Assembly: GCA_964542585.1 (NCBI GenBank)
Contig: CAZIUI010000011.1
Coordinates: 5,831-69,830, forward strand
DNA from: an uncultured Sphingobacteriales bacterium
Lineage (GTDB): Bacteria; Bacteroidota; Bacteroidia; CAILMK01; CAYYUA01
Reading direction: 5' to 3'
DNA: 64,000 nucleotides
Shown: positions 1 to 64,000 of the stretch, one piece after another
Layout: each line of letters starts with the position of its first letter
Numbering within the stretch: the stretch's first letter is position 1
Notes under the pieces: model-generated
The model's input: the letters and a program-made list of their open reading frames with translations, nothing else
Database searches by the model: none
What the model was told of the DNA's origin: nothing
Position numbers and translations under genes: made by a program

Positions 1-68
1 CATGATTTCAAAATGTTTAGGAAAGTTTTTTATAATATTTTTGACCTCAGCAGAAAAATGCTTGTTAA

Positions 69-878
69 TTGAAACCCATTTTTCGATTCCTGATCAGTAA
101 GGTTTTCTTGATTAATTTGTTGGGCGCTGTTGCACTTGGCTTCGGTTTGTTGTACGGCGCATATTTCTTGTTAAAAGGCTATACTCACCATAACGAAACC
201 CTTTCTGTACCAGATCTCAGAGGTATGAGTATTTCAGAAGCTAAAGTAACCCTTCATAAGAGAGACTTACAAGTAGTAATAGCGGACTCAGCTTATGTGC
301 CTAATGCTCAGGCTCTTCGCGTGATTGAACAACAGCCGCAAGCTTCCGATAAAGTTAAGATTAATAGGAAGATCTACCTGACGGTTAACGCTCCCAATCC
401 CCCTAAGGTAGAAGTACCCGAACTTAAAGATGTATCCCTAAGACAGGCCATGGAAATCCTGAAAACAAAGGGTTTTAAAGTTGGCGATTTAAAATATGTC
501 CCAGGCCTGGCCAAAAATACCGTTGTTCGTTTGGAAGCTGCCGATACGACTATTCAACCAAAGTGTAAGTTGGAAAAAGGAACGACTATTGACTTAGTAC
601 TTGAACAGGGACGTAAGGCATCCAAAACCGACATCCCGAGTTTAACGGGTCTTAGCATGAGTGAGGCCACCTTTTACCTTAAGGGAAAGGGCCTGAATTT
701 TGGTTCTAAAATTTATGATTCAACTGTTGTGGATACCCCCTCAGCAATAATTTACAAACAGCGGCCGTTGTACAACCCGCAGCAGAAAATCGCCAAAGGA
801 GAAATCATTGATGTTTGGCTTACCAGTGAAGAGGCCTACGAGCAAAACAAAAAACCTGATAAAACTGCAGCGCCTTAG
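69..878 (+). CDS. PASTA domain-containing membrane protein
   Basis: N-terminal TM helix (LINLLGAVALGFGLLYGAYFLL) followed by three ~65-aa repeats with PASTA-like pattern (LSVPDLRGMSISEAKVTL...; VEVPELKDVSLRQAMEILKTKGFKVG...; IPSLTGLSMSEATFYLKGKGL...). Confidence 0.6.
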   Translation: MKPIFRFLISKVFLINLLGAVALGFGLLYGAYFLLKGYTHHNETLSVPDLRGMSISEAKVTLHKRDLQVVIADSAYVPNAQALRVIEQQPQASDKVKINRKIYLTVNAPNPPKVEVPELKDVSLRQAMEILKTKGFKVGDLKYVPGLAKNTVVRLEAADTTIQPKCKLEKGTTIDLVLEQGRKASKTDIPSLTGLSMSEATFYLKGKGLNFGSKIYDSTVVDTPSAIIYKQRPLYNPQQKIAKGEIIDVWLTSEEAYEQNKKPDKTAAP

Positions 879-2871
879 CTTTTTTAAAACCTTCGAAAAG
901 TTTGGCTTAGGAAATGGTAAAATCCTGCTATACCTAGGACTTGTTATTACATTCAGTCCTTGTTTATCAGAAGCTCAGGAATTAAAACCCTTAACTTTTA
1001 ATCCCACACTCAGGGACGCTGAGCCAAAGCGATACCGCATGAAGAAGGGTGACTCCGATACCCTTAAATTGCCTTTCATCGATGATTTCTCGTATCAGGG
1101 ACCTTTTCCTAATGATTCCCTCTGGCGGGATAAAAAAGTTTACATCAACCGGCACCTGGCCATAAATCCGCCTACCTACGGGGTAGCTACTTTTGAGGGG
1201 TTAGACGCTAATGGCAGGCCATACGATCCCGAAAAGGATAACCGTAATCAAAGCTTACCAACTGATACCTTGACCAGCACTTGGTTGGACTTGAGTAGTT
1301 TTCAAAAAAACAAGGATTCCGTTTACCTGAGCTTTTGGTATCAGGAAAAAGGGCTTGGTGATGCTCCGGCTCCTGTGGATAGCTTCAGTGTACAGGTTAA
1401 GACCAAAGCTGATACTCCCCAATGGAAATCTATCTGGAGCAAACAAGGAAAGGGCGAGTTGCCGAAGGATAAAAGGGCACAAGGCGTAGCGGTTCTTAAC
1501 TTGGCCAACGCTGATTCGAATCAAAGGAATTTCTTTTTTGAAGGTTTCCAGTTTCGTTTCCTGACATATGGCAATCTTTCCGGTAATTTAGACCACTGGC
1601 ATCTGGATTATGTGATGCTAACGCAGGACCGGGTGGCTAGGAACCTGAATGGAAACCTGACTTTATTTAACCAAGACGTTGCCTTAGTAGAGCCACCCGT
1701 TAGCTTGTTAAAAAAACACCGGGCTATGCCTTGGCGACAAGTAGAAAAAAATCAGATTAGAGACTCTTTCAATTTTAGAGCTAGTAATGTCGATCGTGAC
1801 CTGGTGCCAGTTGAGGCCGGATACCGCTTGGAAGAAAATTACTCCGGTTATAGCCTCAACAACTTTGATTTACAGATAACAGCCAATGTGGATCCCTTCC
1901 TTGGAAAAACGAAATACAGCCAGCGGAATGAATTTAAGTTTTTAAGATTCGTAGGGAACGACTCTTTACAGGTAACCCTAAAGCCGGCAGTTTTCCTTTT
2001 TGGTGATGACTTGCCAAGTAATGATACCATGGCTATTACCCAATATTTCAACCATTATATGGCCTATGATGACGGGTCGCCTGAGGCCGGTTTTGGCATT
2101 GAGGATTTTTTTCAATCCGCTAAAGTAGCCCAAAGCTATACCTTGAACAAGCCAGACACTCTTCAAGCTGTGGGCATTCGGTTCAATCAATCATTAAGTA
2201 AGGTTCAAAACCGGCTTTTTGATATTGTCATATGGAGTGATCTTGGTCCTTTGGATACAAAACCCGCTAATGCTTCTGTAGCAAGAAGAATTACAGCACT
2301 TAAACCAAAGTATGACGGCAGGGGCCGTCATGACTACGGGATTTACGAGTTGGAGGATCCCTTGCCAGTTAGCGGACGCTTTTACATCGGTTGGCAACAA
2401 TCGGAGAGCTATTTTCTGAATGTGGGCGTGGATAAAAATTATCAAAAACTTTTCAGCGGTTCAGGTTTTCAGTCACGGGTATTTTACAATGCATCCGGAT
2501 CTTGGATAAAAGCCGAACCATCCTTACTTGACTCAGGCATTTTGACGATCAGACCCTACTTAGGAGGAGATGAGGTCCGTTTCCTTAATCGCTCTAAAAC
2601 CACAAAAAACCTTAGATCTCTGGAATTTAAAGCTTATCCTAACCCTGCTAGCAACCGTATTACTGTAAGCTTGGATGGGCAATTCTTAGAGGGCGCCGCT
2701 ATTAAAGGCACGGTCACAAATCAGAAGGGCCAGGTACGTAAATCCTTCAAAATGACAGGGAATCAAAAAGCTATTAGTGTGCAGGGGTTAAAAGCCGGCA
2801 TCTATTTCCTCTCCCTCCAAAGAACGGATTCAGAGAAGAGCATTGGCATTCAAAAAGTGATGATCCGGTAA
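808..2871 (+). CDS. Secreted protein with T9SS type-A (Por) C-terminal sorting domain; function unknown
   Basis: C-terminal ~80 aa (KAYPNPASNRITVSL...GIYFLSLQRTDSEKSIGIQKVMI) matches Por secretion CTD pattern; signal-peptide-like stretch KILLYLGLVITFSPCLSEAQ near nt 915-975 but no in-frame ATG/GTG/TTG immediately upstream of it; only ATGs at 808/811, overlapping the upstream gene by 71 bp. Start uncertain. Confidence 0.55.
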   Translation: MMFGLPVKRPTSKTKNLIKLQRLSFFKTFEKFGLGNGKILLYLGLVITFSPCLSEAQELKPLTFNPTLRDAEPKRYRMKKGDSDTLKLPFIDDFSYQGPFPNDSLWRDKKVYINRHLAINPPTYGVATFEGLDANGRPYDPEKDNRNQSLPTDTLTSTWLDLSSFQKNKDSVYLSFWYQEKGLGDAPAPVDSFSVQVKTKADTPQWKSIWSKQGKGELPKDKRAQGVAVLNLANADSNQRNFFFEGFQFRFLTYGNLSGNLDHWHLDYVMLTQDRVARNLNGNLTLFNQDVALVEPPVSLLKKHRAMPWRQVEKNQIRDSFNFRASNVDRDLVPVEAGYRLEENYSGYSLNNFDLQITANVDPFLGKTKYSQRNEFKFLRFVGNDSLQVTLKPAVFLFGDDLPSNDTMAITQYFNHYMAYDDGSPEAGFGIEDFFQSAKVAQSYTLNKPDTLQAVGIRFNQSLSKVQNRLFDIVIWSDLGPLDTKPANASVARRITALKPKYDGRGRHDYGIYELEDPLPVSGRFYIGWQQSESYFLNVGVDKNYQKLFSGSGFQSRVFYNASGSWIKAEPSLLDSGILTIRPYLGGDEVRFLNRSKTTKNLRSLEFKAYPNPASNRITVSLDGQFLEGAAIKGTVTNQKGQVRKSFKMTGNQKAISVQGLKAGIYFLSLQRTDSEKSIGIQKVMIR

Positions 2872-2875
2872 CCAA

Positions 2876-3505
2876 TTAGCGCAAGCTGATCTTTTTCTCT
2901 TTCCCTTTTAACAGCCGCTTGATATTCTGGCGGTGTGTATACCAAGCAATCCCTACGAAAAGTACCGCAAAGGTTGTAAAAAAGGGGTTGTGGATTTGAA
3001 ATAAGAAATAGGTGACTAAAGGATAAACAGTAATCCCTGCCAGCGAGCTTACCGAAACTATACGGGTGATGGTAAAAATTAACAAGAAAACCCCAATGGA
3101 AACAAAGGCGGGTAATGGATAAAGCCCGATAAAAATCCCCAAAAGTGTTGCAATGCCCTTACCACCTTTGAATCCCGCAAAAACAGGGAAGAGGTGACCA
3201 GTTACCGCAATGAAGCCCAGAAGCAGCTTCAATTGCACCATAAAATATTCCCCCTCCGTGTAGCCACTAAAAAATGTGCTAAGTTGTGTAGCAGCATAAC
3301 CTTTCAAAATATCAAAAATTAAAACAGGTAACCCTACTTTTACTCCTAAAACCCTTACGGTGTTAGTAGCACCGGCATTGTAGCTCCCGTGCTCTCGTAG
3401 ATCAATGTTGTACAAAAACCTTCCTACCCACAATGAAGTTGGAATAGAGCCTATAAGGTAAGCCAATAGAACGGCTGCTAGAAGTTCCGGAGTAATAAGG
3501 TTCAT
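2876..3505 (-). CDS. plsY: Glycerol-3-phosphate acyltransferase PlsY
   Basis: ~209 aa polytopic membrane protein; conserved PlsY motifs (GSIPTSLWVGR, HGSYNAGATN, FKGGKGIAT). Confidence 0.9.
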   Translation of the reverse strand: MNLITPELLAAVLLAYLIGSIPTSLWVGRFLYNIDLREHGSYNAGATNTVRVLGVKVGLPVLIFDILKGYAATQLSTFFSGYTEGEYFMVQLKLLLGFIAVTGHLFPVFAGFKGGKGIATLLGIFIGLYPLPAFVSIGVFLLIFTITRIVSVSSLAGITVYPLVTYFLFQIHNPFFTTFAVLFVGIAWYTHRQNIKRLLKGKEKKISLR

Positions 3506-3508
3506 GTA

Positions 3509-6500
3509 CTAGGGATCTTTAGGTTCTGCTTTGCGGATTGTTGCAGATTGTTGAAAGAATATTTTTTCCCGCTCATTGCCTAACGGCTTAATTTTAAATT
3601 CATCTTCACTAACGTCACCAGCGGTTTCCCTCACCTTTTTATTAAAGTAATAATCTGAAGCAATAACCTTACAGCCCTTATTATTGATGTTAAAGTAGTA
3701 GTAATTGCCGGGAGTACCGCCGGCATAAAACTGCAGTCGTCTCTCATCCCTGCTCAACTTAAACTTTAGTTTACCCTTAAGCTGTTTGTTAACCGCTGTT
3801 TTATGAATCGTAGCTAATCCTAGTTTAGTTGTATCTAAAAAGGCTTGTTGCCGGGGGTCCCAAGTCAGGTTTACACCAGTAAAAAGGAAATTTGGCCTGT
3901 AAATCTCGTTGCTGATGAAAGTACCAAATGAACGCAGACTGCTCAATACGCTTATTTGCGTTTGGCGATCCGGAACTAAATAGTATGTCGCGTCTTGAAC
4001 CACTTGCCTTCCATCACGGGAGTCGTTAAGTGGAAATGCCAGGTTTACCAGGGAATCTCCGGCTGTTTTTAGGGCTTCTTTATTAAATGGAAAATCCATT
4101 CCCATAACCACGTCAAAGCTATGAGCGGAATCCTTTGGTTTATAAACTGCTTTCCCTATGGTTTTTATGTCCAGGTATTCGTTACTACTAAAATTCATCT
4201 GAAGGGGGCCACGCACTGAGAATTCCCGGTTTTGGTCCGAATAGGCAAGTTGATAGGGCATACTATCCGGCTTAGCCAGGTTGTGTTTTTTCATGATCAT
4301 GTATTTGCCCTTGTAATAGTTGTAATGCAGGTACCCTTTTGCTTTGAACAAGGTCAAATCCTGCGGGTGGTGCTTCTGACCCAGAAAAACATCATAGAGT
4401 TGATGAGTGGCAGTATCTATGAAAATTCCGCTGACAATAGGTTTGCCATCGGAATTTTTAAGGTTTTTAACCGGAATAATGATTGAGTCCGCGTTAACGG
4501 TATCCGCAAATTGAAAAGCTTCTGTATGGTAAAGGGAATCCGAATTTGCCGGTTTTAGGCTACCATTAAACGCTAGTCGCTCACGCTGTGCTTTCAGGTT
4601 TACCTTTCCTTTGAATTTAAAACGTGGGCTTAAAGGGAAACCATTTTCATCCTTGATTTCTCCTTCAGCTATCGTTTTATGCTTTTGATTAGTGCGTATG
4701 TTGTCAAACTTGATGGTGTGAGGCTGTCCATTCCGGTCTTTGTAATCATACTTTCCTTTAGCAGCGTATTCTTTTTTCCCGAAAATGTTGATCTGGACAT
4801 CATAAAACTTGTGATATTCCTTATTGGTGTCAGCTACAATACGGGCATCCTCAAGGGTCTCTAAATCAGCGCCCTCCTTGATGGTAATAGCACCTTCAGA
4901 AGGATAAACCTCTGCATCGGCAACATCTATGTGAGGGATGTTGCGGGCTTCAATTTTACTTTCAGCTAAGTCAAAATAGGCCGCCGTTGTATTAAATTTT
5001 AAAGAATCCTGCTCAGCCTTAGTTGATTGCATGAAAGATTCTTTTAACTTCTGATCCTTGGTTGCCGTCATGCTTAAACTTTGGCTATCAATACGCCAAT
5101 TAAAACCTTTAATACTAGTACGAAAATCATGCTGCTTAAAGCTGATATTGGCCTTCTTACCTTTCGATTCTCCATCCAGTTGTCGTTCATCAAAATCAAG
5201 GGTTAAGCTTGCGTCCGGCGTATAAAAGTTGGGCTTTTTATTCTCTTCCAGGGCCTTGATCTTGAACGATGCTGAATCACTGTTTACGCTATTACGCTTC
5301 ATAGCTAAGGCATTCGATCCAATAACGGCCCGCTCAAACTTCAGCTCTCCAGCACCATAAAGCTCAGCTGGTGTTAGGACGAGATCTCCTTCAAATGTGA
5401 CCTCCTCATTGTAGACAGACAGCGGATCCCGTTCCTTAATAAACATGGAATCTTTGTAGGGAAGCCAGTGATTGTAAATCTTATTACCCGTAACCGGGGG
5501 ATACTTATCCTGGCCTTCTTCGGGTATGTTAAAGCTTTCCGCAATAGCATTCATAGAATCTGGAAAGAAGACAAAATTCTGGGATTCAGTACTGGAGGGG
5601 AGGTATTCCACAGTACCAGCTCCGGTAAGGCCTTCACTGCTTAGCTTTATCTCCATTATGCCGATACCTTTACCTTGGTAGAGCTTGTACCCGTCAGAGG
5701 GCGATCGTTTTTTAAATCCCAGGGAGTTGTTGGGCATAATTCGAATGTGATAATCAAAAACGGGAAGGATTCCAGCCGAGTAAAAAGTGCCGTCAAATTG
5801 CATCTCCTCCCTTTCGAACTCATCCAGGTTTTCAGCAACAAAAGGTTTGATCTGGAAATAGAAGCTATCAGATGGATATACACTATCGTAAATATTAGGA
5901 TCCTCGTAATAAACAACGGATTCTTCCTTGGCATCAAATATTGGATACTTAGGCAAGTCTACCTGCCCTGATTTGTTGTTGGGATCATCTATATAAACGG
6001 AGCCGTAAATATCTTCTATCACATTTTTTACACGAACTAGCTGCCCATTCTCATTAGGGTAATAAAGGCGAAGGGAGTCAACATTATTCATGTTTACCTT
6101 AAAAGAATCATAACTAAATGAAAAGCCATCACCGAAAAACTGAAACCTCCCCGCTATCATTTCTCCTTCAAAAGTCATGTCCCGGTTTTTCTGCATGGTA
6201 ACCTGGCTGTCAGCTGGATAAATACTTACGCGCTGGCTATCACTAAGGTTGACTTTTGGAACCCCGCTTAACTCCATATTACCCGTATTCAGGTTTAGAT
6301 TGGCATTGGCAGAGTCCGGATTATTTGACTTTAGTTCAATATTGTCATAGTCACGCAATTCTTTTTCTGACTCAACGTAATGTACGAGTTTATTTCGAAC
6401 AAGGAATGTTCCATCCCTGCGATATTCTACGAAGCCTTTTTGATGAAGGCCTACAAGCATTTTTTTCGCATTTTCTTTATTAATGCCCAGATAACCGGCC

Positions 6501-7939
6501 AAGCCCTTCAAGGTCATACGAAAGGAGTTGATCCGCTCTGCATATAACTTAATTTCCTTAAGCGGATTGTATTCAAGAATGCCTTGGATCTTGTGGAATA
6601 ATCCTTTCTGAAAAAAGTTATTGGAACGGAATATTGCAGGTCTTACTGAATTCAGGGTCATACGCATCTTCAGAATCGGATCCTTAATATTCCAAATAAG
6701 CTTATCCACTAACACTTCCAGGTCGTGATAAGAGTTATAAAAAGGGCTGGCTTCCAAGCCCTTATCACCTTTGGTGATCCTCACTTCCTTTTTCTCGTCA
6801 TAATACTTGAAGCCTGCTGATGTGTGATAAATAGAGTCCTTTTTGAAAAATATCTTAGCCATAGCCTGAGCGCTAACAATCTTTTTCTGATCAATCAGAA
6901 AGCGATCTGCTAATGCCTGAACATGCTCTTGCCCATTGCGAAAAATGCTTATTCTAGCAGGCTGGTTGTTTACCTTAGTACCAACCACTGCAACACCCTC
7001 CATGGAAAATCCACCTCTGTATTTAACCTTAGGGAAAAAGCCATTTACCTTATACCGCTGTTGCTTTGATTTAAATTGAGGGTATCTGGAGTCTCGCTTT
7101 TGTTCAGCGATAAAAATCTTATCCTTAAAGCCACCCTCCATGGGTTTTTGCCGTATTTCTTTGTTGAAAAAGGCCACAGAATCATCTTTAATTCGCCCAC
7201 GGCTAAGCCTGATCCTGTAATCATCAAGCTGAGCATAAACCTGATTGGGTCCCAGGCCAACACGTTCCCATGTTGCTTTGCCTTGTTTCCCTTTCCATTC
7301 CTGATCTATTGGATGAAATCGTCCTTTAGCATTGTAAATCTGGATGCTATCGGATGCTGTAGCGCAGAATAGCTTAACTGGCCGTTTAAAGTACAATGCC
7401 GGCTTTTCCTGGTTATGATAACCAATATCAAATTGGAAGGATTTAGTATACCAATCTTTAGAGCGACTTTTGTACAAAGCTCTACTTTTAAAGTAGTTGA
7501 CCAGCACTTCATTTAGTTGGTTCATATCCCTCCTGTCACTCAAAAGCTTTTGGAGCACATTGGCCCAGTCTCTGAATTGAGCTTCCGTAATGCCACGGTT
7601 TTTGGCTTCTGTTAAGGCTTGTAGGTAATTTTTGATGCCATTACTTGGCCGGTAATTTTCGGCTTTCATGGACCGGACCAGTTTCATTATCCGGCGCTGT
7701 TCATAATTGCTGAAAGCCTCTCCCTCCCACTTAGCCAGAAAAGCATCTAAGATTCCTTGTATACGGTTAGTTTGGAATCGCTCAAAGGTTTCTGAAAGCT
7801 TTTGTGCAAAGGCTCCCGGTTTTAAAGGCATGCGCCCTGAATCTTGTTGCGCTAATCCTTGATGACTTATCAAGCATAAAAACAATACTGTAAACAAAAG
7901 GCCGTAAGCACCGCGCATGTAGGAGTTTATTTTTATCAA
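3509..7939 (-). CDS. Large (1476 aa) secreted hypothetical protein, possibly TamB/AsmA-like
   Basis: Long uninterrupted ORF with N-terminal signal/anchor (MRGAYGLLFTVLFLCLISHQGLAQQ); 4 bp upstream of plsY on same strand (likely co-transcribed). Family assignment is a guess from size/context only. Confidence 0.5.
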   Translation of the reverse strand: MIKINSYMRGAYGLLFTVLFLCLISHQGLAQQDSGRMPLKPGAFAQKLSETFERFQTNRIQGILDAFLAKWEGEAFSNYEQRRIMKLVRSMKAENYRPSNGIKNYLQALTEAKNRGITEAQFRDWANVLQKLLSDRRDMNQLNEVLVNYFKSRALYKSRSKDWYTKSFQFDIGYHNQEKPALYFKRPVKLFCATASDSIQIYNAKGRFHPIDQEWKGKQGKATWERVGLGPNQVYAQLDDYRIRLSRGRIKDDSVAFFNKEIRQKPMEGGFKDKIFIAEQKRDSRYPQFKSKQQRYKVNGFFPKVKYRGGFSMEGVAVVGTKVNNQPARISIFRNGQEHVQALADRFLIDQKKIVSAQAMAKIFFKKDSIYHTSAGFKYYDEKKEVRITKGDKGLEASPFYNSYHDLEVLVDKLIWNIKDPILKMRMTLNSVRPAIFRSNNFFQKGLFHKIQGILEYNPLKEIKLYAERINSFRMTLKGLAGYLGINKENAKKMLVGLHQKGFVEYRRDGTFLVRNKLVHYVESEKELRDYDNIELKSNNPDSANANLNLNTGNMELSGVPKVNLSDSQRVSIYPADSQVTMQKNRDMTFEGEMIAGRFQFFGDGFSFSYDSFKVNMNNVDSLRLYYPNENGQLVRVKNVIEDIYGSVYIDDPNNKSGQVDLPKYPIFDAKEESVVYYEDPNIYDSVYPSDSFYFQIKPFVAENLDEFEREEMQFDGTFYSAGILPVFDYHIRIMPNNSLGFKKRSPSDGYKLYQGKGIGIMEIKLSSEGLTGAGTVEYLPSSTESQNFVFFPDSMNAIAESFNIPEEGQDKYPPVTGNKIYNHWLPYKDSMFIKERDPLSVYNEEVTFEGDLVLTPAELYGAGELKFERAVIGSNALAMKRNSVNSDSASFKIKALEENKKPNFYTPDASLTLDFDERQLDGESKGKKANISFKQHDFRTSIKGFNWRIDSQSLSMTATKDQKLKESFMQSTKAEQDSLKFNTTAAYFDLAESKIEARNIPHIDVADAEVYPSEGAITIKEGADLETLEDARIVADTNKEYHKFYDVQINIFGKKEYAAKGKYDYKDRNGQPHTIKFDNIRTNQKHKTIAEGEIKDENGFPLSPRFKFKGKVNLKAQRERLAFNGSLKPANSDSLYHTEAFQFADTVNADSIIIPVKNLKNSDGKPIVSGIFIDTATHQLYDVFLGQKHHPQDLTLFKAKGYLHYNYYKGKYMIMKKHNLAKPDSMPYQLAYSDQNREFSVRGPLQMNFSSNEYLDIKTIGKAVYKPKDSAHSFDVVMGMDFPFNKEALKTAGDSLVNLAFPLNDSRDGRQVVQDATYYLVPDRQTQISVLSSLRSFGTFISNEIYRPNFLFTGVNLTWDPRQQAFLDTTKLGLATIHKTAVNKQLKGKLKFKLSRDERRLQFYAGGTPGNYYYFNINNKGCKVIASDYYFNKKVRETAGDVSEDEFKIKPLGNEREKIFFQQSATIRKAEPKDP

Positions 7940-8008
7940 AACTAAAAAGAAAAGCGGCTTGAACGAATAGGGCGCCTATGAAAACTCCTTGATGTTGAGG
8001 AGTGTATG

Positions 8009-8881
8009 TTAAGTCGTGTATTGATCACCCATAGCAAAGGTTGACGTGAAAAGGCTTGCAGCCCATTCGCCTTCTTCCAGGTGCTTTAAGCGCTCAAATC
8101 CATGTTGGTGAAATTGTTCATCTAGGTGAGGGGCCTCCCGGCTTAAAAACCCGCTAACTCCAATTAAGCCCTTGTTTGCCAACCGTTGTTTAAGAACAGG
8201 TAAGCTACCTATAATAGTATTACGGTTTATATTAGCGAGAATCAGTTCAAATACCTCTTCAGAAGGCGGGAAATTTTTCAAATCTTCCTGGCTTAAAGTA
8301 ATACGCTGGCAATGGTTGTGGGCAATATTATTCAAAGCATTGCGGAAGCCGTCTTCTTGAATTTCATTGCCAAAGATTCTTGTTGCGCCCATTTTCTCGG
8401 CCAGGATCGTAAGGATGCCGCTGCCCGTTCCAAAATCAAAAACCGTATCCGGAGTGGCAGGAAGGCCTACCATTAGTTTGATCATCATACGGGTAGTAGC
8501 GTGATAACCAGTCCCGAAAGCCATCTGCGGTTCAATGATCAATTCATAACGGTGAGAGCCTTGATGACTGTGAAAAGGAGCCCTTACCACGACTTTTTCG
8601 TCAATTCTCTGGGGCTCAAAACGACCTTCCCAATTTTTATTCCAATTTTGGTGGGGTAAATGCTGAATTTGTACAGCTTTTTCAAAAATCCCTAATTGAT
8701 AAATCAATGCCCAAAAAGCATCGGATTCAAAATCCTGAGCATGAATGTATGCTTTAATACCCCTTTCATCCTCGAGATACCCATTAAAGCCAAGCTTATC
8801 CAGGCAGTATATTAGCTGATCCCGCTTGGGTGGGCTAACCTCTATGTTACATTCATAGTAGTAGGCTTTACCTTCCTCCAT
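8009..8881 (-). CDS. prmA: Ribosomal protein L11 methyltransferase
   Basis: PrmA-like sequence: MAFGTGYHATTRMMIKLM...VFDFGTGSGILTILAEKMGA (SAM-binding GxGxG). Confidence 0.85.
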   Translation of the reverse strand: MEEGKAYYYECNIEVSPPKRDQLIYCLDKLGFNGYLEDERGIKAYIHAQDFESDAFWALIYQLGIFEKAVQIQHLPHQNWNKNWEGRFEPQRIDEKVVVRAPFHSHQGSHRYELIIEPQMAFGTGYHATTRMMIKLMVGLPATPDTVFDFGTGSGILTILAEKMGATRIFGNEIQEDGFRNALNNIAHNHCQRITLSQEDLKNFPPSEEVFELILANINRNTIIGSLPVLKQRLANKGLIGVSGFLSREAPHLDEQFHQHGFERLKHLEEGEWAASLFTSTFAMGDQYTT

Positions 8882-8895
8882 AAAATTTGACTAAA

Positions 8896-9657
8896 TTACT
8901 GTGAGGCTTTGATGATCTCCACAAAGTTGTCAGGGTTTAAGGATGCACCACCAATAAGGCCTCCATTGATGTTCGGCTGTCCAAATAGATCATCAGCATT
9001 GCCGGGTTTGACACTTCCACCATAGATTATTGAAATGGCATTAGCTGTTTCATTATCATACTTTTTGGCCAGCCCTTTACGAATAGTTGCATGCATAGCT
9101 TCCGCATCCTCTGGAGTGGCATTTTGTCCGGTTCCAATAGCCCAGACAGGCTCATACCCTATGATGATTTCCTTGATTTGGTTTTTATCAAGGTGAAATA
9201 GTTCTTCTTCGATTTGACGCTGTACAACTTTTTCAGAATCTCCACTTTCTCTTTGCTTCTGTGTTTCACCACAACAGTAAATGGGCGTTAAACCGTAATG
9301 CATAGCCATATCAACCTTTTGAGCTAGCAATTCACCGCCTTCCTCAAAAAATTCACGCCTTTCAGAATGGCCAATAATGACGTACCCAGCCCCTGTTGAG
9401 GATAGCATGGGAGCAGCCACTTCACCGGTATAAGCACCTTCTTTGGCTTGATGGCAGTTCTGGGCACCAATGTGGATAGAAGTCCCCCGAGCATCTTCTG
9501 CCATAGGTGCTAGAAAGGGGTAGGGCGGTAAGACGATAACCCGTGAATTGTTAAGTTCATTCTCCGAAAGTCTGGCTTTTAGGTCCATCAGGAAGCTACT
9601 AGCCTCTGGGAGGGTCATGTGCATTTTCCAATTACCAGCTACGATGATTTCAGGCAT
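8896..9657 (-). CDS. tpiA: Triosephosphate isomerase
   Basis: Canonical TIM motifs AGNWKMH, IGHSERR, YEPVWAIGTG, IIYGGSV. ORF extends to 9687 but internal Met (MPEIIVAGNWKM) at 9657 is the more plausible start, leaving only 8 bp overlap with upstream gene. Confidence 0.9.
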   Translation of the reverse strand: MPEIIVAGNWKMHMTLPEASSFLMDLKARLSENELNNSRVIVLPPYPFLAPMAEDARGTSIHIGAQNCHQAKEGAYTGEVAAPMLSSTGAGYVIIGHSERREFFEEGGELLAQKVDMAMHYGLTPIYCCGETQKQRESGDSEKVVQRQIEEELFHLDKNQIKEIIIGYEPVWAIGTGQNATPEDAEAMHATIRKGLAKKYDNETANAISIIYGGSVKPGNADDLFGQPNINGGLIGGASLNPDNFVEIIKASQ

Positions 9658-10855
9658 AAGCGCTACGGTATTGCTTGGTTTTTTCAAAAATTGTGGAAAA
9701 TATGGATTGATCGGCTTCTGATAACGGCACTTCTCTTCGACTCATCATTAATTCAGCTATTTCCAAAGCCTTGGAAAGGCGATGGGTTTGAAGTCCTGAG
9801 GCACCGCCCCAGCTAAAAGAGGGGAGAAATATGCGGGGAAATCCAGCTCCGAAGATGTTACAGGCAACGCCTATGGTAGTGCCCGTATTAAGCATGGTAT
9901 TGATGCCTGTTTTTGTGTGATCTCCCATAAACAACCCACAAAATTGCTGGCCACTACTTTTGAAGCTTTCACGTTCATAATCCCAAACCTTAACAGGCTT
10001 GTAGTCAAGCTTTAGGTTAGAATTGTTGGTGGCCGCACCCAGGTTACACCATTCACCAATGACCGCATTCCCGAGGAAACCATCATGACTTTTATTGCTG
10101 TAGCCTTGAAAAACGCTGTTGCTAATCTCCCCAGCTACTTTGCAAAAAGGACCAATCGTAGATCCCTCATATAGTTTAGCTCCCATTTTTACGGTGGCAT
10201 TGTGGCCAATGGCTAAGGGGCCCCTTATGTGACTTCCCTCCATTATCTGTACATCATGACCAATGTAAACCGGGCCTTTTTGGGTATTGATAGTAGTACC
10301 TTCTACGGAAGCCCCCTCTTCAACAAATACCGGGTTGGTACCAAGCAATTGGTTGGTCTCAGTTAGCATGGCCGATGGTCGACCCTCCGTGATGAGCTCA
10401 AAATCATGCTGAATTTGGATAGGGTTGAAACCAAAAATATCCCATTTTCCCTCTAAGGTAAAAACCGACTTTTTATAAGACTTACGCTCGTATGTCTCCA
10501 TTAATGGGTATAAACCCTTTTCGTTAAGATCAGACGCTTGTACCACTCCAGCAATAGGAAAACCTTCCTGCTCAAGGATAAACCCGCTTTTTAGTTTCAA
10601 GACAGCCTTAGCAAGCTCCCGGGTAGGTAACACGCCGGCATTAACCACCAATGCCTCACCTTCATTCTCCGGCGATGGAAATTTTTGATTCAAATATGGC
10701 TGGGTATAATAGCAAGCATCATGATCCGTGTAGATCTCCCACTTTTCAGCCATGGTTAACAAGCCTACTCGAAGATCTCCTACTGGCCGGGTATAGGTAA
10801 GGGGTAGGTGATGGATCCAATAGTTGTGATCGTGCAGAATGAGTTGGCTTGGCAT
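9650..10855 (-). CDS. Nucleotidyltransferase-like protein with left-handed beta-helix (hexapeptide-repeat) domain, GlmU-like
   Basis: 401 aa; C-terminal half shows hexapeptide-repeat periodicity (IGHNATVKMGAKLYEGSTIGPFCKVAGEISNSVF...); N-terminal half resembles sugar-phosphate nucleotidyltransferase fold. Exact family not determinable by eye. Confidence 0.5.
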   Translation of the reverse strand: MPSQLILHDHNYWIHHLPLTYTRPVGDLRVGLLTMAEKWEIYTDHDACYYTQPYLNQKFPSPENEGEALVVNAGVLPTRELAKAVLKLKSGFILEQEGFPIAGVVQASDLNEKGLYPLMETYERKSYKKSVFTLEGKWDIFGFNPIQIQHDFELITEGRPSAMLTETNQLLGTNPVFVEEGASVEGTTINTQKGPVYIGHDVQIMEGSHIRGPLAIGHNATVKMGAKLYEGSTIGPFCKVAGEISNSVFQGYSNKSHDGFLGNAVIGEWCNLGAATNNSNLKLDYKPVKVWDYERESFKSSGQQFCGLFMGDHTKTGINTMLNTGTTIGVACNIFGAGFPRIFLPSFSWGGASGLQTHRLSKALEIAELMMSRREVPLSEADQSIFSTIFEKTKQYRSAYA

Positions 10856-10944
10856 GAACTACCGGGTGTTAATTTTCAACTTCAAATAGCAAAACTAATG
10901 AATCTCCTTTCGCACTTGTATGAAAGGAATTAGCAAAGGCTTTT

Positions 10945-13167
10945 TTAGGATGAGTCTTGGGAGGATTCAACAGGTTGGCTTTGATAAACCTGATTTGCGA
11001 AGTCTGCTAATAAATCACGTACTTCGCTGGAATAACGAAAGTTGTATGTGGCTGAAGATAGATCCCCAAGCCCTACTTTAATGGTGTAAGCCTGCTCGGG
11101 CATCACTTTAAAGGTTTCTTCATCGGTGGCATCATCTCCAACAGCTAGCATGAAGTCATAGTCCTCATTGAGCCAATTAGCAACGCCACGCCCTTTATTC
11201 ACACCAGCATTTTTGACTTCCAGGACTTTGTTGCCTTCCATCAGTTCCAGGTCTAAATCTTTTATTGCGGAATATAGCGCTTCATGGAGGTTGCGAAGCC
11301 GCAGCTCAGCCAACCATTTATCTGCTTTTCGGTAATTCCAGACGAGCGAGAACTCTTTTTCTTCAATGTAAGAACCCGGGGTTTTTACGGCATACTGCCT
11401 AAGCAAGTCATAGATATCGGCTTTCCATTCCTGATTCCGGGATTGTTCATTAATCCATCGTTCTTGGTCCTTTCGGATCCAGGCCCCATGCTCACCAACA
11501 ATATCTATAAATAATTCACCAAACCATTCTTCTAGGGTGTTGCGGTCTCGTCCGCTGGTTACCACGATTTTGTTGGAATAATCTTTGGAAAGGTAGTGTA
11601 ACTTGTTGATTAAATGGTTATCCGGGCGGGATTCCATAGGATTATCCTTAACCGGCATTAAAGTCCCATCCAGGTCTAATACGATAAGTCGTTTTTGGGA
11701 ATTGTGATAATGCTTGATAAGGTACTGTCGCGCTTCGAACCGTAGATACTTATCAAGTAAAGCTTCCTGATCTTTTTTGGCCTGATGCAAGCGGCTGATA
11801 AAGTCATAAGCCCAATTTTCAATGTCGTATCGTTTTACTTTGCGGCGCATAATGTGATTAGCTTCTTGTTGCTGGCTTTTGGGCATCTGGATAGCTTGTT
11901 CCATAGCGTTGGCCATCTGCTCCAGATCGTTGGGATTGATGATCATGGCCTCCGATAATTCAGAGGCTGCGCCGGCCATCTCACTTAAAATTAGAACACC
12001 ATTGCCATCATGCTTAGAGGCGATAAACTCCTTAGCTATAAGGTTCATCCCATCCCTGAATGGCGTTACCAAACCGATGTTAGCAATCCGGTAAAGGGAA
12101 AGCAGGCTTTCAAAATCCATTGAGCGGTAAAAGTAATGGATGGGCATCCAGTCCATGTCACCGTATTTCCCATTGATGTAGCCTACTAATTCATCAATCG
12201 TTTCTTTGAGTTCTTTATAATCTTCTACCAACTCCCGGGAAGGTACTACTATTAGTAGGAGGGTTACTTTCTCAATGTATTGGGGGTTTCTGGAAAGCAT
12301 GAGGTCAAATGCCCGCAGACGCTGCAGAATGCCTTTACTATAATCCAGGCGGTCAATACTCAGCATTAGATGTTGAGAGCGAAACTTATCCTGGTAATTG
12401 TCAGCTTTTTCTACCACCGATGGTTGTTGAACGCCCTGGTGAAATTTTTCAAAATCAATTCCCATTGGGAAAGCATCAATGGTAACCGGACGCTGGTCAT
12501 TGATGTAAAATTTCCCCAGTCTTTGATCAAGGCCTAGTAATTGGTAAACGGCGCTACTGAAGTGCCGCATGTAATCTGATGTGTGAAAACCCACCAGATC
12601 AGCCCCTAAAACTCCGCTAACCAACTCCTTACGCCAAGGTAAAAGGCGGTAAACTTCTGATGATGGAAATGGTATATGCAAAAAGAATCCAATGATAGCG
12701 TTAGGTAAAGCCTCCCGTACCAAAGAAGGTAACAAGAACAAATGATAATCCTGGATCCAGATGGTATCTCCTTCCTCATAATGTTGTAAAATGGCTTTAC
12801 AGAAAGCTTTGTTGACGGATTGGTAATATTGCCAAAAGGTTTGATTGTATTGCGTGTGCTCGATAAAGTAGTGAAATAAAGGCCAGATCGTTTCGTTACT
12901 GAATCCTTCGTAATAATTTTTGACTTCCGGCTCACTTAAAAAAACCGGGTGCATTTTGTAACCTTTCAAATCTTCTTGGATGCGTACCTTGTCATGATCC
13001 TCAGGTTCTTCAATACCCGGCCAGCCTATCCAAAATTGATCTGAAGGTTCCTCCATACTTGAAAGTCCAGTGGCTAATCCCCCTTCTGATGGCTTGTAGG
13101 ATAAACCATTTTTATCATGTTTTACCTTAAGAGGAAGGCGATTGGCCACCAGTATCAACTTTCCCAT
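10945..13167 (-). CDS. otsA: Bifunctional trehalose-6-phosphate synthase / trehalose-6-phosphate phosphatase (OtsA-OtsB fusion)
   Basis: N-terminal GT20 domain (LILVANRLP..., IWPLFHYF, GFFLHIPFPSSE) and C-terminal HAD phosphatase domain (LIVLDLDGTLMPV..., GDDATDEETF). Confidence 0.85.
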   Translation of the reverse strand: MGKLILVANRLPLKVKHDKNGLSYKPSEGGLATGLSSMEEPSDQFWIGWPGIEEPEDHDKVRIQEDLKGYKMHPVFLSEPEVKNYYEGFSNETIWPLFHYFIEHTQYNQTFWQYYQSVNKAFCKAILQHYEEGDTIWIQDYHLFLLPSLVREALPNAIIGFFLHIPFPSSEVYRLLPWRKELVSGVLGADLVGFHTSDYMRHFSSAVYQLLGLDQRLGKFYINDQRPVTIDAFPMGIDFEKFHQGVQQPSVVEKADNYQDKFRSQHLMLSIDRLDYSKGILQRLRAFDLMLSRNPQYIEKVTLLLIVVPSRELVEDYKELKETIDELVGYINGKYGDMDWMPIHYFYRSMDFESLLSLYRIANIGLVTPFRDGMNLIAKEFIASKHDGNGVLILSEMAGAASELSEAMIINPNDLEQMANAMEQAIQMPKSQQQEANHIMRRKVKRYDIENWAYDFISRLHQAKKDQEALLDKYLRFEARQYLIKHYHNSQKRLIVLDLDGTLMPVKDNPMESRPDNHLINKLHYLSKDYSNKIVVTSGRDRNTLEEWFGELFIDIVGEHGAWIRKDQERWINEQSRNQEWKADIYDLLRQYAVKTPGSYIEEKEFSLVWNYRKADKWLAELRLRNLHEALYSAIKDLDLELMEGNKVLEVKNAGVNKGRGVANWLNEDYDFMLAVGDDATDEETFKVMPEQAYTIKVGLGDLSSATYNFRYSSEVRDLLADFANQVYQSQPVESSQDSS

Positions 13168-13190
13168 ACCAAATGGTTTTTTTTAATGTT

Positions 13191-13198
13191 CAAAAATA
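13191..13198 (-). promoter_or_regulatory. Candidate Bacteroidetes -7 promoter element (TAnnTTTG, here TATTTTTG on minus strand) ~24 nt upstream of otsA-otsB start
   Basis: Plus-strand CAAAAATA at 13191-13198 = TATTTTTG on the minus strand; matches published Bacteroidetes sigma-A -7 consensus. Motif-only evidence. Confidence 0.25.
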
Positions 13199-13431
13199 TA
13201 GACACCTAATTTAGGAATTTTTTCTTTCATTAGTCTCCATATTTTATCAAGGCAAAAGTTATGCTTGATGAGGTATTTGTCAGTTATATGACTATTAAAT
13301 GGTAGAAAACGACTTTCTTACTTACGCAACCTATTGCTTTTCTTTGTATTTAGGTAATCGCTTGGTACTTAAACAATCAACCCTGTCAATTACCTTACCG
13401 GAATAGCTCTCGATCTAACCGAACATCTAAA

Positions 13432-14241
13432 ATGACCTTAAAAACTTCACAAAATCATAAACCTCAACACTTATCCGGCAGCCAATTAGCTCAACAACTA
13501 CCCAAACAAGGTCATCCCGTTGTATTTCTTGACTATGATGGAACGTTAACACCTATTGTCAACAACCCGGCTAAAGCCTTTTTGACTGAAGATATGAGGG
13601 CTCAAGTGAAAGCCGTTGCTCGTGAGTTGCCAGTTGTGATCATTAGTGGTCGTGAACGACAGGATGTTCAAAAGCTAGTGGGGCTTGAAGATGTCTTTTA
13701 TGCGGGTAGCCATGGTTATGATATCGCTGGGCCTGATGGCCTATGTCTGGAATTAGAAGAAGCCCAGGCTCTTATCCCGGAGTTGAAGTCGGTATACCAT
13801 ACCTTACTTCCTCAATTGGAAAACTTTTCTGGTATACAGCTGGAGTTAAAGCGTTACACGCTAGCTATTCACTATCGTCAAGCTCAAGAAGGAACAAAAG
13901 AATTGCTCTGGCGGAGAATTCATATTGTATTAGAGGATTTTCCGGCATTACAACTTAAAGAAGGTAAACAGGTTTATGAAATTCAACCTTCGCTAAACTG
14001 GGATAAAGGACAGGCCATGTTATGGCTCATGGATTATTTAGGAGAAGAGTCAATAAAGAACTACCCGCTATTTCTTGGAGATGATCTCACGGATGAAAAT
14101 GCTTTTTCACTTATAAAAGAGCCTGGAATGGGGGTGTTAGTGGGAGCGTTAGACCGCCCAACAGCGGCCAAATACTATTTAGAAAATGTAAAAGAGGTTC
14201 AATCCTTTTTAAAGCATCTACACAAAAAGTTTAAAAATTAA
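13432..14241 (+). CDS. otsB: Trehalose-6-phosphate phosphatase (standalone)
   Basis: HAD-IIB motifs: VVFLDYDGTLTPIV (motif I DxDGT), IISGRE (motif II), GDDLTDENAF (motif IV). Confidence 0.8.
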   Translation: MTLKTSQNHKPQHLSGSQLAQQLPKQGHPVVFLDYDGTLTPIVNNPAKAFLTEDMRAQVKAVARELPVVIISGRERQDVQKLVGLEDVFYAGSHGYDIAGPDGLCLELEEAQALIPELKSVYHTLLPQLENFSGIQLELKRYTLAIHYRQAQEGTKELLWRRIHIVLEDFPALQLKEGKQVYEIQPSLNWDKGQAMLWLMDYLGEESIKNYPLFLGDDLTDENAFSLIKEPGMGVLVGALDRPTAAKYYLENVKEVQSFLKHLHKKFKN

Positions 14242-14335
14242 AGATGGGTGATGCTTAAATTAATTGGTTTTTGAGAGCTTTTCTCTTTTTAAAATTTTAA
14301 CTTTAATGTTCATTTACCAAACAGTAAATGTTCCT

Positions 14336-17300
14336 ATGCTAAAATCGAGCGTTTTTGGAGTATTAAAGGAAATCATTTTTTGGTTAATATTTATTGGCCT
14401 AGTGATTCCAGAGTTTTGCATTGCTCAAAATTCCTGCACTCCAAAATTTACCTTAAGTACAAAAACAGTTTGCTCATCGGATACGCTAAGTATAACGAAT
14501 CAATCTACCGGTAGTAATTTAGCTTACAAATGGACTTTTAAGGACAATAATGGGAATAAAATAAAGACTCGCTCCAATAAAAGTCCCTCAGTAACCTTTA
14601 ATAATCCCGGTAGCTCGCAGCTTAATTACAGTGTTCAGCTAGTTATTACGAATGCTAGCGGATGCGATGATACCCTTACCAAAAACTTTACGTTAAAGCC
14701 GCAACCAACGGCCGTGTTCTCAATGGATTCAAGCCGGTTTTGCAAAAGTGGCACCGTAAATTTTACAGACGCCTCAAAAGGCAATGGTCTGAGTTACCAG
14801 TGGGATTTTGGAGTTGCTTCTAAAACTGGTGATACAGCCGTAGTAGCCAACCCCAGTTATAAATACAAGGATACCGGCGTTTATAAACCAACATTAACTG
14901 TTACAAACGGGCAGGGATGTGATGATCAAGCAACTAAGAAGGTTGTGGTAGGAAATCCTCCAGTGGCTGATTTTAAAGTCAGGAATAATTGTAAAAAACA
15001 ATCCACAAAATTTACTGATATAAGCCAGACCTTCTCTGATTCAGTAGCCAAATGGGATTGGGACTTTGGTGACAACTCCGGTTCTAGCCTTAAGAATCCA
15101 AATCATCAGTACAGTAGCAAAAGCACATTCAACGTTAGCCTTAAAATTACTTTAGCCGGTGGATGCGTTGATTCAACATCTGATAATGTCAAGATACATT
15201 CCACGCCATCAGCTAGTATAGGTGACACCGGTATTTGTGAGAATAACAACGTCAGTTTTACGGGTTCAAAACCATCTTCCGCTAGTAGTTTTAAGTGGAA
15301 ATTTGGCGATGGTAAAGTGGAGTCCAATAATATCAATCCTTTTCATGTTTATGCGCAAAGCGGCGCTTACCAGCCTTCGCTTGCCGTAACTTTTCCTGAT
15401 AATCGTACATGCGAGGTACCTACTGATTCCTTAGAAGTGTTTGGTAATTCTGCTATTAATGCGACCATAACCACCGCTGATACCCAGTGCAGCAAAGGAA
15501 ACCAGGTCTGTTTGGTCGATTCCACACCTGCATCAAGTAATGTTACTATTACGAATAGAACCGTCCTTTATGGGGATGGGGCCAAAAGCCAGGATTCCGG
15601 ATCAAATGTGCGGAAATTTTGCCACTCCTACAGCCAGTCCAATAACACTTATTCCGTTCAATTAACCGTTAAAAGTCAGTCTGGATGCAAGGCCAGTAAA
15701 AATTTTAATTCGGCGATTTTCGTAAGAAAACCATGGACAGCTAGTTTCTCCACGCAGTATCAAACCCAATGCTTTGGGACTCCCGTAACTTTTACCAACC
15801 AAACAGGCCTTGACAGTAGCAATGCTAGCAGTTTTAAGTGGGATTTTGATAATGGTGAGACCGATACAACACGGTGGACGGGCTTTACCAAAACTTACAA
15901 CAAAAACGGGGCTTTTTCCCCTTCTTTAACCGTTACCAGTAAATATGGCTGCACCCGGTCTTTTGAATTGTCTAAAGGGGCCGAAAATGTCTCATTTAAT
16001 TTCAATATTACCGCTTCAGCTGATACCCTGTGTTTCGGAGGTAAAAAACTTGAGCTTAGCCAACCTCCTATTAAGAATGCTAATTTTACATGGTTTTATG
16101 GAGATGGCGACAGCCAAAACCAGAATGTAACTGGATGGACCACAACTCATGAATATCCTAATCCAGGTCAGTATACCTACAAGCTAAAGGTCAGCAATGG
16201 CAATTGCGATTCTACATCACCCCTCGACACCGTTAATATTATTGGCGTTAACCCCAATTTCTCCATAAAAGATAGTTTTGAGTTTATGTGCGGGGTGCCA
16301 GACTCAGTTGTCTTTGTAGATTCCGCACTAAATCCTGAGCAATCCATACACTATGGCGTGCCAAATACCCAGAGGATTTGGGATTTTGGAGACACCCTTG
16401 CACCCTCCTGTACTACAAATACCGCTAAGGGTAAAAACGTCAATAAAAACTGCCGCTATTCCAGAGATTCGGTATCAGTTGCGCATAGTTATCCCAAAAA
16501 TCAACCGGATTGTTATGAGGCTACAATAACCTTTGATGACACCGTTTCCGGTTGCAAAAGTTCAAAGACCACCGAAATCGCCTTACAGAAACCGGAAGCA
16601 GGACCAGATTCCTCCCATAGCCCGCCCTTACCAGGTGCTAAATTTATTTCAGATAATGAATGCCTGGGACCTGAGAGTCGTAAATCAGTTGAGGTAAATC
16701 TTGATTCCATCCAGCCCCAATGTGGCCCGGAGAATTATTGGGTTATGTGGGATTCTACTTGTGCTGAAAAGAGTGGTAACTTTTCCGCCCAATGGGAGAA
16801 TGCTCCGGTCAGTCATACTTATGGTTATGATGATCAACCCTGTGAAAGTGACGGAACCCGAACCATAGGCCTCGTGGTCCAAAATGGAACGGACTCTAAC
16901 GGGAACTTGTGCAAAGATACGGCTTGGTATACTGATGAAATCCAACAAGCCAGTGTAGATCCGCGTATTACTTCTGATTTTAAACCCTCTGCGGATAGAT
17001 GCCCACCGGTCAATGTTACGTTCTCCCTCAAAGATTCACTCAACCAGGATAGCGTATCCTCTTATACATGGAAAATTGACGATGATACATTCGTTAGAAA
17101 CAATCCCTCGCCTATCAGTTATAAATTCAAAAAGCACAAGGAATACGAGGTTTCTGTTAAAATTCGCCAGTTCCGCCTGGAAGATAGCTGCATCGCAACA
17201 CCTACTAGTAGATCAGATGGCTTTATAGAACTAGGGGTTGGTTTTAGAGGAGGCTTTAGGGCAAAGAAAACGCGAGTTTGTAAGGGTGAATCCGTAACTC

Positions 17301-20300
17301 TTAGGGACAGTGTTAAATATTGGGATACGACCAGGATAAACAGCAATTTTACAATAGACTTCTGGGGTCAATCCAGTCGCAGGAATGCAGGAAAAGAAAC
17401 CCTTAAATGGGATTATGGTGATGGTCAAGGATTCAAGGGGCCATCCCACGATCCTGTAAATTCCTACGATACTATAGGAGAATATGACGTAAGCCTGGCG
17501 ATTAAGGACAGTTCCGGTTGCCGTGATACCATTACTAAAAAGGACTTAATTCGTGTATATGGCGTCAATGCGAGTTTTGGCAGCAAGCCGAGAGAACTAA
17601 TATGCACCCCGGATGCCCAGTTTTTTGATTCCAGCACCTTGGTTGATAGTGGCACTAGTTTTCCTGGTCATCCCAATGACACCGTGGTTAAATGGGAATG
17701 GCAATTTGGGGATGGTAAGCCTAAAAGCTTTGTTCGTAACCCTGCTCATAATTACACCACTAACGACACTTTTGACGTGAAGATGGAGGTTGAAAGTAAC
17801 CAAGGTTGTAAGGATTCAATTACCAAAGGATATACGATCCCAGGGCCTGCTCCAAGTTTTAGCATTGTTGGTGGGGATACATTAGGCTGTAAACCTCATA
17901 CTGCGTTGTTTAATAACAATTCTAAAAGTTCTACTTCCTACGTATGGGAGTTTGGAGATCCGAATAACAATGTGATCTCAACCCGTGCTGATACCAATGT
18001 AGATTTTACTTACAAAAAAGCTGGTGAATATGCCGTGTACCTTGTGGGTAGGGATAGTGTTACCAATCCTTTAACCAATACCAAGGAATTCTGCTCAGCT
18101 ACTTTCCCTGATACCACTTTACAGGACAAAAAAATTGTGAAAGTAAGAGGTCAACCTACCAGTTCCTTTACCGCTATTACCAGTTGTAATAAGCAAGTTA
18201 GCTTTCAAGAAGACGCTAAGTCAACTCCTACCTCATCCATAACTAAATACAAGTGGCAATTTGATACCCAGGGCTCCAGCACCCAAGCTGACACCAACTT
18301 TACTTTCTCAAAGCCTGGTAATTATACTGTAGACCTGATTGTCACCAACAAGGCAGGCTGTAAGGATACAGCAAGCCAGCAGGTAAGTATTCCTTTTATC
18401 CCAAATGCTAAATTTAAAGCCAAAAATGCCTGCGTTGGTCAAAGTATAAATTTCCAGGATCAATCAATGGTTAAAAAGGATTCCATCCAAAAATGGAAAT
18501 GGAAATTCGGTGATGGTGACACTAGCTCAGCTGAGAATCCCTCGCATTCTTACAGTATCGCGGGTAACTACACGGTTCAGCTAACTGTCACTTCCTTCAG
18601 CGGATGTAAGGACACTGTATCCCAAACCCTTAATATTCCAGGTAAACCCTCGGTAGCTTATACTATTAACCGAAAGTGCTCTAACCAAGATTTAAACCTT
18701 CAAAATAACACCACGAGCGATAGCGGGTCCTTAAGTTACCAATGGGAATTTGGAGATGGCACAACAGCTAGCACTGCTATGCCTAGTAAAACATACAGTA
18801 GCTCAGGGAATTATCAGGTAGAATTGGTAGCAGATGTGAAATACACCACCTTAACGTGTACGGACTCCCTTTCTAAAAACGTCACCATTGATCCCACGCC
18901 AAATTCCCAATACAGTGTAAGTAACACTTGCTTGAATAAAACTGTAAACTTCACTAATCAAAGTACTATTCCAAGTGGATCCATCAGTTCTTATCAGTGG
19001 TCATTTGATGATGGAGGTTCCAGCTCGCAAAAAAGCCCGGATTACCAGTATGCTAATGACGGGAGTTACAAACCTGAACTGATCGCAACTTCCGCAGAGG
19101 GATGTGAAGATACGGCTCAACAATCCCTGCAGGTTCACCCTGTGCCCCAAGCTAGTTTTACTGCTAATAATGCCTGTGAAAATGATACCATTAACCTGCA
19201 AAACAATACCACCCTTAAGCAGGGGACGCTAACTTATGATTGGGCTTTTGGGGATGGCACAACAAGTACCAAAACCAGCCCTGACAAAGCTTATAGCTCG
19301 GATGGCAATTATCAGATCGAGGAAATAGCCACTTCCGGCAAAGGTTGTAAGGATACTGCTAATCAATCAATTACGGTTAACCCACGTAGTAGTCCGTCTT
19401 TCAGCTTTTCTGATGATTGTGAAAAGGATACAGTGAGTTTTACCAATAATACCACAGGCCCTGGTGGGCTAAGCTATGATTGGGAATTTGGAGATGGCAG
19501 CAGCAGCACATCAGCAAACCCACAGAAAGTTTACAGTACCGATGGTAACTACCAGGTGAAGCTTATTAGTACAACACCTAGTAACTGTAAAGATAGTTTG
19601 ACCAAAACCATTGCTATATTTCCTAATCCTGATCCGGGTTACACGGTAACAAATAACTGTGTTGATGCTGCTGTCTCATTCCAAAATAACACAACAGTAG
19701 ACAGTGGAAGCCTATCTTACCAATGGCAATTTGGAGACGGTAATTCCAGTACCGTAGCTAATCCGTCTAATACCTATACCAGTTATAAGTTTTTCAACGT
19801 CTCGCTCACCGCTAATACAAATGAAGGGTGTTCAGCTGATACGACAGGTTCAATTCGGCCTTTCCCGCTTCCCACTGCAACTTATACCGTTCAGGATACT
19901 TGTGAGCAACAGCCGCATTTTTTCCAAAATAACAGCTCCATCGCAAATGGCAGTGTTAGTTATCAGTGGGATTTTGATGATGGAAGCCAGAGTACCAGTA
20001 CTAGCCCAATGCATCAATACGCTAGTCAGGGCACCTATCAACCTCAGTTGACTGCTACCAGTAATAAAGGGTGTATCGATTCTGTAACCCAATCAGTAGA
20101 GGCTTTTAATAAACCAATAGCCCAATTTGGGTTTACCAATAAATGTCAGCCTCAGGCTATCCCTTTCCGCGATCAGTCGGTAACTAGTTCCGGTAATGCT
20201 ATTCAGGCCTTTAATTGGGACTTTGGGGACGGGAACAGTAGTTCAAAGGAAAATCCCGACTATACTTACAATAAGTTTGGTACATACAATGTAACCTTAG

Positions 20301-23179
20301 TGGTAACCAATAACCGCTCCTGTAAAGACACCACCCAACAAAAAGTAAACAGCTATGCAAAACCTACTGCTGATTTCACGGCTCCAGTGGTTTGTGAGAC
20401 CCAAGCCACGCCTTTCCAGGATCAGTCGAGCATAGCAAGCGGAGGTATCACGACCTGGTCATGGGAGTTTAATGCACCTGGGGGTACATCCAGCCGCGTC
20501 AATCCTAGCTTTACCTATCCGGATGGCGGCAGTTATCAGCCCCAGCTTATTATCACAAGCAATGAAAACTGCCGGGATACGATTTCTAAGGTTGTAACAG
20601 TGAATCCGATTCCAGAGCCAGGTTTTACTGTCAATGATACCTGTTTTAACCAACCAACGTCCTTTGAAGATACAAGTAGCATTCAATCCGGTAGCATTGC
20701 TAATAGGGAATGGGTGCTAGGTGATGGGACCACTGTTAGTAACCAAACGACCTTTACGTATACTTATCCCGGTCCAAAAACCTATCAGTCCAAGCTTAAA
20801 GCCATTTCTATCAAAGGATGCATTGATTCCGTTTCTAAACCGACAAGGGTCCAATTTTTACCCCAAGCAGACTTTAGCAGCGATACCGTCTGCAGTAATA
20901 AGCCCACAACCTTTACCGATTCTTCCGCTGTTAAAAAGTCAAGTATTGTCTCATGGGAATGGAAATTTGGTGATGGTTCACAATCCAGCATTGCCAATCC
21001 ACAGCACATTTACCGAAAAGGAGGGCAATATCCTACCCGTTTAGTGGTGAGGTCATCCAAAGGCTGTTTAGATACGAACCGGCAAAATACGCAGGTTTAT
21101 TTCAAGCCGGAAGCTGGTTTTGCGGTTGATTCTATATGTTTCCCGGATACGTCATCGTTCACTGACACCAGTGTTGTAACAAATAGCTCGTTTCAGCAGT
21201 GGTCTTGGGATTTTGGGGACGGTTCGTCCGCAAACGTGCAAAACCCTGACTATGCTTATGATACCTTTGGTAGTTATGAAGTCAAGTTGGTAGCTACAAC
21301 ATTACAAGGATGTAAGGATACAGCCAGGGATACGGTTAGGGTGAACCCCAAACCTGTTTCGGATTTTGCTTTTGAGGACACCTGCCAACCCAACCCCGTT
21401 AATTTCCGGGATCAAAGTCAAGTGGACACCGGGCGTTTAGTGGCTTATAAGTGGCAATTTGGCGAAGGGGATACCAGTACCAAGCCCTCGCCTGTCCATC
21501 CTTACGATACCTTTGGCCGTTTTGAAGCTTCGCTTGCGGTTAGAACTGAAAAAAATTGCAGGGATACGGCTATTCAAACAGTGGAAGTTTTTCCAAAGCC
21601 AGTTGCAGGCTTCACGGTTGATAACGTTTGTCGTATTGATACAGCTATTTTCCAAGAGACTTCCTCAGTTGCTGGTAACAGTTCCCTGCAGGATTGGGAC
21701 TGGCAATTGGGTGACAGTACATCAGCAAATGGAGATTCACTAAGCTACACCTACGCAGTTGCAGACACTTATGATGTCGAAATGATAGTTACTACTACAG
21801 ATGGTTGTAAGGATACGGTGGTGAATCCTCTTACCATTTATCCCATGCCGCAGAGCCGGTTTATAACCAATGACTCTTTACAATGCCTGGAATCAGAAAA
21901 CTTTAGTTTTACCAATGAAACCACCATTAAGTGGGGATCCAGTAGTTACAATTGGAGGAGTTTCAGGTTGATAGACTCTTCGTTATCTGACCAGGCTACG
22001 AGTTTAGATTATCAGCGTCAATTTAGGGATACCGGAGATTATAAAGTGGAATTGAAAGCCATTTCTAACTTCAATTGTTCAACCAGAGATAGCCAGGTTG
22101 TTAAGGTTTACCCTGATCCTCAAGCAACTTTTACTGTGAACAATGGTTGTATCAATGATCCATTAAAGTTATTGGACCGCAGTCAAGTAGGAAAGGGAGT
22201 CGTTGACAGTTGGCTTTGGAAACCTGGAAATGGTAACTTAAAAATCCAACAAGATCCCCAGGCAAGCTATGATACAGGTGGTATTTATCCGATACAGCTA
22301 GTTGCAACCACTAACGCGGGCTGCGATGATACGGCTCAGCAAAACAACCGCATTTATGGTAAACCAGAGCCGGCAACCATGAGGCGGGTAACCGTGAAAG
22401 AAGATTCTTTTGCAAGAATTGAGTGGGAGCCTTCTCCTAGTCCTAATCCCGGTTTCTACGAAATTTACCGCTCTAATACATCGCCCACCACCAGTGGCTC
22501 GCCATTGGGAACTTTCCAACCGAATAATACAGTTGTACGGGATTTCAATGTAATGGTAGATTCCCAGGATTATTACTACACCCTCAATTTTGTAGATAGT
22601 TGTGGTATCCCTTACCCGTTTAACAACTTTGGCCGCACGATTCATTTGGACGTTGAGACCGATGTCCGCTTTCCAGAGTTATCTTTTAATTCTTACGAAG
22701 GATGGCCAAGGGGTGTTAAGGATTACCAGGTTCAGTGGAGTAGTAATCGTACTGTTGGTTTTGAGCCTGTGAAGGCCGTTGATACCAATGAGTTCAAGGA
22801 TAGCTTAACAAGAGGGTTTGGGAATCCGTACTGCTACCGAATTGTAGCCCGTAAGGCCGATTCGACCTCGGTGATCAGTGTCTCCAATGTAAGCTGTGTG
22901 AATTCAGATTCTAAAATTTATATCCCTGAAGCGTTTTCCCCCAATGATGATAACCACAATGACCTTTTTAGGCCTAAAGGGAGTTTTGTGTTAGATTACA
23001 ACATTAAGATCTTTAACCGTTGGGGTGAAAAGATATTCGAGAGTAATGACAGGCAAAAAGCTTGGGACGGAAAGTATAAGGGAGAAGAAGCACCAACTGG
23101 TATTTATCAATATCAAGTAATAGTACAGGGAACAGAAGATGTTATATCCAAGTCAGGGACTGTCACCCTTATCCGTTAG
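14336..23179 (+). CDS. Giant PKD-repeat cell-surface adhesin with gliding-motility-associated / T9SS type-B C-terminal domain
   Basis: ORF runs from 14264, but Met at 14336 precedes a good signal peptide (MLKSSVFGVLKEIIFWLIFIGLVIPEFCIAQ). ~28-30 repeats with PKD signature (W-x-F-G-D-G ... Y-x-V-x-L). C-terminus (KIYIPEAFSPNDDNHNDLFRPKG...KAWDGKYKGEEAPTGIYQYQV) matches the gliding motility-associated C-terminal domain of SprB/CHU-type proteins. Confidence 0.85.
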   Translation: MLKSSVFGVLKEIIFWLIFIGLVIPEFCIAQNSCTPKFTLSTKTVCSSDTLSITNQSTGSNLAYKWTFKDNNGNKIKTRSNKSPSVTFNNPGSSQLNYSVQLVITNASGCDDTLTKNFTLKPQPTAVFSMDSSRFCKSGTVNFTDASKGNGLSYQWDFGVASKTGDTAVVANPSYKYKDTGVYKPTLTVTNGQGCDDQATKKVVVGNPPVADFKVRNNCKKQSTKFTDISQTFSDSVAKWDWDFGDNSGSSLKNPNHQYSSKSTFNVSLKITLAGGCVDSTSDNVKIHSTPSASIGDTGICENNNVSFTGSKPSSASSFKWKFGDGKVESNNINPFHVYAQSGAYQPSLAVTFPDNRTCEVPTDSLEVFGNSAINATITTADTQCSKGNQVCLVDSTPASSNVTITNRTVLYGDGAKSQDSGSNVRKFCHSYSQSNNTYSVQLTVKSQSGCKASKNFNSAIFVRKPWTASFSTQYQTQCFGTPVTFTNQTGLDSSNASSFKWDFDNGETDTTRWTGFTKTYNKNGAFSPSLTVTSKYGCTRSFELSKGAENVSFNFNITASADTLCFGGKKLELSQPPIKNANFTWFYGDGDSQNQNVTGWTTTHEYPNPGQYTYKLKVSNGNCDSTSPLDTVNIIGVNPNFSIKDSFEFMCGVPDSVVFVDSALNPEQSIHYGVPNTQRIWDFGDTLAPSCTTNTAKGKNVNKNCRYSRDSVSVAHSYPKNQPDCYEATITFDDTVSGCKSSKTTEIALQKPEAGPDSSHSPPLPGAKFISDNECLGPESRKSVEVNLDSIQPQCGPENYWVMWDSTCAEKSGNFSAQWENAPVSHTYGYDDQPCESDGTRTIGLVVQNGTDSNGNLCKDTAWYTDEIQQASVDPRITSDFKPSADRCPPVNVTFSLKDSLNQDSVSSYTWKIDDDTFVRNNPSPISYKFKKHKEYEVSVKIRQFRLEDSCIATPTSRSDGFIELGVGFRGGFRAKKTRVCKGESVTLRDSVKYWDTTRINSNFTIDFWGQSSRRNAGKETLKWDYGDGQGFKGPSHDPVNSYDTIGEYDVSLAIKDSSGCRDTITKKDLIRVYGVNASFGSKPRELICTPDAQFFDSSTLVDSGTSFPGHPNDTVVKWEWQFGDGKPKSFVRNPAHNYTTNDTFDVKMEVESNQGCKDSITKGYTIPGPAPSFSIVGGDTLGCKPHTALFNNNSKSSTSYVWEFGDPNNNVISTRADTNVDFTYKKAGEYAVYLVGRDSVTNPLTNTKEFCSATFPDTTLQDKKIVKVRGQPTSSFTAITSCNKQVSFQEDAKSTPTSSITKYKWQFDTQGSSTQADTNFTFSKPGNYTVDLIVTNKAGCKDTASQQVSIPFIPNAKFKAKNACVGQSINFQDQSMVKKDSIQKWKWKFGDGDTSSAENPSHSYSIAGNYTVQLTVTSFSGCKDTVSQTLNIPGKPSVAYTINRKCSNQDLNLQNNTTSDSGSLSYQWEFGDGTTASTAMPSKTYSSSGNYQVELVADVKYTTLTCTDSLSKNVTIDPTPNSQYSVSNTCLNKTVNFTNQSTIPSGSISSYQWSFDDGGSSSQKSPDYQYANDGSYKPELIATSAEGCEDTAQQSLQVHPVPQASFTANNACENDTINLQNNTTLKQGTLTYDWAFGDGTTSTKTSPDKAYSSDGNYQIEEIATSGKGCKDTANQSITVNPRSSPSFSFSDDCEKDTVSFTNNTTGPGGLSYDWEFGDGSSSTSANPQKVYSTDGNYQVKLISTTPSNCKDSLTKTIAIFPNPDPGYTVTNNCVDAAVSFQNNTTVDSGSLSYQWQFGDGNSSTVANPSNTYTSYKFFNVSLTANTNEGCSADTTGSIRPFPLPTATYTVQDTCEQQPHFFQNNSSIANGSVSYQWDFDDGSQSTSTSPMHQYASQGTYQPQLTATSNKGCIDSVTQSVEAFNKPIAQFGFTNKCQPQAIPFRDQSVTSSGNAIQAFNWDFGDGNSSSKENPDYTYNKFGTYNVTLVVTNNRSCKDTTQQKVNSYAKPTADFTAPVVCETQATPFQDQSSIASGGITTWSWEFNAPGGTSSRVNPSFTYPDGGSYQPQLIITSNENCRDTISKVVTVNPIPEPGFTVNDTCFNQPTSFEDTSSIQSGSIANREWVLGDGTTVSNQTTFTYTYPGPKTYQSKLKAISIKGCIDSVSKPTRVQFLPQADFSSDTVCSNKPTTFTDSSAVKKSSIVSWEWKFGDGSQSSIANPQHIYRKGGQYPTRLVVRSSKGCLDTNRQNTQVYFKPEAGFAVDSICFPDTSSFTDTSVVTNSSFQQWSWDFGDGSSANVQNPDYAYDTFGSYEVKLVATTLQGCKDTARDTVRVNPKPVSDFAFEDTCQPNPVNFRDQSQVDTGRLVAYKWQFGEGDTSTKPSPVHPYDTFGRFEASLAVRTEKNCRDTAIQTVEVFPKPVAGFTVDNVCRIDTAIFQETSSVAGNSSLQDWDWQLGDSTSANGDSLSYTYAVADTYDVEMIVTTTDGCKDTVVNPLTIYPMPQSRFITNDSLQCLESENFSFTNETTIKWGSSSYNWRSFRLIDSSLSDQATSLDYQRQFRDTGDYKVELKAISNFNCSTRDSQVVKVYPDPQATFTVNNGCINDPLKLLDRSQVGKGVVDSWLWKPGNGNLKIQQDPQASYDTGGIYPIQLVATTNAGCDDTAQQNNRIYGKPEPATMRRVTVKEDSFARIEWEPSPSPNPGFYEIYRSNTSPTTSGSPLGTFQPNNTVVRDFNVMVDSQDYYYTLNFVDSCGIPYPFNNFGRTIHLDVETDVRFPELSFNSYEGWPRGVKDYQVQWSSNRTVGFEPVKAVDTNEFKDSLTRGFGNPYCYRIVARKADSTSVISVSNVSCVNSDSKIYIPEAFSPNDDNHNDLFRPKGSFVLDYNIKIFNRWGEKIFESNDRQKAWDGKYKGEEAPTGIYQYQVIVQGTEDVISKSGTVTLIR
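14400..22350 (+). repeat. Tandem coding repeats (~260-280 bp period) encoding PKD domains inside the giant adhesin gene
   Basis: Recurrent WxFGDG / NPxHxY / CxDT motifs at ~88-aa spacing throughout the protein. Confidence 0.7.
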
Positions 23180-23210
23180 AGAAAAGGACGAACATCAAAC
23201 TAGGAAGGTA

Positions 23211-23444
23211 CTATACGTCTAGAATAACTTTTTGTTTTTTATATTTAGACTTTCGGTACCAGAGATAACCCAGAATGCCGACTATTGAAAATTTCATGGC
23301 AACCAATGCCATTAGGCTACCCACAATAATGTTGGATTGATAAGCAGCTGATTGCGTTTGTGTTACGCTTTCTTCTCCGGTAACAGGTAGTCCTGTAAAT
23401 AAAAGCATTAGAAAGCAACAACTTAGCAAAGTATAATACCTCAT
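23211..23444 (-). CDS. Small hypothetical membrane protein (77 aa)
   Basis: Two hydrophobic segments (LLSCCFLMLLFTGLPV; IIVGSLMALVAMKFSIVGILGYLW) and basic C-terminus; immediately downstream of the oxidase subunit III-like gene on same strand. Confidence 0.4.
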   Translation of the reverse strand: MRYYTLLSCCFLMLLFTGLPVTGEESVTQTQSAAYQSNIIVGSLMALVAMKFSIVGILGYLWYRKSKYKKQKVILDV

Positions 23445-23449
23445 AAGCG

Positions 23450-24076
23450 CTAGTTAAAAATCCAAAGGATTAAAAAAACAAAAATCCATAGGCCATCTAC
23501 GAAATGCCAATATGTACTACAATTTATCATGGGCTTTTGGTTCCTTGAGTGGATCACAAAATGCCCTGATAACCACCTAATTCTAAGTAAAAAAACAAGG
23601 CCTCCAATAATATGTAGCGCATGAATCCCCGAAATGATGTAAATAAATCCCAATGCGGGATTATTACTTAAGCTTACCTCAAGCTGAAAAAGCTGATACC
23701 ATCCAGCCGCCTGAGACAGTAGAAAAGCGCTACCAAGGAGCAACGTAAACAAAAGCCCGTCCCGTAATTGATTAATTTCATCTTGCCGAACCGCTAACCT
23801 CGCCCTGTGTAACATTCCTGAGCTACTAATTATTAAAAACGTGCTCAGGAAAAATTCCCAGGGAATATTAAAAGGAACGGCTTGGCTTTGAGCAAAAAGT
23901 AGCACATGGGCTGTCAGTAGTCCTGTAAAAACAATGGTGATGGTTCCAAGGAAGCCCCATAGCATGAATTGCTTTGGATCCATGCGTTGATCTTCCTTTT
24001 CTACATTGATAGTAATGGTCTGAAAAGCTGGATTCTCAGGCTTTTTTTCTTTCTTTTTTTTGCCCTTAAAAAGCAT
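23450..24076 (-). CDS. Heme-copper oxidase subunit III-like membrane protein
   Basis: ~5 TM helices with subunit-III-like motifs (FFLSTFLIISSSGM, HxxHIIGGLVFL, YWHFVDGLWIFVF). Lysine-rich N-terminus. No subunit I/II genes in window. Confidence 0.55.
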   Translation of the reverse strand: MLFKGKKKKEKKPENPAFQTITINVEKEDQRMDPKQFMLWGFLGTITIVFTGLLTAHVLLFAQSQAVPFNIPWEFFLSTFLIISSSGMLHRARLAVRQDEINQLRDGLLFTLLLGSAFLLSQAAGWYQLFQLEVSLSNNPALGFIYIISGIHALHIIGGLVFLLRIRWLSGHFVIHSRNQKPMINCSTYWHFVDGLWIFVFLILWIFN

Positions 24077-24091
24077 AATAGTTGGAGGTTA

Positions 24092-25081
24092 TTAAAACAA
24101 TGCATGATTAGTGGCAAAGGTTGACAAATAACCCGTCTTATCATTTATAGCTTTTGACATAGCTGAAAATTGATTTGGTTCAAACCAGAGGGAATCCTTA
24201 TTGCGCCGAAACCAGGTTATCTGGCGCTTGGCAAATTGACGCGTATGTGCTTTGAATTTTTGCACCGCTTCTTCAAAAGAGGTGTAACCTTCAAGGTAAT
24301 CAAAAAATTCTTGATAGCCGACTGTCTGTAATACGCTATAATGCCGAAAAGGATAAAGTTCCTTTACTTCCTCGAGAAGTCCTTCTTTAAGCATCTCATC
24401 ACAGCGGTAATTGATACGTTCGTGCAGGGTTGCCCTGGGTAAAGCAAGCGTGAGACTCAAGACCTTGAAATTTTTTTGAGATGACGGGCTTTTTTGCCAA
24501 TACTTGGTAATGGAATAGCCTGTAGTGAAGTAAATTTCAAGCGCCCTCAAAATTCTTGCAGGGTTAGAGGTTTCAATTGCCTTATAAGCCTCGGGATCAA
24601 GTTCAGCTAGTTTAGTAGCTAATGCTGTTTTTCCATGTTGATCCAGTTGATCCTGTAATTTTTCTCTTATGCTAGGATCCGGAGCAGGTAATGGATCTAG
24701 GCCTTGTAACAAGGCTTTAAGGTAAAGACCGGACCCGCCAACTACTAAAGCAACATCCCGATGTTTGAATACCTCTTCTAAAAAATCCAGCCCTTCCTGC
24801 TCAAAATCTGCCGCTGATACCGGATTATGAATGGAGTGCGTATCTACAAAGCCATGAGATACGATGGCTAATTGTTCCTTTGATGGTTTAGCTGTTCCAA
24901 TGTTTAATTCTTGATAACATTGCCGGGAGTCAGCTGATAGGATTTTAGTACCAAGGGCTTGGGCTAAAGTTACAGCCACCTCGGTTTTACCAACGGCTGT
25001 TGGCCCGTTGACAACGATAACCCACGGCTGGGCGGTTTTTCCACTTCCCTGTGGCTCAGGTGTAGAGGTTGTCATCGTCAT
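24092..25081 (-). CDS. miaA: tRNA dimethylallyltransferase
   Basis: P-loop VVNGPTAVGKTEVAVTLAQALGTKILSADSRQCYQELNIGTAKPS typical of MiaA; ORF extends to 25132, but starts at Met 25081/25075 reduce the overlap with the upstream gene. Confidence 0.85.
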   Translation of the reverse strand: MTMTTSTPEPQGSGKTAQPWVIVVNGPTAVGKTEVAVTLAQALGTKILSADSRQCYQELNIGTAKPSKEQLAIVSHGFVDTHSIHNPVSAADFEQEGLDFLEEVFKHRDVALVVGGSGLYLKALLQGLDPLPAPDPSIREKLQDQLDQHGKTALATKLAELDPEAYKAIETSNPARILRALEIYFTTGYSITKYWQKSPSSQKNFKVLSLTLALPRATLHERINYRCDEMLKEGLLEEVKELYPFRHYSVLQTVGYQEFFDYLEGYTSFEEAVQKFKAHTRQFAKRQITWFRRNKDSLWFEPNQFSAMSKAINDKTGYLSTFATNHALF

Positions 25082-25625
25082 AAGGCTCAGTACCGTTCTC
25101 ATCGTCTTGGAAATCATCACTATCCTGGCCAAGGTTAAGACCTTGCTGCTTTAGCTGCTCTATCAATTCCTGATCCTCATCTGATAAGGCTTCGGGATAG
25201 TGACTTTGCTCTCCATACTGGTCAGGGGATGTACCTGCTTCTTCTACCAGCACAGGATATTCCCAATTCGGATTGGGCGCTGCTATAGCTATAAGCTCCA
25301 AGTAAAACGTCCACAGCAAGATAAAATCATAAACGTAAACCAATCGTGCTTCCGGTTGCGTCAGTTTATCCTCCAATCTTAGGGATCCCATGGTTGTGGG
25401 TGCATTTTCATCACCCATGTCCATTAAAGTGAGCTCTTCACCTTTTTGCCAAGAGGCATCGCTGATATAAAAAGATGCAAGCTGGGCATCATCAAAATTG
25501 ACAGCACTTAAAACGGCTAAGTGGAGCGCCTCAAAAGTGTAGTCCCCGGGAATATCGATGATCCGTTCAAAGGCTTCATCGTCCGGCATGGTTATACTAA
25601 AGCGGTAAATCTGCTGATCTGCCAT
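25056..25625 (-). CDS. Hypothetical protein with pRiA4b ORF-3-like core and highly acidic C-terminal tail
   Basis: Core motif VYVYDFILLW resembles the Y-x-YDF-x-x-W signature of the pRiA4b ORF-3-like family; C-terminal 60 aa are D/E-rich (SDEDQELIEQ...DDFQDDENGTEPYDDDNLYT). Start taken at MADQQ. Confidence 0.45.
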   Translation of the reverse strand: MADQQIYRFSITMPDDEAFERIIDIPGDYTFEALHLAVLSAVNFDDAQLASFYISDASWQKGEELTLMDMGDENAPTTMGSLRLEDKLTQPEARLVYVYDFILLWTFYLELIAIAAPNPNWEYPVLVEEAGTSPDQYGEQSHYPEALSDEDQELIEQLKQQGLNLGQDSDDFQDDENGTEPYDDDNLYT

Positions 25626-25939
25626 AAAAAATCGTAGTAAGGTTTTAGAAAGCAAGTTAAAAGGTTCGGATGAATTTTGAATGCGTAAACGTTGTATAAA
25701 GTAGGATTTTCAATAAGCTTGTAATCCAATCATTAAAATTTTATTAAAAAGCAACTTTACAACCTATTGAAACGTCTTTACGACAGTTAACACTGAAACA
25801 AGGTCTTTTAAAATTTAGTGAAAATGATGGTACCACGCTTTGGTGTTTTAGGAAGTTTTGTAAATGACTATTTAATATATTATATTTGTAAGTCTTAATC
25901 TATTTGCATAGCGTATTTTTAGCTTTTTTTATAATAAAA

Positions 25940-25947
25940 TAACTTTG
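25940..25947 (+). promoter_or_regulatory. Candidate -7 promoter element TAACTTTG (TAnnTTTG) upstream of CAP-domain lipoprotein gene
   Basis: Exact match to Bacteroidetes -7 consensus in AT-rich 340-bp intergenic region, ~95 nt upstream of the ATG at 26043. Confidence 0.25.
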
Positions 25948-25973
25948 ATAAAAAAGTCATTTTTAATAAAAAT

Positions 25974-25992
25974 CAATTCAATTCAATTCAAT
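25974..25992 (+). repeat. Pentanucleotide microsatellite (CAATT)x3.8
   Basis: caattcaattcaattcaat read directly; lies between the candidate promoter and the start codon of the CAP-domain gene. Confidence 0.6.
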
Positions 25993-26042
25993 AATTGAAA
26001 ATTACCCAAATGTGCCATAACCAAAAAGCTCTAAATTTTATG

Positions 26043-26738
26043 AGAAGATTAGCCTTCCTTTCCTTCTTTGCATTTGCCGTTGTTCTATTTTCTTGCAGCG
26101 ATGAAAATGGTGATGATACCTACACCCCGAATCCTGGTAACAACCCTTCTGATTCTACCAACAATCCGTCCGATTCAACGAATAACGGAGATGATACCGT
26201 AAACAAGCCGGCTGATACTCTTCCTCTGAAAATCGGATGTAATAACAGCAAGGAAAAGAAATTGATCCGGAAGATCAGAAACTACAGGGATAGCAAGGGC
26301 CTCAAAGAAATTCCCCTATCCCAATCAATGACGACAGTTGCGGATTATCACGTTGCTGACCTCAATAAATACACCCCGGAAAAAGATAGGGAAAACTGCA
26401 ACCTGCACACCTGGTCCTCAAACTGGGACTGGCCCGGATGCTGCTACAAACCCGACCATTCCAATGCCTCATGCATTTGGGACAAGCCAAGGCAAATCAC
26501 CAATTACACCGGTAACGGGTATGAGATAGCTTACTGGTCAGGTGGCGCCGAAGCGGATCCTCAAACAGCCCTAGAAGTATGGAAGCGTTCATCAGGACAC
26601 AATAATATTATTATTAATAAAGATACTTGGTCTGATGTAGAATGGAATGCTATAGGGGCAAGTATCTCTGGAAATTATGCGGTTGTTTGGTTTGGTAAAA
26701 AAGATGATTCGGCAGGTAAGCCTGAGGATTGTTCCTAA
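26043..26738 (+). CDS. CAP/SCP (PR-1-like) domain lipoprotein
   Basis: Lipoprotein signal MRRLAFLSFFAFAVVLFSCSDENGDD (lipobox FSC + acidic residues); C-terminal region with CAP-like motifs (SGHNNIIINKD...NAIGASISGNYAVVWFG); N/P/S/D/T-rich low-complexity linker (NNPSDSTNNPSDSTNNGDD). Confidence 0.55.
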   Translation, partial: RRLAFLSFFAFAVVLFSCSDENGDDTYTPNPGNNPSDSTNNPSDSTNNGDDTVNKPADTLPLKIGCNNSKEKKLIRKIRNYRDSKGLKEIPLSQSMTTVADYHVADLNKYTPEKDRENCNLHTWSSNWDWPGCCYKPDHSNASCIWDKPRQITNYTGNGYEIAYWSGGAEADPQTALEVWKRSSGHNNIIINKDTWSDVEWNAIGASISGNYAVVWFGKKDDSAGKPEDCS

Positions 26739-26789
26739 AAAAGGCGTTAGCCTCTAATGCTGGATTTGAAATGTTGTAGCGCTACTAAA

Positions 26790-26832
26790 AAAGAAAAGCC
26801 CAATTGTACGTACGGTTGGGCTTTTCTTTTTT
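26790..26832. terminator. Bidirectional intrinsic terminator between convergent genes
   Basis: Hairpin AAAAGCCCAATTGTACG/TACGGTTGGGCTTTT (with G-U pairs) flanked by A-run upstream and T-run (CTTTTTTG) downstream. Confidence 0.5.
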
Positions 26833-26981
26833 GCCATACCAGTTTATTTAGAATTGTTGATAACTACCATTAAGAATGAAAAAACGCTTGGAAATAGTTG
26901 TAAAACAGGAAAAGGTATTTGAATGAGAAAATTAACAAGGTTCTATACTGAAAGGGGTTACCACGTTTACAAATAGCTAGA

Positions 26982-28136
26982 TCACTGCCGTAATACCTTT
27001 ACGACCGAATCTCTGAACTCTTCATAAACTGGGTTCAGGTCGCTTTCCCCATTTAGCCCGTAATTCACTAGCGAAATGAAGGTTAGATCTCCCTTTGGAA
27101 AATACCACATTTCTCCGCTGTAAGCCAGATCCTTACCACTATGCCCAATGGCATACCTGTTCATAGAATCCTTTGGAAAGTCTTTCATCACACCTAACCC
27201 AATACCGGGATAAGCCTCTGCCTCTCGGAAAGTTTGCATCTGTTGAAGGCGTTTTTCAGGTAGCAGGCTTCGGCTTCGAAAAAGGGCCTCTATAAAGGTC
27301 TGAAGGTCATAGACAGTTGAGTAAATGCCATTGTACCCATTACCGTTGCCGGTATTGTAATTGGTAAGATCAGCGATATTACCATTGTTATAAAGATCGT
27401 AATAACCGCGAGCAGTGTTCTCTGGTAGCTTCTGTTGTGGGTGGTAAACGGTGTTGGTCATTTTAAGCGGGTCCAGTATTTGCTCCCTAAGCAATTCATA
27501 GTGAGACCGGCCGGTTGCGCCTTCAATAACCAAGCTCAAGAGCAAGTAATTGGTATTGGAATACTGCACATCAATACCGGGCTCAAAGTACGAATCATCA
27601 TCTTCTAAATAGGTAAGGAGTTCCTTTGCGCCCCATTCGTTGGGTGGATCATTTAAAACTGAAAGGTAAAAGTCATCATCGCTTACAATGTCGTAAACGC
27701 CGCTGGTATGGTTCAGGAGTTGCCCAACGGTAGCCTCTTGGGCGTTAGCCACCTCACTGATGTCCTCATCCACATAAGCTTTAACCTTATCATCCAGGCT
27801 CAGCTTACCTTCATCAGCAAGCATGATCACAAGTGTTGCAATGAAAGGCTTGGTAATACTCGCGACCTTGCTTACATGGCAAGGTTTCATTTCCACATCT
27901 CCTTTAATATCCGCCATTCCAGCGGCCCCTGTCCATCTCCCACTGTAGCTACGTATCAGCAAAATGATACCAGGGAGCCCCTTTTTGGTGTAAGTTCTGA
28001 GAATATTTTGCAGTTCTTCAGCCTTAGGATGATTATCAGATCCGGAATTTTGGCAATTCTTCGTTTTTACCAACTGCTCTTTCTCGCAGGCCATTACGAA
28101 TGTTCCTAGCGCTAATGCAAACAGCCAGTGTTTCAT
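26982..28136 (-). CDS. Serine hydrolase, beta-lactamase/PBP4* family
   Basis: Signal peptide + S-x-x-K active-site motif (ASITKPF), ~380 aa typical of class C beta-lactamase-like esterases. Confidence 0.7.
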   Translation of the reverse strand: MKHWLFALALGTFVMACEKEQLVKTKNCQNSGSDNHPKAEELQNILRTYTKKGLPGIILLIRSYSGRWTGAAGMADIKGDVEMKPCHVSKVASITKPFIATLVIMLADEGKLSLDDKVKAYVDEDISEVANAQEATVGQLLNHTSGVYDIVSDDDFYLSVLNDPPNEWGAKELLTYLEDDDSYFEPGIDVQYSNTNYLLLSLVIEGATGRSHYELLREQILDPLKMTNTVYHPQQKLPENTARGYYDLYNNGNIADLTNYNTGNGNGYNGIYSTVYDLQTFIEALFRSRSLLPEKRLQQMQTFREAEAYPGIGLGVMKDFPKDSMNRYAIGHSGKDLAYSGEMWYFPKGDLTFISLVNYGLNGESDLNPVYEEFRDSVVKVLRQ

Positions 28137-28157
28137 AACGGGGAAATTCTTAACTTA

Positions 28158-28850
28158 TCACTCATCTTCATGGCTCCAACGGATGGGTTTTTCTAAACCA
28201 ATGCTAAAGGTTGAATAAGGGAGAAGGGGTACATACTCATTCACAAAAGGATATTGAAGCCAGGGCTGGTAAGTTAGCCTTATCCTAAGAATGTCCCTTT
28301 TTCGCTTTTTCAAGTGGTATTGGATGCCAATGGAACCGGTTACCATTAGTTGTGGCCTTCCAGAATTGGGATTTTCCTCATATTGCCCATTGCCATTCAG
28401 GCTAAAGGTTTCTACATCAGGGAAACTGTGCATGTATCCTGCTCCTAATCGAGCAATGCCTGACCAATGGGTCGCAAAGTGGTGTTGGTAATCCAGCTCG
28501 CTGAAAAGCTGGATAGCTTTTTGGTTGTATTGATGGTAGAGGTACCCAAGCTTAGCTGTTTGCTTTAGCTTATGAACGGTATCTTTATTCAGGTTGAATG
28601 CTGTGCCAAGGGTAAAGCCCGAATGAATTGGTTTCTGCACAAAATTACCCATTTCGCTAAAGGGCTTAGCGGTCTGGTGGTTTTGGTAAGTAAGGCTGAT
28701 TGGGATTTTTTCCTGAGCAGATAAGATGGCTGGAAATATCAACCATACTGGCAAAATCCCCGTCACTAGTGAATTCGATCGAATAAAGGTTTTTTTCAAG
28801 GTAACGATCCATTTAGCTATGAAACAGGCATAAGCTCCTTTAGAAATCAC
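28158..28850 (-). CDS. Hypothetical protein, possibly outer-membrane beta-barrel
   Basis: Signal-like segment ILPVWLIFPAILSAQE; alternating hydrophobic pattern and aromatic C-terminus; no recognisable catalytic motif. Confidence 0.4.
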   Translation of the reverse strand: MISKGAYACFIAKWIVTLKKTFIRSNSLVTGILPVWLIFPAILSAQEKIPISLTYQNHQTAKPFSEMGNFVQKPIHSGFTLGTAFNLNKDTVHKLKQTAKLGYLYHQYNQKAIQLFSELDYQHHFATHWSGIARLGAGYMHSFPDVETFSLNGNGQYEENPNSGRPQLMVTGSIGIQYHLKKRKRDILRIRLTYQPWLQYPFVNEYVPLLPYSTFSIGLEKPIRWSHEDE

Positions 28851-28981
28851 GCTGCTTACCCTTTAATCAATTTTAGGAAAAATCACCAAAATCTCAGCTG
28901 ATAAAGCTTAAAAATTGATTATTCACTGCCTTCACATTCTTTGTAAACTTAAGCGTTACCTTTCACTGTACTGCCAAAATG

Positions 28982-29013
28982 AAAAAACCCCTGCAAATAA
29001 GTATTTACAGGGG
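28982..29013 (-). terminator. Intrinsic terminator downstream of tRNA-Met
   Basis: Plus strand AAAAAA-CCCCTG-caaataagtatttac-CAGGGG; on the minus strand this is a 6-bp GC-rich hairpin followed by TTTTTT, directly 3' of the tRNA. Confidence 0.45.
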
Positions 29014-29031
29014 TCTTATAAAGAATTTTAG

Positions 29032-29105
29032 TAGCGAGAGAGGGACTTGAACCCTCGACCTCAGCATTATGAGTGCTGCGCTCTGGCCAACTGAGCTATC
29101 TCGCC
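29032..29105 (-). tRNA. tRNA-Met (anticodon CAT)
   Basis: Reverse complement GGCGAGATAGCTCAGTTGGCCAGAGCGCAGCACTCATAATGCTGAGGTCGAGGGTTCAAGTCCCTCTCTCGCTA folds as cloverleaf: 7-bp acceptor (G1-U72 wobble), D stem GCTC/GAGC, anticodon stem CAGCA/TGCTG with loop CTCATAA, T stem GAGGG/CCCTC with TTCAAGT loop; CCA not encoded. Could alternatively be tRNA-Ile2 (lysidine) since both use CAT. Confidence 0.8.
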
Positions 29106-29196
29106 CTTTTGTGAAAGCCTTGCAAAAATAGTCATTTAAATTTGTTCCTTCAAGTTATACCATAAGCCACTGCTAGAACCTGAAAAATTAAGCTCT

Positions 29197-29535
29197 ATGG
29201 ATACACCTTTAGCGCATAAAAGTTGTGAAGCCTGTCATGGTGGTACTCCAAGGATAGAATCCGATGCCATTCAACAATACAAAAACCAACTCAGCTATGA
29301 CTGGGAAGTGAAGGAAGACCGTAAGCTTCGCTATCCTTTCAAGCTTTCAGGATTTCAGGCTGCAATGGACTTTGCCAATAAGGTAGCCGAAGTAGCTGAG
29401 CAGGAAGATCACCATCCGGTGCTCACCATTAAGCCTGGCCAATGTACCGTTGTGCTAACCACACACGCCATTGGAGGACTTTCGGAAAATGATTTTATCA
29501 TGGCCGCCAAGGTAGAGGCTCTTCCCCAACATTAA
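29197..29535 (+). CDS. Pterin-4-alpha-carbinolamine dehydratase (PCD/DCoH)
   Basis: ~112 aa with characteristic EDHHPVL...TTHAIGGLSENDFIMAAKVE motif. Confidence 0.75.
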   Translation: MDTPLAHKSCEACHGGTPRIESDAIQQYKNQLSYDWEVKEDRKLRYPFKLSGFQAAMDFANKVAEVAEQEDHHPVLTIKPGQCTVVLTTHAIGGLSENDFIMAAKVEALPQH

Positions 29536-29546
29536 TTTTATTTAGC

Positions 29547-30308
29547 ATGCCTAACCGCCCATCAGCGGATCCCATGGGTGAAGCGCTTCAGGACTTTTAC
29601 TTCAAAGGTATAGGTGAACAGGTCTGGGTATTCAGTGACATTACCGAACCTGAAAGCATCGATCCGTTTTACCTGCTTAGAGATTGGGAGCAAATGCCAC
29701 AAGTAGAGCAATCAGCCCTAAAATTAGCTGAAGGTGATGTATTGGATATTGGGGCCGGAGGGGGAGCGCATGCCAGTTGGCTGGCTGATCAAGGTTTGGC
29801 AGTGACAGCCCTTGAAATTTCACCGGGTGCGGTATCTGTGCTTAATGAAAACCAAGCCTATCAAACTGTTCATGCTAACGTATTTGACTACCAGCCAAGC
29901 GGCCGATTTGATACCATTCTGTTGCTGATGAATGGCGTAGGCCTAGCGGGTAACCTTGAAGGGTTCCAACAATTGCTAAGGCTCTTAAAAAAATGGCTTA
30001 AGGCTTACGGCCAGGTGTTGCTTGATTCAACGGATTTAAGGCCCTTAATGGGTGCTGATGTTGTAGAAGCAAGAAAGGAGTCTGACGAGCGTTATTACGG
30101 TATTGTTCAATACCAAATGGCTTACGGTGGTATCCTCGGAACACCTTTTGAATGGTTATTTGCAGACTGGCCCACAGTCAAGGCTTATGCAAACGAACAA
30201 GGCTTTGAGGCCCAATGCCACTATTACGGAACCGATCATCACTGGCTGGGCCAGTTCAGGTTGCCTTCAGCGAAATTAAACCCTAGCTATCCTACTGATA
30301 AAGCGTAA
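29547..30308 (+). CDS. Class I SAM-dependent methyltransferase
   Basis: Motif I VLDIGAGGGAHASWLADQG and motif II-like ALEISPGAV. Confidence 0.6.
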   Translation: MPNRPSADPMGEALQDFYFKGIGEQVWVFSDITEPESIDPFYLLRDWEQMPQVEQSALKLAEGDVLDIGAGGGAHASWLADQGLAVTALEISPGAVSVLNENQAYQTVHANVFDYQPSGRFDTILLLMNGVGLAGNLEGFQQLLRLLKKWLKAYGQVLLDSTDLRPLMGADVVEARKESDERYYGIVQYQMAYGGILGTPFEWLFADWPTVKAYANEQGFEAQCHYYGTDHHWLGQFRLPSAKLNPSYPTDKA

Positions 30309-30351
30309 ATATACCTTAGCCGAGCATCTATTACTGCTTTTATTCCTTTTA

Positions 30352-31059
30352 ATGCCTGTTCTGATACTTGGCCAGGAGCCTGTTCGGATTCAGGGTTACG
30401 TGAAAAAGGCCAGTGACTCATCCGGTATACCCAATGTTAACCTCATACGCTACAGCGATGCTAAGGGAACTGCTACTGACCAGGAAGGTTATTTCAATTT
30501 AAAATTATTCAACAAGACGGATTCTTTCATCCTTTCGGCAGTGGGGTATGGCCGAACTGTTTTTAACCCGCCTGACAGTTTTAAAGGAAAGGTCTTCCGA
30601 ACCGTGATATACCTCCGTGAGGAAATCTACGGCATAGATGAAGTAGTGATAAAAGGTACGCAACAGCGTGAATTAAATCTAGACCTTTCTGTACCTGGAG
30701 ATCAAGCCCAGCGAATAGCCAATGAGCGAAGAGCCGGCCAGGGATTTGGTGTCAATGTACCGGGAGTAGCTTCAAGTATTTACAAAGCTTTTTCAAATGA
30801 GGCCCAGCAAAGAAAAAAACTCAAAAAGCTAAGGCGCGATAAAAGAAACCTGGATTTTCTTAGTAACGGCCCTTACAGGGCTTATATCAAATCTGAGTAT
30901 GGCCTCAAAGGAAAGGAGATCAGAAGCTTTTTAAAATTTTGCGACTTCAAGAAGAACTACCGTGGTGCAAATTATTATGAGGTCACCAAAAAACTAGACC
31001 GCTGCTACACGCTTTACTACAATAAAGTATTGCGAGAGCGTCAATTCCATGATCCATAG
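30352..31059 (+). CDS. Carboxypeptidase-regulatory-like domain protein (hypothetical)
   Basis: N-terminal IQGYVKKASDSSGIPNVNLIRYSDAKGTATDQEGYFNL resembles CarboxypepD_reg fold. In-frame upstream sequence (30304-30351) encodes a hydrophobic signal-like stretch LLLLLFLL with no canonical start codon, so true start is uncertain. Confidence 0.45.
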   Translation: MPVLILGQEPVRIQGYVKKASDSSGIPNVNLIRYSDAKGTATDQEGYFNLKLFNKTDSFILSAVGYGRTVFNPPDSFKGKVFRTVIYLREEIYGIDEVVIKGTQQRELNLDLSVPGDQAQRIANERRAGQGFGVNVPGVASSIYKAFSNEAQQRKKLKKLRRDKRNLDFLSNGPYRAYIKSEYGLKGKEIRSFLKFCDFKKNYRGANYYEVTKKLDRCYTLYYNKVLRERQFHDP

Positions 31060-31065
31060 CCAATC

Positions 31066-32760
31066 GTGCTTCCGAGTTTATCAACTTGTACTTTTGCAAG
31101 CTTTAAACTTGACAATACCTCTTCTATGAGCCGCTTTTTAGGGGGTCGGCAACTATGGCTTTACTTAGCTTGTCTGATCTTGCTAATTCCTGCTTTCTTT
31201 ATAAACCTCGGGAAGATGCCTTTATTTGGTGACGAGCCTATAAGAGGGCTGGTTGCCCTTGAGATGATATTCTCAGACAACTGGGTAGCACCAACGATAA
31301 ATGGGGAGTTTTACTTCAAGAAACCTCCTTTTTACAACTGGTTGGTTGCTGGTACTATTGAGCTATTAGGTAAGGCTTCTGAATGGGTGATAAGGTTACC
31401 GGCCATTGTTCCTTTGTTGTTGTATGCGTTAACCATTTACCTTGTTTTTAAACCTTACACCGGCTTCAAAACTGCTTTTCTTTCCGCTTTTTTCTTCATT
31501 ACATGTGGGCGTATACTGATATATTCTTCTTTACTAGGCCATATTGACTTTTTTTACGCTTGGCTCACCTTCGTTAGCTTCATGTGGATATTTTACATGT
31601 ATGAACGCCAACAATGGTTAGCGCTTTTTTCAGGATCCTACGCGATGGCAGCCGTAGGTTTTCTTTGCAAAGGCATACCTTCAGTTGTGTTTCAAGGGCT
31701 AACGTTGATCGCATGGTTTACCTATCAAGGGCAGCTTAAGCGTTTATTTTACTGGCAGCATTTTTTAGGAGGACTCGGATTTTTGGTACTTATCGGTATT
31801 TATGCGCTTTTCTATCAGCAAAGTGGCTCTCTGGAAGCACTCATAAGTACCTTATGGTCACAATCCTCCAAGCGTACCATCCTTGAGCAGCCCCTTCTTT
31901 CCACCATCATCCATTTGATGAGGTATCCTTTTCAAATGCTTTACCACATCCTTCCCTGGTCATTGCTGGTGGTTTTCCTTTTCCGCAGAGATTGGAGGCA
32001 AAAAATCCGAGAAAACCGTCTTTTATCCTTCAGTATGGTAACGTTGGCAGGAAATATATGGGTCTATTGGATCTCTCCGGCTACCTTACCTCGCTACATC
32101 TTCATGCTTTATCCCTTTTTGTTCTTGTTTTTCGCCTACTTTTACCAGCTAAGTTTGGAAATGGGGCGATTTCAAAAAGTGCGTCAGGTATTGGAAGGAT
32201 TTTTCGGGTTAGCTGCCGTAGTTTTAGCCCTAAGCTTTTGGATCCCTGTTTTTAATCCTCAATTGGTGCATACCAGCGGCATACTTTGGAAGGTATCAAT
32301 ACTGTTTGGGTTAATGGTGCTGTTGATAGGGTTATTCTGGAAATTAAAAGAACACCGAATAATCATTATGATCCTTGTATTGCTAATGATGCGGACGGCT
32401 TTTTCAACCTTCATCTTACCAACCCGGGCCGTTAACTCAAAATACCCCCTTTTACGAGAATCAGCGCATCAGGTAGTGCAAATTACCAAAGGCCAGCCTT
32501 TGCACCTTTTAAAGCCTACCCCGTTATCCGTTGAACAGAGCTTTTATATAACCCGCGAGCGGGAATCAGTGCTAAAAACTGTGGCACCTGACACGCTTAA
32601 GCACCCCCAAGGTTATTACATTGGTTCAGATTCCGCTCTCCGCAATCTCAATTATAAACAGCAATGTTATTTCCATACTAAAGATAATAACAAAAAGCTT
32701 TATTTGTTTAAAATTTCTAGTCCGGTTAACCAGCAACAGTTTCTCAATCACAATTATTGA
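31066..32760 (+). CDS. Polytopic membrane glycosyltransferase, ArnT/PMT (GT39/GT83)-like
   Basis: Motif GDEPIRGLVALEM...FYFKKPPFYNWLVA typical of ArnT/PMT_2 family; >10 predicted TM helices. Likely start at MSRFLGG (~31126). Confidence 0.7.
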   Translation: MLPSLSTCTFASFKLDNTSSMSRFLGGRQLWLYLACLILLIPAFFINLGKMPLFGDEPIRGLVALEMIFSDNWVAPTINGEFYFKKPPFYNWLVAGTIELLGKASEWVIRLPAIVPLLLYALTIYLVFKPYTGFKTAFLSAFFFITCGRILIYSSLLGHIDFFYAWLTFVSFMWIFYMYERQQWLALFSGSYAMAAVGFLCKGIPSVVFQGLTLIAWFTYQGQLKRLFYWQHFLGGLGFLVLIGIYALFYQQSGSLEALISTLWSQSSKRTILEQPLLSTIIHLMRYPFQMLYHILPWSLLVVFLFRRDWRQKIRENRLLSFSMVTLAGNIWVYWISPATLPRYIFMLYPFLFLFFAYFYQLSLEMGRFQKVRQVLEGFFGLAAVVLALSFWIPVFNPQLVHTSGILWKVSILFGLMVLLIGLFWKLKEHRIIIMILVLLMMRTAFSTFILPTRAVNSKYPLLRESAHQVVQITKGQPLHLLKPTPLSVEQSFYITRERESVLKTVAPDTLKHPQGYYIGSDSALRNLNYKQQCYFHTKDNNKKLYLFKISSPVNQQQFLNHNY

Positions 32761-32871
32761 AAAGAAAACCTTTTGAGAGGAATAGGACGATCTGCTAATC
32801 CAGCACTCAGTGGTCAGACCTTTGATAAAGAGGCTGCAAAGAAGTCCGAGTCAGCGACTAGTGGGGAAGTC

Positions 32872-33528
32872 ATGACAGTAGATGGTACCGTATGGCGTAC
32901 CCTGTTTCTATTTATTATTCTAATGTTTCCTGCTCTTTATACGTGGAGTTTAGTAGGCACAGGCGTATCGCTTGCCCCTTACTTATGGGGAGGTACGATT
33001 GGCGGATTGATCGTAGCTATTGTTACCATTTTTAAAAAATCCTGGGCCCCTTACACAGCTCCTCTCTATACTTTCCTGGAAGGCATGGTACTGGGTGCCT
33101 TATCCGGGATGTTTGAAAGTCAGTTCCAGGGAATCACCTTACAGGCCGTGGGGTTAACTTTTGGAACCCTTTTAATGATGTTGACAACTTATTTAATGGG
33201 CTGGATTAAAGTTACTGAAAAATTCAAGTCCGGAGTGATGATCGCCACTGGTAGTGTAGCCCTGGTCTATGTCATCTCGATGGTTATGAATATGTTCGGT
33301 GGGAGCGTCCCTTATATTCACGGCAGTGGCATTATTGGTATAGGTTTCAGCCTTGTGGTTGTAGGTATTGCTGCCATGAACTTGCTATTGGATTTTGAAT
33401 TCATCAATGAAGGCGTCCAGAAAAAGGCTCCTAAGTACATGGAGTGGTTTGCAGCTTTTGGGCTGATGGTAACCCTTATTTGGTTATACATCGAAATGCT
33501 TCGATTATTGTCCAAAATCCGGAGATAA
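32872..33528 (+). CDS. Bax inhibitor-1/YccA family membrane protein
   Basis: 7-TM ~220 aa protein with BI-1-like segments (LMMLTTYLMGW, IISMVMNMFGG, FAAFGLMVTLIWLYIEMLRLL); ORF extends to 32773 but the hydrophilic N-extension is probably not translated. Confidence 0.55.
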   Translation: MTVDGTVWRTLFLFIILMFPALYTWSLVGTGVSLAPYLWGGTIGGLIVAIVTIFKKSWAPYTAPLYTFLEGMVLGALSGMFESQFQGITLQAVGLTFGTLLMMLTTYLMGWIKVTEKFKSGVMIATGSVALVYVISMVMNMFGGSVPYIHGSGIIGIGFSLVVVGIAAMNLLLDFEFINEGVQKKAPKYMEWFAAFGLMVTLIWLYIEMLRLLSKIRR

Positions 33529-33565
33529 AAAATACAATAGGCGGAGCAATGCTCCGAGACTGGTT

Positions 33566-34771
33566 TTATTGGGCTAGATCCGCTGTAATGGCTTCTACGG
33601 TTGGTAAGGGTTCTCCTGCGATGTAGGTTAAAAGCGCTCCGCCACCTGTAGAAATGAAAGAAGCGCGGTTAGCAAGGTTAAATTGATCGAAAGCCGTGGC
33701 CGTATCACCCCCGCCAATCAGCGAGAATGCGCCATTCTGGGTGGCACCAGATACCGACAAGGCTAGGCGGTAAGTACCTTCTTGTAGCCCATCTACTTCA
33801 AAAACCCCTACCGGACCGTTCCAAAAAATGGTCTGACTGTTTTTGATTAGCTCCTCATACTGCTCAATGGTTTTCGGGCCGATATCCGCACCCATAAGGT
33901 TATCCGGTATTTCTACACCGGCGGTTATTTGTTTTGGCGCTTCTGAACTAATAGTCTCGCAGGCTATGGAATCGGATGGCAGAAAGAGGTTTACATTATT
34001 TTCTTCAGCTTCCTCTATAAGGGAAAGGGCTAAATCAAGGTAATCGGACTCCAACATGGAGTTACCGATATGGTAACCTTTGGCTTTCAGGAAAGTGTAA
34101 GTCATCCCGCCTCCAATCAGGATGTTGTCTGCAAACTGCATCAACGAGCGCAGTAGTTGTATTTTATCAGAAACTTTAGAACCTCCGATAATAGCCGTGT
34201 AGGGTTTGTCGGGGTGTTTAGCTACCTTATCCGCGTTATTAAGTTCGGAGGTCATTAAGGAGCCCATCATACGCCTATCTGGCGGAAAAAAATCAGCAAT
34301 TGCGGCCGTAGAAGCATCGCTACGGTGGGCGGTACCAAAAGCATCATTGATATACACATTCCCAAGCTGCGCTAGCTTTTCAGCAAATTCTGAGTGATTT
34401 TGTTTTTCCGCTTTATGGAAGCGGAGATTTTCCAGCAGCATAACCTGGCCAGGTGCTAAATTTTCGGCCATTTGCTTAGCCTCTTCTCCCACGGTTGATG
34501 GCTGAAAAAGCACCTCACGCTTTAACAGTGCTTTTAAATGCGGAACAATATGCCGAAAAGAGTATTTTTCATGATATTCCCCTTTAGGACGCCCCATGTG
34601 GGACATTAAAACAATAGACCCCCCATCGTTCAATACTTGCTCTATGGTTGGCAGGGCTGCTTTGATACGGGCATCATCTATAACCTGATGCTGCTCATCT
34701 AACTTTACATTAAAGTCCACCCTTATCAAGGCCGTTTGACCCTCAAAATTGAATTCATTTAAGCTTGACAT
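33566..34771 (-). CDS. pgk: Phosphoglycerate kinase
   Basis: Canonical PGK motifs (RVDFNVKLDE, GGGMTYTFLKAKG, GGGDTATA). Confidence 0.9.
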   Translation of the reverse strand: MSSLNEFNFEGQTALIRVDFNVKLDEQHQVIDDARIKAALPTIEQVLNDGGSIVLMSHMGRPKGEYHEKYSFRHIVPHLKALLKREVLFQPSTVGEEAKQMAENLAPGQVMLLENLRFHKAEKQNHSEFAEKLAQLGNVYINDAFGTAHRSDASTAAIADFFPPDRRMMGSLMTSELNNADKVAKHPDKPYTAIIGGSKVSDKIQLLRSLMQFADNILIGGGMTYTFLKAKGYHIGNSMLESDYLDLALSLIEEAEENNVNLFLPSDSIACETISSEAPKQITAGVEIPDNLMGADIGPKTIEQYEELIKNSQTIFWNGPVGVFEVDGLQEGTYRLALSVSGATQNGAFSLIGGGDTATAFDQFNLANRASFISTGGGALLTYIAGEPLPTVEAITADLAQ

Positions 34772-34947
34772 ACCACAATTTTTCTGGTCCTGTTAGGAAA
34801 TTAAAAAAAGGGAAACAACTATCATTCAAGAATTTTGGACAAAGGTAATTGATGCCTTCTGCTTAAGCTATAGATAGGTAACATAAATTTAACCTGCAAG
34901 GTGTGGGGGGTATTTTATACTTTTGTGGATGTAAAATATTCCCAAAT

Positions 34948-36591
34948 ATGTTTGAATCCAACCCTTATCAAACAAAGGCCATTCAGCTGGTAAACCAAAA
35001 TGCTGAACGGTTAAATGGTGCGCATATTCGAGGCCTATTTAAAGAAGATGATCAGCGGTTTGAAAGCTTTTCCCTTCAGGTGGGCAACCTGCTACTGGAT
35101 TACAGCAAAAACCTACTTGATGAGCAAGCACTTACAAGCCTTACTAAGCTTGCTGAGGAAATGGATTTGTTTTCAGCAGTTGAGGGGCAGTTTAATGGAG
35201 CCATTGTTAACCAAACAGAAGACCGCGCAGCCCTCCACACCGCCCTTCGCGCTCCTTCAAGCGTCCCTGATAAAGGAATTACTCAACAAGTGTTGGACGA
35301 GCAGGCTAAAATGAAGGCTTTTAGCGATAAAATTCACAAGGGCCATTGGAAGGGATATACTGGAAAACCAATTACGGATGTTGTGCACATAGGCATAGGG
35401 GGATCACACCTAGGTCCCGAGATGGTTTCAACAGCCTTGAAGCCGTATCAGCAAAATGGTATTAAAGTGCATTTTGTGGCTAATGTGGATGGAACAGCGC
35501 TTCATCAAACGCTGCAGGCTTTGAGTCCGGAAACAACCTTGTTCATCATTGCCTCCAAGTCATTTGGTACCCAGGAAACCTTAACAAATGCCCAATCGGC
35601 TAAGGAATGGTTTGTAAGCAACGGGGGATCTTTAGAAGTCGTTCAGCATCATTTTGTTGCTATTTCTACCAATGTCTCGAAAGCGGAGCATTTCGGCATA
35701 GCTCCGGATCAGGTTTATCCCTTCGGGGATTGGGTAGGAGGGCGGTTCTCCGCCTGGTCTACCGTAGGCCTGCCAATCGTTGCACAGGTTGGCTTTGAGC
35801 ATTTTTATCAGTTTCTGGAAGGAGGCCGGGTGATGGATGACCATGCCCTTAATGCTAACCCTGCCCATAACATGCCAGCCCTTATGGCCATGCTTAGCTT
35901 CTGGTATGGGCATTTTTTTGGAGCACCCGCTGAAGCTGTCCTTCCGTATGATGCTAACCTGGCCAAATTTCCTGACCACTTGCAACAACTTTTAATGGAA
36001 AGTAATGGAAAGCATGTGGATCGCCACGGTAATTCAGTGGCTTATCCTACTCAACCCGTAATTTTTGGCGGTCCTGGCACTAATGTTCAGCATTCATTTT
36101 TCCAACTACTCCACCAAGGGACTTCAACTATTCCTTGTGATTTTCTTTTGGCAGCCAATCCGGGGTATGAGATAGGTGATCATCATCACAAACTTTTAGC
36201 GAATGCGCTGGCTCAGCCTGAAGCTTTGATGAATGGTAAAACTTACGATCAAGTACTTAGCGAGATGCAGGAAAGCGGTGCAGATCCTTCAACCATCCAA
36301 AAACAGGCACCCTATCGAACGTTTCCGGGTAACAATCCTTCCAATACCCTGCTTTATCAGGCTCTTACACCCTACACCTTAGGAAACCTGTTAGCCCTTT
36401 ACGAGCATAAAACAACGATGCTAGGCTATCTCTTGAATATCAACAGTTTTGATCAATGGGGGGTAGAGCTTGGGAAGTCCTTGGCTAAAGCGATTTTACC
36501 GGAACTTAAGGAAGAGGAAAAAGCTGGCAATCACGATGCTTCTACCAAAGGGCTAATTAACACGATAAAAGCCTGGCGAGGTACTTCTTGA
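34948..36591 (+). CDS. pgi: Glucose-6-phosphate isomerase
   Basis: PGI motifs (DYSKN, GIGGSHLGP, SKSFGTQET, GGRFSAWS); start set at MFESNPYQTKA. Confidence 0.9.
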   Translation: MFESNPYQTKAIQLVNQNAERLNGAHIRGLFKEDDQRFESFSLQVGNLLLDYSKNLLDEQALTSLTKLAEEMDLFSAVEGQFNGAIVNQTEDRAALHTALRAPSSVPDKGITQQVLDEQAKMKAFSDKIHKGHWKGYTGKPITDVVHIGIGGSHLGPEMVSTALKPYQQNGIKVHFVANVDGTALHQTLQALSPETTLFIIASKSFGTQETLTNAQSAKEWFVSNGGSLEVVQHHFVAISTNVSKAEHFGIAPDQVYPFGDWVGGRFSAWSTVGLPIVAQVGFEHFYQFLEGGRVMDDHALNANPAHNMPALMAMLSFWYGHFFGAPAEAVLPYDANLAKFPDHLQQLLMESNGKHVDRHGNSVAYPTQPVIFGGPGTNVQHSFFQLLHQGTSTIPCDFLLAANPGYEIGDHHHKLLANALAQPEALMNGKTYDQVLSEMQESGADPSTIQKQAPYRTFPGNNPSNTLLYQALTPYTLGNLLALYEHKTTMLGYLLNINSFDQWGVELGKSLAKAILPELKEEEKAGNHDASTKGLINTIKAWRGTS

Positions 36592-36661
36592 AATCCCTTT
36601 TTACTTACAAAAGGTGAATCCTTTCCTATGGCTATCTTTGCCAGATTTTAAAACGGAATTC

Positions 36662-37435
36662 ATGAGCCTTAACCTGACCAAGCCCTTGGTTTATTTTGAC
36701 ATAGAAGCCACTGGCTTGAGTATTACCAGCGACCGAATCGTGGAAATAGCCTTCCTGAAGGTAGAAACCGATAACACCGAAACCACCCGGACCTGGAGGG
36801 TGAATCCGGAAGCAACCATATCTGATGAGGCCTACAAAATCCATAAGATCAGCCAGGCTGAAGCAGAAACCTACCCACCTTTCAGGGATATAGCAGGTGA
36901 AGTGGCTAACCTGATTGGGAATGCCGATCTGGCAGGGTTTAATTTGTTGAAATTTGATCTTCCGCTCCTGATGGAGGAATTCATGCGGGCAGAGGTCGAT
37001 TTTGACCTATCAAAGCGGAAAGTTGTGGATGTCCAGCGCATTTTCCATCTCATGGAAAAACGTACCCTTGAAGCGGCTTATCGCTTTTACTGTAATAAAG
37101 ACTTGTCCCAGGCCCACTCAGCTGAAGCCGACACGGTAGCTACCCATGAGGTTCTGAAAGCCCAGATCCAGCACTACGATGAACTTGATAATGACATTAA
37201 ATTCCTGAATGATTTTATAGGTGATCCTAAAAGTCATTATGTCGACCTTGCAGGGCGACTGGCTTATAACAAAAAGAAAGAGCCCGTTTTCAATTTCGGT
37301 AAGTATAAAGGGAAGCCAGTAAAGGAAATCCTTAAACAAGACCCATCTTATTACAATTGGATGATGCAGGGAGATTTTCCTGAATATACCAAACGTAAAA
37401 TGACCGAATTACGTCTACAAATGAAACAAGAATAA
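36662..37435 (+). CDS. 3'-5' exonuclease (DEDDh/DnaQ-like)
   Basis: Exo I motif VYFDIEATGL, Exo III HSAEADTVAT (H-x4-D); start set at MSLNLTKP. Confidence 0.7.
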   Translation: MSLNLTKPLVYFDIEATGLSITSDRIVEIAFLKVETDNTETTRTWRVNPEATISDEAYKIHKISQAEAETYPPFRDIAGEVANLIGNADLAGFNLLKFDLPLLMEEFMRAEVDFDLSKRKVVDVQRIFHLMEKRTLEAAYRFYCNKDLSQAHSAEADTVATHEVLKAQIQHYDELDNDIKFLNDFIGDPKSHYVDLAGRLAYNKKKEPVFNFGKYKGKPVKEILKQDPSYYNWMMQGDFPEYTKRKMTELRLQMKQE

Positions 37436-37459
37436 ACAGGAGGCTAAACCCGCAGATTT

Positions 37460-38800
37460 ATGACCCCCCAATCTACGAAAGTTGCATTCTTTACGCTTGG
37501 CTGTAAGCTTAACTTTTCGGAGACATCTGGTATTAGCCAGCAATTCAAAGAGCAAGGGTTTGAGGTGGTGGGTTTTGAGGAAGCAGCTGACATTTATGTG
37601 ATCAATACCTGTTCAGTTACCGAGCATGCTGATCGGAAGTGCAAAAAAGTAGTTCGGGATGCCCTAAAGCATAATAATCAAGCACGCATTGCTATTATTG
37701 GCTGCTATGCCCAGTTAAAACCTGAAGAAATAGCAGCAATACCAGGTGTAGATATGGTTTTGGGCGCTAAAGAAAAATTTAACCTCCTCCATCATCTCCA
37801 AAACCTCACGGAAACTGCCGAAACCCAGGTTTTTAAGAGCCCCATCAAAGAGGTCAAGCATTTCGAAAACGCCTATTCTCTTGGAGATCGCACGCGTTCA
37901 TTTTTAAAAGTGCAGGATGGCTGTAATTATTTCTGTTCTTTCTGCACCATCCCTCTGGCTCGGGGGAGAAGCCGTAGTGATTACATTGCTAACATTGTTC
38001 AATCTGCCCGCAAGATTGCCATGGAGGGCGTTAAAGAAATTGTGCTGACGGGCGTCAACATTGGGGATTTCAGGAATGATCGTGGGGAAACTTTTTATGA
38101 CCTGGTGCAAGCATTGGACGAGGTACCAGGCATTGATCGCTACCGTATATCTTCAATTGAGCCTAACCTTTTATCCAATGAAATAATTGACTTCGTAGCC
38201 CATTCTCAAAGGTTTGTTCCGCATTTTCATATGCCCCTCCAATCAGGTTCAGATTATTTACTAAGTAAAATGCGCAGGCGTTATAGAACCGACCTGTATG
38301 CGGAAAGGGTTCAACGCATTCGGGAGCAGCTACCGGAGGCTTCTGTAGGCGTGGATGTGATCGTAGGTTTTCCAGGGGAAACCGATGAAGAATTTGCTAA
38401 AACTTATCAGTTCCTGAAAAGCCTTCCGATCAGCTACCTACATGTTTTTACCTATTCTGAACGCGATAATACGCCAGCTATCAGGATGGAAGGTACTGTG
38501 CCGGAGCATAAACGGACAGAGCGCCGTAAGGAATTACAAAAGCTTTCCAAGCATAAGCAGGGGGCCTTTTACGAGCGATTTACCGGTAATACAGCTGAGG
38601 CGCTGTTTGAGCAAGCCAACAAACAAGGGATCATGCAGGGATACACTAAAAATTACCTTAGGGTATCCATCCCTTATGATGCTAATTTGATCAACAAAAG
38701 GCAGCAGGTAAAACTTAGTTATATCCAGGATGATGGGACGTTTGCAGCTGAATGTCTAAAAACCGACAAACTACCGGAAAAGCCTGTTTTAACAGATTAG
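37460..38800 (+). CDS. mtaB: tRNA methylthiotransferase MtaB (radical SAM + TRAM)
   Basis: N-terminal MTTase domain (VAFFTLGCKLNFSETS), radical SAM CNYFCSFC, C-terminal TRAM. Confidence 0.8.
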   Translation: MTPQSTKVAFFTLGCKLNFSETSGISQQFKEQGFEVVGFEEAADIYVINTCSVTEHADRKCKKVVRDALKHNNQARIAIIGCYAQLKPEEIAAIPGVDMVLGAKEKFNLLHHLQNLTETAETQVFKSPIKEVKHFENAYSLGDRTRSFLKVQDGCNYFCSFCTIPLARGRSRSDYIANIVQSARKIAMEGVKEIVLTGVNIGDFRNDRGETFYDLVQALDEVPGIDRYRISSIEPNLLSNEIIDFVAHSQRFVPHFHMPLQSGSDYLLSKMRRRYRTDLYAERVQRIREQLPEASVGVDVIVGFPGETDEEFAKTYQFLKSLPISYLHVFTYSERDNTPAIRMEGTVPEHKRTERRKELQKLSKHKQGAFYERFTGNTAEALFEQANKQGIMQGYTKNYLRVSIPYDANLINKRQQVKLSYIQDDGTFAAECLKTDKLPEKPVLTD

Positions 38801-38900
38801 TTGGCATGATTTTCAATTCTAAAAGATTTGATATCCAAATTTTTTTAACCAATAAAGCATTGTACAGTTAAAACTCTATCTAACCTAAATTAATCCTTTT

Positions 38901-41861
38901 ATGCCTTATAAAATTATAACAAAGGTTACCCTTGGCCTTGCTCTTCTTGGATGTTGTGGTCTTTCAGTAAATGCTCAGAATGTCCAGATTCGAGATCCTG
39001 AGGTTGACTTAAAGCAAGAAGGCTTGAATAAAGTAGACCCAGCCGAACAGCAAAAACTTGCTAATCAGGCATTTTGGCAAAATTTTAAATCTGCTCATCC
39101 TACTTGGCAGGCATGGTTTAATGAAAAAACAAAACTTCCCCATAAGGCCTATGGAAAGCCCATTGATGTACAAGGGAATACGCTTAAAACTAAAGCTAAC
39201 AAAGTACTTGAAGGTGTCTTAGACGCTTTTCCTATTGAACCTGAGCAATTGAAGTTTGATAATACCCGGAGCTCACCCAATGCGGGGTTTGTTACTTTTA
39301 AGCAAACCTTTAACAAAAAGAAAGTATTAACCAGCAAGGTTAAATTAAGGTTTACCAAAAAAGGAGCCCTGACCCAATTTTCGCTTGACTACTACCCGGC
39401 TATTAGTGATTTGCCTAAGCCAAAACTGACCCCTAAAGCACTGCTTAGTGCTGCAAAAAAAGGCATTGATGGAAATGTAAAAGAGGCCAAGATTAATGGA
39501 GGCCTTCAAATCCTCCCTAACAAGGGTGATTATTATTTAGTAAGAGAAGTGACCATCAGAGGGGAAAAGCCAAGTCAAAACGAGCCTTTTGACTACCGTA
39601 CGCTAGTAGATGCTAAAAGTGGAGATATCCTCTACCGCAAAAATCGCGTTGTTGAGGCTAATTTTAATGACCTACCCTTAAAAGGAACTGTAGTAGATGA
39701 ATACCCCGGAAATGGCCAAAAGGCTGTAAACCTTCGGCATCTCTCCGTTGAAGCAAATGGCCAAACTTTTTTTACTGATAGTACTGGGGAACTATCTATT
39801 AACTTGCCTGATAGCACGCAAGCTAATATTACGCTTGAAGGAAAATTTGCCAGTGTCCAAGATCGTGGAGAGCAATCTCCTGCCTTTCAAAGAGTTTTGG
39901 ATACCAGCAGAAGCGTTCAAAAGATATCGTTTGACAGTGCAGCTCGTCTCGATCAAATTTCCGCCTACCATAATACCAATACCATTCATGATTACATGAA
40001 AGGATTAATGCCGAATTTTACAGGCCTTGACAATCCCATTGAGGTAAATACAGGCCTTGAGCAAGGGCAGGGTTGTAATGCGGTGTACAATCCCAGAGAG
40101 AATTCCATTAATTTTTTTGAAGACAACGACCAATGCCCAAGTTTTGCCAAAGTGGCGGATGTAGTTTACCACGAATATGGTCACGCTATCAACAGTGTTT
40201 TCTATGAAGAAAATGGATCGACTTTCAGAAACGGAGCGTTAGGGGAAGGTTACGCTGATGTTTGGGGTATGCTGCCCCCGGATGATCCGGTAATTGGAAA
40301 AGGAATTACCAATGGTCCGGGAAACAGGGTAATTCGCCGGTATGATAGGAATCCTAAGGTTTATCCCCAGGATATAACCGGCGAAGTTCACGATGATGGG
40401 GAAATCATAGCAGGCGCTTTCTGGGATATGAAGAAAAACCTGGATTCGCTGGATCAAATGGCCCAGCTCTTTGCGGCTACTTATCAAGCCCTGCCGAATG
40501 CCATGGAAGGGAATGAAGGACAGCTTTACAGGGATATTTTATTAGAGGTCTTAACGGCTAATGATGATGATAACGATTTGTCAAATGGCACCCCGGACCA
40601 GGACGCAATTACCTCAGCTTTTGCTAGGCACGGTATTACCCTTCTTGCCGGTATTGAACTGGATCATACGCCCCAAAAGTTGCGGAAACCAAACACAACT
40701 TCCGATTTTACGGCTTCTATTGATGGTCAGTTGCTTACGCCTATTGGCGGTATTCGACTTAAGTACAAGTTGAATGATGATCAACAATGGCAAACCAATG
40801 ATTTGCAAAAACAAGGTAGTCAGTCCGTTTATAAGGCCTCTATTTCCGGGGCTGATACCGGCGATGTGATGACCTATTATTTTCAATTACTTGATCAACA
40901 GGGAAATGTATCAGCAACGCTCCCGGAAGGTGCAAACGAAAATACCATTGAAAATTTGCCCTATTACACCTTATACGGCTTTGATGTGATTACCCATGAT
41001 TCCCTCAATAGTAGTCAAGGCTGGTCCATTAGTGGCGATGCCCGGTCAGGCATGTGGACTTTTGCAGAGCCGGTGCCTTCTTTCATAGACGGTGAGCCTG
41101 AAACGCCGGAGAACAGGGTGCAGCCAGCCTCCGATCACACTGGTGGCCCTGTAAACAAATGTGCTGTAACGGAGAATGCCCCCAGCCGGAATGTTCAACA
41201 GGGTTTTGCTGATATAGATAATGGAGAGACGATTTTAATTTCATCGTATTACAATGTCGATACCCTTCAATCCCCGGTTATTGGTTTTCACCGGTGGTTT
41301 AGTAATGCTACTGGTACGAATCCAAAGAACGACCCATTTGAGGTATACATTCAAAGCCGTCAGGGAAGTACCTGGACGGAGGTCAGTAATACTTTTCAAC
41401 CCGATAGGGAATGGCGTATGCGCTTAATTGATGTCAATTCAAGGTTAAACCAACAAGTTGAGGCTGTTAGGTTGCGATTTATTGCTTCCGATCGTGTTGA
41501 TAATTCAGAGCAGCAGGCAGGTCAGAGTATTACGGAAGCTGCTGTGGATGATGTGGTCGTTTATGAGCGTCTGAGAAAAGGCTTCCGCCCAGTGGGCCAG
41601 TCTGACCTTTCTACTAGAGGGGCTTCAATGACCGTATTCCCCAACCCTACGAATGGTATTGTTAAGATTAACCGGCCGGAACAGAAAACAGCGGTTAAGG
41701 CTCAGGTGATCAATGCGCATGGACAAGTTATGGAAAGAATGCCATTAGGAGGGGGTACGACCATTGTTGACTTTTCCGCAATAGCACCAAGTAAAGGAGT
41801 TTACATCCTTAAATGGCGGGAACAAGGTCAAGTACACCATCAGCGGATCCTGTACCGTTAA
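38901..41861 (+). CDS. Secreted zinc metalloprotease (HExxH) with T9SS type-A C-terminal domain
   Basis: Signal peptide; VYHEYGHAINSV (HExxH) and downstream EGYADVWG; C-terminal MTVFPNPTNGIVKI...GVYILKW matches Por secretion CTD. Confidence 0.65.
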   Translation: MPYKIITKVTLGLALLGCCGLSVNAQNVQIRDPEVDLKQEGLNKVDPAEQQKLANQAFWQNFKSAHPTWQAWFNEKTKLPHKAYGKPIDVQGNTLKTKANKVLEGVLDAFPIEPEQLKFDNTRSSPNAGFVTFKQTFNKKKVLTSKVKLRFTKKGALTQFSLDYYPAISDLPKPKLTPKALLSAAKKGIDGNVKEAKINGGLQILPNKGDYYLVREVTIRGEKPSQNEPFDYRTLVDAKSGDILYRKNRVVEANFNDLPLKGTVVDEYPGNGQKAVNLRHLSVEANGQTFFTDSTGELSINLPDSTQANITLEGKFASVQDRGEQSPAFQRVLDTSRSVQKISFDSAARLDQISAYHNTNTIHDYMKGLMPNFTGLDNPIEVNTGLEQGQGCNAVYNPRENSINFFEDNDQCPSFAKVADVVYHEYGHAINSVFYEENGSTFRNGALGEGYADVWGMLPPDDPVIGKGITNGPGNRVIRRYDRNPKVYPQDITGEVHDDGEIIAGAFWDMKKNLDSLDQMAQLFAATYQALPNAMEGNEGQLYRDILLEVLTANDDDNDLSNGTPDQDAITSAFARHGITLLAGIELDHTPQKLRKPNTTSDFTASIDGQLLTPIGGIRLKYKLNDDQQWQTNDLQKQGSQSVYKASISGADTGDVMTYYFQLLDQQGNVSATLPEGANENTIENLPYYTLYGFDVITHDSLNSSQGWSISGDARSGMWTFAEPVPSFIDGEPETPENRVQPASDHTGGPVNKCAVTENAPSRNVQQGFADIDNGETILISSYYNVDTLQSPVIGFHRWFSNATGTNPKNDPFEVYIQSRQGSTWTEVSNTFQPDREWRMRLIDVNSRLNQQVEAVRLRFIASDRVDNSEQQAGQSITEAAVDDVVVYERLRKGFRPVGQSDLSTRGASMTVFPNPTNGIVKINRPEQKTAVKAQVINAHGQVMERMPLGGGTTIVDFSAIAPSKGVYILKWREQGQVHHQRILYR

Positions 41862-41891
41862 AGTAAGCCACAAGTATGATAGCTTAAGGCA

Positions 41892-42560
41892 ATGCCTATA
41901 CGCCAGCACTGGCTTATTACAAAAGCACTGGTCCGGAAAGAACTCCTGATGGAATGGAGGCAAAAGTACGCCCTTAGTGGCGTACTTTTGTATGTCGTAA
42001 CCACCGTCTTCCTCCTCTATTTCCTTTTTGACACCGTGGGACCTGAGAGCTGGGCAGCCCTTTTCTGGGTAACCGTTCTTTTTGCTTCCATTAACGCAGT
42101 GGCTAAAAGTTTCATGCAGGAAAGTTATGGTCGGATGCTGTATTTTTACAGCGTAGCAGCGCCTTTTCACTTCCTTTTAGCCAAAATGGTATATAACCTC
42201 CTTTTGCTTTTAGCCATCAGTTTTCTTACCCTTTTAAGTTTTTGCCTATTGCTGGGTACGCCTATTGAACAGCTGTTTGATTGGGGCGTTATTGCAGGTA
42301 CGGGGAGCATAGGCTTTAGCTTAACGTTTACTACCATTTCGGCTATTGCCGCTAAGGCTGAAAACAATGCAACGCTCATGGCTATTTTGGGTTTTCCTGT
42401 TGTGTTACCTCAATTAGCTTTACTAACAGACCTCTCAAGAACCCTAATACTTACAGGGCGTTTGGGATCCGCTGATGATACCCTTTTAGCTATTGGCGCT
42501 GTTGATCTGATCATTGTCATTGTCTCCTTTTTGCTGTTCCCGTACCTTTGGCGCGAATAA
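41892..42560 (+). CDS. ccmB: Heme exporter protein B
   Basis: ~220 aa, 6 predicted TM helices, immediately upstream of ccmC in a ccm cluster. Confidence 0.55.
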   Translation: MPIRQHWLITKALVRKELLMEWRQKYALSGVLLYVVTTVFLLYFLFDTVGPESWAALFWVTVLFASINAVAKSFMQESYGRMLYFYSVAAPFHFLLAKMVYNLLLLLAISFLTLLSFCLLLGTPIEQLFDWGVIAGTGSIGFSLTFTTISAIAAKAENNATLMAILGFPVVLPQLALLTDLSRTLILTGRLGSADDTLLAIGAVDLIIVIVSFLLFPYLWRE

Positions 42561-42576
42561 TAGACGGCGGTGGATT

Positions 42577-43260
42577 ATGGATTTTAGAAGACACTGGTGG
42601 AAAGCTTTGGGAGTGATACTTTTAATCTACACCTTGATTATGGGGTTTCTAGGAAAAGTGCCGGCCATGGGTGTTTTAAAAGAAAGTATTCGCAACTTTT
42701 ATTTTCATGTTCCCATGTGGTTTGGAATGATCATCCTTTTTGCAGTAGGAGTGGTTTACAGTTTAAAGTACCTTCACAGCCAACGATTGGGTGATGATAG
42801 AATTGCAGTAGAGTTTGTGAATGCCGGCATTTTATTTGGGCTTATGGGTATGGTAACCGGTGCCCTTTGGGCAAAATTTACCTGGGGTGAATGGTGGAGT
42901 AACGATCCTAAGCAGAATGGTTCCGCTATAGCACTTTTGCTGTATTTTGCCTACTTAATCCTGCGCAATGCTATTCAAGAGCCACAAACCCGCGCTAGGA
43001 TATCGGGTGTTTTTAACATCTTTGCTTTTTCTGCAATGATCCCGTTGATTTTTATTTTACCCAGGCTAACTGATTCACTGCACCCTGGAAGTGGTGGAAA
43101 TCCCGGATTTAACGCCTATGACCTGAATTACAATATGCGTTTTGTCTTCTACCCGGCTGTTATAGGTTGGACGTTACTTGGCGTATGGTTGGCCACGCTC
43201 TGTATCCGTTTAAAACAAGTGGAACGGAAAATCCAAGGTTTGGATGAATTTGAAGGTTAA
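42577..43260 (+). CDS. ccmC: Heme exporter protein C
   Basis: Trp-rich WWD-type motif (WAKFTWGEWWSNDPKQNGSAIALLLY); start set at MDFRRHWW to avoid overlap with ccmB. Confidence 0.75.
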   Translation: MDFRRHWWKALGVILLIYTLIMGFLGKVPAMGVLKESIRNFYFHVPMWFGMIILFAVGVVYSLKYLHSQRLGDDRIAVEFVNAGILFGLMGMVTGALWAKFTWGEWWSNDPKQNGSAIALLLYFAYLILRNAIQEPQTRARISGVFNIFAFSAMIPLIFILPRLTDSLHPGSGGNPGFNAYDLNYNMRFVFYPAVIGWTLLGVWLATLCIRLKQVERKIQGLDEFEG

Positions 43261-43300
43261 ACGGTATGACGATCTTAAAGAATTCGACCGCTAAAATGCC

Positions 43301-43558
43301 ATGCTATTGAGCGCTCTAAGCTTTTATTCAACTTTGAAAAAACTTACTGCTATAACCCTGTGTTGTTTATTTACAAATATGGCATATGCACAGGAGCGGG
43401 GCATGGCTGAAACCCTCAGAGATTCTGGTAAAATTTATGTTGTTGTAGGTGTGGTCCTGTTAATATTTGTTGGGGTGTTAATTTACTTGATACGAATGGA
43501 TAGAAAAATCAGCAAGCTAGAAGCTTTGAATCGAGCAGATAAAACCGAAAACCAATGA
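43301..43558 (+). CDS. ccmD: Small single-TM protein, CcmD-like
   Basis: Position between ccmC and ccmE; TM segment IYVVVGVVLLIFVGVLIYLI followed by basic residues. Start may be an internal Met (43379). Confidence 0.4.
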   Translation: MLLSALSFYSTLKKLTAITLCCLFTNMAYAQERGMAETLRDSGKIYVVVGVVLLIFVGVLIYLIRMDRKISKLEALNRADKTENQ

Positions 43559-43968
43559 AGAAAACAAACCTCATAGCCCTTGTCTTATTAGCTGTTTCAA
43601 TGGGAATTATCATTGTGGCTTTAGGTGATAGTAGTCAATACGTTAGCTTTGATAAAGCGGCAGATTATCCCAATGAGCAGTATCATGTAGTGGGTAAGTT
43701 AATGGAAGAAAAGCCGATGATCTACGAGCCAAGGGAAAATCCTAATAAGTTTACTTTTCATTTAAAAGACGAAAAGGGCAATGTTAGAAAGGTTATTTAC
43801 AACGATGCCAAGCCAAGAGACATTACTAAAACCGACCGTATTGTCCTTGTAGGGGAGATGAAGAGTCAAGAAACTTTCCACGCAGATCGCATTCTCATGA
43901 AGTGCCCTTCCAAGTATAAGCAAGACCGTATCAAGGGCAAGAAGAAGGAGATGGCTAAAGCGGACTAA
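43555..43968 (+). CDS. ccmE: Cytochrome c-type biogenesis heme chaperone CcmE
   Basis: N-terminal TM anchor + OB-fold-sized soluble domain (FHLKDEKGNVRKVIYNDAKP...IVLVGEM), position in ccm cluster, 4-bp overlap with upstream ORF. Confidence 0.6.
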   Translation: MKKTNLIALVLLAVSMGIIIVALGDSSQYVSFDKAADYPNEQYHVVGKLMEEKPMIYEPRENPNKFTFHLKDEKGNVRKVIYNDAKPRDITKTDRIVLVGEMKSQETFHADRILMKCPSKYKQDRIKGKKKEMAKAD

Positions 43969-43971
43969 CTA

Positions 43972-46395
43972 ATGAAGTATCAAGGCGAAGCGTTATTTCC
44001 AGGTAACCTGGGTTACTTTTTGGTCACCCTTATGTTCACGGCTGGATTGATTTCCTTAATAGCCTATTACATGGCTGCGAGGAATAATAAGGGTAGCTTA
44101 TCATGGAAAAGTATAGGCAGGTTTTCTTTTGGTATTCATGGATTGGCTGTTATAGGAGTGATGGTCACCATGTTTTATCTTATTTATAACCACATGTTTG
44201 AGTACCAGTATGTATGGTCGCACTCCTCCAAAACCCTTCCCACCAAATACATGATCTCCTGCTTTTGGGAGGGGCAGGAAGGTAGCTTCTTACTTTGGTC
44301 TTTTTGGCATATTGTGCTCGGGACTATACTTATGGGGGTGGCTCGTAAGTGGGAATCATCGGTAATGACGGTGGTATTGCTTGCCCAGGTTATCCTGGCC
44401 TCGATGCTATTGGGGCTTAAGTTTGGGGACGTCACCATTGGTAGTAATCCCTTTGTCTTATTAAGAAATGCCAAAGAAAGTGCCCCGATCTTTCAAAATG
44501 CCAATTATCTACAGATGATCACGGATGGTCAAGGGCTGAATCCGTTGTTGCAAAACTACTGGATGGTCATACATCCGCCTGTGTTGTTTTTAGGTTTTGC
44601 ATCTACCATCGTTCCTTTTGCGTATGCGATAGCCGGGCTTTGGAAACGAGACCTTAAAAACTGGGTAGGCGAAGCGTTACCATGGACGCATTTTTCCCTG
44701 TTAATTCTAGGAGCTGGCGTTCTTATGGGCGGTGCCTGGGCGTATGAAGCTTTGAACTTTGGAGGATTTTGGGCCTGGGACCCTGTTGAAAATGCAGCAC
44801 TGGTGCCTTGGTTATTGATTGTGGCTGGTTTACACTGTATGGTGATCTATAGGAGTCGTGGTAAAGCCCTCTTTTCAGCTTTCCTCTTCATTATCCTGGG
44901 GTTTCTTTTAGTCTTATATGCCACCTACTTAACCCGCAGTGGCGTGCTGGGCGATTCCTCGGTTCACTCTTTCACGGGTGCAGGGCTTTCATGGCAGTTA
45001 CTAGGGTTTATTTTTACCTTTTTAATTCTATCAGCGGTATTGATGACAAGGCGTTGGGGCTTGATCCCCGGTAGTAAGCAGGAAGATCAATTGCTATCAC
45101 GAGAATTTTGGATGTACATTGGTAGCTTGGTCCTGACCCTTTCAGCTTTCCACGTAATTTTTGTCACTTCTTTTCCGGTGATCAGTAATATACCTGGTTT
45201 GGACCTGGCACCACCAGCCAATAAAATTGAACACTACAACAAATTCCAACTACCGTTTGCGGTTATTATTACTTTTTTAACAGGGTTTGGACAATTCCTT
45301 CGTTACCGCGAATCGAAAGGGTGGCCATTTCTTAAGCAATTGGTTGGTTTGTTAATCGCTAGTGCCTTAGTCACCTATGGCTTGAAATGGTTGACTGGCA
45401 TGGAAAACCTCATTTTCCTCACACTCCTTTATGCATCAGTTTTTGGGGTAGTTGGAAATATCGCTTTTATGGGGCCGTTTTTAAAGCAAGGACGATTCCG
45501 GTTTACATCTTCATCTGTAAGCCACATAGGCTTTGCCCTTATCATTATCGGTGCTTTGGTCTCTACTTCTCAGCAGAAGGTGATATCACTTAACCGGCAG
45601 GGGGTGGATTATGGCAAAAATTTCGATGAGAAAGCTGAGCGTCAAAATAAGTTGCTCAGGAAGTTTGAGCCGAAGATCATGGACAACTACCTCCTTACTT
45701 ACATAGGGGATTCCACCAAAAAACCAAACACCTATTACAAGGTACGCTACCACCGGTTACAGTCCAAAACACTCGATACGCTTGGGTCTTTTACGCTTAA
45801 ACCCAGGGCTCAGATAAATGACAATATGGGACTAATTGCAAGCCCTGATACTCGTCATTACCTTACGCGTGATATATACACACACGTTAAGTCGGTTCCG
45901 GATAAGACCCGTGGTGATTTTGATCCCCAGTACGATTCTTTCAAAACGTACAAAGTAAAAAGGGGCGAAACATTCCGGCACAAGGACCTGACTATTCGAG
46001 TGCTAGGTATTGATCCTGATGTCCCTGAAGCGGAAGTTCCCTTTTCGCAGTACCGGATAGCTAGTAAGCTGAAACTAAGCGTTTCCAATGATTTTATTAC
46101 CAAGACCGTTTCTCCTCTTATGGTCCTAAAACGGGATAAAATATATTCGCCGGGAACTGAAATTGAGCAATTGGAAGGAAAAGTCAGGTTTACCCGTATT
46201 ATTCCTGAAGAGGAAGCTTTTAAGGTAGCGGTAGCTAAGGGTGAGCAAAAAGTAAAGGACTACATCATCATGAAGGCCATCATGTTTCCCTATATCAACC
46301 TCTTGTGGCTGGGATGTGTAGTAATGACAGTGGGTTTTGGGATAGCCGTTTACCGCCGGAAGCTTGAAAGAAAAGCTGCTAAAAAATCAGCCTAA
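43972..46395 (+). CDS. ccmF: Cytochrome c-type biogenesis protein CcmF
   Basis: 807 aa polytopic protein with CcmF WWD region (WEGQEGSFLLWSFW) and conserved His-containing loops. Confidence 0.8.
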   Translation: MKYQGEALFPGNLGYFLVTLMFTAGLISLIAYYMAARNNKGSLSWKSIGRFSFGIHGLAVIGVMVTMFYLIYNHMFEYQYVWSHSSKTLPTKYMISCFWEGQEGSFLLWSFWHIVLGTILMGVARKWESSVMTVVLLAQVILASMLLGLKFGDVTIGSNPFVLLRNAKESAPIFQNANYLQMITDGQGLNPLLQNYWMVIHPPVLFLGFASTIVPFAYAIAGLWKRDLKNWVGEALPWTHFSLLILGAGVLMGGAWAYEALNFGGFWAWDPVENAALVPWLLIVAGLHCMVIYRSRGKALFSAFLFIILGFLLVLYATYLTRSGVLGDSSVHSFTGAGLSWQLLGFIFTFLILSAVLMTRRWGLIPGSKQEDQLLSREFWMYIGSLVLTLSAFHVIFVTSFPVISNIPGLDLAPPANKIEHYNKFQLPFAVIITFLTGFGQFLRYRESKGWPFLKQLVGLLIASALVTYGLKWLTGMENLIFLTLLYASVFGVVGNIAFMGPFLKQGRFRFTSSSVSHIGFALIIIGALVSTSQQKVISLNRQGVDYGKNFDEKAERQNKLLRKFEPKIMDNYLLTYIGDSTKKPNTYYKVRYHRLQSKTLDTLGSFTLKPRAQINDNMGLIASPDTRHYLTRDIYTHVKSVPDKTRGDFDPQYDSFKTYKVKRGETFRHKDLTIRVLGIDPDVPEAEVPFSQYRIASKLKLSVSNDFITKTVSPLMVLKRDKIYSPGTEIEQLEGKVRFTRIIPEEEAFKVAVAKGEQKVKDYIIMKAIMFPYINLLWLGCVVMTVGFGIAVYRRKLERKAAKKSA

Positions 46396-46449
46396 AAAAC
46401 TTTCTGGTTTAAAGCTTACACGAGGAGGAAGCTTGTTTAACTTGGCATC

Positions 46450-48096
46450 TTACGATAAATATTTTGCTACAATCGGCAGTCGTCTGCCCATGCCAAAGGC
46501 CTTATCGGAAACCCTAAGAATGGGAGGCGATTGGTAGCGTTTGTACTCGCTTTGGTTCACCATCTTTAAAGCAGACCTCACTGTTTGCTCCGGGTGCCCT
46601 AATTGGATGATTTCTTCTGGCCCCTTGCGGTTCTCAATGTATTCATACAAAATAGGGTCTAAGTCCTCGTAAGGAGGTAGCATATCAGTGTCTTTCTGAT
46701 CATGGCGCAGTTCTGCAGAAGGTGCTTTGGTAATCATGTTCTCTGGTATCGTTGGTCCAAGTTGATCATTAATGTAACGCGAAAGGGCAAAAGCCTCGGT
46801 TTTGTAAACATCCCCTATCAGCGAAAGGCCTCCACACATATCCCCGTATAGGGTGCTGTATCCCACGGCCATTTCGCTTTTATTGGAAGTGTTCAGCAGA
46901 ATGTGGCCAAATTTATTGGATATTGCCATAAGGCAAACGGCCCTGCTACGCGCTTGAAGGTTTTCTTCTGCAATACCTGGCTTGGTCCCTGCGAAGTGGG
47001 GCGCAAGGGTTGATTGATACTGATTGAATAGTTCCTCTATATGAATGGTTTTAAGGGGGCTACCCAGATTTTCGGCCAGGGTGGTGGCATCTTCAATGGA
47101 AGCATCCGAGGTATAGGGGGAAGGCATCAGGACCCCTAAAACATTATCAGGGCCAAGGGCCTGAGCTGCTAAGGCCATTGTTAGACCGGAATCTATACCT
47201 CCTGAAAGACCGATGATAGCTTTTTCAAAGCCTAGCTTTCGGAAATAATCAATGGTGCCAAGCTTGATTGCCTGAAACAGCCGGTCAAAGCGGCCAGGCG
47301 CGCTATCAGTAATTGATACCGGCTCACGCTTTGAATCCTGTTCGGGTACTTGGTAAGTCGTTACCTCCTCTTCAAAATAAGGTAGTTGGTGTATGATCTG
47401 ACCACTACCGCCCATGATACAGGAACCACCGTCAAAGATTAATTCGGTTTGAGCGCCAATATGGTTGACGTAAACAATAGGTAAACTATGGGCTTTGGCG
47501 TGGGCTCGAAGAACCGCCTTACGGCTTTCATCATGGGTTTGTGAGAAAGGCGAAGCCGCAATATTGATGACCAGGTCAGGTTGTTGCTTGGCAAGCTTCG
47601 CCATAGGGTCATTGATGTACAAGGGGTTATCGCCAACACTCCAGAGGTCCTCACAGATAGTGATGGCTATTCGCCAACCATTAATGTTGACAATAGACGG
47701 ATTGAGACCAGGCTGGAAATACCGGTTTTCATCAAAGATATCGTAAGTAGGAAGGAGGTTTTTATAAGTCAAGTGTTGAATCTGACCATCGTACATCGTG
47801 TAAGCAGCGTTGTACAAGGGTTTCCCTTTTTCGTTGGGGTTTTGGGAAGGGCCGCCAACAATTGCTGTAATCCCCTCACAAGCTTCAGCTATGGTTTTCA
47901 TGCAATGCTCACATAACACCACAAAATGGTCAAATTCCAGGAAATCGCGTGGAGGATAGCCACTTATGGCTAATTCCGGGAAAACCGCAAGCTCGCTACC
48001 TGCTGCTTTGGCTTCCTTTATAGCCTTTACAATCTTGTTGGTATTACTGCTGAAGTACCCGGTGTGAAAATTAAGCTGTGCTAAACTGACCTTCAT
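46450..48096 (-). CDS. nadE: Glutamine-dependent NAD+ synthetase
   Basis: N-terminal CN-hydrolase domain (FPELAISGYPPRD) and C-terminal NAD synthetase PP-loop (GLSGGIDSGLTMALAAQALG). Confidence 0.85.
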   Translation of the reverse strand: MKVSLAQLNFHTGYFSSNTNKIVKAIKEAKAAGSELAVFPELAISGYPPRDFLEFDHFVVLCEHCMKTIAEACEGITAIVGGPSQNPNEKGKPLYNAAYTMYDGQIQHLTYKNLLPTYDIFDENRYFQPGLNPSIVNINGWRIAITICEDLWSVGDNPLYINDPMAKLAKQQPDLVINIAASPFSQTHDESRKAVLRAHAKAHSLPIVYVNHIGAQTELIFDGGSCIMGGSGQIIHQLPYFEEEVTTYQVPEQDSKREPVSITDSAPGRFDRLFQAIKLGTIDYFRKLGFEKAIIGLSGGIDSGLTMALAAQALGPDNVLGVLMPSPYTSDASIEDATTLAENLGSPLKTIHIEELFNQYQSTLAPHFAGTKPGIAEENLQARSRAVCLMAISNKFGHILLNTSNKSEMAVGYSTLYGDMCGGLSLIGDVYKTEAFALSRYINDQLGPTIPENMITKAPSAELRHDQKDTDMLPPYEDLDPILYEYIENRKGPEEIIQLGHPEQTVRSALKMVNQSEYKRYQSPPILRVSDKAFGMGRRLPIVAKYLS

Positions 48097-48124
48097 ATTA
48101 CCACTCCCCATCTTGAACGCTCCT

Positions 48125-48832
48125 CTAAAACAAAATGCCTAAATCAAGCGAAATGTAGGCTGTTTTGATATCATATTTACTTTTATCATCCACCTGTGCA
48201 AGCCCATTATGAAAGGTTATTCCTCCATTAAGGTAAGTATCTCCTCCTAATTGATACATGGCACCAAGTCCAATGTTTACACCAACGTTCATAAACCGCG
48301 AATTGACCGTTATGTCTTCCTCCTTATTCGACTCCACGGATCCATTTGAGGACGTTAGTCTTTGTTCAGTTGCGCGTGACTGTAGGTTAAAACCAGGTGT
48401 CATACCAAATTTTCCAAAAAACGTAAAGTAGCCGATTTGGTTGGTTTTAAGCTTAAGATTCAGGGGGAGGTTCAGGTATTGGAGATCCCAATCCCGGCTA
48501 GCAATCTGGAAATCATTCGATGAATTGGTGATAAAATTTTCCCTATCTTTAAAACTGACTTTATACCCCCCTTGATACATGAGGTGGTGGATACGTATTT
48601 CCAGGGCGTAGTTGTCGGCAAACTGGTACGCCCCCATAGCTCCATAGGAAAAGCCAACTTTTAGACCGTCATTGTTAACACCGCTCAGATCTTCATTTGC
48701 TTTTTGGGTTTTGAACCAGCCAAACATAGGGTTGGCCGTCAGACCAATGCGCCAACCTTTTTTTTCTTCTTCTTGTGATAGGGCAGAAACACTCAACGTT
48801 ACCAACAAGGTAGCGCACAAGAGCTTTTTCAT
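48125..48832 (-). CDS. Outer-membrane beta-barrel protein (porin-like, PorT/OmpA-barrel type)
   Basis: Signal peptide MKKLLCATLLVTLSVSALSQEEE; alternating amphipathic strands; C-terminal aromatic (DLGILF). Confidence 0.5.
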   Translation of the reverse strand: MKKLLCATLLVTLSVSALSQEEEKKGWRIGLTANPMFGWFKTQKANEDLSGVNNDGLKVGFSYGAMGAYQFADNYALEIRIHHLMYQGGYKVSFKDRENFITNSSNDFQIASRDWDLQYLNLPLNLKLKTNQIGYFTFFGKFGMTPGFNLQSRATEQRLTSSNGSVESNKEEDITVNSRFMNVGVNIGLGAMYQLGGDTYLNGGITFHNGLAQVDDKSKYDIKTAYISLDLGILF

Positions 48833-48872
48833 AGTTTTGCGAGTTTATATTAGCTTTTGAAAAGCCACTGCA

Positions 48873-49907
48873 ATGATACAAAAGACCATGCTTCTAGGGG
48901 TATTTGCGTTTTTAATAGGACTAAGCGGATGTGATCAAAACGCCAAACCCTGGCTTAAAGCTGATGTTAGCGAGGTTGAAGTAAACTACAAGTTTGAACG
49001 CCTTGCGCCCCAACTTTATGAAGGCCCGCGTTCTAATTTTCAACAACGATTAGATTCACTTTATAAAACGCATCCCGATTTAGTTAACCTTTACACCACC
49101 CAGGTTGTCGGTATTGGACCTCCGAGAAAAGCCACAAATGCTCAACTTTTAGAGCAATTTATTTACGATCCATACTGGCAAAAAGTCTTCAGGGCTACGC
49201 AGTCTACTTTTCAGAATTTAAAAGGATTGCAGCGGGAGCTTACCCAAGCTTTTAAGCATTATCGGCATTACTATCCGGAGGACACTATTCCTGACGTTTA
49301 CACCTTAGTAAAGGGTATTGACATTCGTTACAAGGTGGCTACTTTACAGGATAAGGCGCTGATCATCTTTTTAGATATGTATCTTGGCAAGGATTACAAA
49401 TTTTATCCATCTCAGTATCCTGACTATCGGATAGAACGCTTAACACGAAAAAATATGCTACCGGATGTGATGGAAACGCTTTTTCAGGAGAAATATCCTG
49501 AGGATAGTTTTACCAATAAGTCCTTTTTAAGCAAAATGCTCTACAGGGGTAAAAAGCTTCATTTTATGAAATCCATGATGCCACGCCAACATGATACGGC
49601 CATTATGCGTTACACCCTTGAGGATTGGAATTGGTGCCTTACCTTTGAAAAAAAGATTTGGAACCATTTTGTAAATCAGGAACTGCTCTTCGAAACCAAC
49701 ACTAAAAAGTATACAGATTTTCTGAAAGAAGCACCATTCACAAGCGCTGGTGGTATCCCTCCAGAGTCACCTCCACGCTTAGGAGCATTTATAGGGTTCC
49801 GGATTATTAGGGAATATCGTAGAAACACCTCCCAAACAGAATTGAGCAGGCTGATTCAAAATCAAAATTATCAGCAAATTTTAACCAAATCGGGCTATAG
49901 CCCTTAA
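48873..49907 (+). CDS. gldB: Gliding-motility lipoprotein GldB-like
   Basis: Lipoprotein signal (MLLGVFAFLIGLSGCDQN), ~340 aa, located directly divergent/adjacent to nadE as gldB is in Flavobacterium johnsoniae. Assignment rests on context and size. Confidence 0.5.
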   Translation: MIQKTMLLGVFAFLIGLSGCDQNAKPWLKADVSEVEVNYKFERLAPQLYEGPRSNFQQRLDSLYKTHPDLVNLYTTQVVGIGPPRKATNAQLLEQFIYDPYWQKVFRATQSTFQNLKGLQRELTQAFKHYRHYYPEDTIPDVYTLVKGIDIRYKVATLQDKALIIFLDMYLGKDYKFYPSQYPDYRIERLTRKNMLPDVMETLFQEKYPEDSFTNKSFLSKMLYRGKKLHFMKSMMPRQHDTAIMRYTLEDWNWCLTFEKKIWNHFVNQELLFETNTKKYTDFLKEAPFTSAGGIPPESPPRLGAFIGFRIIREYRRNTSQTELSRLIQNQNYQQILTKSGYSP

Positions 49908-49919
49908 ACTAGATTATTT

Positions 49920-50741
49920 ATGGATAAGCGCTTTATTAGAATTTTTACGTTAGTAGGAGGCATTGTGATCGTCCTCCTCATTTTTTCAAGTTCCCTTTTT
50001 GTAACCATCGGGGCCGGAGAAAAGGGTGTTAAATATCAGCCACTTGCCGGGGGACTGGATAAAGATGATGTCTATGGTCAGGGATTAAAATTCAAGATGC
50101 CCTGGAACTCCATGATCGTTTTTGAGGTGCGGAAGCAGGAAAATAAGCAAACCATGGAAGTCCTTTCATCAAACGGATTGGATATCGGAGTTGATGTATC
50201 TATCCGATACAGACCAAGTGATGACAAAATTGGTTACCTGTATGATGATGTGGGTACCAACTACCTCAATAAGATCATAATCCCGGAATTACGATCAGCT
50301 ACAAGAGAGGTCATTGGGCAGTATAAGCCTGAGGAACTTTACTCTTCCAGTAGAAAAAAGATTCAAAACAAGATATACGAAAGAACCAGACAGGTTTTGG
50401 AAAAAAATAATATCCGCCTGGATGCCATCCTGATCCGCTCAATCAGGTTACCTGACCAGATTAAAAATGCCATTGAGCAAAAACTAACCGAACAACAGCG
50501 CATCCAGCAAAAGGAATACTCAAAAGAAGTGGCCCAAAAAGAAGCCGAACGGGAAAAAATAGAAGCACAAGGAAAAGCTGATGCCAATGAGATCCTGAAC
50601 CAAAGCCTGACGGATAAAATTCTTCGAGAAAAGGCTATTAGTGCAACTGAAAAGCTGTCTAAATCTAATAACAGTAAAGTAATCGTAGTAGGCAATGGTC
50701 AGGATGGTTTGCCCGTAATGCTAAGTGCAGATAAAAAGTAA
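49920..50741 (+). CDS. SPFH/band-7 (prohibitin-like) membrane protein
   Basis: N-terminal TM anchor followed by SPFH-like core and coiled-coil (EQQRIQQKEYSKEVAQKEAEREKIEAQGKADANE). Confidence 0.7.
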   Translation: MDKRFIRIFTLVGGIVIVLLIFSSSLFVTIGAGEKGVKYQPLAGGLDKDDVYGQGLKFKMPWNSMIVFEVRKQENKQTMEVLSSNGLDIGVDVSIRYRPSDDKIGYLYDDVGTNYLNKIIIPELRSATREVIGQYKPEELYSSSRKKIQNKIYERTRQVLEKNNIRLDAILIRSIRLPDQIKNAIEQKLTEQQRIQQKEYSKEVAQKEAEREKIEAQGKADANEILNQSLTDKILREKAISATEKLSKSNNSKVIVVGNGQDGLPVMLSADKK

Positions 50742-50789
50742 ACCCTGATTTTTCGACTACTTTGTTCAGCAGGTAGTAGGAGAAGGGGC

Positions 50790-51392
50790 ATGGCAATGAA
50801 TTCGCCCTTTGAAAGAACAATTCGGCGGCATCATGTAAAATGGTTGACCTACGGATTGTTCTTACCACTGGTAATCGTTTCAGGTGGCCTTCTGTTCTAT
50901 ACCTGTTGTGGTAGTTTAAAGACAGTATTGAGTAATTGGCCGTCCAGCATTGTAGAGCAATTAGCTTGGGTGGCAGGTTTCTTTTTTGCTTATGTGTTGG
51001 CAATAGGACTTCATGAGCTTATACATGGGCTTACGTGGATTGCCTTAATTCCCTCAACATGGAAAGTGCTTAGGTTCGGCTTTTTCAAAAACAGCAAAAC
51101 CCCTTACTGCCATTTAAAAATTTCTGTTAACCGGAATGTTTATCTCAGCGGGGTGGTTATGCCTGGCCTATTGTTGGGCGTAGTCCCTGTTTTAATAGGC
51201 CTTTGGCATGGTAATATATTTTTATGGCTTTTAGGGCTTTTTTTAACCTATGCCTCTTTGAATGATGCTGTTATGGCAGGCTATCTGCTACGTGAAAAAT
51301 CTGGTAGTTTAATTAAAGACCAACCCAATGCTTTGGGCTATTGGGTTTACCCGTCAGATAGTAGTTTTTCCAACAACAATGAAAGAGCTTAG
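50790..51392 (+). CDS. Membrane protein with HExxH motif (DUF3267-like putative zincin)
   Basis: 4-5 TM segments; HELIHGLTW motif at membrane interface. 4-bp overlap (convergent) with first lipoprotein paralog. Confidence 0.45.
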   Translation: MAMNSPFERTIRRHHVKWLTYGLFLPLVIVSGGLLFYTCCGSLKTVLSNWPSSIVEQLAWVAGFFFAYVLAIGLHELIHGLTWIALIPSTWKVLRFGFFKNSKTPYCHLKISVNRNVYLSGVVMPGLLLGVVPVLIGLWHGNIFLWLLGLFLTYASLNDAVMAGYLLREKSGSLIKDQPNALGYWVYPSDSSFSNNNERA

Positions 51393-51970
51393 GGTTTTAC
51401 AGCTTGGAAAGTGCCGTTTAAAACTATGGTTTGGGTACCATCTCCTAATTTAAGGGCCTTTAATTCGCCCTTTATTCGTTTATCTTCATAGGAGTTAATA
51501 ACTAACGTTCCCTCTGCTCTGGAAGTTGTCTGGGTCTCGTAAATACTGCCGCCACTGGTTTCTAAGATAGCGGCTACTGCTTTATCAGGATTGGTTTCTA
51601 AGGTTAGTTTTTTGACTAAAAAAGCTTTCGGGGTTAAGCTGGAAGCCTTGTCCAAAATGTATAAGGTCATTTTAACAGAATCCTTTGCCGCTTTACCTCC
51701 GGTTATTCTAATATTTGTTTGAAATGTCAAAGGACCCGGAACTTGATTTGAAGAATCTTCTAAAACCGTGAAAGTGGGTGAAAATGAGAAAACGTCATTG
51801 ATGGCACCCCTAATGCGAATATTTGCCTTACCTTTTGGGCCGGAATCACCACTGTTGTTGGTGTCGCAACTGCCCAGTCCGATACCCACTGCTAAGATTA
51901 ACAGGAGGATGAATAGGTTACCTTCCCCAAACCGCAGTTGGCTGTTTTTTATCAAGCTTAATCTAACCAT
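51389..51970 (-). CDS. Surface lipoprotein paralog P1 (single-module member of the array family)
   Basis: Lipobox IGLGSC then DTNNSGDSG; C-terminal signature ...INSYEDKRIKGELKALKL...TIVLNGTFQAVKP shared with five upstream paralogs. Start overlaps stop of the symporter gene by 8 bp. Confidence 0.6.
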   Translation of the reverse strand: MVRLSLIKNSQLRFGEGNLFILLLILAVGIGLGSCDTNNSGDSGPKGKANIRIRGAINDVFSFSPTFTVLEDSSNQVPGPLTFQTNIRITGGKAAKDSVKMTLYILDKASSLTPKAFLVKKLTLETNPDKAVAAILETSGGSIYETQTTSRAEGTLVINSYEDKRIKGELKALKLGDGTQTIVLNGTFQAVKP

Positions 51971-53774
51971 GGGAACGGTACACTTTCCTTAATGCCCAAA
52001 GCCCCACAATAAAAAAGGCTATTAAAGTGATTCCGATTATATTTTGGCTAAGTAAAAGATACCCAATGCCAAACATCAGGGCAAATGAAGAGGCCGCAGT
52101 CAGGCCCCATTTAAGCAACATTGCTTGAAGTGTACTGCTTTGTCTTTCTTGCGGAAGTAAATGCTGCGGCCAGAAACCAAATGGTTGAACCTTTTGAGCA
52201 AAGGCTTTTAACACCTCCTTATTTACCGGAGGCGTGAGCAAAGTAACTGTTACCGAAACCAATACGCTTCCAAGAGCACTAAAAAGCAGTAAGTATTCCT
52301 GTTTTTGTTGTGGGAAAAAGGCCAGGAAACCCAAGGCCATGATCATAGAAGTGCTAATGCCACTTATTTCAGTCCATGCATTGGCCCGCCACCATATCCA
52401 GCGTAAAATCTGGGGAAGGCCCATGCCGGCTCCCAGCGCAAAAAAGAACTTCCAGGCATCTCCTATGGATTCGATCTGCGTGGCAATTAGTACTGATAAA
52501 AGCGCCAGCCCTATCACCGTTAGCCGGCTCCGATTTACAAGTTGCTTGTTGGTCGCATTTGGGTTGATCTCCTGTTTGTAAATATCGTTGATCAAATAAC
52601 TCGCTCCCCAGTTGATGTGGGTGTCCACTGTACTCATGAAGGCTGCCACTAAGCTGGTGAACACCAAACCTAAAAGCCCCGGTGGTAGCAAAGCTTTCAT
52701 TAACAATGGGTAGCCCATTTCCCGATCTTGACCTACTTGGGCACCCGAGGGTAAATTGGCAGCAGGGTCGCCAAGCGGGAATATGACCAAGCAAACAAGC
52801 CCAATAAGCAACCAAGGCCACGTACGAAGTCCGAAATGGGCAAACATGAACCAAAAAGCCCCCTTTTCCGCATCTTTTTCTGACCGGGCCGTATTGATTC
52901 TTTGTGCTAAGTAACCCGACCCATCTGAAAAATACTGCCCCCACCAAAGTACACCTATGTAGATGAGGAAAATATCAAAAGGGAACAGGTTCCCATCCCA
53001 GGAGGGAAAGAATTGAAGTATTTCGCTGCTTTTGTCAGGGTAAATGTTGTGGAGTTGATCAACCAACCCGTTTAGACCACCCACATGGTTCACTGCTATC
53101 ACCGTGAAAATCACCGATGCGCTGATAGCCAATAAAAACTGCAATAGATCAGTGAGAATAACGCCACGAATGCCACCAATACTGCTGTAAACCATCACAA
53201 AAGCAAAAAGGACCAGGACTGTAAGGGTATTGTTAAGCTCGCCTAATAGCAAAAAATCCGGCCATTGCGTTTGGATGCTCGCAAACGTAGGTTCTCCTAA
53301 AAGCTGCGGCCACTTGATAAAAGGGGTGGTGATTTTGTTCATGGCTTTAAACACCCAGCCCATGACCACACCATTGATGATGATGCTTAAATAACCCGCT
53401 TTGAATAAACGTAGGAAACGCGCTGAAGCTCCGTCATAGCGGATGCCGATAAGCTCAACATCCGTCAGCACTTGGCTTGCGCTCCACTTGCGGGCAAAGA
53501 AGACCGTCATGGTAGCATAGGTGAGAATACTGCCCCACCATAGCCAATTACCGGCCAGTCCGCTGTTAGCAACAATACCCGTGATAGCTAGCGGGGTATC
53601 AGCTGCGAACGTGGTGGCCACCATGGAGGTGCCCAGCCACCACCAGGGTAGGGAGCGGCCGGCTAAGAAATAGGAATCCAGGTTGCGGCTGGCTAGCTTC
53701 CTAACCAGAAGCCCAACAACAAAAACAAAGGCAATGTAACCCCCAAGGATGCCCCAATCCAATGCTGTAAACAT
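51963..53774 (-). CDS. Sodium:solute symporter family (SSS) transporter
   Basis: 603 aa, ~13-14 TM helices, N-terminal GILGGYIAFVFVVGLLV...SLPWWWLGTSMVATTFAADTPLAITG typical of SSF/SGLT family. Confidence 0.8.
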   Translation of the reverse strand: MFTALDWGILGGYIAFVFVVGLLVRKLASRNLDSYFLAGRSLPWWWLGTSMVATTFAADTPLAITGIVANSGLAGNWLWWGSILTYATMTVFFARKWSASQVLTDVELIGIRYDGASARFLRLFKAGYLSIIINGVVMGWVFKAMNKITTPFIKWPQLLGEPTFASIQTQWPDFLLLGELNNTLTVLVLFAFVMVYSSIGGIRGVILTDLLQFLLAISASVIFTVIAVNHVGGLNGLVDQLHNIYPDKSSEILQFFPSWDGNLFPFDIFLIYIGVLWWGQYFSDGSGYLAQRINTARSEKDAEKGAFWFMFAHFGLRTWPWLLIGLVCLVIFPLGDPAANLPSGAQVGQDREMGYPLLMKALLPPGLLGLVFTSLVAAFMSTVDTHINWGASYLINDIYKQEINPNATNKQLVNRSRLTVIGLALLSVLIATQIESIGDAWKFFFALGAGMGLPQILRWIWWRANAWTEISGISTSMIMALGFLAFFPQQKQEYLLLFSALGSVLVSVTVTLLTPPVNKEVLKAFAQKVQPFGFWPQHLLPQERQSSTLQAMLLKWGLTAASSFALMFGIGYLLLSQNIIGITLIAFFIVGLWALRKVYRSHG

Positions 53775-53911
53775 GGAGCTACGGCTTTAATGAAACGGAG
53801 CTTGTAAAATTAGGCACAGCCTTCTGTTAAAGCACAATAAAAAAGCAGCCCATCAGTTTCCAAGCTGAAAGGCCGCCAGACTAGTAAAGACAACGGAGAA
53901 CTGCCGGGTTT

Positions 53912-54877
53912 CTACTTGTAGTATGTAAAGTCACCGTTCAGCGTTATGTTCTTAGAACTGCTATCAGCTTTTAGTTTGTAATTCGTAATCTGCCCATGAA
54001 GTTTTTCCTGGTTGTTGATATTGATTTCTACGGTGCCGTGGCCGGATGGTAACCAGTTCGTATTAGCTTTTTTGATGGATATATAAGCAAATTCTTCAGG
54101 AGTATTTTGACCTAAGGCACTTGCTGAGTAAGTACCGGTACCTAAGTTATCCGGTGTGTAAAAAGTAATCCCAAGGATATAATGGAGTTGGCCAGAATTA
54201 CTTTCCGATAGAATTAAAGATAATCTGCCTTGAGGTTTATCAGGACCTGAGTTTGGTTTTTTGGTTAATTGGGAAGTATATACCGTGTTCAGATTTTTTT
54301 GAATATAACCTGATAACTTGATTGCTGCATTGGAAAGTTTTTTAGGAGCACTAAACTGCCCATTGAGTTTAATGGTCTTTCCGGATTGGGGATTGGTTAA
54401 CGCAACATTTGTGATGGTTCCTTTTATCCGCGAATCGTTATTTTTGTTAAGATCAATAGTTCCGGAGGTACCGTTTGAAACGTTATCATTGCCATTATGC
54501 CGGATCCCAATAATAGCCGCTTCATCCGGGATACTGTCAGTTTCTATTCCTGGACGAATTACTTCTATTGAGCCATTTTTCAAAGGAGGTTTCCGAGCGA
54601 ATAACAATATAGCTACGCTATCACCAGCCTTATTTTCCCATCCCAGGGTCAGAAGATATCCAACATCTTCGGCCCGTTTTTTAACACTTGGTTTTATATT
54701 GGCTTTGATCTGATCATTAACGGAACCAGACAGGGTGATTTTATTCTCAGCATTCCCGCTACTGTTATCATCATCACAGCTAGCAAGCCCCAACAGCAGA
54801 AAAAGGGCCAAACGTACAATAAGGCCATTTGGTAAGGACCGAAGTAGAAACATAGGGCTCAGTTTAGGGGTAATCAA
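53912..54877 (-). CDS. Surface lipoprotein paralog P2 (two-module)
   Basis: Lipobox LGLASC + DDDNSSG; two modules ending ...IDLNKNNDSRIKGTITNVALT...TIKLNGQFSAPKK and ...VEININNQEKLHGQITNYKLK...NITLNGDFTYYK. Confidence 0.6.
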   Translation of the reverse strand: MITPKLSPMFLLRSLPNGLIVRLALFLLLGLASCDDDNSSGNAENKITLSGSVNDQIKANIKPSVKKRAEDVGYLLTLGWENKAGDSVAILLFARKPPLKNGSIEVIRPGIETDSIPDEAAIIGIRHNGNDNVSNGTSGTIDLNKNNDSRIKGTITNVALTNPQSGKTIKLNGQFSAPKKLSNAAIKLSGYIQKNLNTVYTSQLTKKPNSGPDKPQGRLSLILSESNSGQLHYILGITFYTPDNLGTGTYSASALGQNTPEEFAYISIKKANTNWLPSGHGTVEININNQEKLHGQITNYKLKADSSSKNITLNGDFTYYK

Positions 54878-55079
54878 AATAAAAACGTCTTCAACTTAAA
54901 GCTGATCTTATTTTGGTATTACGACACTTTTTCGACTTGTATACAATAACTTTACAGTATTAAGGATTTATAGGTATGAAATTTAAGTCGGTAAGATTGG
55001 TCCACCTTGCGGCTCTCCAGTAAAACAGTCAGAAAGCCGCATAAAGGTGAAAGGTGTTATTGAAGGGCTATTAAGCGAT

Positions 55080-56069
55080 TTATTTAGGAACAGCAAAAGC
55101 CCCGTTAGCCGTCACCGTTTTATTATCGCCCTCTAATTTGATACTGTTAATTGTGCCTTCAATTCGGTTTTCGTTGTTTTTAGTGACCTCAACATTCCCG
55201 GATTGATCCACCGTTTTATAGTCAGTCCCTTCATAGGTAACATTTAAGTTAACGAACTGATCCGGCACATTGGAAGGATCCTGAACATCTTCATTGTTAA
55301 ATGCTTCCACCGTATCAGTCTCATTTCCCTCAAGTCCGGTAATGCCAATAGAAACGGTATTGGTGATGTTATCCTCACCTTGCCATGTAATGTTAAGGGC
55401 GCTGCCACCTAACTGGAAATTCGGTTGGCTCCTGGCTTTGATGTCCTCTTGCTCATCACCCGTCAGGTTGACAAAGTTGGTAGAGTCGCTTTCATTCTCG
55501 TTTTCATTGGCATTGCCTTTCAGGGCGTTAAACTCGGCATTGATGGTAACCTGCGCATCATCATCCGGGTTGGGATTATTCAGCGTAACATCATCAATGG
55601 TACCGGCTACCCGGTTGTCGTTATTTGTGCTAATGGTCACACTACCGGACTCGCCACTGAAATTCCAGGATGTTCCTTCGTACACTATGGATACGGTGGA
55701 AAACTGACTTGACGCATTGTTCAGGCTTTCCAGAATATCATAAGTACCAGTTTCGATCTTATTACCGGCATTAGTTACCTCGGCTTCTACCTGATTGTCC
55801 TGCGCGTCTTTCCAGGATACAGCGAGGGTCGTTATCGGGTTATCGTTTTCCCCGTCTTCCTGTTCTATTTCCACTTCGATGTCCTCATCCGGCTCGATCT
55901 CAGCCTCCACAGCACCTGTAAGGGTTCCTGAGGCCTCATTCTTCTGGAGTTCCGGATCATCAGGACTGCTGCTGCCATCATCGTCATCATTACAGCTGGA
56001 TAGGCTAACAAGAATAGGAGCCAGGGCAATAATCCCAAAGGATTTCATAAAAATCTTCCAGGTTTTCAT
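55080..56069 (-). CDS. Surface lipoprotein paralog P3 (two-module, highly acidic)
   Basis: Lipobox VSLSSC + NDDDDGSSSPDD; modules ending ...VTISTNNDNRVAGTIDDVTLN...VTINAEFNALKG and ...VEVTKNNENRIEGTINSIKLE...TVTANGAFAVPK. Confidence 0.6.
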   Translation of the reverse strand: MKTWKIFMKSFGIIALAPILVSLSSCNDDDDGSSSPDDPELQKNEASGTLTGAVEAEIEPDEDIEVEIEQEDGENDNPITTLAVSWKDAQDNQVEAEVTNAGNKIETGTYDILESLNNASSQFSTVSIVYEGTSWNFSGESGSVTISTNNDNRVAGTIDDVTLNNPNPDDDAQVTINAEFNALKGNANENENESDSTNFVNLTGDEQEDIKARSQPNFQLGGSALNITWQGEDNITNTVSIGITGLEGNETDTVEAFNNEDVQDPSNVPDQFVNLNVTYEGTDYKTVDQSGNVEVTKNNENRIEGTINSIKLEGDNKTVTANGAFAVPK

Positions 56070-56312
56070 AAGGTTCTTGCTTTAAAGTTTTCACTGATTC
56101 AACTACAAATATAGGGGCTTAAGAGCGCCTAATAGTTGCACTAAGCAAGCTCTCTTTTCTACTGTTCAATCTGCAAGCTATCGCATTGCTCAGCATAGTA
56201 CCCATTAAAAAGGCCCAATCAATTCAAGTTGACTGGGCCTTTTACTAAGTAGACAGTTCACCAGAATTTTTAATCCTCCGTTTATACTTAAATTCAAAGA
56301 GACTTAACCTAT

Positions 56313-57287
56313 CTAATCTTTAGCAAGGTCAAAACCACCGTTGAGGGTTGCTGACAAATCTCTGCGGGAGAGCTGGACGTCATTGAAAGTTCCGGTAATG
56401 CGGTCTTCCCTATTGGTAGAAATCCTGATATCACCACCTTCAGAGCTCCATTGGTCTCCATCAAAATTAACTGTTACAGAGGCTTCCTTGTCTATCAACT
56501 CAGCATTAAACGTTCCTGTTCTACCTATGGAGAATAGGCTAATTGAAACAAAATTACCATCGTTTCCAGTGAAGCTAATACTGGTCACACCGGGTCCCAT
56601 TTCTTCTATTTCAGTCACATCAAAGGACGAAATATTCGTAATGGTTCCTTCAACATCACCGGTCAGCTCCGCTTCAGCCTCGTTGGGGTTGCTGGGATCA
56701 GGGTCAGGATCAGGATCACCCCCCTCAGTTTTATTCTTAGAAGCATTGAACTCACCGTTAACTGTAACAGAGCCGTTACCTTGTGGTGGAACGAGTTTCA
56801 TGTTGCTAATAGTGCCGGCTATGGTGCTGTCATTGTTCATGGTGATGTTAATGGCTCCTTTAACGAGCTCATTTGCAGTGTCAGCCTTAGAAAGCCACAA
56901 TCCCTGACCTTTCAGCTGAACAGTCATTACCCCTTTTGATCCTTGTAGATTGTCTTGGGAGAGAGCAATCGGATTAGCAGGCGTATAGGTTCCGGTTTTA
57001 CCTACCTGCGTAAGGCCAATGGCTACCTGATTGTCATTGGTATTGGTCCAACTGATAGAGGTCTTACCGTCTTCTTCCTGTACAATGATAGGGCCCTCAT
57101 TAGCGATTGTTATGGATTTATCCCCACTTAGTTCTAATTTACCCTCGCCTTTAGCGATTTCTGGTTCCGCTAATCCGCCACCTCCGTTATCGTCATCATC
57201 ACAACTAGTTAAACTGCCAAAGGCAAGCATGGCCGAAACTCCTAAGCAAAGTCTAAACAATACCGTGGTAATAGTCATGTAAGTCAC
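56313..57287 (-). CDS. Surface lipoprotein paralog P4 (two-module)
   Basis: Lipobox GSLTSC + DDDDNGGGG; modules ending ...INITMNNDSTIAGTISNMKLV...SVTVNGEFNASKN and ...IRISTNREDRITGTFNDVQLS...SATLNGGFDLAKD; poly-DP linker (GGDPDPDPDPSNP). Confidence 0.6.
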   Translation of the reverse strand: MTYMTITTVLFRLCLGVSAMLAFGSLTSCDDDDNGGGGLAEPEIAKGEGKLELSGDKSITIANEGPIIVQEEDGKTSISWTNTNDNQVAIGLTQVGKTGTYTPANPIALSQDNLQGSKGVMTVQLKGQGLWLSKADTANELVKGAINITMNNDSTIAGTISNMKLVPPQGNGSVTVNGEFNASKNKTEGGDPDPDPDPSNPNEAEAELTGDVEGTITNISSFDVTEIEEMGPGVTSISFTGNDGNFVSISLFSIGRTGTFNAELIDKEASVTVNFDGDQWSSEGGDIRISTNREDRITGTFNDVQLSRRDLSATLNGGFDLAKD

Positions 57288-57460
57288 ATATTTTTTACCA
57301 ATACAAATAAGGGTAAAAGTATTGCAAAAAACAAGAATCCTTTCTTGACATTATGGCATCATTAGGCAGATTGGTGTAAATCCTTTGATCAATGGAATAA
57401 AAAAGCTCATGCAGCTTAAGCTGAATAGGCTTTTGGTTAATTTATCACTGTAATGGTAAC

Positions 57461-58042
57461 TTACTTTTGGGCATTAAAAGCACCATTGACCGTAATCGTT
57501 GAGTCATCCGAGCTTGAATTTTTGCTAAGGGTTACATCGTTAATAGTACCTGCGACTTTATTGCTATTATTAGTGGAAAATTCAACTGACCCATTACTTC
57601 CATTAATCCATAAGGTTCCATTCAAGGTAACCTCTATCTGAGAAGCTTTTTCAGGTAATCCCCCACTTGTTGCATCTTCGATAGATAAAGGCTGATAGGT
57701 ACCGGTTTCAGCACCTCCGCCTCCGGATTCAGATATTATAATGGTTGCGGTATTTTTATTTTGATCCGACCAGTAAATTGTTACTGATGACCGCGTTTCC
57801 CCACTACTTACAGTTCCAGCAGTGTCCCTCACATTTGGATCAGTGGTTGAGGCAATGGTATCACTCGCATCCCCACTCAAATAAAGTCTGGCACTATTTT
57901 CAGATATATTAGGATCTTCTATATTACCACCTCCGTTACCATTACCCCCATCATCATCATCGCTACAGCTGGAAAGGCCAACGGGGGATAGGGCTAAAGC
58001 TGCCATTATGAGGGTGTTGATCATGAGTTTTTTTACGTTCAT
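57461..58042 (-). CDS. Surface lipoprotein paralog P5 (single-module)
   Basis: Lipobox VGLSSC + SDDDDGGNGNGGGN; module ...VEFSTNNSNKVAGTINDVTLS...TITVNGAFNAQK. Confidence 0.6.
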   Translation of the reverse strand: MNVKKLMINTLIMAALALSPVGLSSCSDDDDGGNGNGGGNIEDPNISENSARLYLSGDASDTIASTTDPNVRDTAGTVSSGETRSSVTIYWSDQNKNTATIIISESGGGGAETGTYQPLSIEDATSGGLPEKASQIEVTLNGTLWINGSNGSVEFSTNNSNKVAGTINDVTLSKNSSSDDSTITVNGAFNAQK

Positions 58043-58071
58043 AGCTTGTGATTTTTTGATTATTACTGTTT

Positions 58072-58079
58072 CAAAATTA
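58072..58079 (-). promoter_or_regulatory. Candidate -7 promoter element (TAATTTTG on minus strand) ~30 nt upstream of P5 start
   Basis: Plus-strand CAAAATTA = minus-strand TAATTTTG, matching TAnnTTTG. Confidence 0.25.
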
Positions 58080-58361
58080 TAAAAGAAAGTGGTAAATCTT
58101 TGCTATTTCTTAAGCTATTATATTAGTATTGTACAACTACCTCGGTAATTCAGATGTAACAAATAATTATGGACTTTTAATGGGTATTTTTTTAGAGCCT
58201 AAACTAAAGCATTTTAAAAATATCATGCTTAAAACCAAAAATAGGAGGTGTAAGCAACCTTAATTGGTATAGCTACTGATTACCGGCTCTCCTATGTAAT
58301 CTGAGAAAGTAAAACTATGGACAGACAAGCTTTTTCATCCTAATAAAAAGTTCTGATCAAA

Positions 58362-64000: not shown

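Follow-up and report, generated by a model that had tools for sequence, protein, structure and literature searches.

What is the giant gene that lies directly after a trehalose-phosphatase gene (otsB) in this 64,000-nucleotide stretch of DNA (the window), how would its product reach the cell surface, and do its many repeats or its neighbour carry a meaning of their own? [quoted passage not shown] In order, the protein comprises seven PKD domains, a Cys-rich double module, 21 further PKD domains, two FN3-like domains and the CTD, and it belongs, as an unexceptional case, to an already known class of bead-on-a-string surface proteins. The main practical value of the analysis is a corrected annotation: a likely start at ATG 14336, about 33 modules, an orphan type B substrate and an array that is not hypervariable.

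Table 1. Features of the giant gene and its surroundings, in window coordinates
Feature	Coordinates	Strand	Details and evidence
Divergent fused trehalose-6-phosphate synthase/phosphatase gene	10945..13167	-	740 aa; PF00982 E=6.3e-159, PF02358 E=1.7e-46
Stand-alone trehalose-phosphate phosphatase gene (otsB-like)	13432..14241	+	269 aa; PF02358 Trehalose_PPase E=2.6e-47
Intergenic spacer	14242..14335	+	94 nt for a start at ATG 14336
Giant surface protein gene	14336..23179	+	2,947 aa from ATG 14336; ortholog N-termini
Predicted Sec-type signal peptide	14336..14428	+	aa 1-31, MLKSSVFGVLKEIIFWLIFIGLVIPEFCIA/Q; read from the sequence, compared with ortholog N-termini
PKD domains 1-7	14438..16225	+	own iterated HMM; Pfam PKD_4 and PKD
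Cys-rich central module	16226..16963	+	aa 631-876, 246 aa, 10 Cys; without Pfam match
PKD domains 8-28	16964..22348	+	own iterated HMM
Two FN3-like beta-sandwich domains	22349..22909	+	aa 2672-2858; AF2 and Foldseek
T9SS type B C-terminal sorting domain	22919..23176	+	aa 2862-2947; TIGR04131, PF13585
gldB (gliding/T9SS lipoprotein)	48873..49907	+	PF25594 GldB_lipo E=1.1e-91

The reading frame runs along the + strand from 14264 to 23179, and in the sequence as given no frameshift interrupts it, in agreement with the single ORF described in an earlier note on this DNA. Two short ORFs within it, 20721..21044 (+) and 22298..22645 (-), were dismissed as by-products of the long ORF. The choice of start sets the length of the protein: 2,947 aa from ATG 14336, 2,957 aa from ATG 14306, where the public gene model (P0001) begins, and 2,971 aa from TTG 14264. 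The earlier note paired a start at 14336 with a length of 2,971 aa, which are mutually inconsistent; its start agrees with ours, and only the TTG yields its length. Across ortholog N-termini the initiator Met precedes the first conserved Cys by 24-35 aa, and in three orthologs (L004, L005 and L001) an in-frame stop lies 0-5 codons 5' of the Met, which disfavours a long N-terminal extension. These comparisons point to ATG 14336 as the likely start. The protein then opens with a predicted signal peptide, a hydrophobic N-terminus ending CIA/Q that we read by eye from the sequence and that takes the same form in six orthologs.

The start also decides how close the gene stands to its neighbour. That neighbour does encode a trehalose-phosphatase, as had been proposed, and the public collection contains a protein identical to its product. 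The 22-bp gap reported between the two genes is valid only for the mechanical TTG start and grows to 94 nt from the ATG, with ortholog counterparts of 100, 99, 41 and 187 nt. We scanned this gap for terminator-like and sigma-70-like sites and for an exact TAnnTTTG (the Bacteroidota -7 box) and found none, and its RNA folds no better than shuffles (z = -1.0). At about 14273-14290 a 5-bp GAGAG/CUCUU hairpin precedes a U-tract, but we judged it too weak for a terminator. An AT-rich box that is weakly promoter-like, TAACTTTA, stands at 14298-14305, about 38 nt 5' of the ATG, and all five orthologs carry a counterpart, a box with one mismatch to TAnnTTTG 28-39 nt 5' of their ATG, in DNA that is itself AT-rich. 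These boxes suggest, weakly, that the giant gene probably has a promoter of its own.

The two genes might instead form one operon that couples synthesis of trehalose, for osmoprotection or desiccation tolerance, with a surface adhesin. They share a strand, the lack of a terminator-like site would permit read-through, the gap holds no exact -7 box, and a trehalose gene followed by the giant gene is the order in three orthologous loci, L002, L003 and L004 (59% identity), and, with different trehalose genes (a HAD-TPP fusion and GH65), in a fourth, L005 (43%). We nevertheless hold the operon to be unlikely. The short spacing was an artefact of the TTG start and the real gaps span 41-187 nt; the promoter-like box recurs; the 277 nt upstream of the gene in the closest ortholog (L001, 64% identity) hold no otsB C-terminus; and in family members at about 32% identity (L086, L087 and L088) the upstream genes are unrelated and the trehalose neighbourhood is absent, so that the tight coupling to otsB that the earlier note hinted at is not supported. 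The flanking PrmA, TIM, COX3 and miaA genes are conserved as well, which looks more like general synteny within the clade, and adjacency to otsB is most simply a lineage-specific gene order and not a functional unit.

The divergent fused trehalose gene is conserved in L002, L004 and L005, with only an unannotated 649-aa gene at its position in L003. The trehalose neighbourhood persists as far as the 43%-identity ortholog, further than one might expect if gene order were purely a matter of chance, and its persistence in one uncultured clade is a weak hint of co-regulation. Scans of GTDB genomes with otsB, as a single protein and then as an alignment, returned no close relative; the best matches were otsB genes of unrelated phyla, about 42% identical and thus uninformative on synteny or taxonomy. 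Rfam found one tRNA-Met only in the whole window.

The evidence for the route of export lies at the other end of the protein. The last 86 residues score 51.5 bits against TIGR04131 (cut-off 35; the alignment spans 2-85 of the 85 profile positions) and 57.4 bits against CHU_C (PF13585; cut-off 27), and the match ends on the last residue, 2947 of 2947. The gliding-type, or type B, CTD that had been proposed is thereby confirmed at the curated TIGR04131 cut-off. All close homologs of the giant protein come from Bacteroidota. The window holds gldB, a sign that the host has genes associated with gliding and the T9SS, and two proteins with type A CTDs; none of the T9SS core genes (gldK-N, sprA, porV) is within it.

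Type B cargo is anchored via PorP-like proteins (PMC9143113), and nine of the 12 type B substrates of Flavobacterium johnsoniae have a cognate PorP/SprF-like gene directly downstream, the other three being orphans that use one common orphan shuttle (PMC12618676). Here, no PorP/SprF match was found by Pfam or NCBIfam in any window ORF scanned, nor was such a gene seen beside the giant gene in eight related loci; what follows the giant gene is a convergent 77-aa ORF, a COX3-like gene and miaA. With no PorP/SprF gene downstream or elsewhere in the window, we call the protein an orphan type B substrate.

Export through the T9SS to the cell surface is, from these domain matches, the most likely fate of the protein. 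By analogy with the family, the signal peptide would direct export across the inner membrane, and the T9SS would then recognise the C-terminal region, meaning the type B CTD and probably also the FN3-like domains next to it, for passage across the outer membrane; the type B secretion signal can reach about 235 aa, past the conserved CTD (PMC12618676). On the cell surface it would be held by an outer-membrane protein of the PorP/SprF family, the product of a gene elsewhere in the genome. From there it would project as a fibril with about 33 beta-sandwich modules and a length, when extended, of roughly 110-130 nm, and presumably act as an adhesin.

A more specific role, in which the protein would do what SprB does and be driven along the surface by the gliding motor as a mobile adhesin, is quite improbable. 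The type B CTD is as in SprB, gldB is in the window, the protein has a great length and a filament-like form, and it is the pairing of CTD and shuttle that decides whether an adhesin rides the helical track (PMC12618676). Against this, the SprB repeat (PF13573) is absent from the Pfam matches at E<=0.01, though present in several other matches of the homolog search, and there are no sprC-, sprD- or sprF-like neighbours, otsB and the COX3 operon adjoining instead. The label 'SprB-class' that the protein had been given therefore stands for the type of CTD, and falls for the repeats and the gene neighbourhood.

The orphan T9SS cargo that we favour consists mostly of PKD domains. With the Pfam gathering score as threshold, reached by the repeated domains, the two PKD families (PF18911 / PF00801) account for 26 stretches at 929 bits (PKD_4, E=1.2e-287) and 21 stretches at 474 bits (PKD). 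Our own iterated HMM delineates 28 units. Domain annotation thus bears out the PKD identity of the repeats, and the 28-30 copies counted earlier compare well with 28 clear units, to which the central module adds one divergent PKD and perhaps a second; the spacing is about 82 aa (246 nt) in place of the approximately 88 aa (270 bp) given before, and of the W-x-F-G-D-G cores described there are only 10 strict copies. Units 12-28 are the most regular, at about 82 aa each with 4-aa linkers and two conserved Cys apiece.

Exactly two Cys occur in 27 of the 28 units, and each conserved pair probably forms a disulfide. The Bacteroidota O-glycosylation sequon D[ST][AILVMT], as defined in PMC8550257, occurs 57 times, where shuffles give 14.4 +/- 3.6; in 18 of the 28 units it stands at C-x-D-[ST]-x. 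The fibril is, to judge from these motifs, probably disulfide-stabilised and glycosylated; the four-fold excess of the sequon, which most PKD units carry at one and the same structural position, leads us to expect glycosylation at regular intervals along the fibril, and may interest glycobiology specialists.

The array is broken by the Cys-rich central module, which has no match even at E<=10 in Pfam; a lenient Pfam scan of this module and of the tail before the CTD gave nothing meaningful. Comparison by hhalign of aa 637-747 with the PKD units (probability 93.5%, E=2.4e-7) identifies the first half of the module, at the sequence level, as a divergent PKD with an insert rich in Cys. The second half probably forms a further beta-sandwich and perhaps a second divergent PKD. 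The AF2 model of the module is of low confidence (pLDDT 58.9); Foldseek with it gave generic tandem Ig/FN3 folds and nothing at E<=0.001, and we base no conclusion on it. Among 1.84 billion cluster representatives, no more than 313 match the module at E<=1e-3. It is rare, lacks a Pfam model and is of possible interest to T9SS specialists.

The segment before the CTD had been described as a distinct Ser/Pro/Thr-rich region. Its S+P+T content is 26%, against 28% in the whole protein, and we find instead two confidently modelled FN3-like domains: the AF2 model is all-beta with pLDDT 90.1, and its top Foldseek matches in the PDB are tandem FN3 domains (E about 1e-8). This FN3-like module is common to about 30 other type B CTD proteins. 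A match to ChitinaseA_N (PF08329), in which no single stretch passes, was treated as Ig-like cross-matching and not as chitin binding.

Might these features mark a class of their own, a distinct and rare Bacteroidota surface fibril with a near-fixed architecture, a disulfide and a sequon in each bead and, within the clade, co-regulation with trehalose synthesis? If so, desiccation or osmotic stress would turn on adhesion or biofilm formation at the same time as osmoprotection. We think this reading very unlikely.

The repeats of our preferred orphan cargo also bear on whether the gene varies in length. The earlier note had proposed dozens of imperfect tandem DNA repeats as a substrate for recombinational length variation, but TRF found no tandem-repeat array in the giant gene. 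Codon-aligned nucleotide identity between units averages 44% and reaches 56% at most, and the longest exact direct repeat between units measures 19 nt, where codon shuffles give 12-15 nt. Efficient RecA-dependent recombination usually needs roughly 20-30 nt, and 19 nt falls below this.

Our comparison is among orthologs at 59-64% and 43% identity. The four at 59-64% (P0002-P0005; 2,935-2,945 aa) have exactly 28 units each, which match ours one to one by position; the 43%-identity ortholog has 31, having gained whole units in insertions of 87 and 162 aa. Unit by unit, identity to the positional counterparts in P0002-P0005 is 38-79%, mostly above 50%, against 31% among units of the same protein, so that there is no concerted evolution. 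From these alignments the PKD repeats appear ancient and individually conserved, and the domain number appears stable. A contingency locus, in which recombination or slippage between PKD-coding units frequently alters the length of the protein, could invoke the 28 head-to-tail units of similar length and the shift to 31 over long evolutionary times, but is largely refuted, on the sequences compared, by the lack of a TRF array, the divergence of the units with their 19-nt longest repeat, the constant count in P0002-P0005 and the independent evolution of the units, and scarcely deserves further weight.

Several known systems resemble parts of this protein. The closest solved relatives of its PKD unit are PDB 9lqj, 4u6t and 1l0q (E=9e-15 to 1e-8), which are PKD domains of the clostridial collagenases ColH/ColG and of a Methanosarcina surface-layer protein. 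They share with it the W-x-F-G-D-G core and the Ig-like fold, but the conserved second Cys of our unit has no Cys counterpart in the ColH alignment, and there an enzyme or S-layer module bears one to a few PKD copies, against about 30 in a row here. The 'grappling hook' protein GhpA of Aureispira sp. CCB-QB1 (PDB 9flp) is likewise a giant Bacteroidota surface protein (5,898 aa), whose C-terminal ~70 residues align with our CTD (E=0.002); the sequence match is limited to the CTD, and the likeness carries no sign of hook-like assemblies or predation.

SprB of F. johnsoniae is also a giant repetitive surface protein; it has a type B CTD, depends on the T9SS for its secretion and is bound by a PorP-family protein (PMC9143113), but it is built of PF13573 repeats and encoded in a sprCDBF operon, whereas ours is built of PKD repeats and has no sprF-like neighbour. 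[quoted passage not shown]

The giant gene, encoding a predicted PKD-repeat surface protein, occupies a single + strand ORF, without interruption as the earlier note had held. Counted from its TTG this ORF has 2,971 codons; that note had paired 2,971 aa with a start at 14336, which is inconsistent, and its 22-bp gap after the stop of otsB, the upstream trehalose-phosphatase gene, is true only of the TTG. The public gene model (P0001), 100% identical to the window protein, uses ATG 14306. In six orthologs the first conserved Cys is preceded by 24-35 residues, and in three of the six an in-frame stop lies 0-5 codons 5′ of the Met. From ATG 14336 the N-terminus reads MLKSSVFGVLKEIIFWLIFIGLVIPEFCIA, then QNSC, and is signal-peptide-like and similar to those of the orthologs. 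On the strength of these N-termini and upstream stops, ATG 14336 is most likely the start, which puts the gap to otsB at 94 nt; residues are numbered from it here.

Pfam finds PKD_4 in 26 stretches of the protein (E=1.2e-287) and PKD in 21, and an HMM built from and iterated on the protein itself delimits 28 units; this is a PKD-repeat protein. Units 12-28 are highly regular, with linkers of 4 aa and start-to-start distances of 80-90 aa; their median of 82 aa (246 nt) replaces the 88 aa (270 bp) proposed before. Strict W-x-F-G-D-G cores number only 10. Of the 28 units, 27 have exactly two Cys, at conserved alignment positions. Among solved structures the unit comes closest to PKD domains of collagenase ColH and of a Methanosarcina surface-layer protein; when it is aligned with ColH, its conserved second Cys stands opposite a non-Cys.

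The protein is also a member of the type B class of type IX secretion system (T9SS) cargo. Its C-terminal sorting domain (CTD) matches CHU_C in Pfam at aa 2862-2935 (57.4 bits, cut-off 27) and TIGR04131, the T9SS type B sorting domain, over profile positions 2-85 of 85 and up to the last residue (51.5 bits, cut-off 35). The earlier note had staked its gliding-type CTD on the type B model, and since TIGR04131 scores above cut-off that assignment stands. The AF2 model of aa 2672-2947 is confident (pLDDT 90.1) and all-beta, and its best Foldseek matches in the PDB are tandem fibronectin type III (FN3) domains (E ~1e-8); the stretch that precedes the CTD is therefore modelled as two FN3-like domains and not as a low-complexity linker. 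The distinct Ser/Pro/Thr-rich region once placed there was not recovered (S+P+T 26%, against a protein average of 28%). The same FN3-FN3-CTD module terminates ~30 other giant homologs. Type B secretion signals may reach ~235 residues, past the conserved CTD (PMC12618676), and by analogy the size of the module would fit such signals. The C-terminus of Aureispira GhpA (PDB 9flp) matches the CTD in sequence at E=0.002.

Dozens of imperfect DNA repeats, a supposed substrate for recombination, had been expected in the gene. Tandem Repeats Finder reports no array anywhere in it, and a repeat search returns only 20-59-nt families around the W-x-F-G-D-G codons (60-90% identity). Codon-aligned units share on average 44% of nucleotides (maximum 56%) and 31% of amino acids, and exact direct repeats in the CDS reach 19 nt at most, where codon shuffles yield maxima of 12-15 nt. 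Each of four orthologs (64, 59, 59 and 59% identity; 2,945, 2,944, 2,944 and 2,935 aa) carries 28 units. In full-length alignment, same-position units are 38-79% identical to these four, mostly >50%; as this is well above the 31% within the protein, units are individually conserved, with no concerted evolution. The only compared ortholog with a different number is P0006 (43% identity), whose 31 units result from a one-unit insertion of 87 aa and a two-unit insertion of 162 aa. Judged from these sequences, the array thus gains or loses whole units across long evolutionary times and is no fast-varying locus; with diverged units and a constant count of 28 at 59-64% identity, a hypervariable repeat gene is rejected.

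Between PKD units lies a Cys-rich central module of 246 aa, outside the PKD HMM and with no Pfam match even at E<=10. Profile-profile comparison identifies its first half as a divergent PKD domain into which a Cys-rich segment is inserted (probability 93.5%, E=2.4e-7); its second half was matched by none of the comparisons and closes with a PKD-like G-N-x-C-x-D-T motif. AF2 models the module poorly (pLDDT 58.9), and a fold search with this low-confidence model gave nothing significant. The module is rare: among 1.84 billion cluster representatives, matches number 313 at E<=1e-3, falling to 49 at E<=1e-30. Proteins bearing it fall into two size classes (~1.2-1.3 and ~2.5-3.4 kaa), and its distance from the N-terminus is always a few hundred residues.

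Coordinates of features in the window and in one ortholog locus
Feature	Position	Strand	Remarks
Type A (Por_Secre_tail) CTD proteins, two	808-2871, 38901-41861	both +	without other Pfam domain
1,476-aa ORF	3509-7939	-	no Pfam/NCBIfam match even at lenient thresholds
Fused GT20 trehalose-6-phosphate synthase/phosphatase	10945..13167	-	divergent from otsB
otsB, trehalose-phosphatase	13432..14241	+	PF02358, E=2.6e-47
Giant gene ORF	14264..23179	+	TTG 14264, 2,971 aa; ATG 14306, 2,957 aa; ATG 14336, 2,947 aa
TAnnTTTG-like box	14298-14305		TAACTTTA
PKD units with C-x-D-[ST]-x	14336-23179		units 1, 3, 9, 10, 12-17, 19-22, 24-26, 28
Cys-rich central module	16226-16963		aa 631-876; 10 Cys
77-aa ORF	23211-23444	-	converges on giant gene, 31-nt gap; downstream of COX3-like gene
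Phosphoglycerate kinase	33566-34771	-
Cytochrome c maturation cluster	41892-46395	+	CcmB-, CcmC-, CcmE-, CcmF-like proteins
gldB	48873-49907	+	GldB, E=1.1e-91
Five consecutive ORFs	53912-59310	-	321, 329, 324, 193, 294 aa; no family assignment
Trehalose genes replacing stand-alone otsB	L005 1835-5813		HAD/phosphatase fusion and GH65 phosphorylase

Transcription may read through from otsB into the giant gene. The gap between them has no predicted terminator-like hairpin, folds no better than shuffles and lacks an exact TAnnTTTG box. One ortholog locus at ~59% identity (L002) repeats the order otsA/B fusion (-), otsB (+), giant gene (+), 77-aa ORF (-), COX3-like (-) and miaA (-), two others (L003, L004) have it as far as contigs and annotation reach, and at 43% identity (L005) the upstream genes are again trehalose-related, yet different, one being a 523-aa fusion. 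Against a functional unit, the gap varies among orthologs (100, 99, 41 and 187 nt), and the 277 nt upstream in the closest of them (L001 1-277) do not hold the otsB C-terminus, so that adjacency may there be already broken or widened. In three loci of more distant family members, at ~32% identity, that retain the central module (L086, L087, L088), the upstream genes are unrelated and encode an amine oxidase, a two-component sensor and a bestrophin-like protein. All five orthologs, moreover, have a weak, AT-rich, one-mismatch TAnnTTTG-like box 28-39 nt 5′ of the ATG. If the window copy does act in a promoter, the likely transcription start would lie past ATG 14306, favouring ATG 14336 and an independent promoter, to which the box points weakly. 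Conservation extends to PrmA, TIM and miaA, so the neighbourhood overall resembles a gene order kept at the level of the clade, and its trehalose genes give one weak regulatory hint. Two trehalose-phosphatase domains are adjacent here, one in the GT20 fusion and one in otsB. The 77-aa product is hydrophobic at its N-terminus and again in a second stretch; its gene is called at the equivalent position in L001, L002 and L003.

The gldB gene and the two type A CTD proteins fit a Bacteroidota host that glides or bears a T9SS. Its phosphoglycerate kinase is only 53-55% identical to the best named relatives (Ferruginibacter, Mucilaginibacter, Pedobacter), metagenomic proteins reaching 89%, and scans of the GTDB species set found no close genome; the host therefore appears to belong to an uncultured, poorly represented lineage. 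Within the same-strand run of five ORFs, the 193-aa ORF weakly matches an Mfa1-family fimbrial subunit (E=1.4e-5, far below cut-off), and the run may form a cluster for fimbriae or lipoproteins.

No PorP/SprF-family gene was found in the scanned window ORFs or adjoining the giant gene in eight related loci, so within these the protein counts among type B substrates as an ‘orphan’ in the terminology of PMC12618676; F. johnsoniae has 3 such orphans among its 12 type B substrates, with one orphan shuttle common to them (PMC12618676). Domain architecture, CTD class, repeat stability and genomic context are observed here; for export and anchorage we follow PMC12618676 and PMC9143113. By analogy the protein would be exported by Sec, translocated by the T9SS under direction of its C-terminal region, then captured and anchored at the surface by a PorP/SprF-like outer-membrane protein whose gene lies elsewhere. 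The giant protein has no catalytic domain, so by default it is taken for an adhesin. Ig-like domains measure ~3.5-4 nm each, at which size ~33 modules would form a fibril of ~110-130 nm.

The Bacteroidota O-glycosylation sequon, D-(S/T)-(A/I/L/V/M/T) (PMC8550257), occurs 57 times as D[ST][AILVMT] (14.4 +/- 3.6 in shuffles), with similar counts (50-66) in orthologs and distant homologs. In 18 of 28 PKD units it directly follows the second conserved Cys. This pattern predicts regular glycosylation; the periodicity could instead be a mere structural motif of this PKD subtype.

Similar ‘PKD domain-containing’ and ‘gliding motility-associated-like’ proteins are already numerous in public databases. 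New here are the corrected start codon and architecture; the Cys-rich module, which lacks annotation, and the periodicity of the sequon add two minor novelties. The protein differs from SprB in having neither PF13573 repeats nor an spr operon, on which grounds an SprB ortholog is rejected; it most likely works in like manner to other type B-CTD surface adhesins.

Follow-up and report, generated by a model that had tools for sequence, protein, structure and literature searches.

A sodium:solute symporter gene and an LpqH-like lipoprotein gene in a probable two-gene unit beside a lipoprotein array of an uncultured Bacteroidota lineage

The window analyzed in this study, a stretch of 64,000 nucleotides from an uncultured Sphingobacteriales bacterium, contains a gene for an SSS-family Na+/solute symporter whose stop codon lies inside the first codons of a lipoprotein gene, P1, with five further lipoprotein genes of the same family placed upstream. 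In the reading that we prefer and consider fairly probable, the symporter gene and P1 are transcribed together as a separate two-gene unit, in which P1 depends on the transporter's promoter, and nothing indicates that the lipoproteins supply the transporter with substrate. We regard the pair as an ordinary operon arrangement, in which a functional link is possible. The features of the unit and of its 3' side are the following:

51963-53774, minus strand: SSS-family Na+/solute symporter gene, ORF of 603 aa, gene 1 of the predicted two-gene unit
51389-51970, minus strand: P1 lipoprotein gene, ORF of 193 aa, gene 2 of the predicted two-gene unit
51963-51970, minus strand: stop/start overlap ATGGTTAG, 8 bp, with the SSS TAG inside the first P1 codons (direct sequence reading)
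50790-51392, plus strand: gene for a DUF3267 membrane protein (putative zincin peptidase), convergent, its stop overlapping the P1 stop by 4 bp

The original prediction of an 8-bp overlap between the SSS stop and the P1 start on the same strand is borne out by the ORFs and by the letters at the junction, which on the minus strand read ...cgt tcc c ATG GTT AG a tta...: the SSS frame ends in R-S-H-G-TAG, with its stop codon at 51965-51963, and the P1 start codon ATG occupies 51970-51968. The assignment of this ATG as the likely P1 start is supported by two public gene calls that give the 193-aa product (P0121), by an N-terminal extension homologous to the one in P0125, the nearest orthologue (LSLIKNSQL versus LDSIKKMQL), and by the position of the next candidate, a TTG at 51955, which is still just 7 nt past the SSS stop. 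No hairpin was found between the SSS gene and P1; those detected in our terminator scan, at 52108-52090 and 52080-52062, fall within the SSS coding sequence and have weak T tails only. The two genes are hence on the same strand, overlap by 8 bp and have no terminator between them. It is important to note that a stop/start overlap of 4-8 nt is a common operon feature and no statistical oddity. The DUF3267 gene, whose position is the same in all relatives, marks the 3' boundary of the unit.

The spacing between the SSS stop and the P1 start is -8 in the window, -4 (ATGA) in locus L014, and +1 (TGAtATG) in L001-L004, L015 and L005. This tight junction, present in all the relatives with both genes on one contig, supports the proposal that SSS and P1 are co-transcribed and probably translationally coupled. 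In four related lineages with a tight junction, the identity to the window is 71-77% for SSS and 38-45% for P1; in the relatives, P1 identity is 38-46%, versus 75% for SSS and 58-88% for housekeeping neighbors, and by these values P1 is a fast-evolving gene. The fact that the junction remains tight although 55-60% of the P1 residues are no longer shared may be taken as a sign of selection to keep the two genes expressed together, and such selection would agree with a functional link. The window and its relatives are also syntenic over approximately 20 kb, and the conservation of the junction may be mere inheritance, which does not by itself disprove a function. The closest SSS (81%, in L013) and the closest P1 (46%, in L010/L011) belong to the same lineage; the 219 bp past the SSS stop in L013 hold no P1 start, and the 502 bp ahead of P1 in L010/L011 hold no SSS end. 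A contig overlap between L013 and L011 that would close this gap was looked for and not found. The two genes appear to be separated in this nearest sampled lineage, its contigs being unjoined and derived from different samples.

Upstream of the symporter gene, we identified the following features:

53805-53812, minus strand: promoter-like -7 box variant TAATTTTA, 38 nt before the SSS ATG and one base off TAnnTTTG
53836-53867, minus strand: terminator-like hairpin plus T-run, CAGCTTGGAAACTGATGGGCTG then CTTTTTTATT (terminator scan), predicted to close the P2 transcript
53912-54877, minus strand: P2, two-domain lipoprotein paralogue, putative separate transcription unit, mature N-terminus CDDDNSS
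55080-56069, minus strand: LpD, two-domain lipoprotein paralogue, with its own putative -7 box at 56106-56113 and a downstream hairpin lacking a clear T-run
56313-57287, minus strand: LpC, two-domain lipoprotein paralogue, with a hairpin plus T-run 3' of the gene
57461-58042, minus strand: LpB, single-domain lipoprotein paralogue, the nearest to the family consensus
58426-59310, minus strand: LpA, two-domain lipoprotein paralogue, gene 1 of the array, with a strong hairpin plus T-run 3' of the gene
59338-59345: putative -7 box TAAGTTTG upstream of LpA

P2 may in fact start at the ATG at 54853, as in P0127, a public call of 313 aa. LpA, LpB, LpC and P2 are each followed by a hairpin plus T-run, and LpD by a hairpin with no clear T-run. 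Since a strong hairpin plus T-run ahead of the SSS gene is also kept in L001, L013, L014 and L015, the unit is predicted to consist of SSS and P1 alone. The window, L013 and L014 share a TAATTT(T/C)AC box ahead of the SSS gene, at corresponding positions. The exact TAnnTTTG motif is found 35-44 nt ahead of the starts of LpA, LpB and LpD, with one-mismatch variants ahead of LpC and SSS; it occurs 58 times in 128 kb (both strands), and its presence at three of six genes in a 20-nt window is, by a rough estimate, far above chance. The final 60 nt of SSS contain neither this box nor a TAnnTTTn variant. Together, these putative promoters and terminators would make the locus a bicistronic SSS-P1 operon beside an array of monocistronic paralogues. 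The SSS gene had been described as embedded in the lipoprotein array, which is right with respect to gene order and does not extend to transcription, given the 137-bp spacer with its terminator-like hairpin between P2 and SSS. Nor do the data support a link of the whole array to the transporter, as had been supposed: only P1 is coupled, and the other five genes have their own hairpins and, for the most part, their own -7 box.

The array itself appears to be in flux, as gene number and order vary among close relatives. Five lipoprotein genes lie upstream of SSS in the window versus three in L001 and L015, where a close orthologue of P2 is absent and the gene next to SSS on its upstream side is the LpD orthologue; in L001, L013 and L015, the gene in that place shares 62-71% identity with LpD.

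All six proteins carry a lipobox by pattern match to [LVIM][ASTG][GAS]C (MSS-C, LSS-C, LTS-C, LSS-C, LAS-C and, in P1, LGS-C, the cysteine being set off by the hyphen). With the family profile, hmmsearch recovers P1 at E 8.9e-46, a value that is partly circular, P1 being one of the profile's 12 sequences; in the 64 kb, the profile detects all six genes, with 10 domains, and nothing else. In pairwise BLAST, P1 matches P2 with 25% identity (E about 1e-8) and, more weakly, LpA, LpB and LpD. A word-indexed search returned only P1 when P1 alone was the query and the six proteins when the family alignment was used, so that an exhaustive profile search was needed to establish the family size, which is 66 clusters at E<=1e-3 among 1.84 billion representatives. 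Scans of metagenome contigs with two alignments, one of them of the P1 subfamily, gave pattern matches but no confirmed locus. One family locus elsewhere was readable (L012), and its contig stops 58 bp past the gene, so that the evidence for or against SSS neighbors of distant family members is thin. No Pfam or NCBIfam model for the lipoprotein family was found. The predicted models of P1 (pLDDT 67) and LpB are all-beta barrels, and the best structural match of the lipoproteins is LpqH, the mycobacterial 19-kDa lipoprotein (PF05481, Myco_19_kDa; PDB 4xin, 7fds), which belongs to another phylum with another cell envelope and shares 10-12% sequence identity with the family; only one of 27 family members touches the PF05481 model, at E 0.039, under the threshold. 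We know of no link between LpqH and transporters. P1 is the most divergent member of this local LpqH-like beta-barrel family, and its orthologues have motifs of their own (PGPxxFxT, DS, LxD and GT), distinct from the array copies.

The rule reported for LES-dependent surface export of Bacteroidota lipoproteins requires two or more acidic residues, preceded by a polar or positively charged one, at approximately +2 to +5 after the cysteine, as in SDDDD, SDDFE and K-(D/E)2 (PMC5080379). LpA, LpB, LpC, LpD and P2 carry such an acidic signal (C-S-D-D-D, C-S-D-D-D-D, C-D-D-D-D, C-N-D-D-D-D and C-D-D-D, respectively). The window P1, in contrast, begins C-D-T-N-N-S-G-D, with no acidic run, and the P1 of L001 begins C-S-D-N-G-S; some other P1 orthologues do have the signal (C-S-D-D in L005, C-D-D-D in L014). 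Because P1 has no acidic run and the other five begin C-[S/N/D]-D-D-D, P1 is probably the array copy least likely to be surface-exposed, and the description of the coupled lipoprotein as a surface lipoprotein does not agree with its N-terminus, which lacks the acidic surface-export signal.

With regard to the transporter, the SSS protein, for which an identical public protein exists (P0001), matches Pfam SSF (PF00474) at E 1.9e-38, with 132.9 bits versus a cutoff of 22.8, and scores 154 bits, under the cutoff of 184, with the stricter NCBIfam superfamily model TIGR00813. Its nearest solved structure is vSGLT of Vibrio parahaemolyticus (TC 2.A.21; PDB 2xq2/3dh4), HMMER giving E 2.8e-30 for 2xq2 over about 450 aligned residues. 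The Na+-site motif is shared between the two proteins: A-A-F-M-S-T of the SSS protein aligns with A-A-I-V-S-S (TM8) of vSGLT, which we take, following the vSGLT and PutP literature, to contain the Na+-site serine pair, and AAFMST(V/A)DTH is invariant among 12 SSS orthologues. The galactose site, however, is not shared. The residues Q69 and E88, presumably the galactose ligands of vSGLT, are replaced by T and W in the alignment; the sugar site is therefore not conserved, and we rejected a vSGLT-like galactose site in this protein. An assignment to a clade of the proline, pantothenate or monocarboxylate type, which had been suggested as a route to the substrate, was not obtained either, as the scores for the substrate-defined NCBIfam subfamilies and equivalogs are all far under their cutoffs (PutP 86.6 versus 515.5, PanF 67.6 versus 328, VC_2705 47.4 versus 320.8, MctC 34.1 versus 670).

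The SSS orthologous group, of about 600 aa, is collinear at about 50-58% identity over approximately ten phyla, with 48-58% at the 76 loci of named genomes, and includes members from Leptospira, Calditrichota, Elusimicrobiota, Gemmatimonadota, Pseudoxanthomonas and other groups. A member of the lipoprotein family lies within 10 kb of SSS at only one of 76 named-genome loci, that of L015, which belongs to the same clade as the window; the other 75 have no lipoprotein-family gene within that distance, and the expected co-occurrence of this family with SSS genes in other genomes does not materialize at these loci. The alignment revealed no clade-specific insertion or deletion in the SSS of the lipoprotein-linked clade, and we found no paper describing an SSS-lipoprotein pair. 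In our reading, the transporter is a Na+-coupled symporter that is self-sufficient and comes from an orthologous group conserved over many phyla, and the SSS-lipoprotein pairing is confined to one narrow group of uncultured Bacteroidota. In other phyla, the neighbors of SSS orthologues include GgpPS-like, GH15-like and Gfo/Idh/MocA genes, and this gene context provides weak hints that the substrate is a sugar-, glycoside- or compatible-solute-like molecule. These neighbors were hand-picked among same-strand genes, longest-ORF picking having given antisense artefacts in high-GC genomes.

Several other readings of the locus have to be weighed against this background. It is unlikely, in our judgment, that the two genes are not coupled at all and that P1 is expressed from a promoter in the 3' end of SSS, or from the TTG start, with the overlap representing incidental packing. 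In L010/L011, the DNA ahead of P1 is AT-rich and apparently non-coding for at least 502 bp (38% GC versus 47.5% in the rest of the contig), so that P1 must have a promoter of its own in that lineage, and the alternative TTG lies 7 nt past the SSS stop. Against this, the end of the SSS gene has no -7 box of the type searched for, the N-terminal extension encoded from the ATG onwards has a homologous counterpart in P0125, the ATG is also the start chosen in independent gene calls, and with junctions of -4 and +1 nt in the relatives, a separate P1 promoter would have to lie within the SSS coding sequence. A more ambitious possibility assigns to P1 alone the role of an accessory or binding subunit, lipid-anchored and facing the periplasm, in a binding-protein-assisted SSS peculiar to this clade. 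In its favor are the conservation of a tight junction in spite of drift in the P1 sequence, the lack of a surface-export signal, with which the window P1 may stay periplasmic, and the motifs that set the P1 orthologues apart from the array copies. The TRAP, TTT and TAXI-GltS systems resemble SSS-P1 in that a secondary transporter is co-transcribed with an extracytoplasmic, sometimes lipid-anchored protein, and binding-protein-dependent transporters are, to our knowledge, the only known kind with a functional pairing of this type. Their binding proteins, however, are two-lobed Venus-flytraps that are obligatory and co-occur across taxa, whereas here the pairing is restricted to one clade and P1 and LpB are modeled as all-beta barrels, with co-occurrence at one of the 76 loci. 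New types of binding-protein-dependent secondary transporter continue to emerge, TAXI-GltS being one example (10.1101/2024.11.27.625746). On the other hand, the SSS group works with no such partner in about ten phyla and shows no distinguishing indel in this clade, P1 does not have the Venus-flytrap fold and its model is of moderate confidence, the DD or DDD after the cysteine in the L005 and L014 orthologues makes a periplasmic location inconsistent, and the pair is apparently split in the nearest lineage; we consider a subunit role very unlikely.

Just as improbable to us, and the reading originally proposed, is that a surface-exposed lipoprotein family captures the substrate outside the cell, in the manner of SusE/F, and that this substrate ends in the inner-membrane SSS. 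Like the array, SusE and SusF are clustered Bacteroidota lipoproteins with an acidic export signal and, often, tandem domains. They differ in having an Ig-like/CBM beta-sandwich instead of an LpqH-like closed barrel, and the neighboring transporter is here an inner-membrane symporter that is found without these lipoproteins in other phyla. No gene for a TonB-dependent receptor or for SusD was detected among the scanned neighbors (PagL-like, enoyl-CoA hydratase, SIS, DUF3267, Band_7, GldB, OMP beta-barrel, NadE and CcmF) plus ten other large ORFs of the window; a SusCD-type locus was rejected on this ground, and the analogy with SusE/F-SusCD has no base. The cluster thus offers no outer-membrane transporter gene to bridge the surface and the periplasm. 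Moreover, the array genes are predicted to be separate transcription units, with a terminator between P2 and the SSS gene, in both the window and L001 the only coupled copy has no export signal, and 75 of the 76 orthologous SSS loci have no such lipoprotein nearby. The variable copy number and order of the array resemble a variable surface-coat family more than transport components, and it also counts against capture that we know of no solute-binding role for LpqH, the best structural match. A joint reading, in which P1 docks on the symporter and binds the substrate or regulates SSS while the surface paralogues, as related ligand binders, concentrate the substrate at the cell surface, is in our estimation very improbable.

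Under the two-gene unit that we favor, transcription would most likely start at a Bacteroidota-type promoter just past the terminator that ends the P2 transcript, cross the SSS gene and P1, and stop against the convergent DUF3267 gene. Ribosomes translating SSS would terminate within the first three codons of P1, so that P1 would probably be translated by termination-reinitiation, a mode that suits the little use that Bacteroidota make of Shine-Dalgarno sites. The lipoprotein family would have expanded and been reshuffled in tandem beside the transporter gene, and the pairing would represent a lineage-specific operon arrangement in which the transporter's promoter drives P1.

If the pairing were functional, it would constitute a new uptake architecture, in which an SSS symporter is partnered by a lipoprotein outside the cytoplasm, and would offer a first clue to the function of a lipoprotein family that has no annotation; if P1 does dock on SSS, this symporter would be the first of the sodium:solute symporter family to be assisted by a binding protein. 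On present evidence, our study defines a small, previously unmodeled lipoprotein family of LpqH-like beta-barrels from uncultured Bacteroidota that resemble Sphingobacteriales; its genes form a tandem array that changes fast, and its members carry surface-export signals. It also flags a widely conserved, uncharacterized SSS orthologous group, for which the GgpPS-like, GH15-like and Gfo/Idh/MocA neighbors in other phyla give a lead towards glycoside or compatible-solute uptake.

The SSS gene, which encodes the sodium:solute symporter, and the lipoprotein gene P1 close a row of seven genes, in which five further lipoprotein genes form an array upstream of the SSS gene:

58426-59310, minus strand: LpA, first of the row
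57461-58042, minus strand: LpB, second
56313-57287, minus strand: LpC, third
55080-56069, minus strand: LpD, fourth
53912-54877, minus strand: P2, fifth
51963-53774, minus strand: SSS gene, with a product of 603 aa, sixth
51389-51970, minus strand: P1, last of the row

Direct reading of the SSS/P1 junction (...cgttccc ATG GTT AG attaagc...) places the SSS stop codon TAG at 51965-51963 and the P1 ATG at 51970-51968, with 8 bp common to both genes, exactly as the original prediction had described. This ATG is likely the true start of P1, because the same 193-aa product is present in public gene calls (P0121), its N-terminal extension has a homologous counterpart in the nearest orthologue, and the sole other start, a TTG at 51955, lies 7 nt past the SSS stop. 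For P2, the mechanical ORF start is the TTG at 54877; the public call (P0127, 313 aa) instead uses the ATG at 54853, eight codons further on. On the other side of P1, a DUF3267 gene (putative zincin peptidase, a membrane protein; 50790-51392, plus strand) converges on it, with a 4-bp overlap of the two stop codons.

Our terminator scan identified a hairpin followed by a T-run 3' of LpA, LpB, LpC and P2, and a hairpin without a clear T-run downstream of LpD. Exact copies of TAnnTTTG, the Bacteroidota -7 consensus, are located 35-44 nt upstream of the LpA, LpB and LpD starts, and copies with one mismatch precede LpC and the SSS gene. Since matches to this motif across the whole window (58) do not exceed the expected number (69), its repeated placement at 35-44 nt is informative. 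The spacer between P2 and the SSS gene (137 bp) contains the following elements:

53867-53836, minus strand: hairpin CAGCTTGGAAACTGATGGGCTG plus CTTTTTTATT, from the terminator scan
at -38 relative to the SSS gene, minus strand: promoter-like box TAATTTTA, downstream of the hairpin

A strong hairpin with a T-run occupies the equivalent place in the four relatives L001, L013, L014 and L015, and a TAATTT(T/C)AC box is retained in L013 and L014. Because neither a hairpin/T-run nor a promoter-like element was found between the SSS gene and P1, the array is predicted to be a row of monocistronic genes, with SSS-P1 as the sole bicistronic unit. At the level of sequence, there is good support for the co-transcription and translational coupling that had been proposed for these two genes.

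Contigs of related lineages whose SSS is 71-81% identical to that of the window are syntenic with it across the whole region, sharing CcmF, NadE, OMP, GldB, Band_7, DUF3267, P1, SSS, lipoprotein, PagL, ECH and SIS genes; the only named genome among them is an uncultured Sphingobacteriales MAG (L015).

SSS/P1 junctions in the relatives, and identity of the relatives to the window
L014: junction of -4 nt (ATGA)
L001-L004, L015 and L005: junction of +1 nt (TGAtATG)
Housekeeping neighbours: 58-88% identity
SSS: 72-81% identity
LpD: 62-71% identity
P1: 38-46% identity

The makeup of the array varies among relatives: in L001 and L015 it consists of three genes, the one next to the SSS gene being an LpD orthologue. 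Neither of these two relatives has a close orthologue of P2, which therefore appears to have been gained recently in the lineage of the window. The DUF3267 gene adjoins P1 in every relative and is fast-evolving like P1 (35-44% identity to relatives vs 58-88% for the housekeeping neighbours).

The tight SSS/P1 junction has one exception, the lineage whose SSS and P1 are both the closest to those of the window. No P1 start occurs within 219 bp past the SSS stop in contig L013 (SSS 81% identical), and no SSS end was found in the 502 bp upstream of P1 in contigs L010/L011 (P1 46% identical), a stretch that is AT-rich (38% GC) and full of stops. If these unjoined contigs belong to one organism, which is not proven, the distance between the two genes would be at least ~700 bp; a repeat or mobile insertion between them in this lineage is possible. 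Three contigs break at the apparent separation (L013 3554-3772, L011 1-502 and L010 1-157), and visual inspection revealed an inverted match of 9 nt, ATGCCCAAT, between the two contig ends.

The six lipoproteins, LpA-LpD, P2 and P1, are paralogues, and all of them have a lipobox. Pairwise BLAST connects them, with P1 as the outlier at 21-25% identity, and they align as ten copies of one domain of ~150 residues that ends in the motif G-T-[IV]-x-[IV]...G-x-[IF]-x-x-[VI]-x-L...[TV]-[LV]-N-G-x-F-x-A-x-K. A profile built including all ten window domains matches, within the 64 kb, the six lipoprotein genes alone. The family is not represented by any Pfam or NCBIfam model; at lenient thresholds there are isolated sub-threshold touches with DUF6252 (E 0.004) and Myco_19_kDa (E 0.039). 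When 1.84 billion representative proteins were searched exhaustively with the profile, 66 clusters emerged at E<=1e-3; the members that we read are likewise lipoproteins, share the acidic N-terminus and have ~165-230 residues per single domain. We interpret the array as a fast-evolving tandem set of LpqH-like lipoproteins. The array region also contains, on the opposite strand between a PagL-like gene and LpA, a 90-aa ORF (59976-60248, plus strand) that shares 69% identity with its positional counterpart in L001 (5104-5379) and has neither a Pfam match nor a signal peptide; its product may be a small, conserved protein of the cytoplasm that possibly regulates the array.

The lipoprotein export signal of Bacteroidota has been defined experimentally as a polar or basic residue followed by at least two acidic residues just past the cysteine, as in SDDDD of B. 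fragilis and SDDFE of F. johnsoniae (PMC5080379). LpA-LpD and P2 fit this rule (CSDDD, CSDDDD, CDDDD, CNDDDD and CDDD), the P1 products of the window (CDTNNSGD) and of L001 (CSDNGS) do not, and the P1 orthologues of L005 (CSDD) and L014 (CDDD) fit it minimally. Lacking this signal, P1, the coupled copy, would be the least likely of the six to reside at the surface, which weakens the surface-capture picture; its role may be periplasmic.

Elsewhere in the window, a giant ORF of 2971 aa (14264-23179, plus strand) carries ~26 PKD repeats, a ChitinaseA_N-like stretch and a CHU_C type IX secretion signal, and Por_Secre_tail sorting domains are present in two more large ORFs (808-2871 and 38901-41861). 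An ORF of 1476 aa (3509-7939, minus strand) has no Pfam match at E<=0.01, and the only Rfam match in the window is one tRNA gene (29032-29105, minus strand).

The SSS product is a sodium:solute symporter (PF00474, E 1.9e-38, 132.9 bits vs a cutoff of 22.8), and its orthologous group is collinear across ~600 residues at 48-58% identity, with invariant blocks that include SDGSGY(L/Y)AQR, DREM(G/A)YP and AAFMST(V/A)DTH. This group comprises members from Bacteroidia, Calditrichota, Leptospira and other spirochaetes, Elusimicrobiota, Gemmatimonadota, Desulfobacterota-like MAGs, Polyangiaceae, Pseudoxanthomonas and Nitrospinota. When the lipoprotein profile was run on the six-frame ORFs of all 76 named-genome SSS loci, including up to 10 kb of flanking DNA per side, the MAG L015 alone had a match. 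Given this single linked locus, the contexts of four homologous loci read individually (L006-L009), which are unrelated to that of the window, and an orthologue alignment in which no insertion or deletion distinguishes the SSS of the lipoprotein-linked clade, the transporter appears to have no need of a lipoprotein partner, and the pairing would be a local invention. Outside the clade, the context of one family member was readable: P0126 (locus L012) is preceded by rsmG-like and glycosyltransferase genes, not by SSS, and its contig ends just past the gene. The idea that a surface lipoprotein family captures substrate for the inner-membrane symporter thus receives no support from the comparative evidence, with 1 of 76 loci linked. 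We consider it reasonably probable that SSS and P1 form a bicistronic operon specific to this lineage, next to a tandem array of LpqH-like lipoproteins that evolves fast; a real partnership between P1 and SSS is very improbable, and would be interesting if true.

The nearest solved relative of SSS is the Na+/galactose transporter vSGLT (E 2.8e-30); in their alignment the Na+-site serines are retained, whereas the sugar ligands of vSGLT, Q69 and E88, are replaced. The substrate-specific NCBIfam models all score far below their cutoffs against SSS. The neighbours of SSS homologues at other loci include the following:

L038, L045, L060 and L071, around 11850: Gfo/Idh/MocA gene beside the SSS orthologue
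L028, 1635-3905: GgpPS-like fusion (N-terminal S6PP-type phosphatase and C-terminal GT20 synthase), 31 nt upstream of SSS
L072, 11802-14063: GgpPS-like S6PP+GT20 fusion, 22 nt downstream of SSS
L088, 11893-13680: GH15/trehalase-like gene, downstream of a 36%-identical SSS homologue

At least four loci of Gemmatimonadota have a 4-nt overlap between the SSS stop and the gene for the Gfo/Idh/MocA oxidoreductase. The S6PP+GT20 fusions beside SSS belong to two unrelated MAGs, and this architecture is that of glucosylglycerol-phosphate phosphatase/synthase (GgpPS) (PMC10873239). In Pseudoxanthomonas and one Nitrospinota MAG, the genes flanking SSS encode Na+/H+ or Mrp antiporters. Taken together, the neighbour genes in other phyla are weak leads that hint, with low confidence, at a glycoside, sugar or compatible solute as the substrate; for a small solute of this kind, surface capture is not obviously needed. 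The window also encodes a bifunctional trehalose-6-phosphate synthase/phosphatase fusion (GT20 + Trehalose_PPase; 10945-13167, minus strand), so trehalose is probably a compatible solute that this organism produces; this gene lies ~39 kb from the SSS gene and is therefore unlinked to it by position. For the uncharacterised SSS orthologous group, the neighbour genes provide a lead to glycoside or compatible-solute import.
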